Below are positions 1 through 64,000 of a DNA stretch of 64,000 bases, in pieces. The stretch spans positions 248,001-312,000 of the forward strand of contig CDROCS010001143.1 in NCBI GenBank assembly GCA_977020255.1. Direction: 5' to 3'. Within the stretch, counting starts at the first letter, position 1, and every line of letters begins with the position of its first letter. The position numbers and the translations under genes were made by a program. The stretch comes from Obrimoposthia wandeli. Taxonomy: Eukaryota. The notes below the pieces were generated by a model. The model saw nothing but the letters and a program-made list of their open reading frames with translations. It ran no database searches and was not told the origin of the DNA.

Positions 1-1402
1 CTAGCTTTTGATTGAATTGGTAACTCGCCAGTAAACGCCAGCCATGTTCAGCAACCAAAGTTAAAGCACCTATAATATATTCGAATGTTTGCTCATCAAT
101 AAAATAGTTAAAGTTCAAGCGTGTCCAACCCGGTCTTAGCACCATAAAACCTTCGTGCAACTGCCCTTCTATTGCCAAGCTATCTGCAATTGATAAGTCC
201 AATAACTCATGCCCATAAGGTCCTGCACACGAGCAACCACCACGCGCTTGGATACCAAAAACATCATTGAGTAACGCCACTACAAAACCGTAGTGTAGTA
301 CTGAATTGTTATGTTTAATATTAAATGACAATATCGATAAACGTTTAGCGTTTGTGCCGCCTAATATTTCAAAATTATCTAATTTAGATAACTGCTGCAT
401 AGCGCGTTGAATGTAACCATGTTCCAACGACTCTATTTTTTCGGTGCCTATTTGTTGCTGTAAGTTAAAGACTAACCCTGCACGAATGGATTCAACAATG
501 CTCGGTGTTCCCCCCTCCTCGCGACGCTCAATATTATCGATAAATGTATGCGTTTCTGGCGTGACGAACATTACGGTGCCACCGCCAGGTATTGCCGGAA
601 CTGAGTTATGTAAATAGTCACCATTGACCACTAAAAGGCCTGGCGTACCTGGCCCACCAATAAATTTATGCGTCGAAATAAACACGGCATCTAGCTCATC
701 GCCTTGCATATCTATTCCAACGTAAGGAGCAGCTGCTGCATAATCCCAGCAAGACATAGCACTGTATTTATGTAGTAAAGTTGATATTTTCTTCACATCT
801 GTTTTGAGCCCTGTGACATTTGATGCTGCAGAAAAACTGCCGATTAACCGAACTCGATCTTGGTATTTTTGTAGCTGCTGCTCTAAATACACGGTATCTA
901 TCATGCCCTCGGCATTTAATGGAATTGTCACCAACGTAGCGATGCTTTCGCGCCAAGGTAACTCGTTCGAATGATGCTCATAGGGGCCAATGAAAACCAC
1001 TGGCTTATCTGCTTCTTCAATTTGAGATTCAAACTTATACTGCGCATTAAGCTCTGCGGGGATGCGCATGTTCAACATATCAATCAGTTTATTAATCGCG
1101 GCGGTTGCACCTGATCCAGCAAAGATTACTTTATGCTTTTCTCCGGTGTTTAGTGCGCTGTGAATAGCAGCTCTTGCTTGTTCTCGATACTGAGTACTTT
1201 GCTTACCCGTATAAGAAGTTTCTGAATGAGTGTTAGCATAAAAAGGCAATACATGCTGACTAATCGCTTGTTCTATAAAGGTTAATGAGCGCCCTGATGC
1301 AGTGTAATCAGCATAAACCATTGGCTTACTACCAAATACAGTATTGAACAACATGCCATCACCGATGACACTTGCGCGGATTTTCTCTATAGTTACAGTC
1401 AT
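1..1402 (-). CDS. Class V PLP-dependent aminotransferase / cysteine desulfurase-like (runs off the window edge)
   Basis: Hand-translated open frame from ATG at 1402: YADYTASG, IGPYEHHSN, STHKFIGGPG (PLP lysine), RGGCSCAGPYG; no stop before position 1. Confidence 0.85.
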   Translation of the reverse strand, partial: MTVTIEKIRASVIGDGMLFNTVFGSKPMVYADYTASGRSLTFIEQAISQHVLPFYANTHSETSYTGKQSTQYREQARAAIHSALNTGEKHKVIFAGSGATAAINKLIDMLNMRIPAELNAQYKFESQIEEADKPVVFIGPYEHHSNELPWRESIATLVTIPLNAEGMIDTVYLEQQLQKYQDRVRLIGSFSAASNVTGLKTDVKKISTLLHKYSAMSCWDYAAAAPYVGIDMQGDELDAVFISTHKFIGGPGTPGLLVVNGDYLHNSVPAIPGGGTVMFVTPETHTFIDNIERREEGGTPSIVESIRAGLVFNLQQQIGTEKIESLEHGYIQRAMQQLSKLDNFEILGGTNAKRLSILSFNIKHNNSVLHYGFVVALLNDVFGIQARGGCSCAGPYGHELLDLSIADSLAIEGQLHEGFMVLRPGWTRLNFNYFIDEQTFEYIIGALTLVAEHGWRLLASYQFNQKL

Positions 1403-1577
1403 GCTGCTCTCCTAAATCATCTTGTTTATATACACCTAGTATAGCTTGTTAATACAGAAACATTATTTTAAATAAGCAACTCAAAAAAGAAAATTACAGA
1501 ACAATGTTTCTTTTTTTTATACTATAATGAAACATTAATGCTTATTTTATCATTTAATATAAACGAGACTGTAAATC

Positions 1578-2036
1578 ATGGACAAAGTAGACATTGCCAT
1601 TTTAGATTCAATGCAACATGACGACACGCTCTCTGTTGCTCAAGTTGCTGATAAAGTGAATATCTCTAAAACCGCATGCTGGCGCAGAATACAAAAGCTG
1701 ATGTCGAACAATGTAATCAATTCTCGGGTCGCGCTGTTAACACCTGCTGCAGTCAATCTACCACTTTCGGTCTTTATTTCTGTGCGAACCAACAAACATA
1801 ACGATGAATGGGTACAGCAGTTTAGAGAAGTGATAGGGCAGTTACCGCAAATTTTAGAAGTATATCGTATGAGTGGTGATTTAGATTATCTGCTCAAAGC
1901 CGTGGTGACTGACATGCCAGATTACGATAAATTATATCGACAATTAATAAAGGCTGATATCTTTGATGTAAGCTCCAGTTTTGTAATGGAAGAACTTAAA
2001 TATCAAACTCAGCTACCACTAGATCACATCTTGTGA
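1578..2036 (+). CDS. Lrp/AsnC family regulator, divergent from the aminotransferase
   Basis: N-terminal HTH (VNISKTACWRRIQKL) and RAM domain (YRMSGDLDYLLK). Confidence 0.9.
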   Translation: MDKVDIAILDSMQHDDTLSVAQVADKVNISKTACWRRIQKLMSNNVINSRVALLTPAAVNLPLSVFISVRTNKHNDEWVQQFREVIGQLPQILEVYRMSGDLDYLLKAVVTDMPDYDKLYRQLIKADIFDVSSSFVMEELKYQTQLPLDHIL

Positions 2037-2048
2037 AGAGATACAAAA

Positions 2049-2076
2049 AAGGCTTTTATCAACAGATAAAAGCCTT
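2049..2076. terminator. Hairpin terminator between convergent genes
   Basis: AAGGCTTTTATC-aaca-GATAAAAGCCTT perfect 12-bp stem with an upstream A tract. Confidence 0.7.
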
Positions 2077-2111
2077 CACATAAATTTATATTTCAAACCC
2101 GAGTTTGTAGT

Positions 2112-2942
2112 TTATTCCAACTTCCTTAGTGCATAAATATCGTAACGACTCGATTTCCCTTCTAGGGCATAACTAGGCTTAAGCGTTGAATTAGGTATTG
2201 CTATCACAGGTGCTTTACGCGGCCTTTTCACTACCACTCTAGCGGTCGCTGTTGCTAAAGCAGTGTTTAACAGCTCCCCTGAATCGGTGTCATTACCCAC
2301 TATGTCGCGAAACATCAGCATTTCTTTTTTCACACTAGCGCTCTTCGCACTATGCGGGTACATAGGATCAACATATACCACTTGCGGGCGATCAGTGCAG
2401 TTTTGCATATACTCAATGCTATCGCTATGAACGAGATGCATGCGCTGCACGATATCCATAATTTCAAAATTGATTTCAGCGCGCTTTAAGCCATCTAACA
2501 ACAGCTGATGTATAATAGGAGAACGCTCTAGCATCGTTACTTCACAACCTAGCGTCGCCAGTACAAAAGCATCTTTACCTAGCCCTGCTGTTACATCTAA
2601 GATGGTAGGTCTGACACCGCTTTTAATTCCTACCGCCTTGGCTATCATCTGCCCTGCTCCACCGCCAAACTTTCTGCGATGAGCCACGCCCCCTGTCACA
2701 AAATCAACCCACACAGGCCCCGGTGCTTTTTTACCGCACAGCTGCAGTTGCAATCCATGATAAGAGAGATATAAAAGCGCTTCAAAATTACATTTTTTAG
2801 GATCGCTAATCACTTTGCCGTAAGCTAAATTAAGTGTTTGGGCTAATTGCTGTGCCTGTGTTTGCAAGCCGCCTTGTGCTGCCGCGACAACCACTTCAAT
2901 GGTATTTTCTTCTTTGTTCACTTCATCCATTGTATTTTCCAC
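2112..2942 (-). CDS. rsmJ: 16S rRNA m2G1516 methyltransferase RsmJ
   Basis: [47 protein letters not shown]; GTG start at 2942 chosen from the AAGGAGG RBS (ORF extends to 2999). Confidence 0.85.
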
Positions 2943-3001
2943 TTCTATGGACTCCTCCTTACAAGCTTGGTTTCTCTCTTTGCTTCTTGTGCTATTCAAT
3001 A

Positions 3002-3808
3002 CTAATTACCGCCCACAAAATAAACACCTAGTAAACCAATACCTAAAATAAAGCGATAGATAACAAAGGGTAACATACCCACTTTTTCCAACCAGATTAA
3101 AAACAAGTGAATACAGGTAATCGCCACTAAAGCAGAAATAACGATGCCACTTAGTACCATATCCCAAGGAACCGCCATTTTTGAGCTAATCAGCTCTAAG
3201 CCTTTAAAAGACCCAGCGGACACAATAATAGGAATAGATAAAAAGAAAGAAAAACGCGCAGCCGCCTCTCGACTAAAGCCTAGCATTAGCGCCGCTGTCA
3301 TGGTGATACCCGATCGAGATGTGCCCGGTATTAAAGCGACAGCTTGAGAGAAGCCGATAATTAAACTATCTTTTAAAGTCAGTTCTGCTATCTTTTTGTG
3401 CTCATTTTCACGACTATCTGCAAACCACAGCAAGGCGCCGAAAATAAGTGTGGCTCCGGCAATAACTAACACTGAACGACCATATTGATCGATAACATCG
3501 TTGAGTAGAAAACCAACGGCTAACGCTGGAATTGTCGCCCAAATAATAAACCAAGCAGTACGTCCATCAATGGACTTCTTCCCCATCAAGCTCTGGAAAA
3601 ATGCCATCAGCATGGCATTCACATCTTTACGAAAATACAGCAACACTGCTGCCAGCGTACCCACATGCACACCTACATCAAACGCTAAGCCTTGATCAGG
3701 CCAGCCGAGTAGCTGAGATGGGAGTATTAAGTGCGCCGAGCTCGATACCGGCAAAAATTCCGTTAGGCCTTGTATAGTAGCCAAAACAAAGACATGCATC
3801 CATTCCAT
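3002..3808 (-). CDS. uppP: Undecaprenyl-diphosphate phosphatase
   Basis: [14 protein letters not shown] and PGTSRSG motifs, polytopic membrane protein. Confidence 0.95.
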
Positions 3809-4501
3809 CTATTGTTGATCCTTTTTTTTCCAAGTAACTTGATTACGTAAATAGACTGGCTGCGCTTCCTCTGCGCTCACCGTATTACCCAACGCATATT
3901 GTTGACTAGCGATAGCCAATATGTCCAGAGCGTGTGGGTGCTCATCTTCAATAACACTAGTTAAAGAAGATAGCAGCTGCTCAGGCATTTGCTCGCGGTA
4001 GTTAAAACCACTGCCAACACCTATGTAAGTCTGATCAAAATCAAATATCAAGTCGCTAGGTGCACAAACAGCTTCTGCAACGCTTAGCGTGGCTACTCCC
4101 GCTTCTATTGTATAAACACCCCAATACACCTCATTCATGCGCGCATCAAAGGCCGTGACTATTTGGCTATCAGTATCTGCTGTGTTTCGATAATATCCTT
4201 GAGCTAACGCCGCCAGCGACGATACCGGTACCACGGGCAAGTCAGCTGCAAAAGCTAGCCCTTGCGCCACTCCTGTTGCAATACGAATACCAGCGAAAGA
4301 GCCTGGACCACGCCCAAAAGCAATGGCATCTAAATCCTGCACTTTCAATTGGGCCTCTGCTAAAATCTGCTCCACCATTGGCAGTAATTCATGAGTGTGT
4401 CTTCTTGGAATTACCCTAAAAATCTCGCTGCGCTCACCTGCGACTTCTAGTGCCACTGAACAAGCATCTGTCGAGGTATCTAAGGCCAGTATGTTAGCCA
4501 T
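3809..4501 (-). CDS. tsaB: tRNA t6A biosynthesis protein TsaB
   Basis: [34 protein letters not shown]; start set at MANIL. Confidence 0.95.
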
Positions 4502-5144
4502 TGTCTTGGTTACCTTCTTGTGTGTGTAATAATTTACTGCCCCAACTCGGCAATAGTGATTGCTCAAAACCTAATTGCGATAAAATACGCGCCACCACAA
4601 AATCAATCAAATCCGCAATACTACTCGGCTGGTGATAAAAACCAGGACTGGCAGGTAATATGATGGCGCCCATACGAGTTAGCTTGAGCATGTTTTCTAA
4701 ATGTATTTCAGAATAAGGTGCTTCACGTGGTACTAATATTAACTGCTTACGCTCTTTGAGCACGACATCTGCTGCGCGCTCAATTAAATTATTGCTCGCC
4801 CCTGTTGCTATCGCCGATAGACAACCAGTACTACAAGGACAAACCACCATTGCGCTCGGCGCACCAGACCCTGAGGCGACAGGTGCCATCCATTGCTCTT
4901 TGCCAAATACTTTAATCTGATTCTGGCGGGCATTAAAAAGTTCTGTAAAATACACTTGCTGGGCGCTTGCACTACCAGTCATTTGCAAATTCGTTTCAGT
5001 AGCAGCCACCACTTGGGCAGCTTTTGAAATCATCAGCAATACCTGTACATCCTGCTTTACCAATACTTCTAGCAAACGTATCGCGTACTGCAACCCAGAT
5101 GCTCCGGTAATTGCTAGCGTCACACGCTGTTTAAACACACTCAT
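4494..5144 (-). CDS. ubiX: Flavin prenyltransferase UbiX
   Basis: [44 protein letters not shown]. Confidence 0.93.
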
Positions 5145-6621
5145 GCTGTTGAATCTCCACACTTACCCTACGTTTTTTTAAACGCTGTAACAGCTGCTGA
5201 TGCACACCGCCAAAAGCACCATTACTCATAACAACTACATGCGTTTCTTTTTCATCATCTATCACCGCGAGAACAGCATCAACGACCGTTGCTATGTTAT
5301 TCACAATTTGCATTTTTTGTTGCTGTGTAAATGAAACCTGCATCTGTGGTTGCTGTATATACATATCCTGCAATTTTGGTTGTTCAGTAAACAAACTTTC
5401 TAATTGCCAATCCAACCCTTGCGGCTGATACCAAATGCTCTGATCTGCAGTGTCTACACTCTTACATAAATTTTGAGCATGACACCCTAAACGCATCGTA
5501 TTAGATCTAGGTTCTATCACTGCGATAATTTGGGCATCACCGACGTTTTTTCGCAACCCCTCTAAAGTAGTAGTGATCGCCGTTGGATGATGCGCAAAAT
5601 CATCATAAACGCTCACTCTATCGATAGTATCAAGCAGCTCCATGCGTCTTTTAACACCCCTAAATTCCTGCAATGCATCAATAGCATGCTTTGGCTCAAC
5701 ACCAACGTGGCGCGCCGCTAACACAGCCATCGTCGCGTTATACACATTATGCCTGCCTGTCAGTGTCCAATTGATTTCTCCTAATTTTTTCGAGTCTAAG
5801 TAAAGAGCAAAGTGCGAGCCATCTTCACTGAGCAACTCAAATTGACACTGTTGATCTGCTTGATGATGTGGGTTTGGCTCAGCTAAACCTTCTTCAAGCA
5901 CGCTCACTGTTTCACTCCAGCAACCCATATCCAAGGTCTGTTGCACCGTTTTTTGCTCTGCATTGAAAATGACTTGACCCGTACTTGGAATAATTCTGAC
6001 CAAATGATGGAACTGTCGCTGAATCGCTTTAATATCATCAAAAATATCAGCGTGATCAAACTCAATATTGTTAATCACGACGGTATTAGGTGCGTAGTGA
6101 ACAAATTTTGAACGCTTATCAAAAAAAGCCGTGTCGTACTCATCAGCTTCTATCACAAAAAAATCTGACTCGCCCATTCTGGCAGAAGTTGGAAAGTTGT
6201 TCGGCACTCCGCCGATCAAATAACCCGGTGCTAATTTTGCATACTCTAAAATCCAAGTGAGCATTGATGCAGTTGTTGTCTTACCGTGTGTACCAGCAAT
6301 AGCCAACACCCACTTATCTTTTAAGACGTTTTCCTTTAACCACTGAGCACCTGATATATAAGGCAAATTGTTATCCAATACATACTCAACAGCTTCATTT
6401 CCACGGCTCAGAGCATTACCCACTACGACTAAATCCGGTGCGGGTTGCAAATGCTCAGCTTTATAGCCTTGCATCAGTTCAATCCCCTGCTCTTGTAATT
6501 GTGTACTCATAGGTGGATAAACATTCGCATCGCAACCTGTCACCTTATGACCAAGCTCTCTAGCGAGTATCGCCATTGAACCCATAAATGTACCGCAAAT
6601 ACCGAGAATATGAATGTGCAC
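5131..6621 (-). CDS. mpl: Murein peptide ligase Mpl
   Basis: [55 protein letters not shown]. Confidence 0.95.
5309..5398. repeat. Three imperfect 30-bp tandem repeats inside mpl
   Basis: Units start at 5309, 5339 and 5369; they encode [30 protein letters not shown]. Confidence 0.7.
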
Positions 6622-6939
6622 TACTACTTACCCTTCTAATTATGATGAATTGTATGCTTGCCCAATTACTGATTATCAATCCGCTAGCAATTCGCATAAA
6701 TAGCGAGAAAGACTCGACTTAATTATGCGCTTTAACAGCGGTTTAGGCCTTTGGTCTAATAACCAGCCAAAAAGAAAAGCGCTATGATACAACAAAACGA
6801 CAAAGTGAATCGCTAACAGCGAATTTAATTACTAAAAAAAGCCAATTTTTTCTGAATTTTTTAACTTGAATTGTGATTTTTAGAGAAGATTGACGTAAAA
6901 TGCCGCTCTGAATTATTCAAACTCAAAGGTATATTTACC

Positions 6940-7926
6940 ATGCAACTGCTAAGCCAGTTTTTGCGCCGCGAACAACTAGACGAAGAACTAACCGATCTGA
7001 TAGCCACTTTGATGGTTGCCTGTAAAGAAATCACCCTGAAACTTCGCCAAGGCGCTATTTCAGGTGTTTTAGGCACAACCTCAGATACTAATGTACAAGG
7101 TGAAACGCAAAAAAAACTTGATGTCATTTCCAATGAAATATTAAAGAAATATTTACAAGGACATATGACCGTTGCAGGTTTAGCCTCTGAAGAAGAAAGC
7201 CAGCCAGTACTCGCTAATCCAAACGGTAAGTATCTAGTGGTTTTTGATCCTTTAGACGGATCATCCAACATCGATATCAATGTCACTGTTGGTACTATCT
7301 TCTCAATTTTAGAAGCGCACCCAGCTGAAGGCTACCATGACGAAGCGCCCTACCTGCAAAATGGTAGAAAGCAACTAGCTGCTGGTTATGTTTTATATGG
7401 CCCATCTGCGTTGTTAGTATTAACAACCGGTAATGGTGTGAATATGTTTACGCTTTCTGATACGGGTGATTTTTTACTGACCCGCGAGAAAGTAATGATT
7501 CCTGAGGAAACTCAAGAGTTTGCGATTAACATGTCAAACTATCGCCATTGGGAACCTGCCATGCGCTCCTATATTGATGACCTTTTAGAAGGCATGGATG
7601 GAGTACGCAGCAAGAACTTCAACATGCGCTGGGTCGCTGCGATGGTGGCTGAAATACACCGCATACTAACCCGTGGCGGTATCTTTATTTATCCTTGGGA
7701 TACTAGAGTTCCGCAAAAGCCTGGCAAGTTACGTTTGATGTACGAGGGAAACCCAATGAGTATGTTAATCGAACAAGCTGGCGGTTTAGCCACAAATTGC
7801 TACACCGATATAATGGATGTAGAGCCTAAAGACATTCACGAGCGCGTATCGGTAGCACTTGGCTCTAAGAAAGAAGTAGAAGTGCTGATGGATTACCACC
7901 AGCGTGTTGATAGCATCATCAAATAA
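6940..7926 (+). CDS. fbp: Fructose-1,6-bisphosphatase class 1
   Basis: GETQKKLDV, FDPLDGSSNIDINVTVGTIFSI, GKLRLMYE. Confidence 0.97.
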   Translation: MQLLSQFLRREQLDEELTDLIATLMVACKEITLKLRQGAISGVLGTTSDTNVQGETQKKLDVISNEILKKYLQGHMTVAGLASEEESQPVLANPNGKYLVVFDPLDGSSNIDINVTVGTIFSILEAHPAEGYHDEAPYLQNGRKQLAAGYVLYGPSALLVLTTGNGVNMFTLSDTGDFLLTREKVMIPEETQEFAINMSNYRHWEPAMRSYIDDLLEGMDGVRSKNFNMRWVAAMVAEIHRILTRGGIFIYPWDTRVPQKPGKLRLMYEGNPMSMLIEQAGGLATNCYTDIMDVEPKDIHERVSVALGSKKEVEVLMDYHQRVDSIIK

Positions 7927-8059
7927 GCGCTCGAAATAAAATAAATGCTTTGTGACCGTAATAGTACAAAGCGCTTGTTTTAAGACGTTTGTTTAAAACA
8001 ATTTCACTTAGCTTTGATTCGCTTCAAGCTTTAAAAAATTACAGAATAGGACTAAAAAC

Positions 8060-8593
8060 ATGAGTTTTGCAAAAATTTCTGCAGGTAAAGATCTACCAAA
8101 TGACATCAATGTAATTATTGAGATTCCTGCTGAGAGCTCTCCGGTTAAATATGAAATTGAAAAAGACCAAGATGCAATCTTTGTCGATCGTTTCATGGCA
8201 GCGCCTATGTTCTACCCGGCAAACTATGGTTACATCAACAACACTCTTGCTGATGATGGCGACGCATTAGACGTATTAGTTATTACGCCTTACCCAGTTA
8301 TCCCAGGTTCTGTTATCCGCGCTCGTCCTGTTGGCATTTTAAACATGACAGATGAAGCTGGCGAAGACGCTAAGCTAATTGCAGTACCACATGAAAAGCT
8401 AAGCAAAGCTTATGGCCACATTCAAGACATCGAAGATATCCCAGCTCTTGATTTAGCGCGCATCAAACACTTCTTTGAAAACTACAAAGGTCTTGAAGAA
8501 GGTAAGTGGGTTAAAGTTGAAGAATGGGGCAACGCGGCAGAAGCTAAAGCGGCAATCCAAGCTTCTGTTATCGCTTACGAAAACAGCCTATAA
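8060..8593 (+). CDS. ppa: Inorganic pyrophosphatase
   Basis: [34 protein letters not shown]. Confidence 0.97.
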
Positions 8594-8618
8594 CACTACC
8601 TTTATAGCTGTTGTTGCT

Positions 8619-8650
8619 AAAAAAGCTCTTATTGATTAAGAGCTTTTTTA
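8619..8650. terminator. Bidirectional intrinsic terminator
   Basis: AAAAAAGCTCTTA-ttgat-TAAGAGCTTTTTT. Confidence 0.8.
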
Positions 8651-8685
8651 TTTACAAGCCAAACATTCATTGCAGATAACAATAT

Positions 8686-9702
8686 TCACCTTTCAGTATC
8701 AACTGACAACAGTTTGACACTCGATGGAAGTACATCATTATACTGCTGCCAAATCCGCCTAAATTGGCGCACATCATTAAACCCCACCTTCCAAGCGACC
8801 TGCTCAACACTTAAGTTTTTTTCATGTAATAACTGTTTTGCTAAGCTCATTCTCAAGCCCTGCAAATAACTTTTGCAGCTTATCTTAGTATGCGCTTTAA
8901 ACAGCCTCGCTAAATGACGCGGGCTGCAATGTATAATTAGCGCCAACTCGGCCATCGTCCAATCTCTACTTGGATTGCTCTGTAATGTATCTTGAATTAA
9001 ATGCACACCTTGGTGTAAATGATTGCGATGTGTTAACCAAGGTGATTGCGCTTTATCATTAATAGTACGCCGTGAAAAAAGCACCAAGCTTTTAGCTATA
9101 TTAGCCGCACATGCAATACCACTTACTTGCTCAACAATATGCAGCGCTAAATCAATGCCTGCGGTAACACCGGCACTGGTGTATAAATTACCATCTTGCA
9201 CGAATAATCTATTACTCAATACTTTTGCACTAGGCACTAATTGTTGTAATTCATCCAAATGCGCATGATGGGTGGTGCATTGTTTATGGTGTAATAATTT
9301 AGAATAGCCGAGTAACAATGTTCCAGCACACACGCTAATGACTTTGTTAAATTGCTGCTGATGGTGATCTATCCATTTAATTGTTTGCTGTATAGGAAGC
9401 TGGATATGATCAACGCTCTGCCCTTCTAAGCCCGGTAGTAATAACCAGTTACAGCCTTGCTCTTTAGGTAATTCTTCAGGTAATGGCGAAACTTGTAGCT
9501 TAAGCCCTATCTTTGAAACAATTTCTGGCACTGGACCAATAAAATGCATTCTATACTGAGGCCCACTAGAGCGATTGGCGAAGTTAAAAACTTCGACTGG
9601 ACCTGCCATATCCAATAACAGCAAATCAGGTAATAACAGTACGTATACGTTTATTACCTCTGCCGTTACGTCTAAGCGATCTGAATGCTCGCTTTTCATC
9701 AT
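8686..9702 (-). CDS. GlxA/FtrA-like AraC regulator with DJ-1/PfpI domain
   Basis: SVCAG, TTHH, YTSAGVTAGIDLAL, C-terminal AraC HTH (VGFNDVRQFRR). Confidence 0.9.
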   Translation of the reverse strand: MMKSEHSDRLDVTAEVINVYVLLLPDLLLLDMAGPVEVFNFANRSSGPQYRMHFIGPVPEIVSKIGLKLQVSPLPEELPKEQGCNWLLLPGLEGQSVDHIQLPIQQTIKWIDHHQQQFNKVISVCAGTLLLGYSKLLHHKQCTTHHAHLDELQQLVPSAKVLSNRLFVQDGNLYTSAGVTAGIDLALHIVEQVSGIACAANIAKSLVLFSRRTINDKAQSPWLTHRNHLHQGVHLIQDTLQSNPSRDWTMAELALIIHCSPRHLARLFKAHTKISCKSYLQGLRMSLAKQLLHEKNLSVEQVAWKVGFNDVRQFRRIWQQYNDVLPSSVKLLSVDTER

Positions 9703-9714
9703 CCTGTGCTCACG

Positions 9715-10617
9715 TTATTTTTTAAACAAAGCTTTTTTCAATACTTTATCTAAGCGCATATTAATCACTAAACCCAGCATCACTACACAAATACCAATAA
9801 TCTGGATGCTAGCTAACTGCTCATCTAGGATAATAGATGCACTAGCTAAACCTACCACTGGCACCCCTAAAGTAAGCGGAGCTACTTGCCCAGCGGGGTA
9901 GCGGCTTAATAAATAACTCCATAAACTATAACCCACCAGCGTTGCCACTAAGGCTAAATATAAAAGCGAGGCTATCGAGGTGATACTTATATTTAGTAAC
10001 GCTGTTTTAATCAGCTCTGGGCCCTCTATTAAATACGCACTAATAAAGAAAGGCACACAAGAAATTACCGCTGACCACACCACTAGATTCACATCTGCTT
10101 TATAACCTTTTTGCGAAATGGTTCTTGTCACCAAATTACCAAACGCCCAACAACTTGCTGCCACTAAGGTTAATGTAAAGCCTATCGCTGTCATAGTGCT
10201 ATTGATACCATCTGCACTATTTACACCAATTATCGCCAAACCAGATCCCGCAACGATAATAGCCATCACTTGAGTAGCATTTATCTGCTCTTTTAAAATT
10301 AAAAAAGCAAACACCAAAGTAAACAATGCTTGAGACTGCAAAATCAAAGATGCCAAACCTGCTGGCATCCCGACCGACATTGCAAAAAACAGAAATGCAA
10401 ATTGCGCAAAACTGAGTGTTAACGCATAAGCGACAATCCAGCCGATAGGCATTTTGGGCCAACTAACAAACCAGCAGCCAATAACGGCCACTAATAAAAA
10501 ACGTAATCCTCCCATCAACAAAGGTGGCATTCCATCTAAACCCATTGCTATCACTACAAAATTCACACCCCACACCAAAATGATGATCAATGCCAATAGG
10601 GAATCTCTTAATGTCAT
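9715..10617 (-). CDS. EamA family exporter
   Basis: IILVWGVNFVVI, GMPAGLASLILQSQALFT, about ten TM segments. Confidence 0.9.
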   Translation of the reverse strand: MTLRDSLLALIIILVWGVNFVVIAMGLDGMPPLLMGGLRFLLVAVIGCWFVSWPKMPIGWIVAYALTLSFAQFAFLFFAMSVGMPAGLASLILQSQALFTLVFAFLILKEQINATQVMAIIVAGSGLAIIGVNSADGINSTMTAIGFTLTLVAASCWAFGNLVTRTISQKGYKADVNLVVWSAVISCVPFFISAYLIEGPELIKTALLNISITSIASLLYLALVATLVGYSLWSYLLSRYPAGQVAPLTLGVPVVGLASASIILDEQLASIQIIGICVVMLGLVINMRLDKVLKKALFKK

Positions 10618-10637
10618 TCTTTCTCTCTCAACTATTA

Positions 10638-10934
10638 TTAATTAAGCAGCCGAATTTTTGCAACTAGCGCTTTATGAGACGCTAAGTCCACCGGGCGATG
10701 TAAAGACTGTGATGCTGCAGGAAATGCAGCTAAACAGATGTTATTTTTTAGATTAGTAGCTGGCCTGATGGGTCGAGGTTGAAAATCACCACCGCAGTTA
10801 GGACAGATTGTATCTAAAACATTTTCCACGCAATCTGCACAAAAAGTACATTCAAAAGAACAGATTCTAGCGTTCTTTGCATCAGCAGGCAAATGAGTAT
10901 TGCAATGCTCACAGCAGCTTCTTAGCTCTAACAT
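10638..10934 (-). CDS. DUF1272 family Cys-rich protein
   Basis: MLELR..CEHC, ICSFECTFC, CPNCGG...RPIRP. Confidence 0.85.
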   Translation of the reverse strand: MLELRSCCEHCNTHLPADAKNARICSFECTFCADCVENVLDTICPNCGGDFQPRPIRPATNLKNNICLAAFPAASQSLHRPVDLASHKALVAKIRLLN

Positions 10935-11217
10935 AGCTTAACCTCCAAGATTAATTTCAATACATTTTAATATAGTTCAAACCATAAATTAATGGCGGCT
11001 AGTGCCTAATTGTAGGGTAATAAAGGACAGTAAGATAGAGTTGAGATAAACTCTCAACAAAAGCCTGTTAATCTATATGCGAAAGTAGACTGACGGTAAA
11101 AAAGATAACTATTTTATTTACCATAGTAGAGAATATTTTCGATTTAAACCGCGCCGTAACTAAAAAAGCGCGATTTATAATTTTGCATATAGCAATAATA
11201 AGCCTTAATACTAAATG

Positions 11218-12714
11218 CTAATTAGGGTCCAATGAAATCCAAGCCGTTTTAAGATTTATGTATTTATCAAAGGCGTGTAGTGAACGATCGACTCCATTAC
11301 CTGATTGTTTCACGCCACCTAAAGGCACCGTTTGATCAGCACCACTAAAGCAGTTCACTTGTACCACGCCTGCATTTATTGCCTTAATCATTTTATGAGC
11401 GGTGGCTAAGTTTGAGGTCCAAACAACCGAAGAAAGCCCATAGACGGTGCTGTTGGCAATTTCTATCGCCTGTTCCATGGTATCAAAACTTATAATTGAC
11501 AATACAGGGCCAAAAACTTCCTCTTGAGCAAGTGACATCTGCGCAGTCACATCGCTGAAAACAGTAGGCGCGTAGTAACTTCCGCCACTTTCAGATAGCA
11601 GTTTTTCGCCACCCAGTAACAACGTTGCACCCTCGGCGATACCCTGCTTGACCTTTGTATCTATCACTTTTAATTGCGCTGCATTAGCGATAGCACCAGT
11701 ACTATGGCGCATATCAAGTGGATCACCGATTTGCAGTGCCTTGGCATAACCTAACACTTTTTCGATCAATTCATCTTTCACACTGCTATGCACTACAACT
11801 CTTGAAGCTGCGACACAAACTTGTCCTGAGTTTCTAAAGATCGAAGCGGCCGTTTCTTTCGCCACTCGCTCTAAATTAGCTGCATCGGCAAAGATTATAT
11901 TAGCCGATTTACCGCCTAATTCTAAATAAACCCGCTTCATATTAGATTGCGCGGCGTACTGCATCAATAATCTGCCGACACCGCCTGATCCTGTAAACGC
12001 TAATACATCCACATCCATATGCAGCGCTAGTGCCTTACCACTAGATTGCCCAAGGCCTGTAACAACGTTTAACACCCCAGCAGGAAGCCCCGCTTGAGCG
12101 CCAAGTTCAGCTATTTTCAACAGTGATAACGAAGCGCTTTCTGAAGGCTTTAGTACCACGCTGTTTCCCGCTGCTAATGCTGGGCCTAATTTCCAAGCCC
12201 CTATCATTAAAGGGAAATTCCACGGTACTATAATACCAACCACACCTACTGGCTCGCGGTGAATCAAACCTAATATTTGGTCACTGCTTGGAGCGATTTC
12301 GCCGTAGAGTTTGTCAGCAGCCTCTGCGTAATAGCGAATAGTGGCCGCTGCACTCAAAGGTTCACCTTTAAGCGCAGTTTTAATATCAGTGCCGTTATCA
12401 CGCACGCCAAGTACTGCAATTTCTAATGCGTGCTGTTCAATCAGATCAGCCCATTTACGCATTACTTTGCTGCGATAAGCCGGTGCCGCACCAGACCACT
12501 GCCCACTTGCAAAGGCTGTACGTGCTGCAACCACCGCAAGCTCAACATCCTCGGCGCTAGAGTCAACAATTGAGGTGAATACTTTACCGTCAATCGGACT
12601 TTCAACCGCTAAGCGTTGTCCTTTAATCCCTGCTGCTTGTTGATTGTTGATGAAGTTTTGTTGCGGTGCTACTTGCTGCGTTCTCAAGCTATCGATGTTA
12701 CTTTGATTGAGCAT
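11218..12714 (-). CDS. NAD-dependent aldehyde dehydrogenase (PuuC-like)
   Basis: IVPWNFPL, FTGS, ELGGKS, catalytic GQVC, EEVFGPV. Confidence 0.93.
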   Translation of the reverse strand: MLNQSNIDSLRTQQVAPQQNFINNQQAAGIKGQRLAVESPIDGKVFTSIVDSSAEDVELAVVAARTAFASGQWSGAAPAYRSKVMRKWADLIEQHALEIAVLGVRDNGTDIKTALKGEPLSAAATIRYYAEAADKLYGEIAPSSDQILGLIHREPVGVVGIIVPWNFPLMIGAWKLGPALAAGNSVVLKPSESASLSLLKIAELGAQAGLPAGVLNVVTGLGQSSGKALALHMDVDVLAFTGSGGVGRLLMQYAAQSNMKRVYLELGGKSANIIFADAANLERVAKETAASIFRNSGQVCVAASRVVVHSSVKDELIEKVLGYAKALQIGDPLDMRHSTGAIANAAQLKVIDTKVKQGIAEGATLLLGGEKLLSESGGSYYAPTVFSDVTAQMSLAQEEVFGPVLSIISFDTMEQAIEIANSTVYGLSSVVWTSNLATAHKMIKAINAGVVQVNCFSGADQTVPLGGVKQSGNGVDRSLHAFDKYINLKTAWISLDPN

Positions 12715-12798
12715 TTTTGTACCTCTTGGCTATCTTTTACGGCCGTCTTTCACAACTACTTTTTACAACTGCCTTTTGACAGGTTCTTTAAAGCGGAA

Positions 12799-13503
12799 TT
12801 AATCTATAGCTAACAATTTACGAGCTTGTGCTATACATAGCTCGGGTTTAAATACATCTAACTGCAAACCCAACATTCCAACAGCGTTTGCGCCTTCTGA
12901 GTTAATTATCTGATCATCAATAAACACACAATCCTGGGCGGCTAAATTCAATTCATCTAAACACAGCTGATAGGCTTTAGGATCTGGCTTGAGTATCTTG
13001 GTGTATGTTGCATCGACAATTACATCAACGATTTCAAGAAAAGGGAGCTTTTGCCTAATATCTTCACCGAAAAACAGATCTAATTCATTGGAGAGGATGG
13101 CTACTTTTCGCCCTTGACGATGCGCATCATACATCAGCTCTATCATTTCTAGGCGCATAATAGACATCGGATTTTCACCTCTGGCGCGCTTTACAAAATC
13201 AACCATGGTGGTCCAGTTTTCGCCGACTAACTCGCCAACTTCTTTGGCTCTGGCTAACCAATAATCTCGCTGGCTGATTAAACCCGCTTCCATATCGCGC
13301 CACAAAGGATCATTAGCGGGATCGAACGGCCCCATCCAAGTCAGTGTGCCGGGTGCTAAGCCTAATTCGCGCTCTGTTTGGGCGTGTGTCTCAAACATCG
13401 TTAGTGAAATAACACTGCCAAAATCTAACACTAAAGCTGTGGCGTGATTTTGCGCTGAGTTTACTGTTTGTGTTGAATTTGAGATTGAAGTTGAAGCACT
13501 CAT
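12799..13503 (-). CDS. HAD-superfamily hydrolase
   Basis: LDFGSV motif I variant, ILSN, KPDP, FIDD. Confidence 0.8.
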   Translation of the reverse strand: MSASTSISNSTQTVNSAQNHATALVLDFGSVISLTMFETHAQTERELGLAPGTLTWMGPFDPANDPLWRDMEAGLISQRDYWLARAKEVGELVGENWTTMVDFVKRARGENPMSIMRLEMIELMYDAHRQGRKVAILSNELDLFFGEDIRQKLPFLEIVDVIVDATYTKILKPDPKAYQLCLDELNLAAQDCVFIDDQIINSEGANAVGMLGLQLDVFKPELCIAQARKLLAID

Positions 13504-14357
13504 GAAACTTGATACCAGTTATCGGTCATTGTCTCGATCTCGTCCAAAGAATAACGCGCCTCTAACTGCGCAAAAATTTGTTGCACTTGCTCTGCATCAG
13601 CGCATATTTCAGAGGCAATAGCCCCTAGCTCGTAAACTGAATCTTGCGTTGGCAAGACTTCATCAATCAACAACACATTAGTGTGTCTATGTTGTAATAG
13701 ATGTTGATACGCCCCGAGATAAAGATGAGCATCGTAATCAGGATTATCTCCTTCGGGCTCAATACCTAATGACAGTGCTAACGTTTTACTTTGCTGCCAC
13801 ATAAAATCAACCACTGACGGTGGTGCATCTAATGCTTCGCGCTCATGAGAGGGATTAGCAATGCTTTGCGCACGACAGTTCACTATATGCTGACGCACTG
13901 ATTGCGAGGGCACTGGCACAAAAAATTGTACTTGATCACTGGCAAGAAAAGGCTCTACCGCATCATCAATACACTGCACTATCTCGATTAAGCGGTTGCC
14001 GATTAACGGTAATTCACCAATCAAGATATGCTTTTCATCGCTATATTTTTGATGCCACTGCGCAATGCCTTCACGCGCCCAAAGCCCCACGGCTTTGCGA
14101 ATCATACTGTGGGTCACACCCTCTACTTCAGGATACTTTTGCAGAACCTCTTGCGTTTGAAAAGCTTCACGTGTCACATCCCATTGCAGCAAATGCACAA
14201 CACGACCTTGCTGCGCTGCCATTTTGGCAAACTGCTGAATATAAAGGCTTTTGCCTACTCCAGATAAACCTGCAAAAAGCACCACTCGTTTATCTAACGC
14301 AGTGCTTAGTTCACGGTGAATACTCGATTGTGCTTCAAAAATAACGCCTGTGCTCAT
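13500..14357 (-). CDS. Hypothetical P-loop protein
   Basis: Walker A GLSGVGKS; start at MSTGV behind a GAGGAG RBS; ATGA overlap with the HAD gene. Confidence 0.7.
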   Translation of the reverse strand: MSTGVIFEAQSSIHRELSTALDKRVVLFAGLSGVGKSLYIQQFAKMAAQQGRVVHLLQWDVTREAFQTQEVLQKYPEVEGVTHSMIRKAVGLWAREGIAQWHQKYSDEKHILIGELPLIGNRLIEIVQCIDDAVEPFLASDQVQFFVPVPSQSVRQHIVNCRAQSIANPSHEREALDAPPSVVDFMWQQSKTLALSLGIEPEGDNPDYDAHLYLGAYQHLLQHRHTNVLLIDEVLPTQDSVYELGAIASEICADAEQVQQIFAQLEARYSLDEIETMTDNWYQVS

Positions 14358-14527
14358 AACAATAACTCCTCGCAGCTTGAATTTGATCTTGAGGTCTCTG
14401 CATAACGTAACGAGCGATGATAAGACAAGGCAAAAATCGGCGAAATAGCGGAGTTTACTAGTGTAAATGAGCATATTGAGCCGGTTTTTAACGCCGTATT
14501 ATTGAGCGCAGTAGTTATGCAGAGGTC

Positions 14528-16143
14528 TCACCTGAATTGATTAACGCTTGGCATATCCCCTACAGGGATTTCAATCACTGTCGGCACATCAACATCGTGG
14601 CTTTTACGAATAGCTGCACGCAGTTCATCGTAAGTATTGACCTGCATTGCTTGAGCGCCAAATGCACGGGCCATTGCAACAAAATCAGGATTGACTAAAT
14701 CAGTGGCTATAACACGGCCATCGTAGTCATTTTTTTGCATTTCTTGCACATTGCCGTACTGATTATTGTTGAACAATAAAACGCAAAGACCGATTTTGTG
14801 TTGCACTGCAGTCGCCAGTTCCTGCACTCCAAACATAAAGCCACCATCGCCACACACTGAAATAACCGGCACATCAGGACGTGCTACTTTCGCGCCCAGC
14901 GCGGTTTGAAAACCATAACCTAAAGTGCCTTGATAGCCAGTAGTAATGTATGTGCGCGGCTTGTAAGCGGGGTAAGCAATACGACTAGCAAAGCCGATTT
15001 GGGTTAACTCATCCACGAAAATACCATCTTCACCTAGCTCTTCACGAATGATTTTCAAATAGCTCATTTGCGGCTCTAGTACGCTAACTTTTTCATCCCA
15101 AGTGGCACGTATTGCCAGCATTTCAGCTTCTTTAGAAGGCATCTTTAAGTCTAGTGCAACTAAATTTTTTAACAATTCTGGCAGTGCTTGCTCTGCTTTT
15201 GCAGTGATTGAAAGCGCAGGCTGAAAGAACTTATTATGGCTGCGTTGATCAACATCAATACGTATTACCGGTGGCAAATGCTTCTTTGCCCACTTTTGTG
15301 CAGGTACACGCATATTGGTGCCCACCGCGAGAACCAGATCAGCCTCCATCCAGTAATCTTTAGCCGCAGGTTGCTGTAGCGATAAATAATGGCGCGCATC
15401 TAAAATGCCCTTGCCAGTACGGTAACCAACCACAGGTGCCTGTAATAATTTTGCCAGTGCGGTTATTTGTGGGCTAACCCCTTGCGCGCCAGAGCCTTTA
15501 AAATCATTGGGCGCTTAGCTTTTCGCTATGACAAATGCTGCTGCTTCTTCAATCTGTAGTGCATCTAACGGTGGAATATCGTAATCAGCGGTATTTACAG
15601 CGGGCATTTCTACCCTGCCATACCCTTGGCTTGTAGAATATCCATCCCGGGATTTCCAACGCCACAGGACGCGGAGCTACCGAATGCATTTGGCGATAAC
15701 CTTCATTAATCAATTTAGGCACATCATTCGCTATAAGCTCTATTGGCATATTTAGTCAGCGACTTAAGAATATCTAGCTGGTTGTTGATTTCGTGTAGTA
15801 CGCCCTCTTCTTTACCGATGCTCTGCGAAGGTATTTGGCCAGTCAAACAAAACACTTTGGCATTTAATGCATAAGCTGTAGCCAATGCCGCCGATGCATT
15901 CAATAATCCAGGGCCGGGTACTACACTAAACATCCCAACATCACCTGTCGCTTGGGCATAACCAAGTGCCATATAGGCTGCGCCTTGTTCGTGGCGAGTA
16001 TGAATAACTCTAATGTCTTTGCCGCCATCGTAAAGCGCGTTAAAAAACCAATCGTTTTGCACGCCGGGAATACAAAATAATGTTTTCACCCCATGTGCAT
16101 GTAAACTTTTAACGGCTGCTTCGCCACCTGTTAGCTTTTGCAT
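14528..16143 (-). pseudogene. ThDP-dependent enzyme (IlvB/decarboxylase-like), frameshifted
   Basis: N-terminal RHEQGAAYMALGYA, C-terminal GDGGFMF...NNNQYGNV; several single-base shifts in 15433-15724. Confidence 0.85.
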
Positions 16144-17258
16144 TAAGTACGCTCCGTTTCTAGTGTTTCAATAATCTGCTGCATTGCTGTTATAAACTGC
16201 TGATTAGCTTCGGGTAAACCGACACTCACTCTAATATGATTAGGCAGATAAAAGGCACTACGCACCATTACTCCATATTTAATAAGCCGCTCGACAATAT
16301 CTGCAGCCGTACGCCCTTTTGGCGCTTCAAAACAAATGAAATTTGATTGGCTTGGCCAATACTTCAAATCAATAGCATCCATTTGCTCGCGCAACCAAGC
16401 ACGCTGTTGAGTATTGTTATCTATCGTTTTGTTCAAGAATTCTTCATCATTAAGTGCTGCTTCCATGGCCGCCAAGCTCAAGCTATCATTTTGAAAGCTC
16501 AGTTTATGGGCACTGAGCTGAGCAATCGTTGCTTCACTGGCTATCGCATAACCCATGCGCATTCCTGCCAAACCATAAGCTTTTGAAAAGCTGTGCAAAA
16601 TGACGATATTCTTATTAGCCAACACACAGCTAATAGCATCGGGCATTTCAAACTCAGTGGCATAATGGTAGTAAACTTCGTCGTACACTAAAGTGACGTG
16701 ATCTGGGATGATATCCAATACTTGAAGTAAACTTGCTTGATCGAAATAAGTGCCTGTAGGGTTGTTCGGGTTACACAGATAAACGAGTCGCGTATCGTCA
16801 CTGATCGCTTCTTTTAAGCCTGCCACTTCCAGCTCAAAGGTTTGCGCATTCAGTGGATGCTCTATCACTGTTGCGCCTTTTAACTTTGCCGTTGCTGCAT
16901 AAGAGCCAAAACAAGGTGGGCAAATCACCACGCTGTTACTCTGATCTGCTTTAAAGTTAATATTTTCTAGCAAGTTAATCAGGTCAACCGCACCATTGCC
17001 GCACACAAAATTGGCAGCCGTTAAGCCTTGGCCAAAATGTTTAGCCAGCGCAGTGGTTATCGTTTTATCGCTACGCGCCGGGTAAAAATTTAAATCATTC
17101 AAGCATGCTTCTATAGCCGCGCGGGCTTTAGGCGACGCACCAAACGGGTTTTCATTGGATGACAATTTATGAATTTTTTTCCCGCTCAATTGACTCTGAA
17201 CATCTGCTATCGACTTACCAATATTGTACTCACTCACTTTCGTACTCCTAAAAACCAA
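16143..17258 (-). CDS. Class I/II aminotransferase, HisC-like
   Basis: LSSNENPFG, CNPNNPTG, DEVY, SFSKAYGLAGMRMG; TAATG coupling to the ThDP gene. Confidence 0.9.
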   Translation of the reverse strand: MVFRSTKVSEYNIGKSIADVQSQLSGKKIHKLSSNENPFGASPKARAAIEACLNDLNFYPARSDKTITTALAKHFGQGLTAANFVCGNGAVDLINLLENINFKADQSNSVVICPPCFGSYAATAKLKGATVIEHPLNAQTFELEVAGLKEAISDDTRLVYLCNPNNPTGTYFDQASLLQVLDIIPDHVTLVYDEVYYHYATEFEMPDAISCVLANKNIVILHSFSKAYGLAGMRMGYAIASEATIAQLSAHKLSFQNDSLSLAAMEAALNDEEFLNKTIDNNTQQRAWLREQMDAIDLKYWPSQSNFICFEAPKGRTAADIVERLIKYGVMVRSAFYLPNHIRVSVGLPEANQQFITAMQQIIETLETERT

Positions 17259-17261
17259 TGT

Positions 17262-17753
17262 TTACTCTAGTCCGCTAATTAGCGTATTTAACAGCGCTTT
17301 GAACTTTGCCCCATCGCGTTTCCCTAATACGGCACTTATCTTATCTTCTACTTTCATCATCGCTGCATAAGCTTGGCCGTAAAGTGCCATCCCCTCTTGT
17401 GTGGCAACTATAAGACTGCTGCGTTTGTCTTGCTCTGGTGTTTGGCGCGATACAAAACCCCGCTCTTCTAATGATTTTACCGCTTGGCTAAGTAACGGCT
17501 GACTAATATGAGCAAAGGCCGTTAGCTGTTGTAACGTCGCTTGCGGCTGAGTGCATACCATCGATAATGCGCGCCACTGCGCCTGCGACAACTCTAATTC
17601 TTTAAGCTGTACTACTGATATATTTTTCACTAAACGCGACGCCGTATGTAAGCCAAAACTAAAACGGTCGGTAATATCTTGCTGGCTTGGTTGCTCACTA
17701 GATGGTTGATCCAAAGTGCTTACCTCAAATAATTTTTGTCTACTTATAAACAT
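17262..17753 (-). CDS. MarR family regulator
   Basis: Winged HTH, LEERGFVSR...DKRS. Confidence 0.88.
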   Translation of the reverse strand: MFISRQKLFEVSTLDQPSSEQPSQQDITDRFSFGLHTASRLVKNISVVQLKELELSQAQWRALSMVCTQPQATLQQLTAFAHISQPLLSQAVKSLEERGFVSRQTPEQDKRSSLIVATQEGMALYGQAYAAMMKVEDKISAVLGKRDGAKFKALLNTLISGLE

Positions 17754-17942
17754 CTGCGCTTATATTAAAAATATTGTATCGATATTTATATAAAAAACTA
17801 TATAAAAAATTATATATATTATTATACAAATCTACTTAATAAATTAATTAAATACAAGTGAATATTTTGAGTTGTTAGTGCTTAGACAGAGTTTTTAGGG
17901 GGAGTTGGTGAGTAGAAATAGATTATTGTTAGATAGGGAACA

Positions 17943-19299
17943 GGCTCTTCTACGCTTTGTTGAGTGATCCTTGCTAATATCTGTAGAATATTGATTGATC
18001 ATCAGGTAGTGAAGATTGCCTAATCTTAAGCTTGAAATATTCTGTATCTCGAATCCCTCTTGCCCGTTTTCGAATCATGCCAATACTAACATTTCCTGCC
18101 TCTATTCTTGCACTCGTCAGATGATGCTTTGCATAATTACAAATCCCAACTTTATGCCTTCTTAGTGACTTTGCAAACTTCTTCAGATAAGGCATTTTTG
18201 TTTCATCAGCTATCTCGCACCATGTTTCTAACCGTTCGGCCATTCCATCGTAAGCATCTGATTTTAATATATTTTGCAGCTGCTCCTTCAGAACATACAG
18301 TGTGTTCAAATTCATATTTTCACTCAGTAGTGCTTGTAGCTTACACACTTGCTTTTCGCTTAATTTATCTGAGTTTTTCAGTACTAAATAATGCGTTCCT
18401 TTGAGTAATTCTTTACCCGATTTATCCGCTTTTCTAAACTCAATGCGCCGCTGATTTCCAAGCGCTTTGCTATAATTCTGCATAACATGAAAACGATCAA
18501 AAACGATGTCAGCATTGGGTAAGCACTCACGGACAGATTTTTGGTAAGATGGCCCCATGTCCATTGCGATAGCTTCTATCCCTGCTGCCGTCTTATTAGG
18601 TAATGTCTTGAGAAAACCCGAAAAAACATCAGCGGTACGCCCTGTGCCTACCCAGATTAAATGGCCTTCAACCATGTCATAAACAACCGTCATATAATCA
18701 TGTCCCTTAGCTCTTGCTACCTCATCAACACCGATATATTTCAAGTTCTCAAGCTGACTTGGGTCCAACGCAGGTAATGTCGATTCTAGATAAAACCTAT
18801 CCATATTTTTGACCGTTCCCCAGCGCACTCCCAAGTGCCGAGAAACAGCCTGTATGCTCATATGACGGCACAGCCCGCTGACGAGTTGGCAGAAACGCTT
18901 GGTGTAACGACTGCCTTTATAGACGAAGTCGCAAGACTCTATGCGCCTCTCGTTCTTCCCCGTCCATACTTGTGCTAATTCGATTTCTATCGAACAAGGT
19001 AAACCAAAAATGGGTAAATCTTGCACTGAGCGACGGACATATTTATTAATAGTCCCTGTGACAGCTGTCAAAGGATCTATTGCCTTAAACCGTTTGTCAC
19101 GATGACAGTGGATAATGACTTTATTTAGGGTTTGGTTATGTTCTATTTGATTGACGCATTGGCCTTTTAAAGCCAAAATATTGGCTGGGATACTGATAGT
19201 CATATGTATGTTATTTATAAAGTTGTGAGAAGCCTTATATTTCAACAGATTATATGATTCTCAGCTATCCTTTATCACTCACCTAACCGTAGAAGAGCC
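17943..19299 (-). mobile_element. ISL3-family insertion sequence
   Basis: Terminal IRs GGCTCTTCTACG at 17943-17954 and 19288-19299; 8-bp flanks AGGGAACA/AGGGAATA (target duplication with one mismatch). Confidence 0.92.
17974..19245 (-). CDS. ISL3 transposase
   Basis: IGVDE, AIAMDMGPSY, IVFDRFHV, RARGIRD.EYFKLKI. Confidence 0.93.
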   Translation of the reverse strand: MKYKASHNFINNIHMTISIPANILALKGQCVNQIEHNQTLNKVIIHCHRDKRFKAIDPLTAVTGTINKYVRRSVQDLPIFGLPCSIEIELAQVWTGKNERRIESCDFVYKGSRYTKRFCQLVSGLCRHMSIQAVSRHLGVRWGTVKNMDRFYLESTLPALDPSQLENLKYIGVDEVARAKGHDYMTVVYDMVEGHLIWVGTGRTADVFSGFLKTLPNKTAAGIEAIAMDMGPSYQKSVRECLPNADIVFDRFHVMQNYSKALGNQRRIEFRKADKSGKELLKGTHYLVLKNSDKLSEKQVCKLQALLSENMNLNTLYVLKEQLQNILKSDAYDGMAERLETWCEIADETKMPYLKKFAKSLRRHKVGICNYAKHHLTSARIEAGNVSIGMIRKRARGIRDTEYFKLKIRQSSLPDDQSIFYRY

Positions 19300-19529
19300 A
19301 GGGAATAAGATGGATATTTATATCAATCAATAGATTAAGAAGTTAATACACTAGTGTTTCATGGCATTAGAGACTGTGATTTTATCAGTGCAAATTCTAT
19401 ATTTCGAAAAGCTTAAATGATTTATTTTTTATGTACATAAAAAGGTCGCCCACTATGCCTCTAAAGCTCATTCATGTGATCACTGCATTTGTAAATCCTT
19501 TTACATCAGACTCCTGCGCTTTGCGCAAA

Positions 19530-19750
19530 ATTATTGGCCGCTCGTAAACGCCATCTCGATAAGTGCTCCATGCTTTATTCTACCTCCTGCATCCATGCAG
19601 TCGCAGGCGCACTCGCTCTACGCAACATTGCCTATAGGGATATAGGTACTTAGACTTTGCCGGGAGCTAAAAGTCTGCCTGTTGCTACGCTTCAATAATT
19701 TCACCCAAAGCTACGGCGGCAATACAAGGGATTAGGCAGCTTCGTAGCTT
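19530..19750. repeat. REP/MITE-like multi-hairpin intergenic element
   Basis: CTGCAT-CC-ATGCAG (19587-19600), AGACTTT..AAAGTCT and AAGCTACG..CGTAGCTT stems. Confidence 0.45.
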
Positions 19751-19870
19751 GATTCGAGCGTGATGGTTCTTCTTCATATATATCTAACAAAAGAGAAAAC
19801 AACTCTATAACCTTAATAGATTAGTTCTTAGAAATGGTTGTCTTACATCTTCGTGGAGATATGGGAAGTG

Positions 19871-19899
19871 TTGACGGTATACAGGGATAAGGCTATAAT
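19871..19899 (+). promoter_or_regulatory. Sigma70 promoter for the retron operon
   Basis: TTGACG-17 bp-TATAAT. Confidence 0.8.
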
Positions 19900-19905
19900 T
19901 TTGTT

Positions 19906-20110
19906 ACCAGTGACTAGGAGCAGCTCCAGTCGTAAAGTTGGTCCCTAGAAATCATGAATTGATTTCTACTGTCTGCCCCACTCATTTTGAGCGGGGTAGG
20001 TAGTTGAAAAATAGAGCCCTTCCTCACAGAGCACAGCCCCAGCCATCTTCTCTTTTTTGTCATCAAAATGTCTAGCAATGAACAGCGCGTCTAATTGCAC
20101 TTAGAAACAA
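19906..20110 (+). ncRNA. Putative retron msr-msd RNA
   Basis: About 210-nt leader between promoter and RT with hairpins at 19912-19931, 19946-19968 and 19968-20004; a1/a2 repeats not identified with certainty. Confidence 0.55.
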
Positions 20111-20119
20111 AGGTTAACG

Positions 20120-21076
20120 ATGAGTAAAAGAACATTGGAACAAGCATTTAATGCTGTTTTTCATGACAAATATAGCTTTGTTGATTTCTGTTCTATTGAA
20201 GTAGCCAACGAAGTAGAAAATTTCACAATTTCAGATCGACAAATTTTTAAAACCTCAGATAAATTAAAAAAATATTTACGCTTTATCGATCGCGTCATTC
20301 TGCGTTATTTAGCGAAAGATGGGGATGTTGTTCATTCTTTTACTAAAGGAAAAAATACACTAACGGCGGTCCAAGCTCATAGTGGCAATAATTATTTTTT
20401 TCTAACTGATATTAGTAGTTTTTATCCTAATATTAAAGCAGATGATGTCTTGCGCCTTATGAAAAGGGATAGTCATTTAATTCCTGTTTTAAATATAAAA
20501 ACCTATATAGAGCGATTAACTACCATGATGTCTTTTGGCGGTTCAATTCCTGTTGGTTTTCCTACTTCGCCTCAATTAAGTAATGCTTTTTTATTTGAGT
20601 TTGATTGTGCTACTAAAATCTACTGTAAAGACAAGGGCTTAATTTATACCCGCTATGCCGATGACATTATCATTTCAGGCAAAAGCTTTGATGAGCTGGC
20701 TGAACTTAGGATTATAATTCAAGAGCTACTTGTTGAATATGCATCCCCTCACCTTATATTGAAAGAAGAAAAAACCCATATTACTCATCTGGGAAATAAG
20801 GTGAAAATTTTAGGGCTGAGGGTTTTGCCAAATGGTCAAATTACTTTGGATGCCAAATATAAAAAGAAGCTCGAGCTGTTGCTGCATTTCTATGCCACCA
20901 ATGAAAAAAAATATGAGAGTTACCTTGAAGAAGAATTTAAAGGTAGTGAACAATCATTATTCGGTTTGCTACATTATACAAAATCAGTTGACCCATCTTA
21001 TTTAGAAAAGCTGCAAAGAAAATATGGTGTCTATGCTCTTAGAAAGCTCATGGAGGGCAGGCGGAATGTTCCATGA
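20120..21076 (+). CDS. Retron-type reverse transcriptase
   Basis: AVQAH (region X-like), TDISSFYPNI, PVGFPTSPQLSN, YTRYADDIIISG, ILG in place of VTG; 318 aa with no maturase or endonuclease domain. Confidence 0.9.
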   Translation: MSKRTLEQAFNAVFHDKYSFVDFCSIEVANEVENFTISDRQIFKTSDKLKKYLRFIDRVILRYLAKDGDVVHSFTKGKNTLTAVQAHSGNNYFFLTDISSFYPNIKADDVLRLMKRDSHLIPVLNIKTYIERLTTMMSFGGSIPVGFPTSPQLSNAFLFEFDCATKIYCKDKGLIYTRYADDIIISGKSFDELAELRIIIQELLVEYASPHLILKEEKTHITHLGNKVKILGLRVLPNGQITLDAKYKKKLELLLHFYATNEKKYESYLEEEFKGSEQSLFGLLHYTKSVDPSYLEKLQRKYGVYALRKLMEGRRNVP

Positions 21077-22418
21077 TAAGATAACTCTTAAAAATATTCA
21101 GGCGATTACAAGCTTAGAGGTTGAGTTTACTTTTCCGGAATCAAAATTTTTGGTAGTTACAGGTAAGAATGGGCTCGGTAAGACATCGATTGTGAAAGCT
21201 TTTCATTTATTGAACGACCCTCAAATATTTGAAAAGTCGGCTGGTTTAAATTCCGTAAAAAAGTATAGTGAAATATGTTTTGAAATTGACGGATTTGAAA
21301 CTTTTAGTTTTAATGCAAATAATCCAAAAATGGTTTTAGATTCTCGCGATAGACTACCGAACATTGATAAAGTTATCGCAGAGTTGCCAATACCATATGG
21401 AAAACGATTTGAGCAGTTTTCCTTGATCGCTAGTCATGACAATGAGATTAGAAACAGCATAGCCGCAACACAATATAAAGATGCTAGCGACTTAATTTCT
21501 TTTTTATCTGAAGTTTATTCATCGAAAAAATTTGGTGAACTTAAAGAAATCAGTATTGGTAAAAATATTTTTTACATCATTTTAATGCCTGAAGATAATT
21601 ATGTGCGAGAAGACCATTTTAGTTCCGGAGAATTCTTTCTGATACAGCTTTATCGGTTGGTAACATCGGGAGCGATGCTGGTTTTAGTTGATGAGTTAGA
21701 TATAGCACTGGATGCTGCCGCACAAGTTAGACTATATACTGCAATTAAATCACTACTCGAAAAATACCAAACACGGTTGATTGCAGTATCTCACTCTTTG
21801 GCATTTATGAGCACTGTTGATGATGGCGGTTTGTATTATTTGGAAGAAGCTGAAGAACAAGTTACTTTAGAACAGCGATCATTCGGTTACATTAAGTCAG
21901 ATTTATATGGATTTAAAGGCTTTGATCGTTATATCTTGACAGAAGATCCCGTATTGGAAGGTTTTATAGAATTTATCATCATGCATTTCTCAATAACCCC
22001 GTACTTTCAACATAAAACAATTGGCGTAGGGGGAGTTAATCAACTTCGTATGCTAGTAGATAAAAATGATCGCGAGCATATATTTACTGACTCCAAAAAC
22101 GTTATGGCTATTGCCGATAAAGATGTTATTTCTGAACTTCTAAGTGAATATAACGGAGAAACCACAATTTTCTGTTCTCCTGTGGAAGATTTGGAGTTAT
22201 TCATTTTCGAAAATCGTCTTACATTGCTTGCCGAAGTTGAATTGCCAGCTTACAAGGAATCAAGCACGTCTAAAAAGGCCTCCAAAACCTATTGGAAGTA
22301 CCTAACCGTTGATAAAGCTATTAGCGTGAATGAACTTTATCAGTTAATTGTAAATAACAACCAAGACGAAGCGCAGCTGTTTGCTGGTAAAATTCAGCAG
22401 TTTTTGGTAAAAAATTGA
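21066..22418 (+). CDS. ABC ATPase-TOPRIM fusion (OLD-like retron effector)
   Basis: GKNGLGKT, FSSGE, VLVDE, ALD, SH switch; TOPRIM ILTED, GVGG, IADKD; ATG at 21066 overlaps the RT stop. Confidence 0.82.
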   Translation: MFHDKITLKNIQAITSLEVEFTFPESKFLVVTGKNGLGKTSIVKAFHLLNDPQIFEKSAGLNSVKKYSEICFEIDGFETFSFNANNPKMVLDSRDRLPNIDKVIAELPIPYGKRFEQFSLIASHDNEIRNSIAATQYKDASDLISFLSEVYSSKKFGELKEISIGKNIFYIILMPEDNYVREDHFSSGEFFLIQLYRLVTSGAMLVLVDELDIALDAAAQVRLYTAIKSLLEKYQTRLIAVSHSLAFMSTVDDGGLYYLEEAEEQVTLEQRSFGYIKSDLYGFKGFDRYILTEDPVLEGFIEFIIMHFSITPYFQHKTIGVGGVNQLRMLVDKNDREHIFTDSKNVMAIADKDVISELLSEYNGETTIFCSPVEDLELFIFENRLTLLAEVELPAYKESSTSKKASKTYWKYLTVDKAISVNELYQLIVNNNQDEAQLFAGKIQQFLVKN

Positions 22419-22440
22419 CATATGTGCGAAAAAGCATGGG

Positions 22441-22483
22441 TCAGGTCTTTCCTTTTGACTAAAGAGCAAGAAGAAAGACCTGA
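22441..22483. terminator. Hairpin after the retron operon
   Basis: TCAGGTCTTTC...GAAAGACCTGA 11-bp stem. Confidence 0.45.
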
Positions 22484-22568
22484 TAATCATGTAGTAGTTT
22501 CCTCCGAGCCAGCGTTAAAATATGAAGTTCTCACCACCCATGTTTAATGCCCACTGGAGAAAACTACT

Positions 22569-22770
22569 ATGAGACTATATGGTGGAATTGATCTACATTC
22601 AAATAATTGTGTGTTCGCTATTTGTAATCAAGAGGGAGCAAATGTTTCTCACTAGAAATTACCTAACGAGCTAAATTTCATCTTGCAGTTTTTAGCGCCA
22701 TTTAAAGATCAATTAGTGGGGCTTGTTGTAGAGTCAACGTTTAATTGGTATTGGCTGGTTGAAGAAACCA
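22569..22770 (+). pseudogene. IS110-family transposase N-terminal relic
   Basis: Hand translation MRLYGGIDLHSNN...(stop)...VVESTFNWYWLVE. Confidence 0.75.
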
Positions 22771-22989
22771 AAGGACAGGCAAATATTATTCTAAATAAAC
22801 AAAAGCTCCTCCACCATCAAATTTATACAGACAGCATCTGATTATTAATTAAAATGAAATTGCTCGGATGATCTCTTACCCCTTGCCTAGAGTCCTTTAA
22901 AAACAACAAGCATTATACTTTATCAGTTTTTCGGCATACACTGGTTTATCTCCAATATGATTAGGTAGGAAATAATTTAGCAATTTAGG

Positions 22990-24046
22990 CTATGCCTTGA
23001 TTCAACCTTATTTTTAGCTTTACTGGCATATTCACGCAACTTATCGCGACAGCCTACCGCACGACTGAATTGATGAGCAATTTTAGCTGCATTGCTTTTT
23101 ACACCAATGCTCTGTATCTATCCCTTGCCGTGTCAGTATCGCAGGCAACTGATCGTCAATTGAACTCAAGTACCTGCCCTTATCACCTGCCACTCCAATC
23201 AACTAACTCTAGATATTCTGATAGTGATAAGGTATTTAATTCCTTGAAGGTAATCGTCCTCTAATAGAAAATCTTTAAGTGACAACTCTCTTGGCCCTTG
23301 CTCTAAATTTGCCCCTTTAAGGTGATTATCTGTTTGTTTTTGACCATTAATGTGTTGTTTTATCGAAGTAAATTCTGATGACTCCGGTGTTTCAGCCACC
23401 TTGGCGCGGATAGGGTTTAGTTCTACGTAGGCCATACAAGTTAATAGTGCTTGTTCATCTAACAAGGCTTGGCTTTTAAATCTTCCTTCCCACTAATTTT
23501 AATGGATAAAATTGAACAGCTTTAGCTGGCCCGAAGGGTGAACGCCATGGATGGCAGCGAATTAAAATGACCAGTGCAATTATCTTCAACATTTGCTTTA
23601 CGTGCGATGTGCTCATTTAGGCTCTTCATGAACCATGAAATATCTTCTAAGCGGTTACGCCATTTATCGACAATTTCGGCGATCAATCCACCCTGTTCTT
23701 TAGATAAATCTTCGCCATTAACAAAGCGCTGTATTATGTCATGGCCTACATATATTTTGCGCCAACGATCGATCACTTCTAAATCTGTGAGCGCGTCTAC
23801 CTCTAATTTATTTATATATAGAACAAGATGATAATGATTCGACATGATTGCATAGGCGCAAATGTCAATACAGAAAACTGTTTCTATCTCTGCCAATCGT
23901 TCTAACATCCATTGTCGACGATGCTCATAATCTTGCTGGGTGGATTGGTCAAAACCACAGAGGAAAGCCTTCCTAACAGCACGTGATATGCAGTGATAGT
24001 AAGGGGTGTCTTGGCAACAAATTTGCTGCGCACGGGCACGAGTCAT
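22990..24046 (-). pseudogene. Y1 HUH / RAYT-like transposase, interrupted
   Basis: YYHCISR, AYAIMSNHYHLV (HUH), GHF|[22 protein letters not shown]; 71-bp insert plus distal frameshifts; 3' limit approximate. Confidence 0.85.
23493..23563 (-). mobile_element. 71-bp four-hairpin element inserted in the transposase
   Basis: Lies exactly between the Phe and Trp codons of GHFWEGRF; no target duplication. Confidence 0.75.
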
Positions 24047-24503
24047 AGAACCTCCCGATCAGAGGTCGCCACCTCTGAATTTAATTTTAAGTGACTACAA
24101 CACTACTCTTTTTATTATTAATTTTCAGTTATACATGCCTGTCCTTGCATGATGTCCGCATATATACTCTAAGGCGCTAACGCCTCCATAGCGACTTATA
24201 AAATATTTTTCATTATTCTATAAACGAGCGGCCAAAATCACTGTGGCACTACAGTTTTCCTTGTTACTCTAATTTAGGCTCTCAATAAACCAACGCTAAT
24301 GTTGGAATTAACCTCCCATCAACCAAGCCAAATATAATTATGGTAAGAATGATCCATAATGATTTGGTTTTATAGCCCTGTCCTGTATTCCTGTTTCCTT
24401 TATTATTACATTATCAAGAGCGCTAGTTCGGTTGATCAATCAATAATGTTCAACTTTGAAATAATAGCGTTAGCATTTATAAAAACATTATTTTGGAGTA
24501 AAC

Positions 24504-25165
24504 ATGACACATCAAATCATAAAAGATCTAAACAGTCGTTATACCGCTAAGAAGTACGATTCATCTAAACGTATTTCAGCCGTTAACATGGACGTACTAA
24601 AGGAAGCAATCCGTTTATCAGCCTCTTCTATTAATTCTCAACCTTGGAAATTCATAATAATTGAAAGTGATCAAGCGAAACAACGTTTTCATAATACTTT
24701 TGCTAATAAATATCAGTTTAATCAACATCATGCGAAAGAAGCATCGCATACGATTATATTTGCCAATAATCCTAATTTTATTAAAGACGACTACAAGAAA
24801 GTCGTTGACGTTGAAGTTGCATCAGGTCATCTACCAGAAGAAATGTATGACAATATGTTAAATGGTGGTTTCACTTTTGCCGAATCTAACACCGATAAAA
24901 CTGGTTTTAATGGGCACTGGACAAAAGCACAGACATATATCGCATTAGGTAATACTTTGCACACACTTGCGCGTTTGGGGATTGATTCTACGCCAATGGA
25001 AGGTGTGGATGCAGATCTTATTGAAGCAAGAGTTTGTTACGAGTTGGATTTGGTTACAAGATCTGACTGGTTCTTGCAATAGGTTATCACTGTGAAGCTG
25101 AAGATTATAATAATGGTCTTCCAAAAGCACGTTTGGCTACTCAAGACGTATTCACTGTTCTTTAA
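24504..25165 (+). CDS. NfsB-like nitroreductase (C-terminal frameshift)
   Basis: RYTAKKYD, SASSINSQPW, DSTPMEG; C-terminus GYH..EDYNNGLPKARL in another frame ending 25165. Confidence 0.85.
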
Positions 25166-25357
25166 GCTCAGTGAAAATAGCCAGGTACTAATCTAGCTTT
25201 CTTGTCTGTCGCTTTTAATTTAAAAAAATGTGACTTAATTCAATGGCAACGATATTTCTTAAGAAGCATCGGCTATCCAACGTTGCACTAGAGCTCTAAT
25301 TCGCAGTCATTGAAATAGAAAGAAAGATGAATTTTATAAAACAACAAAGAGAAAGTG

Positions 25358-26196
25358 ATGAAAAAGCTATTGATTATATTGCTATTTACAGTGAGTTCAG
25401 TCGTTACTGGCCAAGTCGTTGAGCCTACATTCAATAATATTGAAGTAACTAAGTAACAGAATGTTTTATTACTGAGTATCAATGTACCACCTCGTAATAC
25501 GGTTTCAAAAGCCGTACTAGCGGAGATCAATACAGGGCTTAATTTAGCTGAAAGTGATGAAAATATTGGCGCGGTTGTTATTACAGGAACAAATAAAGTT
25601 TTCTCAACGGGTGCGGCAGACATAACAAAGAAGCTGTGGTAAAGGTGAATGACGTATGTTGCACAGCCATAATTATAACCGCATCGAAGAATTTCGAGTT
25701 TATGATCGCTGTACTGGGTATGGGCGTGTAAGGTATAATGAGCTTGTCTTGCGATATTCGAATCGCTGGGGAAAGTGCTCAGTTCCGCCAGCACGAACTC
25801 CAAGCAGGGTTGATTCCTGGTTTTGGCGGAATGCAAAGGCTTCCACGCTTAGTGGGGCAAAGTCGTGCCATGGAAATGATGCTAACAGGTCGTTATGTCG
25901 GATCTGTTGAAGCGCTTTCTATTGGTTTAGTGACCACTGTTGTTTCTGATTCTGAAGTTGTTTTAAAAGCGGTTAGTTTAGGCCAGCAATTAAATGACAA
26001 CCTAAATAAGAAAGCCCTTGCACAGTTTAAAAAACGTATGGCACTTTCTTATAGTGAGACTTTTAAAGAGGCACTTATCAATGATCAACTTACCTTTGAT
26101 GAACTTGCAACTACCCCCGATATACATTTCGCTATAACAAAGTTTATAGAAAAGCAAAAAATAATGAAAAGTAAAATTGCATTAGAAGGCTTTTAA
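25358..26196 (+). pseudogene. Signal-peptide-bearing enoyl-CoA hydratase paralog 1, disrupted
   Basis: Hand translation MKKLLIILLFTVSSVVTGQ..., in-frame TAA at codon 33, INVPPRN, VITG, then CDIRIAGESAQFRQHELQAGLIPGFGGMQRL. Confidence 0.8.
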
Positions 26197-26275
26197 TTCC
26201 AATTAAGAATTCTACAACTGCATATAGAAATAGTATTAATTACCAGGTCGATTAAAAATATAAAGGAAAAGAACC

Positions 26276-26899
26276 ATGCAAAATAAAATTGTTAAATTTA
26301 ATGTAAAACCTGATCAGTGTGACGCTTTTAAAAGCGCTCTTATTGAACATAAAGAAAACACTCAAAAAGAGACTGGTCTCGATAAAATGAGAATTTATCG
26401 TGATGATCAAAACACTAATTTGTTTTTTATTTATGAGCGCTTTCAAGATAAAGCGGCCGTTGATTATCACATTAACCAACCTTATACGATTAAGTTTGGT
26501 GAAGGTTTAGCTGGAGTATTAGAAACACCCGTTGAAGTATTCAATCTAGGTGAAACAAACCCACTTCCTGCTCCTCTTCGTGATGCTAATCCTGAAGATG
26601 AATTATTCAATATTATCTTTATTTTTAAAATTAAAGAGGGGTTCCATAAACCTTTATTAGATCAATTTGAAGAGCATGTTACATCAACTCGAAGAGAAGA
26701 AGATGCTAACTTATTGTTTGAATTATATACGGTTGAAGGTGATGACAATACGCTTGCTGTTTACGAGCACTGGAGAAATGAATCTGCTGTTTGGGATATC
26801 CACTTTAGCCAACCATATTCAAAAATAACAGGTGCGTTAATGGAAGAAGCTGTTGTGGGTGATATGAAACAATACATGAACTTCGTGACTGAACTTTAA
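26276..26899 (+). CDS. Tandem ABM (quinol monooxygenase/LsrG-like) domain protein
   Basis: Two ferredoxin-like repeats with YERF...H...PY and YEHW...H..QPY. Confidence 0.8.
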   Translation: MQNKIVKFNVKPDQCDAFKSALIEHKENTQKETGLDKMRIYRDDQNTNLFFIYERFQDKAAVDYHINQPYTIKFGEGLAGVLETPVEVFNLGETNPLPAPLRDANPEDELFNIIFIFKIKEGFHKPLLDQFEEHVTSTRREEDANLLFELYTVEGDDNTLAVYEHWRNESAVWDIHFSQPYSKITGALMEEAVVGDMKQYMNFVTEL

Positions 26900-26986
26900 A
26901 ACTGAATTTTAAAACAATAAGCCCTGTTAAGTAGAGCATCTTATAGCAGGGTTTATCTAATTTAAATAACTTTAAGGAATTAAAAA

Positions 26987-27298
26987 ATGACTGCTTATTT
27001 TATTGTTACCTACGACGTTGCCGATCCAGAGCAATATGCTCAATATAACCCAGGCTCAAATCACATCACCGGTGGTACTGTCGCTAAACATGGTGGTGAA
27101 ATTATTGTTGCAACCAATGACGTCATTAGATTGCAGGGGGCTGATACTGCGATGAAAGTGATTATTCAATTTCCAAGCCGTGAAGCGGCTCAAGCATGGG
27201 ATAACGATCCGGAATATGCACCCGCTAAAGCGATCCGTTTAGCTTCAACCAAGAATATAAATGCTTTCATTGTTGATAAACTTGTCATGCCAAGTTAA
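26987..27298 (+). CDS. DUF1330 protein
   Basis: AYFIV.YDV.DPEQY, IIQFPSREAAQAW...EY..AK..R. Confidence 0.85.
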   Translation: MTAYFIVTYDVADPEQYAQYNPGSNHITGGTVAKHGGEIIVATNDVIRLQGADTAMKVIIQFPSREAAQAWDNDPEYAPAKAIRLASTKNINAFIVDKLVMPS

Positions 27299-27342
27299 AC
27301 AATTTTGATTTGGATGAAACGTATTATAAAAAGGAAAGGGAA

Positions 27343-29160
27343 ATGAAAATTTTTACGTTGATAGCTTTGTTATGTAGTAGTTTATTAGCAGGTTGTGTTT
27401 CAAATGATCAAGTTGTAGACAATACACTGGAAGTACAAGGTGGTGATTTTTCGCTAACAAAAAAATGGGAAACATCAGGGTTTAAAATGCCTGAATCAGT
27501 CTTTGCTTCACCTGAGCACCCTTGGTTATATATCTCCAATGTTAACGGTGCAGAGCCTGGCTTTATCAGTCGCGTCGCAAAAGATGGGACGATTGATGAC
27601 CTAGAGTGGGTTACGGGGCTAATTTCGCCAACAGGCTCTGATTTATATAAAAATAAATTATATGTTGCCGATGCAAAACAGTTACATGCAATTGATGTAT
27701 CGACAGGGGAAATAACAAACAGTTATAGCGCGGATAGTGCTATCTCACTTAATGATGTAGCAATTGATCAGAAAACGGGTGATGTATATGTTTCTGATGT
27801 TCCTGGTGGAAAGGTTTATCGTCTCAAAGATGGGGAGCTAACTGTTTGGTTTGAATCTTCTGAAATTCCTTACCCTAATGGTGTACTCGTACAAGGTGAT
27901 TATTTACTTGTAGCCAACTATGCGACTAAAAATGGCAAAGGTCTTATGCGTCAGCAGTGGGGGTCTGAAGATCTTGGTACTTTGTATAAAGTCGATATTA
28001 AAACAAAAGCGTTGTTTAGTGTTCCATCCTCAGTCCAAAAAGGCGGTTATGATGGGGTGGTTGAATTTCGTGGTGTATTAATGGCAAGCAGTAATCCTAC
28101 AGGTCAAATTATTACTTTCGAAGGTGATAAAAGTTATTTGATCGATAGCACTGATAGAGGTATCGCTGACATCAATACAGATGGTCAAACGATCTATGCT
28201 CCTTATCTTTTTAATAATAAATTAATTGCTTTTGAGCCTGTTGCTTGGGATCGAATTAAAACGAAAAAAGAGTATTTAGAAAAAGGAGCCGACAACTACT
28301 ATGGCGATGCTGCCGGGAAGTCTATTGCTACGCATGATGGCATCATCAAAGGACTCTTTGGTGGTCAGAAACTAACGGGAACTTGGAATTGGGAAGGTGA
28401 ATACTTCTGTAGAACGAGCATGTTAGGCAAAATGGATTTAGGTTCTGATTGTATCCAGATTGATGTAACAGATAACAAAATGCGTTTGATTTTAAATAAA
28501 GGTAAAGGCATGTCAGTCGTTTATGACAAAAAAAATGATACGACGATACAAATGATAGGCCGATTTCATTTAAAATCAGAAGGCCGAGCTAAGTTTAAAT
28601 CTGCTATGTTGGAGGTTGTTAACGGTACAGTAAATGAACCAGGCGCCCAGGCTATTCGTATGTTCGAAGACAAAAAAGATTCTAACCTTCTCTTTGGTTA
28701 TGAGCGGTTCAATGATTTTAGTGCGGTAGAAGATCACCGAAAACAACCTTATGAACTTGCTTTGATTGAAGTTGCTGGCACTACACTGGTGGCGCCTCCG
28801 GTTGCTTATGTATTTGGTCCTGCCATTACTCAAGAGTTGCGCGCGTCTGATGAACGAAAAATCGATCCAAGTGAACTTTATGTCGTGGCATTATTTGATA
28901 TAAAACCAAACCAATTCGATCGCGTTGTAGAGCAATATAAAAAGCAAATTCCTAATGTACGTAAGCATGAAGGTAATATTTCGTTTAATGCCTACTCTGT
29001 TATTGATAACCCAACGCAGTTAGTTGTTGTCGAATGGTGGAAATCTGCTGAAGTAGCGAGGGGGTTCTCTACTAACGACTCTCTTTCTATAGAAACCGGC
29101 AAGATTCTTACGGAGTCACTTGAGCGTCCTATTCCCGGAGTATCTGGCTTACTGAATTAA
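27343..29160 (+). CDS. Lipoprotein: SMP-30/gluconolactonase-like propeller + small beta domain + two ABM domains
   Basis: Lipobox LAGC; PES, LNDV, PNGV propeller blades; GTWNWEGEYFCR...DC module; two C-terminal ABM repeats. Confidence 0.7.
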   Translation: MKIFTLIALLCSSLLAGCVSNDQVVDNTLEVQGGDFSLTKKWETSGFKMPESVFASPEHPWLYISNVNGAEPGFISRVAKDGTIDDLEWVTGLISPTGSDLYKNKLYVADAKQLHAIDVSTGEITNSYSADSAISLNDVAIDQKTGDVYVSDVPGGKVYRLKDGELTVWFESSEIPYPNGVLVQGDYLLVANYATKNGKGLMRQQWGSEDLGTLYKVDIKTKALFSVPSSVQKGGYDGVVEFRGVLMASSNPTGQIITFEGDKSYLIDSTDRGIADINTDGQTIYAPYLFNNKLIAFEPVAWDRIKTKKEYLEKGADNYYGDAAGKSIATHDGIIKGLFGGQKLTGTWNWEGEYFCRTSMLGKMDLGSDCIQIDVTDNKMRLILNKGKGMSVVYDKKNDTTIQMIGRFHLKSEGRAKFKSAMLEVVNGTVNEPGAQAIRMFEDKKDSNLLFGYERFNDFSAVEDHRKQPYELALIEVAGTTLVAPPVAYVFGPAITQELRASDERKIDPSELYVVALFDIKPNQFDRVVEQYKKQIPNVRKHEGNISFNAYSVIDNPTQLVVVEWWKSAEVARGFSTNDSLSIETGKILTESLERPIPGVSGLLN

Positions 29161-29379
29161 GGCGGGAGGTAAATCTCATGCGAAAAAGTTGGCATTGAAG
29201 TTTGAGGAGTCCGCTATAAGCCTCACTTGTGTAATGCCACTCAAATGACAAAAACAAACTCCTTGTTTAAAAAGACTTAATGGAAGACTCATCGCAGAAG
29301 ACGCATTAAGCGTTGTTGTTTATACAACAACGTGAAAACTCAACAAAATAATAAAGTTATAAATAAGGTAAGGAATACA

Positions 29380-30522
29380 ATGAGAATTATCAAAAACAAT
29401 AAGCTAATGACGATACTGATCTTGAGTACTAGTCTACTATGTAGCCAAATAATGGCTAAAGAGCAAGTCAAAAATGAAGCTTATGCTACTTTTGATCAAG
29501 CAGTCGCTGGAATCGCTTACACTTCAGATGAACGTCTTATATTAACTTATCATCCTTTTTATAACCCAAAGATAAAAGTCGCAGAGCGTTTAGATAATGG
29601 CGAGATAGTTGCATTTCCAAACATGGCAATGCAAACGGCCTATAAAGACGATGGTAGCTTAAAGAATCCAGGTGAGTATTTTAACTGGGTTTTAAGTTCA
29701 AGAACTGATGGTAAAGGAACTCTTTGGATTTTAGATTCTGGTCAAGCTGAGCCAAGAATTACGCCAAAACTTGTTGCATGGGATTTAAAAAATAATAAGC
29801 TTAAAAAAATCATATATCTGCCTGATGGCGTGACACTTCCTGAGTCACAGCATAATGACTTTGCAATCTCTAATAAACATAATTTGATTGTTATTTCTGA
29901 CGAAGGTATTGCAACAGGTCCGATTGGTGACAAAGCAGCCCTTGTTGTAATCAATACCGAAACAGGTCAGAGCCGACGTGTTCTTCAAGGTACAGAGAAT
30001 GTATTGCCTAAGATGGATATGCCAATGGTAATGGATAAAGGCACTCAATACGAAAAATCAGTAGATTTATTCATTGGTGTCGATGGAATTGCCTTAGATA
30101 AACAACAACATTGGTTATACTTTACACCTGTAAATAATACAGAGGTGTTTAGAATTAACATTGCTGAATTGGCTGATTTCTCCCAAAGTAATAAAGCGCT
30201 CGAAGCAAAGGTTGAAAAATATGCTGATAAACCGATGAATGGTGGATTAACGATTGATTCTGAGGGCAATCTTTATTTGTGTGAAATTGGAACACGTACC
30301 ATTGGTGTGATTCCTGCTGATACGCGTAAATATCGAGCCTTTACTTCGGATGATGCCATGGTCTGGCCAGATGGTATTAATGCAGGTCCAGATGGATATT
30401 TATATACTTCTGCTGCACAAATATCACTGTCTGCACCATTTAATCAGGGTAAAAGCTTCAATAAAGCGCCATACACTCTTTATCGTTTTAAACCGCTCGC
30501 TAAGCCATTAATGGGTCGCTAG
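29380..30522 (+). CDS. Major royal jelly protein/Yellow (L-dopachrome tautomerase-related) family, exported
   Basis: Signal peptide; LWILDSG, PKLVAWDL, VDGIALD, WPDG. Confidence 0.8.
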   Translation: MRIIKNNKLMTILILSTSLLCSQIMAKEQVKNEAYATFDQAVAGIAYTSDERLILTYHPFYNPKIKVAERLDNGEIVAFPNMAMQTAYKDDGSLKNPGEYFNWVLSSRTDGKGTLWILDSGQAEPRITPKLVAWDLKNNKLKKIIYLPDGVTLPESQHNDFAISNKHNLIVISDEGIATGPIGDKAALVVINTETGQSRRVLQGTENVLPKMDMPMVMDKGTQYEKSVDLFIGVDGIALDKQQHWLYFTPVNNTEVFRINIAELADFSQSNKALEAKVEKYADKPMNGGLTIDSEGNLYLCEIGTRTIGVIPADTRKYRAFTSDDAMVWPDGINAGPDGYLYTSAAQISLSAPFNQGKSFNKAPYTLYRFKPLAKPLMGR

Positions 30523-30621
30523 GTTTAAATAGATTGATGGTGATTGGTTGCATATTTAGCAATCAGGCATCATCAATTTTAATACGTTAACCCATCCTAA
30601 AAAATATCCCAGAGAGATAAT

Positions 30622-31509
30622 ATGAGTACAATGAACAGATTAAAAAGTAACATTCTCATTTTAGTTACGCATGCAATGCTATTAACAATGTTATTGATGA
30701 GCAATTTAGCGTTATCACAGGAGTCTTCTTTAGAAAATGAATTCACTCATTTCAAAAATATTGAAGCGAGCATCGAACAGTCAGCACTTGTTCTTCGTAT
30801 TAATACGCCACCACGAAATGCGGTTTCAAAGCTTACACTGGATGAAATTAATGCGGGGCTAGATGTGGCTGAACGCAATAAAAGCATTGGTGCAATCATC
30901 ATTACAGGAACAAATACTATTTTTTCATCCGGTGCTGGTGGTGAAAGTTTCAACAAAGCAGAAAAAAATGAAATGAGCCATGCGCTTATCGCACTTAAAT
31001 TATTCCAACGAATTGAATACTTCCCTAAACCTGTTATTGCTATTATTAGAGGTTTGAGTGCTGGTGGTGGTAATGAATTAGCCATGGCGTGTGACATTCG
31101 CATTGCAGGTGAAAGCGCTAAATTTCGACAACATGAATTACAAGCCGGTCTCATTCCTGGCTTTGGAGGAATGCAACGATTACAACGTATTATTGGCTCA
31201 GGCAGAGCGATGGAGATGATGCTGACAGGTCGAATAGTTGACTCAGAAGAAGCCTTATCGATAGGTCTAATAAGTGCTATTTACCCTGACGCTGATGTTG
31301 TTACTGAAGGTATTATTTTAGCGCAACAATTAAATGATAATGTCGATAAACATGCTATTGCTGAGTTCAAAAACCGTATGGCCGATTCTTATGATGAATC
31401 TTACCGAACTGCACTACACAATGATCAAAAAGCCTTCGATAAAATTGCTTCTTCTGAAGAAGCACATGAAGCTTTACTGCGATATATTGAAAAACAGAAA
31501 AAAAAGTAA
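30622..31509 (+). CDS. Signal-peptide-bearing enoyl-CoA hydratase/crotonase paralog 2
   Basis: Hydrophobic leader ending ALS-Q; FSSGAG, PKPVIA, GGGNELAMACDIR, QHELQAGLIPGFGG. Confidence 0.85.
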   Translation: MSTMNRLKSNILILVTHAMLLTMLLMSNLALSQESSLENEFTHFKNIEASIEQSALVLRINTPPRNAVSKLTLDEINAGLDVAERNKSIGAIIITGTNTIFSSGAGGESFNKAEKNEMSHALIALKLFQRIEYFPKPVIAIIRGLSAGGGNELAMACDIRIAGESAKFRQHELQAGLIPGFGGMQRLQRIIGSGRAMEMMLTGRIVDSEEALSIGLISAIYPDADVVTEGIILAQQLNDNVDKHAIAEFKNRMADSYDESYRTALHNDQKAFDKIASSEEAHEALLRYIEKQKKK

Positions 31510-31595
31510 TCGCTTACTATTAGAATTTTGTTCTGTCGTAAGGACGGTTCAGTAAAATAAAGTGAACAGTGAATATGTCGATATTTCCATCGGCG

Positions 31596-32543
31596 TTATT
31601 TATACATTTGTTGATAACCTGGCATATGTGCTAACCAAAACGGAGGAGTACCAATATATTCCTGAACGTCTTTAATAAATTCAGTTACTAAAAGTGTTTG
31701 TTTCCTATGTGGATATACGGCGTAGATGCCGGTATCCATCGTTGATAACACGTGATCAGTTAGTAGTGGAATAAGTTCTAATTGGTCGATGGGACGTTCA
31801 AGATTAAACAGATCGATCAAGGTATAACCTAAACCATCTTTAACTGCATCAACCATGGCTCTGACATCACTGACTTTATAGCTTCCTTTCATCTTATAAT
31901 TTTTAAGTTGATCTCCGTGAGGTCTTTCACTTAATCGTATTTGATCTAGGCTAGTATCACCATTGCTGTAGATAACGGCAGGTAAACGGATAAGTTCTTC
32001 TGGTGTTGATGGAAGGCCATGCTGTTTAATGAAATCTTTAGAGGCAATAATCGCAAAATTTGTTTTGGCTAATTTTCTGGCAATAAGGTTAGATTCGGTC
32101 AACTTTCCAACTCGAAATGCGAGATCAAAATGATCGGCGATAATATCGGTTTTTTTATCATCTAATGAAAGTGTTATTTTTACTTTTGGATGTTGCTTCA
32201 TAAATTGTGAGATAACAGGTTGTAGGTACAGTTGCCCGAAAAATATTGAAGAGGTAATGCGCAAAATACCTTTTGCTTCAGAATGATAAGAGTTGGCTAT
32301 ATTTTCAATATGCTCAAGCGTATCTAGCAGAATATGCGTCTGCTCAAGAATGTCTTCTCCCGCAGAGGTTAAGGAAAATGAACGCGTAGAACGATTCAGT
32401 AGTTGAACACCTAATGTTGATTCTAATTTTTTTATTTGCTTAGAAAGCGATGAATTATCCATGTCACGTAATGTAGCTGCCTTTGCAAAAGAGCCCTGCT
32501 GTACAACATCCAGAAATAACGATAATTGGCTGGTAATAGACAC
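31596..32543 (-). CDS. LysR family regulator
   Basis: GSFAKAA, LSKQIKKLE..LGVQLLNRSTRS, FDLAFR; GTG start behind an AAAGGA RBS. Confidence 0.92.
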   Translation of the reverse strand: MSITSQLSLFLDVVQQGSFAKAATLRDMDNSSLSKQIKKLESTLGVQLLNRSTRSFSLTSAGEDILEQTHILLDTLEHIENIANSYHSEAKGILRITSSIFFGQLYLQPVISQFMKQHPKVKITLSLDDKKTDIIADHFDLAFRVGKLTESNLIARKLAKTNFAIIASKDFIKQHGLPSTPEELIRLPAVIYSNGDTSLDQIRLSERPHGDQLKNYKMKGSYKVSDVRAMVDAVKDGLGYTLIDLFNLERPIDQLELIPLLTDHVLSTMDTGIYAVYPHRKQTLLVTEFIKDVQEYIGTPPFWLAHMPGYQQMYK

Positions 32544-32652
32544 ATTGATTCCTTTAATCACAAATTTTATAGATAACCTATCACGATATTACGCCAATTT
32601 AATGCAATATAATATGGACACTATCGTGCTAGCTGAATAATTAAAAACAGTG

Positions 32653-32781
32653 GGTTGTGTCGCAAAGTTTGGCTCCGTTGCAAACCGTTTACCAGGTAGC
32701 TTATCCTATAATCAGCAACTTTTAGCTATAAACTTAGCAGTAAGTTAGTAATCAGACGGATCTGGAGGCAGCACATAATAC
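32653..32781. mobile_element. Orphan IS6-family termini
   Basis: GGTTGTGTCGCAAAGTTT at 32653 directly followed by IS26-like GGCTCCGTTGCAAA at 32671. Confidence 0.65.
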
Positions 32782-33590
32782 GGTTGTGTCGCAAAGTTTA
32801 GTTGATTAATACATAATGCCCGACTTTTCGATGAGCCCATCCAAATGATAAACCTCAAAGGTATGCATTACCCGAAGCACATTATCCTTTTTGCTGTATT
32901 CTTCTACGTCAGATACGGTGTTTCCTACCGAGATCTAGAGGACATCATGCAAGAAAGAGGTGTGAATGTCGATCATGCTACGTTGAACCGATGGGTCGTT
33001 AAGTATTCACCAGTGATTGTTCAACTGGCTAAGAAAAAGAGAAAACCAACGTCTCCTTCTTGGAGAATGGATGAAACTTATATTAAGGTAAAAGGGCGCT
33101 AGTGTTATTACTATCGAGCGATTGATAAGTTTGGTGCCACGTTAGATTTCATGCTCTCTACAAATCGTGACCTTAGTTGTGCTGGAAGCCGCCAGCTACA
33201 AGGTTCTTCAAAGCAATCCATTGACAATAAATCTTGGATGCCAGAGAGAAAGTTGTCATTGATAAAAGTGGTGCCAACTATGCTGGGTTGATGAATATCA
33301 ATACTCTGTTACTTCTCTTTGGCCTCACACACTTTATCAACATATTACGAGTGAAGTATTTAAATAATAGATCATCGATTCATCAAGAAAATAACGAAGC
33401 CGATGATGAATTTCAAAGCGTTTCATTCTGCCAGTGCGACGTTAGCCGGTATTGAGTTGGCTCACATGATTAGAAAGAAACAGTTCAAGAACCCAGATCT
33501 TTCGGATTATCATCAATCTTTAGAACTTGTCGCATAATCACGTCTAAGGATTAGTGTTTTTAGGTTAAATTGAAACTTTGCGACACAACC
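32782..33590 (+). mobile_element. IS6-family element with a frameshifted transposase
   Basis: Perfect 18-bp IRs at 32782-32799 and 33573-33590; YGVSYRDLE, WRMDETYIKVKG, DKSGAN, YLNN. Confidence 0.9.
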
Positions 33591-33607
33591 CAGGATGTAC
33601 GGTATTA

Positions 33608-33690
33608 AGCGCTGCCATGAATGGCAAAGAGCGCTTTGGTTCGCTTTCTTTTGGCCACTCAAAAGAAATGAACTCGACGAAGTCGAAGCC
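33608..33690. repeat. REP-like hairpin cluster
   Basis: TGCCAT-GA-ATGGCA (33613-33626) and TTTCTTTTG-gccact-CAAAAGAAA. Confidence 0.45.
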
Positions 33691-33967
33691 CTTAAAAAAC
33701 CTTTAAGCTATTGACCTAAAATTTCAAAAATGAAATCAGTTAAAATCTTTGAATTATAGTTACTTCCAATCAACCCATCACTCCTTCAACAGGTAGCAGC
33801 GCTTGTTCAGCATTGGCTATAGGCACTTCTTCGCAGCTTTGGTTCCTAAAGCACGCTGTAATTGTCACTCGTGAATTTAACGAGCGAAATTATTGGCCAG
33901 TCGCTATCGACTGCGTCGAAGATGATAAAACTAAGCCATCTAGTCTTGATTATAGGTTACCCTGAGC

Positions 33968-36176
33968 CTAAAGAGTGCTCGGCAAATCTTTTAATTGAAT
34001 ATCAGGCTTAAAGTAACGCTGGTGCAGTAGTTTTTGCATATCTTCAGCAGATAGCGGCTTGGCTATATAAAAACCTTGCGCATAATCACATCCCATATCC
34101 TCTAACAGCTGCAGCAGATTACTTGTTTCCACACCCTCGCCAACTACTTTGAGACCCAATGAATGCGCCAAATCAATCATCGATTTTATAACCTTGTCAC
34201 TGTTCTTACCCATATGGAGCAGGAAGCTTTTATCTATTTTTAACTCGCTAACAGGCAACATGATTAGATAAGAAAACGATGAGTAACCAGTACCAAAATC
34301 ATCTATCGATACCGCAAACCCTTTCCCGGTTAACTGATGCAAAATTTCTATCGCCTTTTCTGGATCTTCCATCGCAGTGGTCTCAGTAATTTCTAGATTT
34401 ATATTACTGGGAGAGACTTTCAATGATCTGCATGTGTTTTCCAATAAATCGGGTATTTTAGGCTGGCTAAACACTCGACCGGATATATTAATAGATATTG
34501 ATAACGAACTATCGATTTCGCAATAGCTTTTACACTGTTTGCAAGCTTGCTGAAACACCCATTGAGTCAACTCATGAATGCTACCATTTCGCTCAAAAAT
34601 AGGAATGAATTCAACGGGAGATATTAGCCCAAGGGTGGGATGTTGCCAACGTACCAATGCTTCTATCTTGGTAACACGCTTGGATTTTATTGCCAGTATT
34701 GGCTGGTAAACCAAAAATAACTGGTTATTTTCTATGGCCTTATTGAAATCTTGGGCCAATTGAGACTCTCGTCTTAATCTCAAATCTTCTTCAACGCTAT
34801 ACAATTCATAGCTAATACCAGATTTCTTTTGGCATGATGGTATATTTGCCATATCGGCACTCTTAATCAGCGTAGCAGCATCTTCCCCGTGTTGAGGATA
34901 GATGGCAGTGCCAATATTAGCGTTGATTAGGATACTTTGAATATTAGTGTCATTGCATACAACAGGTGTTTGAAGCACCTTCAAAAATTTTCGAACTATT
35001 AACTCTCCATCACTATGATCATCATTGCCCAGAGCAAACAAAGCGTAAAACTCATCACCTCCCATGCGCGCTAAGGTGTCGGTACTTCGCAAAACACCCA
35101 CTAGCCTCTTGGCAACTTCGACAAGTATTATGTCTCCAATTTGATGACCATAGTTATCGTTGATGTGCTTAAATTTTGTCAGGTCGATACTGGCAACTAT
35201 AAACCGACTGTGATTACGTTGACCGGTCATAAGGAATTGCTCCAGACGATCCTGAATATAGTGCCTCTATTAGGGAAGAGAAGTCAAAGCATCGTGCAAT
35301 GCTAAATGCCTCAGTTCTTCATTAGCCTTTAATAGAGATTTAGTACGCTCTAAACCTGCTCTTCGAGCTTTCGTTTCTGTGATTCAATAATTCCATTTTA
35401 TCCACAATAGCAATGCGCATATGGTCAAAGTTAGTCGCTAACAACAGATCTCATCGAAGTCATGTTTAGCCTTGACCACATCATCGAGAACCTTCGAACT
35501 ACTGAGCGTTTCCCAAGCTTATCTGGATTTAATGCACTAGCTGCATCGGCCAATGCGTTTAGCGGTTTGGCTATGAATCGATTAACAAAGTAAAAAAGAT
35601 TAACCACAAAGCGGCAGTCTTTTATTATCGAGTTGATGACTATTAATATTAAACTGTATTTCACACGATCTATTATCGTATTCACATCTGTATAAATATG
35701 ACCATAACCTATCAACTTAATTGGGCCGTCTTTGTCATCCTGATATTCGAGGGGAAATGTATATTCAAACAAAGTTTGACGAGCTGTCGAGCCTGCTCGG
35801 ATCAGCGCTATCTCTTTCATTCTTGGGTCTTCCAGGTTTTTACTAAACAAAACCTGACTACCTTCAATCACAACATCTCCAACAGCAGCTAAACCTGGTC
35901 ACGTTCATCGATGATTTTGATACCTGATACGGTATCAATTTTTGTCATACCTAAAAGTGTCACCTTGAGTTGATAGGTATCGAACAACCATATCGAATTT
36001 ATAAAGCTGTCTTTGAATGACTTCTCAAGATCATAAACTTGACTAAATACATTACTTTTTACATGGTTGTATTCAGAAATTAACTGGATACCAGTAATGA
36101 GTATGGCAACAATTAAGTAACAACCAAAAACATAACGCAGTAAGCGCAGGCCAATACCCTTTTTATAACTACCCAT
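33968..36176 (-). pseudogene. Membrane sensor-GGDEF-EAL protein, N-terminal half fragmented
   Basis: RMGGDEF, IEALVRW, DDFGTGYSS intact in 33968-35230; TM/periplasmic parts split over ORFs 35431-36176. Confidence 0.8.
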
Positions 36177-36800
36177 AGATTACTTTCAAGCCGAATTGGG
36201 CTGGTAGCTGCACTAAGGGATCATCAACGATTAATTCATCTAGGGCGTTATAGCTGGATTCAAGAATTCGCGAACTGATCAAATTATTAAAAGCATAACC
36301 CGTAACTGAATCTATCAAAATATTTTTGCCGTATTTCCAATTCATATTCAAAAACCTCTTGAAAAATTGCCGCATACTCAGTCCGTGAGAAATACATAAC
36401 TAAATTTAGGGAGGGGGTAAACAACTATAAAGATAAACTAATATCCATTTCAGGTGAAATTTTTGTTAACTAGGTAGCTCGTTAAATACCAGACAATTCA
36501 AATGACATCTCCTATACAAGCTCTATATTTATCAACACTTACAGTCAGTTTTTTGGAATAGATTAATACTAATATTAATAATACGTTTATGATACAGTAC
36601 TGGCAAGGTCATAAAATGTGTATTAATTTTTATTCTCCTGATCGGATAGCGGGATTGCTCTTTATAGTTTACATTTGAGTGCCTTTTATAAATTTTGTTG
36701 CCTTTTTTAAAGGACACTGTTCTTTGCGTTTTATTATAGAACAGTAAGCTATTCCCTCAGCAACTCACCCCCTCAAAATAGAGCATTTAAGGAACCTGCT

Positions 36801-37490
36801 ATGAACTATCTGTTGATACTAATATCTTTTTCCCTTATTTCCAGCGCCCACGCTGCCTACACCGATTTACTTGTCACCACTGATATACGTCCTCCCTTTG
36901 AATTCAAAGGGAGCAATGGGAAGCTTAAAGGGGTTGCTGTTGTTGCTGTCACCTGCACATTAGACAAATTAGATGTCAAATATAGTATTAAAATCATGCC
37001 TTGGTCTCGTGCTCAAAAATCTGTTGAAGCAGGTACTGCAGATGGTTTTTTTGCCGCATCTCACAATGATTCAAGAGATAAATATGCCAGTTTATCTACC
37101 GTGATGGTCGAACAACACTGGAATTGGTATCTATCTCCAAAGCTCACACTCTCCCCGGACTCCGATGAATTTAAAGCCAATGTTAAAGTTTCCTCGTGGT
37201 TAGGATCAAATTCATTAAAGTGGCTAAACAAACAAGGTTATAAAGTTAAGCAACCCAGTAAAAACAACCAGGATTTAGTCAAGCGACTGCTCGGTGGACG
37301 ATTAGACGGTGTATTCGCTAGTAACTATGTTTTTGAGCAAGCCCTTGTCGACTTAGGGAAAGACCTAAGTGAGGTAAAGGTTGTAGAAGGTATATTTAAG
37401 CCCATGGGGGTTTATTTCTCTAAAACCTACTTGAAGACTAACCCCGGATTCATGGACAGTTTTAATAGTGCCGCTGCCAGTTGTAAATAA
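36801..37490 (+). CDS. Family 3-type substrate-binding protein
   Basis: Signal peptide (AHA), RPPF, MPWSRAQ, DGFF. Confidence 0.8.
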   Translation: MNYLLILISFSLISSAHAAYTDLLVTTDIRPPFEFKGSNGKLKGVAVVAVTCTLDKLDVKYSIKIMPWSRAQKSVEAGTADGFFAASHNDSRDKYASLSTVMVEQHWNWYLSPKLTLSPDSDEFKANVKVSSWLGSNSLKWLNKQGYKVKQPSKNNQDLVKRLLGGRLDGVFASNYVFEQALVDLGKDLSEVKVVEGIFKPMGVYFSKTYLKTNPGFMDSFNSAAASCK

Positions 37491-37509
37491 AGCCTCAAAC
37501 CTAGTGCTG

Positions 37510-37900
37510 ATTAGTTACAAAGTGATATGTTTTATGCCATCCGCTGGCGTTATTCAGGCCTTGAATAAAACACTCCCCTTGTAACACTACCCGTGTAAGG
37601 CTGCTGTTGTGTCTTAGCTCTCAAGTTGATCACAAATTTAACATCTCCAGCCCATAACTTCTGCAGATTCGGCGACCTTATACAGCCTAGTAAAAAGTTG
37701 CTCATTCCCCTTAACTAATCTAAATTATCTTTAGTCGCTTAAGATCAGCGAAAGCTTCTTGTTACCAGTGATCAACTTTACTCCTTTATACTTATTCATG
37801 CCTGGGAGATTGGGTGACCTGAGATGGTCGTTTTTTCATATCCTTTAGGCTCTGTTTACATGCCTATAGCTTCGTCACCTACACTTGAATAAATTACCAT
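37510..37900 (-). pseudogene. Decayed hypothetical gene divergent from the ECF sigma
   Basis: Protein-like pieces (GMNKYKGVKLITGNKK, GNEQLFTRLYKVAESAEVMGW) broken by stops. Confidence 0.3.
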
Positions 37901-38273
37901 GTTAACTCTTCATAAAGTTATTATTACTATTTTTCTAACGGTATTTAAAAAGGTACATTGAAGAACGTTTTCATATTATTTTTAAAAAATGAAAAATAAA
38001 TGCAATCAAAAGTACTGCTGCTTCGTTAGTGTTATGAACAGCAGTTATTTTCATTTATGCGTTCACTGTTTAAACATGTGAGCAGGCCTCTAATATAATC
38101 TGAGGGGACTTGTGATAAACGTTACTTTTTAGTGATTTTTGCAGACGACAAGTAGCTTTTTACATTCGTCATAAAAAAAGTTTATTATAAGACAGATGTG
38201 TTACGGGTTTGCTCACATGTTACCCATTTTCAAACTAGGCTTAGCTCACTAGTTTTCATTTTGTATTATTAGG

Positions 38274-38810
38274 TTGTTGTTAACTACTGTTATGTTTGAA
38301 ACATTTTGGCCCAGCCATAAAGTTACTTTCGATGAAAAATTATTAAACGATTTATATCGTTATGCCCTTTCTCTTGCACATGAAGAACACCAAGCATACG
38401 ACTTGTTACAAAGCTGTTGCGAAAAAGCGTTAAGTAAAAAAATTGACCAACAAAGTTTAAAACCTTACATGTTACGCATGATACGCAATCAGTTTATCGA
38501 TCAGTATCGGCGTAACAAACTAGAGCTAGTGATTGATACCGACTTTAGTGCCCAAGAAAAAATTGCTGAACAAGTCACTTTGCAAGATCTAGAACAAATC
38601 GCAATAGATCAGCAACATGTCGCATTAGTTTTAAATAAATTAGATTATCAAGACAGAGAATTACTCTACCTTTGGGCAGTTGAAGGTATCACCATGCAAG
38701 AACTTGCTGAGCGTACTAACACCCCAAGGAGCACTTTACTAGCGCGTTTAAGTAGATTAAAAAAACGTTTAAAAAAGCAATACTCGCATTTAATCGGTCA
38801 GGTTTCATAG
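38274..38810 (+). CDS. ECF sigma factor
   Basis: LYRYALSLA, AYDLLQ, RNQFID..RR, region 4 TPRSTLLARLSRLKKRL; start may be 38292. Confidence 0.88.
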   Translation: MLLTTVMFETFWPSHKVTFDEKLLNDLYRYALSLAHEEHQAYDLLQSCCEKALSKKIDQQSLKPYMLRMIRNQFIDQYRRNKLELVIDTDFSAQEKIAEQVTLQDLEQIAIDQQHVALVLNKLDYQDRELLYLWAVEGITMQELAERTNTPRSTLLARLSRLKKRLKKQYSHLIGQVS

Positions 38811-38811
38811 T

Positions 38812-39415
38812 ATGAAAAATAACACTGAAGCTAAAAGTTTGAAAAAACAACTTCAATCTCACTATGTGCAACAACACTTAACCTATGAGCAGATATTAAG
38901 ATTGCAGCGTTTGCAAGAAACGACACCTATTGCAGGCTCTAAAATAAGTGCTTCGCTTTAAGGCAATGGAAAGTGCTAAAGCCGCTACAATGCAGTATTG
39001 GCTAGTGCTGTTGGCGGTCGCTGGATATTTATTTTTTTTAGCAGATCAAGATTACAGTGTAATTTCAAAGCAAATTGCCTATAACCATAACAGTAAAATG
39101 CAAATGGAGGTATTCAGCCCTGAGTTGCAAACTGTTCAAGGACACCTTAATAAGCTTGGTTTTGATTTAGTTTCTTCATCCAAAATCAACAAAGACAAAT
39201 GGCAGTTAATTGGCGGCCGATATTGCAATATAAATGGCAAAATTGCGGCTCAAATGAAATTAAGACATTCTGAAACTAAAGCTATTTATACCTTCTACCA
39301 AGCGAAAGTTGCCGGCGATGTTATCAATAATCTTGACGATAATGAAACAGCAATTGATGGTGTTAAAGTTAAGCTTTGGCGTGAAAAAGGCTTATTAATG
39401 GGCCTAGCTTTTTAA
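38812..39415 (+). pseudogene. Putative anti-sigma factor, one frameshift
   Basis: ATG 1 bp after the sigma stop, single TM segment, periplasmic GGRYCNING; frame change near 38950. Confidence 0.65.
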
Positions 39416-39485
39416 GTACAGCACTCCTTAACCAACACCATATTTGCTGTTCATTCTAATGCAGCGCAGTGCACTTGATTTAAAA

Positions 39486-40088
39486 TCAACCTCTAGCAAT
39501 AAGCAATGCGGCGCCTATAATTCCTAGCCCTAAAGACCTGCCAATAATATTAGCTATTTTTGATACATTGACATAATCAAATACTTTTTTGCCAATTGAG
39601 CCGTAAAAATTCATCACAAAAAACAAGCACAAAAGCTTTAGCCCACCGAAATATAAAATATCTTCTAAGAAATAATCAACACGGGTAAAGTTTGGAAATA
39701 GCGCTAAAAAAAACAATAAGGCTTTCGGGTTTGATAACGAAGTAAACACCCCTTGTAGGTAAACTTTCCAATACTTTTTAGGCTTAGCACCTGACAATGC
39801 CTTTTGCTTACCTATACCATAACGACAAATTTTATAGCCCATAAACGCTAAGTAAGCCGCTCCCAAATAGCGCAGTGTTTCAAAAGCTGCGGGTGATTGT
39901 GTAACTAATAACCCCAAGCCTGTTGCGACTAAACTAATCCAAATAAAATTAGCACTAAGCAACCCTAAAATAGCGGTTAATACATAGCGATAGCCAAAAG
40001 CAGATTGATAAAGCACAAACAACATAGCCGGCCCAGGAGTAAATTCCAACAGCAGTGTCACCGCTAAAAATTGCAACGTTAGTTCCAT
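39486..40088 (-). CDS. LysE family translocator
   Basis: TPGPA, YLGAAYL..GY, SLSNPKA.LFFLALFP. Confidence 0.9.
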   Translation of the reverse strand: MELTLQFLAVTLLLEFTPGPAMLFVLYQSAFGYRYVLTAILGLLSANFIWISLVATGLGLLVTQSPAAFETLRYLGAAYLAFMGYKICRYGIGKQKALSGAKPKKYWKVYLQGVFTSLSNPKALLFFLALFPNFTRVDYFLEDILYFGGLKLLCLFFVMNFYGSIGKKVFDYVNVSKIANIIGRSLGLGIIGAALLIARG

Positions 40089-40145
40089 TATTCATTTGCC
40101 CTTATCAGTAATTATTAAGTTAACGCCTTTTATACCTACCTACCC

Positions 40146-40170
40146 AGCTCATAGCTCATAGCTCATAGCT
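40146..40170. repeat. AGCTCAT heptamer x3.5
   Basis: Direct reading. Confidence 0.8.
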
Positions 40171-40197
40171 TGTGGCTCGTAACTCGAGACTCGTCCC

Positions 40198-40689
40198 CTA
40201 CAAACCAACAACCGTACTACGCCGCTCTAACAAGATCACATCGCGCCAGACACCTTGCATTTTACCAAGTGCTTCTCGGCATCCGATCACTTTAAAACCT
40301 ACACTTTTATGCAGTGCGATACTTGCAGTATTTTCAGGAAAAATTGCCGATTGTAATGTCCAAAAACCTAATACTTCGGAATGCGCTATTAAGGCAGTAA
40401 ATAGTTTTTTACCCACGCCACGCCCCATCGCTTCAGCGGCAACATAAATGCTTATTTCGGCAACGCCACTATAAACTGCACGCGATGAGATAGCTGATAA
40501 CCCAGCCCAACCGGTACCTCTGGTGCCGTAGTATTACTGTATTGTAACAACTAAAAGTAGTATCTTCTAACATTGAGTTTGCCACTGTAACCAGCTTTTC
40601 AATTGAATTGAAACGTTACCCGTTTGTCCCTGCTGATAAATGTCTTGGACTCGCTCAAAATCAAGTTCTGTAAAACGACGTATATCCAT
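40198..40689 (-). pseudogene. Phosphinothricin N-acetyltransferase-like GNAT, frameshifted
   Basis: GWAGLSAISSRAVYSGVAEISIYV, GRGVGKKL, TLQSAIFPENTASIALH, WRDVILLERRS. Confidence 0.8.
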
Positions 40690-40779
40690 AATATATTGGT
40701 AATTTTCTCTCTTTAAAATTAATATAAAGAGTTGCACCTTACAGTGAATTTACTTCTGGGCTTAAAGCTCGCGGCTTGA

Positions 40780-41240
40780 TACTTATTTATAAAGCTGCGT
40801 TGTACATTCGTTTCAGGCCCGCTGCGCAAGCAACTTGTGCGGCAGCAGCCGTTTTGTCTACACCTAGTTCGTATAATAAACAGATTGCTGCTGTACTGTT
40901 CGCCCTATCCCCGCTGCACAGTGTATTAATAGCTTAGCACCTCGCCTGAGGTATTGGCTAAACCCATGCAGCACTTGTGCGTATTGCTGCGGGTTGCTAG
41001 GTGTTGAAAAATCTTCTATTTCATATATTTCAAGCGACTATTCTGCTTCACCTGCTGTATGGTTGCGTAACCTGGCGATTTTACTGAAATTTCCTCACAC
41101 CTGTTAAGCACAAAATATGTTTTATATTAGAGACTCACTGGCCTTTTCAAATCTAACCAGCTTTCTTTGCGCCCAGGCATACTGTGTAGGTAAATATTGC
41201 CTTTATGCTTTATCGTTACTTGTCTAAACACCGCCTGTTT
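40780..41240 (-). pseudogene. Tyrosine/dual-specificity phosphatase-like, frameshifted
   Basis: Hand translation gives YLHSMPGR and LLIHCAAGIGRT (CX5R); limits approximate. Confidence 0.7.
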
Positions 41241-41444
41241 CCTTCAATCTATTAAATAAAACAAGTAGATGATGATATACCGCTATCTTTTTTGTCAGTA
41301 TTTATCTAGCTTTCAGCGACTTTCAGCCTCGTTAAATGTAAAAGTTTCACTAAAGCATGCAAAACTAACTCGGAAATAAGTAAAAAATCTTGGCATTTTG
41401 ATCATTATTAATAAAAACAAATAATAGCGGAATTATTTTTAAAT

Positions 41445-42680
41445 ATGGAAACAAAAATATGTGTGGTTGAATTGCGGGTATAGTCCGGTATATCGCGCAC
41501 CCAATAGCGTTGCAAAAGACGGTCATAAAGTTGTGCTTATTGATAAAACAGGACCAGCTGCAGGCGCTTCTTTTGGCAATGCGGGCGCTATTGTGGTTTT
41601 GCCTACCAACAGCAACACCCGGCATCGTGTTGAATGCTTTAAAGATGCTAATTTCTAAAGGTCACTATCGATATCACCGACACATCCCTCTAAGCAACCA
41701 CGCGGTTAATTCAGTTTATTTTACAAAGTAGTCAAAAGAACTATCAGCATAGCGCTACTCATTTACGCGCTTTAACTGCGCAAGCTTCTTCGAGTTGGCA
41801 GCGGTTATTATCATCTACTGATTGCCAAGAGTTATTTAGAAATACTGGTTGGTTAAGGTTATTTGAAACAACTAAGTGCTTTAATCAAAACTTAGCGGCA
41901 CGCGAGCTAATAATGATGCAAAAAGGCACACCTTCGGTTACTAAACGCCGCTGAAATTCAAGATATTGAACCCAACCTTGCTCCATTTTTAAGCACAGGT
42001 GTGCTTGCAAGCCTGACTGCTATTTTATTACTAACTTAGAGCGCGTGCTGCAACAACTAATAACAGCAGCACTTCCACGCCAATGGTGAATTAATTTTTC
42101 AAAGCGATAGAAGTGACTGATATTAATTTATCAAAGCAGCGCCCTGAAATTAAATCTGTGCAAGGTGATTTTTATCCACAAAAGATAGTAATAGCGGCTG
42201 GCGCTTGGTCTACTCAATTAACTAAAGGGCTAAAATTCAAAGCGCCTTTAGAAGCAGAGCGCGGCTATCATTTAATGATGCCAGCGGCCACTGATATTAA
42301 ACGCCCGATTGTAAATGCAGATAAAGGCTTTGTGATTTGTCCGATGGAAACAGGATTAAGATTAACCAGCCAAGTTGAGTTAGCATCGGTTGATGCCCCA
42401 GCTGATTACAAAAAAATACGGGCGTTGATGCCGGGATTAAACGCATGCTGCCAAGTGCGTTATTACAATTGCAAAGCAATCCTGTTGGATGGGAGCTAGG
42501 CCTTCCCTACCCGACTCTCTACCCATTATTAGCCAATGGTCTGAACAAGTTTATTTCGCGTTTGGCCACCAGCATTTAGGCTTAACTCTTGGGCCTATTA
42601 CCGGTGAATTAATCGCTGATTTAGTAGCACAGCGGCCCGCTAAAATTGATTTAGCCGCCTACAGACACGACAGGTTTTAA
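41445..42680 (+). pseudogene. DadA-like FAD-dependent oxidoreductase, multiply frameshifted
   Basis: GASFGNAG, VIAAGAWS, PLEAERGYH, WMGARPSLPDSLP, AFGHQHLGLTLGP. Confidence 0.85.
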
Positions 42681-42768
42681 ATATTGAGGGCTTAAACGCT
42701 AGAACTGCCATACAGGGTATTGGCAGTTTTGATTTGAACTTATAACGAAGCTGCTATTTCTAGATACG

Positions 42769-43206
42769 CTAACTAGCGTTGGGATCCCACTGGTAAATGT
42801 TATCCCATTCTTGAATTTCAATTTGCTTAAAGCCTTGCTTCATATAAAAATCATTCGCAGGGCTATCTTTTAAAGCACCAAGGCGCAAAGGTAGCTGTTG
42901 TTGCTGAGCTTCGTGTTGTAATTGTTGAATTATTTGTCCACCTATACCGCCACCTTGATGTGGAATATCAATATACAAATGATCTAGCCAAAGATGATCT
43001 TGCTTTTTGAACAGCACATAAAAACCAAGTAATTGATGAGCATCGACTATTTTGTAAGTGCAAGGTGCATTAAATTTTTTTACAAAACGTTCACGGGCCC
43101 GCACAGCATCAAAGCGACCCAATACCTCTAGACTTGGGCGCATTGCGCGAATTCTTAAGGCAACTAATTCTTCTAAATCACTTTCATCTACTAGCAAAAA
43201 CTGCAT
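42769..43206 (-). CDS. GNAT acetyltransferase
   Basis: LDHLYI...QGGGIG, SPANDFY.KQGF. Confidence 0.85.
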   Translation of the reverse strand: MQFLLVDESDLEELVALRIRAMRPSLEVLGRFDAVRARERFVKKFNAPCTYKIVDAHQLLGFYVLFKKQDHLWLDHLYIDIPHQGGGIGGQIIQQLQHEAQQQQLPLRLGALKDSPANDFYMKQGFKQIEIQEWDNIYQWDPNAS

Positions 43207-43290
43207 TTCTCACCCATCTACGCAATAGCGTTTAACTTTCTAGCTTGTGGCTTTCCCGTTTATCGCTTCTAATCCACACAACTATCATAA

Positions 43291-43839
43291 CTACCACAAC
43301 CCAGCTGATCTCGCATTTTGCTCCAATCTAAACAAGTCCAACTCTAGTAACTGTAGTTCTAACTTTAAACTTAAACGATCCAGAGATTGATAAACTGATT
43401 TATGATCTTTTTTATCTTGGTTTTTCTTGTTCCGTAAGGATCTCATCTCGCTTCTAAGGCTGCGTATTTCTACTTTTTTATCGTATGACTTTCGCCCCAT
43501 TCGATAAGCATCTAAAAATGGCCTGTCATCAAGCGTGCTACAAGTATTACGATAGTAATGTCCAGCCATACCGTAACGCCAGCCTGATTGCGGACTACAA
43601 AACGTCTCGATTCCCTGTAACCAACCCTCTTTATACGCTTCAAAATCAGGGGTAATAGCATATTTTTGGCAAGCTTGGGTGTGCTCGGCTACGAAGCTGG
43701 ATTTATGGCCATCAAGTGCATTATCAAAACCTAAATCGTACCAATTCGCACTCACACACTGTGCTTGATTCAATGTGGCACACCCAGCAAGTAATAATAA
43801 ACCGATGCTTAGTAGAAATTTAAATTTGAGGTTTATCAT
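43291..43839 (-). CDS. DUF2799 lipoprotein
   Basis: Lipobox LAGC, C...NWY..G..NA..G, Y..GW..G...FC. Confidence 0.8.
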   Translation of the reverse strand: MINLKFKFLLSIGLLLLAGCATLNQAQCVSANWYDLGFDNALDGHKSSFVAEHTQACQKYAITPDFEAYKEGWLQGIETFCSPQSGWRYGMAGHYYRNTCSTLDDRPFLDAYRMGRKSYDKKVEIRSLRSEMRSLRNKKNQDKKDHKSVYQSLDRLSLKLELQLLELDLFRLEQNARSAGLW

Positions 43840-43877
43840 ATCGATGCCATTTTCTGATTTTTTAAAAAGACATTATA

Positions 43878-44834
43878 TTACGAGTGCTTACTGGCCAGTA
43901 TTTTTTTCCCTACGACCACCAGCAATATCCCACCGAGTATTAAAATAGCCGATACAAATAAACGATTAGTCAATGGTTCATCAACAAAGAGAATCCCCCC
44001 TAGTGCTGCAATAACGGGAACAAGTAATTGCAACACAGCAGCTTGCATTGTTTTTAATGAACGCAGGGCAATATACCAAATAGTGTAACCAACGCCAGAA
44101 GTAAGCGCACCTGAAGCCACAGCTAACATTAGGCCTTTGATTGAAAAATAATACCCATCATAATTGTACAATGCTAGGGCTATGATGAAAGGAATTGTAC
44201 GTAAAAAGTTGAAGCTAGTATCTCGCAGCGGATCTTGTGTTTTCTTCCCCGCTAATGTGTAGTACCCCCAAGCAACACCTGCAATTGTCATTAATATCAA
44301 CCCTTGCATAGATGGCGCTGAAACACCTGGTAACATCAAATAAACAAAACCGATGAACGCTAATGCTACACCGATCCACTCAGTATAATGCAACTTATTA
44401 CCGTTATAGATAGACATTGCAATCATGGTCATCTGCACCACACCAAATAATATAAGCGCCCCTGTGCCTGTTTCTAAAGAGATATAGGCATACGAGAACC
44501 CGGCTGCATATAAAAACAGCATGATCGCGGCAAACCAACTTCCATTTGATTTAACAGTATTTTCACTTTGTACTTTACCCGTTGTTTTTTGCACCAACGA
44601 GCGTAGCCACAAGATCAACAATAAGGCGCTAATGCCTGATACTAAGCGCACTACTGTAAAACTTCCAGCGTCAATAGCCGCGCCATCTACACGCATTTCT
44701 AACGCCAGTCGGCACAGAACGGAATTGGCGGCAAAAGCCGTGAGCGCCAGCAAGGTATAGAAAACAGTTTGTAATAAATTACTAGTTGATACGCCAGTTG
44801 CAGTGTTGTAGTGCATATAGATATCTCTGTACAA
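43878..44834 (-). CDS. DMT/EamA transporter
   Basis: AFAANSVLCRLAL, TGTGALILFG, LTSGVGYTIWY. Confidence 0.88.
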   Translation of the reverse strand: MYRDIYMHYNTATGVSTSNLLQTVFYTLLALTAFAANSVLCRLALEMRVDGAAIDAGSFTVVRLVSGISALLLILWLRSLVQKTTGKVQSENTVKSNGSWFAAIMLFLYAAGFSYAYISLETGTGALILFGVVQMTMIAMSIYNGNKLHYTEWIGVALAFIGFVYLMLPGVSAPSMQGLILMTIAGVAWGYYTLAGKKTQDPLRDTSFNFLRTIPFIIALALYNYDGYYFSIKGLMLAVASGALTSGVGYTIWYIALRSLKTMQAAVLQLLVPVIAALGGILFVDEPLTNRLFVSAILILGGILLVVVGKKILASKHS

Positions 44835-45125
44835 AAGAAGGATTTGCGCGAGATTATCCTCGAGTTAGCTTATATATGCAAAACAGTGTGCCATTAAAAT
44901 TGCTTTCAAATAGGTCTAGCTCGGTCCTCAGTATCATTGCTGCCAATGCATGCTTATCCTGGAAGGAGTACACACAAATTGACTAGATTACATAGCTTTG
45001 CAATTTTTCTGCGATTTGTGTCAGTGAAACAGTCTTTACTGCATGGGCTAAAACCTCTGCAACCTGCCATTTTATAGACAGATAGTAATTCACAAACTGC
45101 CTGCACTCTATATATTGTTAGCCGA

Positions 45126-46373
45126 TCAAGGTACCGCCAGTACTTTGCAATTGCACAAGTCATCACTTTCAAAAGCTGTCATATCCCCAGCGCTTAAACC
45201 TGGTACTGGAAAGACGCGCACAGTCAGCGGTTTATTTAGACGAAACGCCATAGTCCCTGTATCACGCATCAGCGCCGCCATTTTATCGATAGTCGTATCA
45301 CCGGGAATGGGTACTGTATCTAAGCCTATGCCGCAAACTGCGCTGTAAGTTAATAGCGAACGAATATCAAATTGGTCATCTATGCTACCTTGGGCCAAGC
45401 CTCTATCCTCGGTCAAAGCTAGCATCAGTCCTGAAAAACCAACCAAATCGACATCTGTTATCGATTTAAATACCTTGGTCAAAAGCGCCGAGGCCTCTAC
45501 CGTGCCACTTGCACCAAAATACGGAACGCCCAATAATTGATAGACCTGAGCCATACTGGCGCAATCTTTTGACGGAGCGGCTGAACTATCAAACCCGGCA
45601 AAGCACCAACCGCTGTCCAATTCACTGTGCTCGACTATTTTAGCTATTTCTGCAATGTGATACTGCAGTGCAGTACTCATCGCTATGAAGTAATCTTTTG
45701 TTACTTCACGATGTGTCTGCCCTACTTTCAAAATGACGCTCTGTAAGGCATGTACTAGTAAATCAGGGGTTTCTAGGCCAATCACAAAACTATTAGCTAT
45801 GCTTTTGTCATGATAGCTCGCGGGGAAATAAGGTATGTGGGGGGCGCAATTAAAGTTCACGGTAAAGTTGAAATTGCCCTCTCCTCGCGCAGTAATTTTA
45901 CTTATCTGCTTAACGGCCTTTGCACATTCTAATATCAGTTCATTGTCCAGCACACAATACTGATCAATAGGCACGTTAACGCAGGCATTGCATAAGTCGC
46001 CAAATTCACTAATCAACTGCGGTAACAGTGCAATTTCGGCGGCAGTTTTTGCCTCGCCTATGGCAAAGCGCACCCGCAACCCTGATTGGTTGGTCTGATG
46101 AAGCAATTCACTTAAATAGTTCAGACCTTCACGGGCAGTAACTAAGTCTTCCAGGTTTAAATACTCACCAAAGGCGTTCGTGACAATACGTATTGACTGT
46201 ACTTGGTAATTTTTTTCCTGGCACTTGCTTGCTAACTGTGTGCAAAGTTGAGCGGCTTTGGTTATTTCACTCTGCCAAGTTTCTCTGTCAGCAGTTAAGG
46301 TAATGAAGGTAGTAATTGTTCTGATTTTACAGAGTTCTGAATTGGCATAATTCAAGGGCGACACCTTTTGCAT
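45126..46373 (-). CDS. DUF711 family protein
   Basis: KIRTIT.F, QSIRI.TN, FSGLMLAL.ED, YSAVCGIGLDTVPIPG, KPLTVRVFP. Confidence 0.8.
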   Translation of the reverse strand: MQKVSPLNYANSELCKIRTITTFITLTADRETWQSEITKAAQLCTQLASKCQEKNYQVQSIRIVTNAFGEYLNLEDLVTAREGLNYLSELLHQTNQSGLRVRFAIGEAKTAAEIALLPQLISEFGDLCNACVNVPIDQYCVLDNELILECAKAVKQISKITARGEGNFNFTVNFNCAPHIPYFPASYHDKSIANSFVIGLETPDLLVHALQSVILKVGQTHREVTKDYFIAMSTALQYHIAEIAKIVEHSELDSGWCFAGFDSSAAPSKDCASMAQVYQLLGVPYFGASGTVEASALLTKVFKSITDVDLVGFSGLMLALTEDRGLAQGSIDDQFDIRSLLTYSAVCGIGLDTVPIPGDTTIDKMAALMRDTGTMAFRLNKPLTVRVFPVPGLSAGDMTAFESDDLCNCKVLAVP

Positions 46374-46397
46374 TTAAGGAACTTAATGTAGCCAAAG

Positions 46398-46437
46398 CTT
46401 ATATCGTAAATTGACATATGTCAATTTACGATATAAG
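46398..46437. promoter_or_regulatory. Perfect 40-bp palindrome upstream of DUF711
   Basis: CTTATATCGTAAATTGACAT|ATGTCAATTTACGATATAAG. Confidence 0.6.
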
Positions 46438-46616
46438 TCTGTATCTAAAACAATGTGGGAGTCATACGCCCCTACATAGAGTCAAAAATAAAAGCGGTAG
46501 TGCTCTCTTAGTTAATCCAACGCTTTCCTTTAGCTCTGCTCTCCGCTTTATCAATAGCTCACTTTATTAACCTATAAAGCACTGCTAAGTGCAGTGCTCG
46601 GTTTTTTTAAAAATGA

Positions 46617-47885
46617 TTATACCCAGCTAGGTATTGAATCTAGCGCAATCAGCTGTTGATGGCTTGGAGATTGGCGAATAGTATGCCAGCGATCTCCTTC
46701 TACCAACACTTCTGCAATTAACGGGCGCGAATTATAACTGCTCGCTTGCACGGCGCCATATGCACCAGCTGAATGTAAAACTAATAAATCATTTTCTTTG
46801 ACTGCTGCCATTGTCCGGTTTAAGGCTAAGTAATCGCCACTTTCACAAACAGGTCCGACTATATCAGCGGTGATAGTACCAATTGGCTGTGCACTGAGTT
46901 CTACTTGTGCAACTTTATGCCAAGCTTCGTAAAGCGTGGGGCGCAGTAAGTCATTCATGGCCGCGTCGACAATGACAAAGCACTTGTCTGTAACCGGTTT
47001 TACATAACAAACCTGGGTAACTAAAATACCGGCGTTAGCGACGATAAAGCGGCCGGGCTCAAAAATAAAGGTAGTGTTTAAACGCGCTGCATGTTTGTTG
47101 ATAATACTGGCGTAATCTGCCAACAATTGCGCTTGGCTGCTATCATCATCGCGATAAGGTACTGCTAAACCACCGCCAAAGTTAAAGTGTTGCAGCACGA
47201 TTCCAATATCACTAAGTGAGGAAACTAGCCCACTTAGTTTCTCAATAGCAGTATCAAACGCACTTAGCTTGGTGATCTGGCTCCCTATATGCATATCGAT
47301 ACCGCATACCTTAATACCTGATAGTGATGCTGCTAATTGATAGACACCTAAAGCATCGCTGATCGGAATACCAAATTTATCACTGGATTTTCCCGTAGAT
47401 ATTTTGGCGTGAGTTTTAGGGTCTACATCTGGATTTATACGCAAAGAAATAGGCGCTGTTTTATTCATTTGTGTAGCAATTTGCGAGATTCTCTGTAATT
47501 CAGGCTCAGATTCGACGTTAAAGCAGTGAATGTTTAATTCAAGTGCCATTTTAATTTCAGCGACACTTTTAGCTACTCCTGAAAAAACGATTTTATCAGC
47601 GCTAAAACCGGCACTTATCGCCCGTTGTAGCTCACCTGCAGATACAACATCAGCACCAGCCCCTTCTTTGGCTAATAGTTGCAGCACTGCTTGGTTAGAG
47701 TTCGCTTTTAATGCATAGCAAATGATATGGGGCAACGCTTTAAAAGTATTAGCAAAAAGCTGGTAATGTTCACGCAGTGCACTCGCGCTATAACAGTAAA
47801 AAGGAGTTGGCTGTGTTTGCGCGAGCTGAGTAATGCTGACAGATTCAGCATATAAGCTTTGCTGTTGATAATGAAATGATGACAT
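46617..47885 (-). CDS. lysA: Diaminopimelate decarboxylase
   Basis: YALKANSN, KISTG...KFG, HIGSQI, EPGR, GPVCESGD, GAYG. Confidence 0.95.
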   Translation of the reverse strand: MSSFHYQQQSLYAESVSITQLAQTQPTPFYCYSASALREHYQLFANTFKALPHIICYALKANSNQAVLQLLAKEGAGADVVSAGELQRAISAGFSADKIVFSGVAKSVAEIKMALELNIHCFNVESEPELQRISQIATQMNKTAPISLRINPDVDPKTHAKISTGKSSDKFGIPISDALGVYQLAASLSGIKVCGIDMHIGSQITKLSAFDTAIEKLSGLVSSLSDIGIVLQHFNFGGGLAVPYRDDDSSQAQLLADYASIINKHAARLNTTFIFEPGRFIVANAGILVTQVCYVKPVTDKCFVIVDAAMNDLLRPTLYEAWHKVAQVELSAQPIGTITADIVGPVCESGDYLALNRTMAAVKENDLLVLHSAGAYGAVQASSYNSRPLIAEVLVEGDRWHTIRQSPSHQQLIALDSIPSWV

Positions 47886-48159
47886 GAAGAATACCTGAAA
47901 TTTAATTGTTTATTTAAAGAGCATAGTCATACAAATTTAATAGTAACTGGTATCATAAACAACTAACTATATGACATTTTGTGTATGAAAAATTAACATT
48001 ATGTATAATCTTAATAACAAATAGCTTAATATGTGTTTCTCTATAAAAAGCACAGTATTAAAAGCTTAAACTTTGTGGACAGTTACTCTTCTCACAGCAG
48101 TTAGTAAAAGTGTCTAGGAACAAATTTAGACAAATAATATTTTTAACAAGAGAATTAAA

Positions 48160-48585
48160 ATGCACTTAGATGAGCGCGATAAACAGCTAATATCACTCTT
48201 GCAAAAGAATGGTCGTGAGTCCGTTGTTTCCCTTAGTAAGCAGCTTGGAGTATCTAGGGCAACGATTCAGAACCGGATTGAAATGCTTGAGCGGCGTAAA
48301 ATCATTAAAGGATTTACTGTTTTATTTGATGACGAATATCAAAACCGCCTACTTCGAGTCTTAATGTCAATCAACCTGAAAGCAGGGGTATCAAGACATG
48401 TCATAAAAGCGCTGAAACGCAGACCTTTAGTCACTAAAATATTATCTGTCAGCGGTATTTACGATCTAATTATTGAGATCACAGTACAAACAACCATTGA
48501 ACTGGATACTGAGATTGATGATATTAGAGAACTTGAGGGGATTGAGCAAACAATTACTTCGGTTGTCTTAGCGGATTATCATTGA
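48160..48585 (+). CDS. Lrp/AsnC regulator
   Basis: HTH LGVSRATIQNRI, SVSG.YDL. Confidence 0.88.
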   Translation: MHLDERDKQLISLLQKNGRESVVSLSKQLGVSRATIQNRIEMLERRKIIKGFTVLFDDEYQNRLLRVLMSINLKAGVSRHVIKALKRRPLVTKILSVSGIYDLIIEITVQTTIELDTEIDDIRELEGIEQTITSVVLADYH

Positions 48586-48813
48586 GGATAACAAAGATCC
48601 CACATCACTAACGGCACTAAGAATACATTAAAATTATTTACAGATAACATTCACCAAACCCTATTAGCTTTTGACTATAAGGCTATGCAGTTATAGATCG
48701 AGGCACAACTAAAACGGAATCGCTACTTCCCCTTAGTTGCTACAATTCTATTTTTAAGCTCGGTTCTTGAACTCAATTTTTGTTAGCCCTGTCATTTTGC
48801 TCTATCTTTTAAA

Positions 48814-49443
48814 TTACCCCTTCAACATCATTTTTGCCAATGCATGATTATCTTGGAAGGGATAAGCTTGAATTGAATCGGCTACAGAGCCTTGTAATTT
48901 TTCTGCTATTTGCGCCACTGTCTGCGCTGTTTTATCTTGGCTAAGTTTGTGCTTTGCATGCCATGAGTCAATTTGTAAACTGTAACAGCGAATAGCTTTT
49001 AACATGCCTTGCTGCTGTTTATCATTAAGCTCAGACAGGTTCCAGGCAGGCGTTAACCTACTCTCGTAAAAATCAGCCATTTGCATCATCGCAGCCAATT
49101 TTTCTGGGGGTGACACAACCTCGCTTACCTGCCCTGTTATATGTACAGCAGAGTAATTCCAAGTGGGTACTAACAATTTATCCGCCCAGTTTGGTGATAT
49201 ATAACCATGAGGACCATTAAAAATAACGGTTGTAGGATGTTCAATTAATCCTTGGTTATGATCATTTGCCGCCGCTAAGTGGAATACCAACTGGTGCTGT
49301 GCTTCATCATAAAGCACAGGGATATGACTAATTTCTAGCCCTGCTTCATCTGTTACGGTTATTAGCTGTGCAAAACTATATTCTGCCATCAACTGTGTTG
49401 CACTAGCCCAATCGTCTTGTTTAAAATGCGGTGGAATATACAT
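48814..49443 (-). CDS. PaiB-like FMN-binding negative regulator
   Basis: MYIPPHF, GPHGYISP.W, VPTWNYSAVH, KLSQ. Confidence 0.9.
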   Translation of the reverse strand: MYIPPHFKQDDWASATQLMAEYSFAQLITVTDEAGLEISHIPVLYDEAQHQLVFHLAAANDHNQGLIEHPTTVIFNGPHGYISPNWADKLLVPTWNYSAVHITGQVSEVVSPPEKLAAMMQMADFYESRLTPAWNLSELNDKQQQGMLKAIRCYSLQIDSWHAKHKLSQDKTAQTVAQIAEKLQGSVADSIQAYPFQDNHALAKMMLKG

Positions 49444-49546
49444 CTAATTTATCCTCTTACAGGTTTACTGTTTTGTCTAAAAATTGATTATCGCTATTTT
49501 TTGGTATAGATTAAACAACCAAAATCAAAATAATAGATAGACCAAA

Positions 49547-51223
49547 ATGCATCAGCTATCCCTGCTCATCCCCATGTCTAAAAAGCCTTTTTACTTGCGT
49601 TTAGCCCAAGCCATCACTCTTAGCATTCAACAGGGCCAAGTCATTGCAGGAGAAAAGCTACCCACCGCAAGAGCACTTGCTGAGCAATTACAAGTAAATC
49701 GCCATACTATTATGCGCAGTTATGCAGAGCTAATTGCCCAAGGTTGGGTAGAAAACGTTGAGCGCAGCCATTATAGAGTGAGCCGTTTGCTACCTATTAT
49801 CAGTAGTGTGAAGCTTGCAAGTGAGAAAAGTAATCCAGATAAGCGACCAACTAAACAAGCGCTAGCACCTGGTAATATTAAGACAATAAATAATGAAGAT
49901 GCCCCTTTCGTTTGGTCTATCCAAAAAGAGGTACCTGAATCAAACTTTATAAAATCTACCGCAGGCTTTACCTACAACTTTGCGGGCGGCAAGCCTGATA
50001 CTGATTTGTTTCCCTTTGATGAATATCGCTCCCATGTAAGTGATGCTCTTAAAAAACCCGCTGCCGCTTCCTTACACTACGGTGAAAACCAAGGCGATCG
50101 TGCTTTAATTACCCAAGGGTTAATTTATCTTAGAAGAACGCGCAATGTGCGTAACAAATCTTTGATGATTACCAACGGCTCTCAAGAAGCGCTATTTTTA
50201 GTTTCCCAGCTATTACTCAAAGCTGGAGATAAAGTGGCGGTTGAACCCTTTGGCTACCCACCAGCATGGTCAGCTTTTCAAGCGGCAGGTGCGCAGCTGA
50301 TCAGCATTAAACAGGACAGCCAAGGTTTAGTGCCTGCCCATCTAAAAGAGATGGCGGTTAAGCATTCATTAAAATGCATTTATTTAACGCCCTTACATCA
50401 GTATCCAACCACCGTAACGTTAAACGCAACCAGACGCTTAGAGATTTATAAAATTGCTAGGCAATACCAACTGTTCATTATCGAAGATGATTACGATCAC
50501 GAATTCCATTACAAATGCCAGCCTATCGCGCCGATGGCCGCCGCAGATCCTGACAACATTGTGATCTATTTAACTTCATTTTCAAAAATAATGTTTCCAG
50601 CAGCGCGCGCCGGCATGTTGGCTATTCCCAAAGCGATACTGCAACCTTTAGTAAATTATCGCACCACCGTTAACCACAAACCTGCGATGCTTTTACAAAG
50701 CGCTTTAGCCCGTTGGATGGCCAGTGGCGGATTTGAAAGACACATTAGGCGCTGTACCAAGGCTTACCAAGAGCGCTATCAAAATGCCCAGTTACAATTA
50801 CAAGCGGCCAATGCATTAGGTGCGCATTTGCAATGCAATATACCCGATGGCGGGATGGCGCTGTGGATAAAAACGACAGTCGATACTCAGCAGCTTGCTG
50901 CATTACTTGCCGAGCAAGGTATTTACATACAACACCAAGCTGAGTTTTGCTTTACTGTCTTTACTACATCGGGCTTTGATGATGAAAAAATTGATGAGCC
51001 GCTATTAAACAATCTACTAAACAATCCACTAAATAATGAATTGGGTATATCAAACAATCCAAACATTATTAAAAACAAGCCGGCTCGCTATTTTAGGCTA
51101 GGCTTTGCCGGGCAAAACATCGCAATGTTTAATGCTGGTTTTAATAAAATAGTTGATCTGGTGCTAACATTACAACATCAACAAACCATCCAGCCGGCAC
51201 AAATAAACATAAAATCAAAATAG
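49547..51223 (+). CDS. MocR/GabR family regulator (GntR HTH + PLP domain)
   Basis: LPTARALAEQLQVNRHT, ITNGSQEA, HQYPT, IIEDDYDHEF. Confidence 0.92.
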   Translation: MHQLSLLIPMSKKPFYLRLAQAITLSIQQGQVIAGEKLPTARALAEQLQVNRHTIMRSYAELIAQGWVENVERSHYRVSRLLPIISSVKLASEKSNPDKRPTKQALAPGNIKTINNEDAPFVWSIQKEVPESNFIKSTAGFTYNFAGGKPDTDLFPFDEYRSHVSDALKKPAAASLHYGENQGDRALITQGLIYLRRTRNVRNKSLMITNGSQEALFLVSQLLLKAGDKVAVEPFGYPPAWSAFQAAGAQLISIKQDSQGLVPAHLKEMAVKHSLKCIYLTPLHQYPTTVTLNATRRLEIYKIARQYQLFIIEDDYDHEFHYKCQPIAPMAAADPDNIVIYLTSFSKIMFPAARAGMLAIPKAILQPLVNYRTTVNHKPAMLLQSALARWMASGGFERHIRRCTKAYQERYQNAQLQLQAANALGAHLQCNIPDGGMALWIKTTVDTQQLAALLAEQGIYIQHQAEFCFTVFTTSGFDDEKIDEPLLNNLLNNPLNNELGISNNPNIIKNKPARYFRLGFAGQNIAMFNAGFNKIVDLVLTLQHQQTIQPAQINIKSK

Positions 51224-51396
51224 TTCATACTCTCTTAATTTTATTGATACTATAGGCATATATATCGCAATAATACAAAAACACAGAATTAAAACCTATA
51301 AAATAGCAATAATAAAGTATTTACAAAGATGACTTTTTTTCCTATTCTAAAGTGACTAACCAATAATTAAGTAACAGCTATTACAGGAAATCTATT

Positions 51397-52512
51397 ATGT
51401 TAATCGGCGTACCTAAAGAAATTAAAAACCACGAATACCGCATCGGCATGACACCTGCAGGTGTAAGAGAAGTTATTGAAGCTGGCCATCAAGTGATGAT
51501 GCAAAAAGATGGTGGTACTGCAATTGGTTTAACAGACGACATGTATATTGCCGCAGGCGCGACAATTATCGAAACTGCTGAAGAAATTTTTGCAACAGCA
51601 GAAATGATTATCAAAGTAAAAGAGCCACAGGCAAACGAATGTAAAATGCTAAGATCTGGCCAGATCTTATTCACTTATTTACACCTTGCGCCAGATCCTG
51701 AACAAACTAAGCTTTTAGTGGATTCTGATTCAGTTGCGATTGCTTACGAGACGGTAACAGACAACAACAGAGGCCTACCTTTGTTAGCTCCAATGAGTGA
51801 AGTTGCTGGTCGTATGGCGATTCAAGCAGGCGCTCACGCACTTGAAAAAGCACAGGGCGGTTTAGGCACATTGCTTGGCGGCGTTCCAGGTGTTGCTCCT
51901 GCTAAAGTCGTTGTTATCGGTGGTGGTGTAGTTGGCGTTAACGCTGCACGTATCGCATTAGGTATGGGCGCTGATGTCACTATCCTAGATAGATCACTAA
52001 CACGTCTAAAAGAGCTAGATTCTTTACACGGCCCTGCCCTTAAAACACTTTACTCGAATGCCGAATCTTTAGAATCAGAAGTTTTAGCGGCTGATTTAGT
52101 AGTAGGCGCGGTACTTATTCCCGGCGCTGCCGCACCTAAGCTAGTAACACGTGAAAACTTGAAGAGCATGAAAAAAGGCGCTGTGCTAGTTGACGTTGCA
52201 ATCGACCAAGGGGGTTGTTTTGAAACATCTCGTGCAACGACTCACCAAGACCCTATTTACAACGAAGAAGGCATTGTGCACTACTGTGTTGCCAACATGC
52301 CAGGTGGTGTGGCACGTACCTCTACTTTCGCACTAACAAATGCGACATTGCCGTTCATCTTGAATTTGGCAAACAAAGGTTACAAGAAAGCACTTGCTGA
52401 TGATGAGCATTTGTTAAATGGCTTGAATGTACACCGCGGTGACATCACTTATGAAGCCGTTGCTAAGAACCTAGGTTACGCACACGTCACGCCAAGTGAT
52501 GCTATTGCATAA
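51397..52512 (+). CDS. ald: Alanine dehydrogenase
   Basis: [40 protein letters not shown]. Confidence 0.97.
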
Positions 52513-52532
52513 CGAGTCAGTTTTTAATCTTT

Positions 52533-52566
52533 AAAAAAGGGTAAGCAGCAATGCTTACCCTTTTTT
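52533..52566 (+). terminator. Intrinsic terminator after ald
   Basis: AAAAAAGGGTAAGCA-gcaa-TGCTTACCCTTTTTT. Confidence 0.85.
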
Positions 52567-52896
52567 GTGCGCATGTAGTCGAGTAATAAAAATTCATACT
52601 GAAGACTTCTCAAGCACTAATTTCAGGTATTCAAAACTCAGCATAGAACAATAAAGTATCATACTGGATACATCCTTAGTGAATTATAGGGTATGTTTCG
52701 AATAATCAAATTGCATACTAGAATTCTACAAGATTACTGAATTATTCGACTTTGATGAGGCAGTAAACGCCAGCGGACTAAACCGCTAGCGCGGTAATGG
52801 TGCCGGCTTCAACTCTTTCATATTACCCAATCCTATTCGTAATCTCTTATCCTAGAGAAGGGGCAACATGCCCCATCTAAGATAGGAGTAAATAGC

Positions 52897-53775
52897 ATGA
52901 GTATTCCAACACAACTCATTAGCCCATTGCGCCAACGTATGATCGATGACATGACGATGCGCAAACTCGCAACAAAAACACAAAGCGCTTATGTTCGCGC
53001 CGTCCTTAAACTCACCCATTTCATAAAGCACTCACCTGCGACAGCAACAACAGAAGAGCTACGGCTGTTTCAGTTGCAACTTGTGGCCCAAGGTGCATCA
53101 GCAATCACTGTTAATGCCACTATTACAGGTTTAAAGTTTCTATTTGAAGTGACCTTACAACGAGATAATATGCTGGCAAAGATGAGCACGATCACTGTCC
53201 CTAGGCATCTGCCTGAAGTACTAAGTATCGATGAAGTGGCACGTTTCATGGCTGTAATAAAAGAGCCTAAATACCGTGCTGCCTTCAGCATCGCTTATGG
53301 TTCTGGGCTGCGTGTAGGTGAAATTGTTGTTCTCAAGGTCAGCGATATTGACAGTCAGCGTATGGTTATACGTGTCAATCAGGGTAAAGGACACAAAGAT
53401 AGATACGCATTACTCTCTCCATTACTATTGCAACAATTACGGGATTGGTGGAAGTTTGCTCATGCAAAGGAAAGAGTTTTGCATAGCGGTTGGTTATTCC
53501 CAAGGGCTAATCTTACTGATCACTTATCCACTCGACAGTTAAGCCGAGTGTGTAAAACGACTGCCGCTACTGCTGGCATCAGTAAGCGTGTTTCGATGCA
53601 TACTTTAAGGCATAGCTTTGCGACCCATTTACTCGAAGCTAAAGTCGATATTCGGGTTATCCAAGTATTACTAGGGCATAAAAAACTGGAGACGACAGCG
53701 TTGTATGCACAAGTAGCAACACAGCTGCTTAGTGAAGTACGTAGCCCACTTGATGCTCTAAAATTGGCAACGTGA
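52897..53775 (+). CDS. Tyrosine recombinase (IS91-associated type)
   Basis: GLRVGE (R), GKGHKDR (K), HTLRH, LGH, Y catalytic residues. Confidence 0.92.
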   Translation: MSIPTQLISPLRQRMIDDMTMRKLATKTQSAYVRAVLKLTHFIKHSPATATTEELRLFQLQLVAQGASAITVNATITGLKFLFEVTLQRDNMLAKMSTITVPRHLPEVLSIDEVARFMAVIKEPKYRAAFSIAYGSGLRVGEIVVLKVSDIDSQRMVIRVNQGKGHKDRYALLSPLLLQQLRDWWKFAHAKERVLHSGWLFPRANLTDHLSTRQLSRVCKTTAATAGISKRVSMHTLRHSFATHLLEAKVDIRVIQVLLGHKKLETTALYAQVATQLLSEVRSPLDALKLAT

Positions 53776-53785
53776 TACTGATGTT

Positions 53786-54964
53786 ATGTCTAACACCCAC
53801 TTAGAAATGGCAGATATTTTTCGTATCTACGGTAAAACTTGGCGTGCAACACATGCAAGGCACCTTTCATTGGCTCAACTAAAAGTGATCTCGGCGATAG
53901 AGAACTGCCGCACTCAAGCTCTAGGTGGCCATCTATTGTGTTGTGAAGTCTGTCATCGCAAGCATATCTCATACAATTCTTGTCGCAACCGCCACTGTCC
54001 TAAATGTCAGGCAAGCTCTGCCAAACGTTGGTTGGAGGCTCGACAAGTTGAGTTATTGCCCGTTGATTATTATCACTTGGTGTTCACGCTTCCCCAGCCC
54101 CTGAGTAATCTTGCCTATTACAATAAAACGTTGATGTACGGTTTGTTATTGCAGGCCGCTGCTGAAACATTACTGACGATTGGCGCGGACCCAAAGCGCT
54201 TAGGCGCTCGCCTTGCGGTTACCTTTGTATTGCATACTTGGGGATCAGCTTTGACTCATCACCCACATGTGCACGGCATTGTTCCTGGTGGAGGTCTTTC
54301 TTTGGATGGTGAGCGTTGGATTCAGTGCCGCTCGGGGTATTTCTTACCTGTGCGGGTGCTATCGCGATTATTCAGGCGCCTATATTTACAGAAGCTTAGC
54401 CAATCACATGCACGATTGCAGTTTTTCGGGGAGTACTCAGCCCTGTGTGAAGAAGAAGCTTTTCACAAATGGCTGAATCCCTTAAAGCGTATTGAATGGG
54501 TAGTCTACGCCAAGAAACCTTTTGCGGGTCCCAAGGCAGTACTGGCTTATTTAGCACGCTATACTCATCGCGTTGCCATTGCTAATAGTCGCTTGGTGTC
54601 TGCTGATGCAGAAACGGTTAGCTTTCGCTGGAAAGATTACCGACTGAAAGGGGCACAGCGCTATCAGGTAATGAGCCTCGCGACAGGTCAGTTTATTCAG
54701 CGCTTCTTATTGCATGTATTACCCCGAGGCTTTCATCGTATTCGACACTACGGTTTTATTGCCAATGTCAGACGTAAAGAAAATTTAACCCGTGCACGTG
54801 AGTTATTAGCTGTCGAAGAAGAAATATTAGATCCAATATTGCCGTTATCTAAGGAAGTAATAATGGAACCATGTAGCAGTTTTTACTGCCCAGATTGCGG
54901 TAATCCAATGATTGTCCTTGAAGTGTTAATGCGTAAGCAGCAACCGCGGGCTTCACCCATTTAG
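53786..54964 (+). CDS. IS91-family (Y2 HUH) transposase with zinc-binding domain
   Basis: CRT..LGGH, YNSCRNRHCPKCQ, HPHVH, YLARYTHRVAI, RIRHYG, CPDCG. Confidence 0.93.
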   Translation: MSNTHLEMADIFRIYGKTWRATHARHLSLAQLKVISAIENCRTQALGGHLLCCEVCHRKHISYNSCRNRHCPKCQASSAKRWLEARQVELLPVDYYHLVFTLPQPLSNLAYYNKTLMYGLLLQAAAETLLTIGADPKRLGARLAVTFVLHTWGSALTHHPHVHGIVPGGGLSLDGERWIQCRSGYFLPVRVLSRLFRRLYLQKLSQSHARLQFFGEYSALCEEEAFHKWLNPLKRIEWVVYAKKPFAGPKAVLAYLARYTHRVAIANSRLVSADAETVSFRWKDYRLKGAQRYQVMSLATGQFIQRFLLHVLPRGFHRIRHYGFIANVRRKENLTRARELLAVEEEILDPILPLSKEVIMEPCSSFYCPDCGNPMIVLEVLMRKQQPRASPI

Positions 54965-55298
54965 TCTTGGGATTAGATAAGATAGTATTCGATTTCATCG
55001 GTTCGTTGCGATGAGAGAGGACTGCGTGCTGAATCTCATAAACACCAAAACTGGCTCGATAATTAACTGGCTAGAGTAAATAAAGTATGAAAATCGGCTT
55101 AGAAAATGGCATGATCATATGGAATAAGAAGGTATATGGTAATCTGAGCAAGACGGAGTTATTTCAAATCCCCATAGTTCGAAACATAGAACAAGCTTCA
55201 AAGTAACGTCCCGCGGTTTCCTCCATTGAGGCCTATAAGACATCTGCTTCTAGCAATGCAGATATAGCTGATTCTGTGGTGGCAGATATCTTATAACC

Positions 55299-55484
55299 CT
55301 AAACAATATCAGCCTTTTCTACTTTTGGAAACGCATATATGGCTGCCAAACTTAGCATCTCTTTCATGCAGCCCTTCAAGCCATTCCTTACCGGCCTTTT
55401 CACATAATCTCTCTGACTCAAAACCATAAGTGGCGTGATAGCTGTGCCTGCTGTACTTAAAGTTAAAATTAAGATCCATTCCAC
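55299..55484 (-). CDS. Small exported hypothetical protein, probably frameshifted
   Basis: AGGAG RBS, hydrophobic N-terminus; alternative frame gives GFESERLCEKAGKEW...HICVS. Confidence 0.4.
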   Translation of the reverse strand: MEWILILTLSTAGTAITPLMVLSQRDYVKRPVRNGLKGCMKEMLSLAAIYAFPKVEKADIV

Positions 55485-55556
55485 GATATATCTCCTGAGG
55501 ATTTTGTTTTCACTATAGCTTACTCTATTCTAAAAAAGAAAAGACTGCTTTATTGT

Positions 55557-57308
55557 CAGACTGTGTGAAACTCAGAATAGAGCATTAAACATCGTCCCAG
55601 TATGCTATTTAACCTATCAAATGACTTAATCATCGAATATTAATATTTGAACGTAATATTCGTTTTACTAAAACCATTGAGCTAATAATGTTTTGAAATT
55701 TTATGGGGTGAATTGAAGCTAAAAACACCTTTATTGTCCAAAGGCTTCCGATTAATCGAGTTGTTCCATTATCGTCATCATACGTTTTGGGTTAATAGCC
55801 AGCACATGTAAATTCATTTCTATACTCATTCTTTTTTTTTGCGCTTCATTAAGAAGTGTGTCGCGCCCATCCACATTTTAATCATGCCAAACGGATGCTC
55901 TACGGTTTGTTTTCTTAGTATTGGTATGTTTGGATCATCATCGAGCCGCCGCTGCATGGCGTCTATCTCTTCTTCGTAAAATCCAGCTTCATTTTCTAGA
56001 ACTCCTTTTAATGAAGTCGTGCATTTATCCCCTGATAGTACAATCGACAAACAGCTGAGTTAACGTAAAACTTTTTGTTCGAGGCCTTTCTCTCTGTCAC
56101 TTTTCGACGATGAGGGTAATGCCTCACCCGCAGGAGCATATATAGATATCTTGGCCCTTGTCGTATTTGAATAACGATTTATTGAAAATACCTTTCTTTT
56201 CCGCACCTGATGTATCGGTTTGCGGAACATTTACTAAATACCTAAGTCTTGTGTCGCCTTGATATCCAAGTCGGCTGAAATAACTTATCGGCAATAATGG
56301 TGATATCTTTTTTACATAATGTTTCTTGAACCTGCTCTGCTACTAAAGTCAGCTGGCCTCTGTCAGTTGTCATCACGATATCGTGTGCAACAATCAGAAG
56401 TGGTGCTGTATCTACAGCACTTTGCACGTTATAACAAATAACCTTTGCATATGATGTGTCTTCATCAAGCGGGCATCAGGGTCGGTTTGTGATGCCTTAT
56501 CTGGATGTTCATTCACTTCTTCCTTCAAGGGCTTTAAAGCTCCCACACTAATCTTCATTTTAAGCCATGCTAACTTTGAGGTTGATACAGTATTTGAAGT
56601 ATCCTCTTCATCATTGTCTTTGCCTATCCATTTGACTTAAGTATTTTGGATACTTTTCTCAACGCAGTCAATATGGAACTGGACTTTGCTAGGTGTGTAA
56701 TTCTTTGACTTGTTCACGGCAGCGTTTACTGCCATCCCAATGGCGAAGAGCGATTCACTGAACATATTCATCTGGCGACACATCTCTACAAACTGGCGGC
56801 AGACGCTTCTTATGCCTTTGCTATTATCCTTTCTGAAGTCTGCTATTGTTTTAAAGTCTGGCATTAATCGGCTCAGTAACCACATCAATTCAACGTTGCG
56901 ATGGCTTTCTTTTTCTAAGCGACGAGAAGATTGAATACGGTTGAGATAACCATAGATATAGAGTTTTAAGAGAGGATGGCTGGGTGGTAACCTGGGCGAC
57001 CTGTATCTTTGCTTGATAACAGCACTTAAACCCAAGTGCTTCAAGATTTAAACCATCTACAAATACATCCACGACTCGAACGGAATTATCTTCAGTAACA
57101 AAGTCATCAAGAACTTCGGGGAACAAGGTTGTTTGTGTTCTTGACTGGCCTAAAATATGATGCGCCATCACGTTCACCTTATGGTTTAGCTGACCATATC
57201 ATTATACTAAAGTGAATTGGTTTAATAAACCCAATAACATTAAGATTGATCGATCATAAAGAGCTAGAGCTTAGATCAAAAGGTAATCAATAGTTTTCAC
57301 ACAGTCTG
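55557..57308 (-). mobile_element. IS1182-family element, transposase fragmented
   Basis: IRs CAGACTGTGTGAAA at both ends; LYIYGYLNRIQSSRRLE, PDFKTIADFRK, RKQTVEHPFG. Confidence 0.88.
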
Positions 57309-57616
57309 TGTCATTTGCAGAATCTTATAAGCACTAACGACACTCGTCCAGTATGATATTTATTACTGGATATGAATCTTTATTCCTCGACCACCGCTCA
57401 ACGCTCAACGCTCATTGATGCTCGCATTTTTTATACGCGCCTTTCTCTTTACTTTCTACCTCCTCTCTTCATCGTTGGTCGTAAAATCGTCGGTGCCAAA
57501 CATAGCTTGTCACTAGCGCATTTTTAGGTTGAAATCAGTGACACCATTATTTAAGCTGATGCACTTAAGATAGGCGCATCGTCAACTCAAATAATTTGTA
57601 AAAAGAAGGATACAGC

Positions 57617-58344
57617 GTGTTTACAGGCATAATACAAAGTGTTGCTAAGATAGTTCGCATTGAAGATAACCAAGGTGTTAGAACGTTTGAAATAGCGTTT
57701 CAAAGCGGCTTTTGTGAAGACTTACAAATAGGTGCCAGTGTTTCTGTTGATGGCGTTTGCTTAACCGTGACGCAGCTTATTTCTGCTACAAACGTTAGTT
57801 TTGATGTCATATAAGCGATGTAACGACGTTAAAACGAACTAAGCAAGGTGATGAAATCAATGTTGAAAGAGCCGCTAAAGATGGCGCTGAAATTGGTGGT
57901 CATCCGTTATCTGGTCACATAGATTTTCATGCACCTATCGCTGACATTGAACATATACAAGATAATTTTCGCATGCGCGTTTGCATGAGTAAACAATGGC
58001 AACGCTACATTTTCCCTAAAGGCTACATTGCTATCAACGGTGCTAGTTTAACTATCGCGGAAGTGAATAAAAAAGCCGGCTGGTTTGAAATTTGGTTAAT
58101 TCCTGAAACATTACGCATGACAGTATTTAAAAATAAGCGCGTTGGTCAGCATTTAAATATTGAGATAGAAAGAGGGACGCAAGTAATCGTCGATACCGTA
58201 AGAGACACACTAGAGGAAAATTTAGGTAAGCTTTATCCGTTACTTGAAAAGATGCTTGAGCAGCAAAATATAGATATTAATCAATTGGCAGGTGATGTGT
58301 CAAAGATCAATAATCCAGCTATTGAAGATAAAACTTCAAAATAG
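57617..58344 (+). pseudogene. ribE: Riboflavin synthase, frameshifted
   Basis: MFTGII, SVDGVCLTV, NVERA...GGHPLSGHID, INGASLT; breaks at 57810-57840. Confidence 0.88.
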
Positions 58345-58476
58345 ATTAATTATTTAAATGACCGTGATCAACCTTATTTGTTTAATCACGGTATTAGATA
58401 ACACTAACAGATCACCAACGCAAGCTGCGTGCTGAGCGAGTCTTGATCCTTCATTTATTACTTCCTCCACATAAAA

Positions 58477-58764
58477 TCACATTCTAGATTTGATAGAAGG
58501 TATTTTAGTATTTTGCATACCCGCGTAAGCCGAGGCGTCTCCAGCAATCAAAATAACAGTATCTCCGTATTTATTATCAAAGCCTGTATCTTTTTCTCCC
58601 TGTTTGACAAATACCACTTCGGTAAAAACAAACTTATGAAAACCTTCCACTGGCACATCAATCAAATAGCCACCTTCCAAGAAAAAAGCGGTTTGCGACA
58701 TATAGAATTTTAAATATCCAGGATTAGATTTAATTGCACTTTCAATTTTTTTTATATTTGACAT
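58477..58764 (-). CDS. Hypothetical protein
   Basis: 95-aa ORF, no recognised motif. Confidence 0.45.
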   Translation of the reverse strand: MSNIKKIESAIKSNPGYLKFYMSQTAFFLEGGYLIDVPVEGFHKFVFTEVVFVKQGEKDTGFDNKYGDTVILIAGDASAYAGMQNTKIPSIKSRM

Positions 58765-59107
58765 CTTTTTATTCCATTTAATAGAGATGAATTAGGCAAA
58801 GCATAAATCATCAGAGGGTTAATTCCCTATCCCTCGCGGTGAATTTTAGTACCAACAATACCCAGTTTCACACCAGCATTGCGAAGTAGAGTGAAGTAGA
58901 GTGAAGCATGAAGGCTTGGGGATATTTAATAAGACGGTTGTTTTAAGAGACACTGCTATTAGTCCGCAAGCACTCTCACTTAATCCTATATAAATAAAAG
59001 AAATTTTAAAGTATCGCATGCTTAAAAGGCAGCCGACCACCTTTTGATAACAACGACTAGTATTTGAGCACCCGCACCTATTGTATGCAAAGGTTTAAAG
59101 TATGCGC

Positions 59108-60050
59108 TTATAAATCTCTAGCGGTAGAGTTGCGAAGTTGTAGTTCGCAGGGGAATATAATTTGCTCAGGAGGCATTTGCGGATCTGCTATTTGTGCGAA
59201 CAAAGAAGTGACACAAGCACTGACCATTTCAGAAAATGGCTGTTTGATAGTGGTTAACTGATATGCGGGGCTACTGGCTAATTGGATATCATCAACGCCT
59301 ATAATGCCTAAATCTTGTGGCACTCTTAAGTTAAAGCGATAACGGGCGGCATCCATTCCACCGCAAGCCATAATATCATCGGTAAAGAATATCGCATCTG
59401 GCTTATCTTGAAGTGCCAATAATTTACAGGTAGCTTCATAGCCTGCATCATAACTGTGATTACCGCCTTCCACTATTTGCCAATCTTCACAACCGCGCTC
59501 TACCAAACGATTGATGAAGCCGCTGCCGCCTCACGCTTAGTGAGTGCTTACGCTGGCCCGCTGACAAAAAGCCGGTTTTTACCGCAACAAATACAATAAC
59601 AAATTAGCGGCCATTTTCCCATTGCTAATATTATCGCAAAACACCGCACTCGCTCCATTACTCAGTGAATTACGTGCGAAACAAATAACCGGGATATTCT
59701 GCGCGGTACAGGCATCAACTAACACTTGTGGCAGTGAGGTAGCAGTGACAACCAAGCCTTCTATGTGATATTCCATCACTAGCTCTAACGCTTCTTTAAT
59801 GCTGCGATCATCATGGGCGTTAACTAATAAGCTATGGCAGTTTTTCTGCTGAATTTGCGCGCTGAACTGCTGCAAAAATAAATTAAAATGCGCTGGATTA
59901 TCAAAATCGACTAAAGATACCGATTAAGCCAGATTTAGCTTTTAATCCCGCGTGCTAAATAGAAACACCTGCCGCGGCTGCGACTTCAACAACCGTTATT
60001 TTTTCAGGCTTGGGCTTCGATTTAGACTCGGCTTTCGATTTAGACTTCAC
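59108..60050 (-). pseudogene. LacI family regulator, fragmented with an internal deletion
   Basis: ITVVEVAAAAGVS HTH, IEGLVV, PDAIFFTDDIMACG, VPQDLGIIGVDD, LTTIKQP. Confidence 0.82.
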
Positions 60051-60195
60051 AACGAATGTTTGCAACTCAACGCTCTCTGGCTGGTTTAAAAAGTAGTACT
60101 GAACAAGTTAATACATTTAAAGCGGCCAAGAATAGCGGATCTAGTGTTTAAATGCATTATTCATTTAAGCCCTGCTTATGCCTTTATACCCCTTC

Positions 60196-60357
60196 AGAGG
60201 GTGTCGTAAACTACTGCGCTCAATAATACCGCGTTATAAATCGGCTCAATGTGCTCATTCACACTAGTAATACCCATGCATAGGGGTACACTGATTTCGT
60301 TGTTTCGCCAATTTTCGCCTTGTCTTATTGTCGCTCGCTACCTTTTCGACAGTCCCT
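60196..60357. repeat. Possible MITE-like intergenic element
   Basis: Imperfect ends GAGGGTGTCGTAAA / TTTTCGACAGTCCC and an internal ACCC..GGGT palindrome. Confidence 0.3.
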
Positions 60358-60388
60358 TTACTCGCACTGCGAATAAAGGGAATTTAAT

Positions 60389-61351
60389 TTAACGGTACTC
60401 ACCCGCTAACTTTTCAACTTTTTCAATATTTTCTTTGGTGATAAAACCAGGACCTGAATTAATGTGATTGCCAGGCACTACCCGTAACACTTACATAATT
60501 GAAGTTGTAATATCGATACTGGCATATAGCCTTGTAAGTACGGCTGTTGATCAATATGAAAGCTGATCACTCCACTTTAACGCCTTTGGCTATTTCGCCG
60601 CTAAATCAAACGTGCCGAAGTAGATTTCTCCGGGAGCTTGGGTTTTCTAATGCTGGGGTGGGATGCGCAGAAGTTGGGCCTAACGTCAGTATTGCATCCG
60701 TTTCTGCATTAATGCGCAAATACGCTAGTACTTTCTTTTCTATATCGGTCGGGTCTTTGCCAACATCAATCATACTACCGCCCACAACGTTTCACGCCAG
60801 CATCCGCAAAGCCCAGCAACGGCGTTCAACAGATGAGGGTTTTTCAATGCTGGTAGATTGCTTTTCCCAAAACTGCACCAGGCTGCGCTCTTTTGCCCGC
60901 GCCATTTCCGCGGCGTATTCAGGTTGACCACGTGTAATAAAGCGCGCTTGCCAGATTGCTGGTACGTCCCTGAATTAATGACCGTGATAGGAATGCCTTT
61001 TTTTCGCGCTTTAGCAACAGGGCCGCTAAGTACGTCAAAATCAGTGATAGGCAAAATAATACCGTCGGGATTAGAGGCGATAACTTGCTCTACTATGCGC
61101 GCCATATCCGCTAAATCACCGGTCGGCGGGTTACGGTATTCTGTTTTAACATCTAACTGCTCAGATGCTTCACGCAGAGCTGTTTTAATAGTGTTCCACC
61201 AAGAATCGGCATCATCTGCATGGCTAATTAATACAAAGCGCTCGCCCGCTGCTTGCACATTTGTTGAAATTGCTAACGGAAGCGCCAGCATTGAACAGGT
61301 TAAACTCAGCGTTGCGGTCTTTTTCAAAAAACCTTTAAATGTAGCTTTCAT
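60389..61351 (-). pseudogene. Sugar ABC substrate-binding protein, frameshifted
   Basis: Signal peptide, ISH..DADSWWNTIK, YRNPPTGDL, PDGII; C-terminus SGPGFITKENIEKVEKLAGEYR ends at 60389. Confidence 0.82.
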
Positions 61352-61519
61352 GTAAACCTCCAGATTTTATCTTTATTTTAATTTTTGGTTTTGCTTCTTG
61401 TTTTTTACGCTTATTTACAATACAGCGAAGTAAATCACTGCACCCAAATCTTGTTGACGACTATTAATGGGAACACTAGGAGCCTATCGGACTTACCACT
61501 AATCTACTGCGGGAAACCA

Positions 61520-62326
61520 TCAAGCATCTAGCTGCTGCTGATCCATGCGGTCAAATTCTGCCAGCTCAGCCTCTAAATCAGCCAGCTCTTGGCCACCTGC
61601 CATCATTTCTAGTATTTCTTCACGACTAATCGCTGATTTCGCCCAAGTCCCTAAGCTTTTTCCACGATTAAGTAACGTAAAGCGATCGGCTACCGGGTAT
61701 GCATGGTGCACATTATGAGTAATGAGAATCACTGCCAAACCGCGTGACCTTGCTCTGGCGATGACTTTGAGTACATTTGCGGATTGTTTTACACCTAACG
61801 CCGCGGTCGGCTCATCTAAAATAAGCACCTTTGCACCAAAGTGAATAGCCCGTGCTATGGCTAAACACTGGCGTTCCCCACCTGACATAGTGCCGATGGG
61901 GTGCTCTGGGTCGCGCACGTCAATGCCCATTTCAGCCAGCCCTGCGCGCGCTATTTCATTCGCTTTTTGGGTGTCAAATACATTAAATGGTCCCCATTTT
62001 TTAGTAATTTCACGGCCCATGAAAAAGTTGCGGGTAACACTCATTAAATTCACTAGCGCTAAATCTTGATATACCGTGGCGATACCTGCATCTAGTGCAT
62101 CTTTTGGTGATTTAAAACCAGTAGGGCTACCATTGAGCAGAAATTCTCCTTCAGAGGGTAAATGCACCCCGGCTAACATTTTGATTAAAGTAGATTTACC
62201 TGCGCCGTTATCACCTAACAAACAATGCACTTCACCAAGTTTGATCTGCATGTTTATATCTTTTAGCGCGATGACAGAGCCAAAATAACGGCTGGCATTT
62301 TTTAGTTCTAAAATAAATTCGCTCAT
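61520..62326 (-). CDS. Sugar ABC transporter ATPase
   Basis: [29 protein letters not shown]. Confidence 0.93.
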
Positions 62327-62350
62327 ATAGATCACTCCAAAATATAGTTA

Positions 62351-62509
62351 GTTTTCATCCTGAAACGGGGTCGTAGCGAGGGTATGCCAATGGTTCGAGA
62401 TGGGCAACACTAGATGTGGGCGTTTGGTTGTTCCAAATAACTATATCTAGTGGTGATCAGATCGGACTAGTGAGACAACCGCAGTAGACAGCCGTTTCAG
62501 GATGGAAAC
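62351..62509. mobile_element. 159-bp MITE-like element
   Basis: 18-bp IRs GTTTTCATCCTGAAACGG / CCGTTTCAGGATGGAAAC (one mismatch), flanked on both sides by TAGTTA. Confidence 0.7.
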
Positions 62510-62528
62510 TAGTTAAGCACAGCTTTAA

Positions 62529-63665
62529 TTAATGTGTACCAGTGACACGTTTACGAATAAAGTTGTTAAATAAAACAGCCGCTAACAACATGATACCTAA
62601 GAAAACCCTGAACCAATCTGAATCGGCGCCAGTGAAGAAAATGCCCATTTGCACCACGCCAAATATTAGAGCGCCAAAGCACGCACCTATCACAGACCCG
62701 TAACCGCCTGTGAGTAACGCCCCACCTATTACCACCGCGATAATGGCTTCAAACTCTTTTAATAATCCACGATCCGCCGCGGCTGACCCAAACTCAAATA
62801 CTTGGCAAGCGGCAAAAACGGTGGCACAAAATGCCGTAAACATAAACAGCGAAATTTTAACTTTATCGGTCGGCACTCCTACATTTTTAGCCGCTTTAAC
62901 ATCACCACCACAAGCGAATATCCAATTACCGTATTTCGTACGAAGCAGCACAAAAGATGCAATAGTGGCGAGTAACAAGAACCAAATAATCACCATAGGT
63001 ATGCCGGTAACGATTGGCGAGCCATCATTGTAAGTATCGATCCAACCGACTTGCGCTAGCCAGTTGAAAAATCCTGTACCGATTTGGCCACCAAAAGAAG
63101 CTGCCAGCCAATCCCCTTCTGCAACTTCGGACACTCCAGATACGATGGTTTTATTAGTGAATAAAATCGATAACGCGATGGTTAAGCCTCTTAAGATAAA
63201 TAAGAAAGCAAGGGATACGATAAAGGAAGGTAGGCCGGTTCTGACGACGATATAGCCGTTAAGAAAGCCTATAAACATAGCACCAGCAAAAGCAAAACAA
63301 ATACATAACCAAACGGGCCACCCCCAATACAACGCGGGAATAGAAATCATCATGCCGGCGAAACCAATCATCGAACCTATCGATAAATCAAATTCGCCAG
63401 AAATCATTAACAAGCAAGCACCAATGGCTAATATACCTAGCTGTGCAGAAACCGTACTCCAATTAAGAATACCATCGGCGTTGAACATACCCGAGTCTCC
63501 TGCAACGATTGCAAAAAACAAAAATACTAGTAACGCACCTGAAACAGAGCCTAGCTCTGGGCGGGTGAGTAGTTTTTTAAAGAATGATTCTTGGCGCACT
63601 CTTTCATCGTTTGCACTTGCGGGCGCTGCTACTTGCGCTTGTGGGGTACTAGACATTACATTCAC
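62529..63665 (-). CDS. Sugar ABC transporter permease
   Basis: GEFDLSIGS, GLPSFIV, FACGG...A...GV, IAVVIGG.LLTGG.GS. Confidence 0.93.
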   Translation of the reverse strand: MNVMSSTPQAQVAAPASANDERVRQESFFKKLLTRPELGSVSGALLVFLFFAIVAGDSGMFNADGILNWSTVSAQLGILAIGACLLMISGEFDLSIGSMIGFAGMMISIPALYWGWPVWLCICFAFAGAMFIGFLNGYIVVRTGLPSFIVSLAFLFILRGLTIALSILFTNKTIVSGVSEVAEGDWLAASFGGQIGTGFFNWLAQVGWIDTYNDGSPIVTGIPMVIIWFLLLATIASFVLLRTKYGNWIFACGGDVKAAKNVGVPTDKVKISLFMFTAFCATVFAACQVFEFGSAAADRGLLKEFEAIIAVVIGGALLTGGYGSVIGACFGALIFGVVQMGIFFTGADSDWFRVFLGIMLLAAVLFNNFIRKRVTGTH

Positions 63666-64000
63666 CTATATGATTATTTTTTTAGGTAATTCTCGATCTT
63701 TTAGCGGCAACTTTTACTGACACTGTTTGAGTGATTTTCATTATTCCATTGCTACCCGGTTAAAAAGTGTAAGCTCTTTAATTCATTGATTTGTGGCTTT
63801 CTAGCATAAGTACTTGGATTCTTTCAGCCAAATAACACTTGTAGTTAGCGTAGAATCAATAATTTAAAGAGCAACAAAAATTAAACCGGACACTAATATC
63901 ATTTCTTAGTTAAAGTTCTCCTCAATAAAAACTCGGCTGTTAATCGCATTTTGCAGTGGATTATTATCTATTTCTGGGTCCATATCTTGCTCAACGGTTA

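What the first reader, a model, noticed from the sequence alone, without database searches (positions are those of the whole stretch)
24504..32543. Candidate undescribed extracytoplasmic small-molecule processing system
Seen: seven co-oriented genes (nitroreductase, crotonase, double ABM, DUF1330, propeller-ABM lipoprotein, MRJP/Yellow, second crotonase) and a convergent LysR. Four of the seven carry export signals. Established: crotonases and ABM proteins are usually cytoplasmic; ABM members include the quinol monooxygenase YgiN and the AI-2 enzyme LsrG; nitroreductases reduce quinones; Yellow proteins act on dopachrome or bind amines; SMP-30 propellers are lactonases. Inference: a two-compartment pathway that degrades or detoxifies a quinone, polyketide or signal molecule (quorum quenching or algal metabolite). 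I know of no described system with this composition.
Basis: partly seen in the sequence, partly recalled or inferred. Interest (0 to 1): 0.72.

Follow-up and report, generated by a model that had tools for sequence, protein, structure and literature searches.

The report
Two-compartment electrophile-defence gene cluster
This is a real, horizontally shared bacterial gene cluster that pairs exported, cofactor-free enzymes (including very unusual exported crotonases) with cytoplasmic reductases, most likely to disarm reactive quinone-, enone- or lactone-type compounds from the environment; no paper describing it was found.

Summary
Seven co-oriented genes and a convergent LysR lie at 24504-32561, and four products carry export signals. 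As written, the nitroreductase and the first crotonase are interrupted. The breaks sit in two short patches where an independent read-derived contig reads differently, so they are probably consensus errors.

The genes are not a chance neighbourhood. The same families recur together in shuffled order in about 15 other loci, from Gammaproteobacteria and Flavobacteriia. The compartment split is always the same. The tandem-ABM protein, DUF1330, nitroreductase and Zn-ADH never have a signal. The propeller, crotonase, MRJP, acetolactate-decarboxylase-like and SnoaL-like proteins always do (Sec, lipobox or Tat).

The propeller matches CJ1041C, a periplasmic Ca2+ lactonase-like protein with no known substrate. 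The exported crotonases keep the full hydratase catalytic set.

Flavobacterial versions are headed by an HxlR-type regulator plus nitroreductase and end with KefF-KefC. This points to defence against electrophiles rather than quorum quenching or biosynthesis. The substrate is unknown.

No paper describing such a system was found. The scan had separately flagged the intact crotonase in this same window (s1-224359), but not on other DNA.

The parts
24504..25165 (+). NfsB-like oxygen-insensitive NAD(P)H nitroreductase, with no signal peptide. The ORF as written stops at 25082 after a garbled stretch at 25024-25075. The family-typical C-terminus follows in another frame and ends at the TAA at 25163-25165.
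   Evidence: Pfam Nitroreductase, 59.5 bits. NCBIfam NF008275, 146 bits, covering profile positions 2-175 of 217. Sequence read. The X1 contig has compensating indels here. A 69% identical orthologue lies next to a LysR and a propeller in G211.
25358..26196 (+). Exported crotonase 1, a paralogue of crotonase 2 with a Sec-type signal. As written it is interrupted by a TAA at 25454-25456 and a garbled stretch at 25617-25735.
   Evidence: tblastn with crotonase 2 and with P0010. DNA alignment with the G211 orthologue. X1 reads C at 25454 and has many indels at 25617-25667. dN/dS of 0.17-0.24.
26276..26899 (+). Cytoplasmic tandem-ABM protein (two ABM domains, 207 aa, no signal).
   Evidence: Pfam ABM twice. 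Orthologues at 47-58% identity lie beside the propeller, crotonase or MRJP in C4024, L006, L015, L017, L021 and L048. None of them has a signal.
26987..27298 (+). DUF1330 protein (103 aa, no signal).
   Evidence: Pfam DUF1330, 74.6 bits. Nearest solved structures are 3LO3 and 2FIU, both of unknown function. Orthologues at 56-85% identity lie in C4024, L015 and L017. dN/dS of 0.09.
27343..29160 (+). Lipoprotein with an LLAGC lipobox. It has a six-bladed CJ1041C-like Ca2+ propeller (about residues 36-305), a small beta domain (about 319-397) and two ABM domains (about 402-595).
   Evidence: PDB match to CJ1041C, E 4.7e-14, with all Ca ligands aligned. These ligands are invariant in 21 relatives. 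AlphaFold model with pLDDT 84.9. Foldseek gives TM 0.83 to CJ1041C and 0.76 to the tandem-ABM structure 3MCS.
29377..30522 (+). Exported MRJP/Yellow-family propeller with a Sec signal. A GTG at 29332 is an alternative start.
   Evidence: Pfam MRJP, 56.2 bits. PDB 2QE8 (an uncharacterised Anabaena protein), E 1e-67. An 81% identical orthologue lies next to a crotonase in S. livingstonensis. A 65% identical orthologue lies next to a tandem ABM and a LysR in G166. dN/dS of 0.08.
30622..31509 (+). Exported crotonase 2 (intact, 295 aa) with a Sec-type signal and a complete hydratase active site.
   Evidence: Pfam ECH_1, 197.9 bits. It belongs to a clade of at least 39 clusters, all with Sec or Tat N-termini. 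Oxyanion hole A105/G149 and catalytic E152/E172 align with Ms3HPCD A65/G110/E113/E133 (PMC6048173). dN/dS of 0.11.
31596..32561 (-). LysR-type regulator, convergent with the operon.
   Evidence: Pfam HTH_1 plus LysR_substrate. Orthologues at 68-71% identity lie beside related modules in L015 (also convergent with a ZnADH-NTR-ABM2-CMD operon) and L023. Homologues at 44-50% identity lie beside the crotonase or propeller in L005, L020, L023, L032 and L033.

Best explanation
The region encodes a LysR-associated, horizontally mobile and modular enzyme set. It most likely neutralises a reactive, membrane-permeant small molecule in two compartments. Candidate classes are conjugated electrophiles such as quinones or quinone-imines, enones and enals, or unsaturated lactones, probably of host or algal origin.

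Proposed periplasmic arm. These enzymes need no organic cofactor such as NAD(P)H, ATP or a flavin:
- the CJ1041C-like Ca2+ propeller, which opens or cleaves an ester or lactone bond;
- its two fused ABM domains, which perform cofactor-free oxygenation or tautomerisation of the enol or quinol formed;
- the MRJP/Yellow propeller, which performs tautomerisation or binding of a quinonoid species;
- the Sec/Tat-exported crotonases, which hydrate an alpha,beta-unsaturated carbonyl in their oxyanion hole.

Proposed cytoplasmic arm. It deals with whatever enters the cell:
- the NfsB-like nitroreductase, joined in relatives by a 313-aa Zn-ADH or quinone-oxidoreductase type enzyme, reduces it with NAD(P)H;
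- the tandem-ABM protein and DUF1330 process the reduced product.

Shown: gene identities, conserved export signals, conserved compartment split, conserved Ca ligands and hydratase residues, recurrent co-localisation across two phyla, purifying selection, and a stress-defence neighbourhood.

Inferred: the substrate class, each reaction, the order of steps, and control by the LysR.
For: 1. Co-localisation.
- The exported crotonase clade was found in 2 of 401 genomes of the order, and the propeller subfamily in 5 of 401.
- The propeller-ABM protein was found in 2 of 381 Flavobacteriales genomes.
- Yet 7 of 11 crotonase loci have the propeller within 3 kb: the window, C4024, L005, L020, L021, L023 and the fusion P0019. 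Two have MRJP: the window and L001.
- ABM2 and DUF1330 or Zn-ADH accompany the propeller in L006, L015, L016, L017, L050 and L051.
- L021 reproduces the order LysR, NTR, ABM2, (AALD-)propeller-ABM, crotonase.
- Fusion proteins join AALD, propeller and ABM (P0128, L021) or propeller and crotonase (P0019).

2. Compartment split. It is identical in every locus, and 14 crotonases carry twin-arginine motifs.

3. Catalytic apparatus.
- The Ca1 ligands (E, N, N, D) and Ca2 ligands (D, D) of CJ1041C are invariant (PMC13578688).
- The crotonase oxyanion hole and both glutamates are kept (PMC6048173).

4. Defence context.
- Flavobacterial operons start with an HxlR-type regulator plus nitroreductase and end with aldehyde dehydrogenase, KefF and KefC.
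- Kef is a dedicated electrophile defence (PMC10224563). MarR/DUF24-HxlR regulators sense quinones, diamide and aldehydes and control nitroreductases (PMC3351151).
- GST, glyoxalase, AhpC/redoxin, DsbA and CMD/AhpD genes lie nearby in other loci.

5. Missing catabolic and biosynthetic genes. No locus has a conserved transporter, CoA ligase, thiolase or PKS/NRPS gene. This fits detoxification of a permeant compound better than catabolism or biosynthesis.

6. Purifying selection. dN/dS is 0.08-0.24.
Against: - No substrate is identified and no enzyme of the set has been assayed.
- CJ1041C, the only studied relative of the propeller, hydrolysed none of the standard lactones or phenyl acetate (PMC13578688).
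- The crotonases keep 2 of the 3 basic residues that hold the phospho-ADP part of CoA in Ms3HPCD (R65 and K291; T99 replaces the third). By sequence they therefore look like genuine CoA-thioester enzymes, and no such substrate is known in the periplasm.
- The cluster is modular. MRJP orthologues and crotonases also occur alone (L003, L022, L026, L049). The window may therefore join modules that act on different compounds.
- The Kef, HxlR and aldehyde dehydrogenase genes are in relatives, not in this window.
- Signal peptides were judged by eye and by simple hydrophobicity scoring, not with a trained predictor.
Confidence: 0.55

Rival explanations
1. Nutrient catabolism. The cluster would be the upper, periplasm-initiated part of a pathway that lets the bacterium grow on an algal or host aromatic, lactone or polyphenol compound.
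For: - The family occurs mainly in marine Flavobacteriia, Pseudoalteromonas, Shewanella and Granulosicoccus.
- Lacinutrix has a DcaP-like porin, a permease, an aminotransferase and an aldehyde dehydrogenase next to the core.
- A TonB-dependent-receptor-sized protein lies near the MRJP orthologue in G232.
Against: - No conserved inner-membrane transporter is present.
- No ring-cleavage dioxygenase, CoA ligase, thiolase or other link to central metabolism is shared between loci.
- The neighbours that do recur are stress-defence genes (Kef, HxlR, GST, CMD).
Confidence: 0.15
2. Chance juxtaposition. The window joins two or three unrelated modules in a variable region next to an ISL3 transposase and a retron, with no common pathway. 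The modules would be NTR-crotonase 1, ABM2-DUF1330-propeller-ABM, and MRJP-crotonase 2.
For: - The modules have different nearest relatives. MRJP and crotonase 2 are 81% and 71% identical to S. livingstonensis. DUF1330 and LysR are 85% and 71% identical to Pseudoalteromonas. The propeller is 65-76% identical to Granulosicoccus.
- Metagenome X2 holds only 26407-29124.
- MRJP occurs in 23 of 401 genomes, mostly without the others.
- Mobile and defence genes lie upstream.
Against: - The same families are re-associated in many different orders and even fused (C4024, L021, L005, L023, L048, P0019, P0128).
- Orthologous LysR genes accompany both the crotonase and the ABM modules.
Confidence: 0.1
3. 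Signal interference. This would be a periplasmic quorum-quenching or signal-processing system acting on AHL lactones, AI-2-type diketones or DSF-type enoic acids.
For: - The propeller is lactonase-like.
- The best PDB and NCBIfam hits of the ABM domains are LsrG.
- Crotonase-fold enzymes make and degrade DSF signals (own knowledge).
Against: - The LsrG match is generic: 44 bits against a 135-bit cut-off, E 1e-6.
- Crotonase 2 is nearest to ordinary short-chain hydratases (E 1e-37) and much farther from the DSF-family enzyme DspI (5WYB, E 6e-24).
- No luxI/luxR, lsr or rpf genes lie in any locus.
- CJ1041C was inactive on the lactones tested (PMC13578688). AHLs were not among them.
Confidence: 0.08
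4. Biosynthetic tailoring. The enzymes would finish a secreted aromatic polyketide or pigment outside the cytoplasm.
For: ABM and SnoaL-like proteins are classic aromatic-polyketide tailoring enzymes (own knowledge: ActVA-Orf6, SnoaL), and they are exported here.
Against: - No PKS, NRPS, chorismate or other core biosynthetic gene, and no exporter, lies in any of about 15 loci.
- The regulators are of the LysR, HxlR, MarR and AraC sensing types.
Confidence: 0.05

Closest known systems
CJ1041C of Campylobacter jejuni (PDB 22GU, 22GV, 22GW, 22GX; PMC13578688)
   Same: A periplasmic six-bladed Ca2+ beta-propeller with a signal peptide. All Ca1 and Ca2 ligands are conserved. Foldseek TM is 0.83 and sequence E is 4.7e-14.
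   Different: Sequence identity is only about 25%. Here the propeller is a lipoprotein fused to a beta domain and two ABM domains, and it is embedded in a multi-enzyme cluster. CJ1041C stands alone next to an MFS transporter. Neither protein has a known substrate.
Canonical enoyl-CoA hydratases (rat ECH 1DUB; Ms3HPCD 5ZAI, PMC6048173)
   Same: About 35-40% identity. The oxyanion hole (Ala, Gly) and both catalytic glutamates are kept, as are two of the three basic residues that contact the phospho-ADP part of CoA.
   Different: The clade carries Sec or Tat signals of about 30-45 residues. One CoA-contact lysine is lost (T99). The usual GAD motif reads GAGG. The C-terminus lacks the final P-x-F tail. 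The partners are exported propellers, not beta-oxidation enzymes.
Quinone and electrophile defence regulons: E. coli MdaB-YgiN, B. subtilis YodB/MhqR/HypR regulons, and KefFC (own knowledge; PMC3351151, PMC10224563)
   Same: A nitroreductase or quinone reductase together with an ABM-type protein under a sensing regulator. In flavobacterial relatives the operon includes an HxlR regulator and KefF-KefC.
   Different: The known systems are entirely cytoplasmic. This one adds a conserved periplasmic arm of a propeller, ABM domains, a crotonase, MRJP, and AALD-like and SnoaL-like proteins.
Allicin-resistance genomic islands of Pseudomonas (PMC7119367; abstract and search hit only)
   Same: A horizontally transferred, multi-gene defence against a host-made reactive compound. 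That paper mentions KefC and KefF.
   Different: The enzyme families differ. The paper was not read in full, so this is an analogy only.
Insect Yellow / MRJP proteins and D. radiodurans DR1790 (PMC4507557; abstract only)
   Same: The same Pfam family (56 bits) and secreted location.
   Different: Only remote similarity to insect members (MRJP1, E 3e-6). The close solved homologue, 2QE8, is uncharacterised. Dopachrome chemistry is an extrapolation.

Membership tests
Crotonase / enoyl-CoA hydratase (PF00378) | Profile match above the curated threshold | tested here: met
   ECH_1 scores 197.9 bits against a cut-off of 27 for crotonase 2. The C-terminal piece of crotonase 1 scores 108.9 bits.
Crotonase / enoyl-CoA hydratase (PF00378) | Oxyanion hole (Ala and Gly backbone) and two catalytic glutamates | tested here: met
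   A105, G149, E152 and E172 align with A65, G110, E113 and E133 of Ms3HPCD. They are invariant in the alignment of 26 sequences (PMC6048173).
Crotonase / enoyl-CoA hydratase (PF00378) | Basic residues that hold the 3'-phospho-ADP part of CoA (K24, K59 and K251 in Ms3HPCD) | tested here: inconclusive
   R65 and K291 are kept across the clade. The K59 position is T99 and varies. No ligand modelling was possible.
Crotonase / enoyl-CoA hydratase (PF00378) | Works where CoA thioesters exist (cytoplasm or mitochondrial matrix) | tested here: not met
   Sec-type or twin-arginine N-termini are present in about 36 of 39 clade members. The location itself is a prediction.
Beta-propeller lactonase, CJ1041C-like | Six-bladed propeller fold | tested here: met
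   AlphaFold model with pLDDT above 90 over residues 36-305. Foldseek TM of 0.83 to 22GV.
Beta-propeller lactonase, CJ1041C-like | Ca1 ligands E32, N123, N168 and D215, and Ca2 ligands D124 and D258 | tested here: met
   They align with E51, N137, N179, D237, D138 and D276 of the mature-numbered query. All are invariant in 21 relatives (PMC13578688).
Beta-propeller lactonase, CJ1041C-like | Lactone hydrolysis | not testable with these tools
   CJ1041C itself was inactive on five standard substrates (PMC13578688).
ABM domain (PF03992); YgiN or LsrG equivalog | ABM profile match; equivalog-level match to LsrG or YgiN | tested here: not met
   The ABM domain is met: 77 and 66 bits against a cut-off of 23. 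The LsrG equivalog NF007791 scores only 43.9 and 17.7 bits against a cut-off of 135. YgiN is not among PDB hits at E below 0.01. These are ABM-fold proteins, not YgiN or LsrG orthologues.
MRJP / Yellow (PF03022) | Profile match above threshold | tested here: met
   56.2 bits against a cut-off of 19.8. 2QE8 matches at E 1e-67 and MRJP1 at E 3e-6. Dopachrome-converting activity cannot be tested here.
NfsB-type nitroreductase (NF008275) | Equivalog score above the cut-off over the full length | tested here: inconclusive
   146 bits against a cut-off of 227. The ORF as written covers only profile positions 2-175 of 217 because of the garbled stretch.
LysR-type transcriptional regulator | N-terminal HTH_1 plus a LysR substrate-binding domain | tested here: met
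   65.9 and 99.7 bits. The effector and the target promoter were not tested.
DSF synthase (RpfF/DspI) or quorum-quenching system | Closer to RpfF/DspI than to ordinary hydratases; rpf, lux or lsr genes nearby | tested here: not met
   DspI (5WYB) matches at E 6e-24, against 1e-37 for ordinary hydratases. No such neighbours lie in any locus.

The most novel reading that the evidence does not exclude
The Sec/Tat-exported crotonase clade would perform oxyanion-hole (enolate) chemistry outside the cytoplasm, on a substrate that is not a CoA thioester or on an as yet unknown extracellular thioester. Together with a Ca2+ propeller hydrolase or lyase, cofactor-free ABM oxygenases or tautomerases and an MRJP-type propeller, it would form a previously unrecognised periplasmic pathway. 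That pathway would quench conjugated electrophiles before they reach the cytoplasm, and would be backed by cytoplasmic NAD(P)H-dependent reductases.
Probability: 0.35. Interest if true: 0.78.

Novelty: new variant of a known kind. Interest (0 to 1): 0.62.

Why it matters
Crotonases and ABM proteins are textbook cytoplasmic enzymes. Here there is a whole clade of crotonases with Sec or twin-arginine signals, and a family of lipoprotein ABM-propeller fusions. Both are conserved under purifying selection and repeatedly encoded together. This implies a kind of cofactor-free periplasmic chemistry that has not been described.

If the cluster defends against reactive host or algal metabolites, it would explain how surface-associated marine bacteria tolerate chemical defences. 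It would also give a function to several orphan families: CJ1041C-like propellers, DUF1330, bacterial MRJP, and tandem-ABM proteins such as 3MCS. Finally, it would supply cofactor-independent hydratases and oxygenases of possible biocatalytic use.

Tried and rejected
- **Pseudogene reading.** I first took the nitroreductase and crotonase 1 to be decayed genes. I set this aside after three results: the read-derived contig, the patchy DNA alignment and the low dN/dS.
- **Single-protein scan of genome contigs.** With the propeller-ABM protein as query it found only one locus, in Lacinutrix, so it was too narrow for statistics. I used the look-up of encoding contigs and the genome search instead.
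- **L005 upstream gene as MRJP.** The comparison was negative. That gene is a CJ1041C-like propeller.
- **Literature searches.** These combinations found nothing relevant: DUF1330/ABM/LysR, periplasmic crotonase, ABM/AALD/SnoaL/MRJP, and Tat plus enoyl-CoA hydratase.
- **Pfam at E up to 5.** It gave nothing for the middle beta domain of the lipoprotein or for the exported 300-310-aa proteins of relatives.
- **Promoter and terminator scan.** It was uninformative, with fewer promoter-like sites than in shuffles.
- **Zn-ADH, AALD-like, SnoaL-like and Kelch homologues.** None was found in the 64-kb window.
- **Not used.** The large representative-protein search, the second structure job and the last word search, because the open questions are biochemical.

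Full report
**Setting**

The window is G000:C1143:248001-312000. G000 is a 1.35-Gb assembly of 6912 contigs, so this is a bacterial contig inside a eukaryote (holobiont) assembly. G+C is 32-40% across the region, with no compositional break. Upstream lie an ISL3 transposase and a reverse-transcriptase/ATPase pair. Downstream lies a GGDEF-EAL gene. The cluster therefore sits in a variable neighbourhood.

**Observation**

- NfsB-like nitroreductase (NTR, 24504-);
- crotonase 1 (CRO1, 25358-26196);
- a 207-aa protein with two ABM domains (ABM2);
- DUF1330;
- a 605-aa lipoprotein with a propeller and two ABM domains (PROP-ABM);
- an MRJP/Yellow protein;
- crotonase 2 (CRO2);
- a convergent LysR.

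Four products carry N-terminal export signals. PROP-ABM has a lipobox (LLAGC). MRJP, CRO2 and CRO1 have Sec-type signals.

**The two breaks are probably not real**

As written, NTR and CRO1 are interrupted. NTR has a garbled 50-nt stretch, after which the family-typical C-terminus continues in another frame to the TAA at 25163-25165. CRO1 has an in-frame TAA at 25454 and a garbled stretch of about 120 nt.

Three results argue against real gene decay:
- Contigs of an independent run (X1, holding 93% of the region's words and probably from the same sample) differ from the window almost only in these two patches. They read C at 25454, giving CAA. Their listed indels at 25027-25069 sum to -2, exactly the shift that rejoins the NTR frames.
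- Against the G211 orthologue, CRO1 DNA is about 95% identical on both sides. It collapses, with seven small gaps, only inside the patch.
- dN/dS of the CRO1 flanks is 0.17-0.24.

I therefore treat both breaks as probable consensus errors. This needs re-sequencing to confirm.

**The exported crotonases**

A word search with CRO2 returns a sharply separated clade, P0001-P0039, at 48-72% identity. The next hits are ordinary 257-263-aa cytoplasmic hydratases at about 40% identity or less.

Full-length clade members carry an extra 30-45 N-terminal residues. In 14 of 39 this is a twin-arginine motif (MNRRDxLK, then an Ala-rich h-region and an AxA site). In most others it is a classic Sec signal. 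The few without one are fragments or have a mis-called start.

The catalytic set is intact. A105 and G149 form the oxyanion hole, and E152 and E172 are the glutamates. They align with A65, G110, E113 and E133 of the CoA-bound Ms3HPCD structure (PMC6048173). Of the three lysines that hold the phospho-ADP part of CoA there, two positions stay basic (R65 and K291) and one is lost (T99).

By sequence these are working hydratases that still look CoA-competent. That is the most puzzling feature, given their predicted location.

**The propeller-ABM lipoprotein**

Its family is small, about 45 clusters. Members occur in marine Flavobacteriia (Polaribacter, Lacinutrix, Maribacter, Cellulophaga, Psychroserpens), Pseudoalteromonas and Granulosicoccus. 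Nearly every member starts with a lipobox or signal peptide.

The closest solved protein is CJ1041C of C. jejuni, at E 4.7e-14 and Foldseek TM 0.83. It is a periplasmic six-bladed Ca2+ propeller proposed to be a lactonase-like enzyme. It was inactive on gluconolactone, gulonolactone, gamma-valerolactone, dihydrocoumarin and phenyl acetate (PMC13578688).

All its Ca1 ligands (E32, N123, N168, D215) and Ca2 ligands (D124, D258) align with identical residues here, and these are invariant in 21 relatives.

The AlphaFold model (pLDDT 84.9) shows three parts: the propeller, a small beta domain with no recognisable family, and a tandem-ABM unit resembling the uncharacterised 3MCS and 3F44 structures.

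**Other components**

- MRJP matches the uncharacterised Anabaena structure 2QE8 (E 1e-67) and, remotely, bee MRJP1.
- DUF1330 matches 3LO3 and 2FIU, both of unknown function.
- The ABM2 match to LsrG is generic.

**Co-conservation**

The families are rare. The crotonase clade occurs in 2 of 401 genomes of the order containing S. livingstonensis, the propeller subfamily in 5 of 401, and MRJP in 23 of 401. PROP-ABM occurs in 2 of 381 Flavobacteriales.

Yet they are found together again and again, in different orders:

| Locus | Gene order |
|---|---|
| C4024 (second bacterial contig of the same assembly) | AraC, Zn-ADH, ABM2, exported crotonase, exported propeller, exported Kelch, DUF1330, exported unknown, radical SAM, lipoprotein SnoaL, MarR |
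| L021 | LysR, then NTR, ABM2, AALD-propeller-ABM fusion, Tat-crotonase |
| L005, L020, L023 | exported propeller, Tat-crotonase, LysR |
| L017 | LysR, then Zn-ADH, PROP-ABM, ABM2, DUF1330 |
| L016 (Granulosicoccus) | LysR, then Zn-ADH, PROP-ABM |
| L015 (Pseudoalteromonas) | DUF1330, PROP-ABM, AALD, SnoaL, and a 71% identical LysR convergent with Zn-ADH, NTR, ABM2, CMD |
| L001 (S. livingstonensis) | MRJP (81% identical), crotonase (71% identical) |
| G166 | LysR, then ABM2, MRJP |
| G211 | LysR, NTR (69% identical), propeller |

P0019 fuses a truncated propeller to a crotonase. Crotonases also occur alone (L003, L022, L026).

The picture is a modular toolkit, not a fixed operon. In the window, a core of ABM2, DUF1330 and PROP-ABM is joined by NTR-CRO1 and MRJP-CRO2. 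In line with this, metagenome run X2 holds a 90-95% relative of 26407-29124 only.

**Compartment rule**

Across all loci ABM2, DUF1330, NTR and Zn-ADH never carry a signal. The propeller, crotonase, MRJP, AALD-like, SnoaL-like, Kelch and two unknown families always do.

The exported set consists of enzyme types that need no organic cofactor such as NAD(P)H, ATP or a flavin. The cytoplasmic set contains the NAD(P)H users.

**What it is for**

No locus contains a PKS or NRPS, a CoA ligase, a thiolase, a ring-cleavage enzyme or a conserved transporter.

The most informative neighbours are in the flavobacterial operons L006 and L051. These begin with a divergent HxlR-type regulator and a nitroreductase. 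They end with aldehyde dehydrogenase, KefF and KefC.
- Kef is a dedicated defence against electrophiles (PMC10224563).
- MarR/DUF24-HxlR regulators sense quinones, diamide and aldehydes and control nitroreductases (PMC3351151).
- GST, glyoxalase, AhpC/redoxin, DsbA and CMD/AhpD genes occur near other copies.

I therefore favour defence against a conjugated electrophile of quinone, enone, enal or unsaturated-lactone type. The periplasmic enzymes would hydrolyse, hydrate, tautomerise or oxygenate it without cofactors. The cytoplasmic reductases would handle what gets in.

This is an inference from context. No reaction has been shown.

**Rivals**

The rivals are catabolism, chance juxtaposition of modules, signal quenching and biosynthetic tailoring. 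Each is set out with its evidence in its own section.

**Novelty**

Four full-text searches found no description of an exported crotonase or of this gene combination. The only studied relative of any exported component is CJ1041C, published in 2026, whose substrate is unknown.

I rate the cluster a new variant of a known kind, namely regulated electrophile-defence clusters. Its periplasmic arm is undescribed, and if the crotonases truly work outside the cytoplasm that arm would be a new piece of biochemistry.

**Limits**

- No trained signal-peptide predictor was available.
- No coordinates were available for ligand modelling.
- Genome samples were drawn from two orders only.
- No RNA data were available.
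- The read comparison used contigs, not raw reads, and listed only part of the differences.

Noticed in passing
window 25024-25075, 25454, 25617-25735, 29207-29270: These are short patches where the window's sequence differs heavily from an independent read-derived contig of run X1, while the flanks agree. Two patches break genes. The fourth is a 62-nt intergenic stretch replaced by 68 other letters. They look like local consensus or polishing errors in this assembly, possibly caused by reads from paralogues or from the second bacterium.
   Followed up: partly
G000:C4024:28600-36400 (L018, L008, L019): A second bacterial contig in the same host assembly carries a tight operon. Its order is Zn-ADH, tandem ABM, exported crotonase (75% identical to crotonase 1), exported propeller, exported Kelch propeller, DUF1330, exported unknown, radical SAM, lipoprotein SnoaL, with AraC and MarR regulators. 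Two different associates of one host therefore have the toolkit.
   Followed up: yes
P0136-P0147: The 612-aa propeller-ABM proteins named from Polaribacter, Lacinutrix, Psychroserpens, Cellulophaga and Maribacter have almost identical first 70 residues. This suggests recent horizontal transfer among flavobacterial genera.
   Followed up: no
P0019 (457 aa): A single metagenomic protein joins a signal peptide and about 200 residues of the propeller to a mature crotonase domain. In it the Ca-ligand Glu is replaced by Lys. It may be a true fusion or a deletion chimera.
   Followed up: partly
L015:12659-13483, L006:5886-6740, L021:5297-7915: The exported alpha-acetolactate-decarboxylase-like proteins of related clusters have a His-rich stretch (alternating His) just after the signal peptide. 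In some they are fused in front of the propeller-ABM protein.
   Followed up: no
L048 (G166:C20) 6921-8726: The orthologous tandem-ABM and MRJP genes next to a LysR contain a stop or frameshift, so they may be decaying in that genome.
   Followed up: no
window 17974-22418: An ISL3 transposase (17974-19245, minus strand) is followed by a reverse transcriptase (20120-21076) overlapping an AAA/SMC-like ATPase (21024-22418). This is the retron-like defence pair also noted by the scan (s1-224396).
   Followed up: partly
window 32562-33967: About 1.4 kb between the LysR start and the GGDEF-EAL gene holds only two short ORFs (85 and 73 aa). This is where a divergent LysR target would normally lie.
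   Followed up: no
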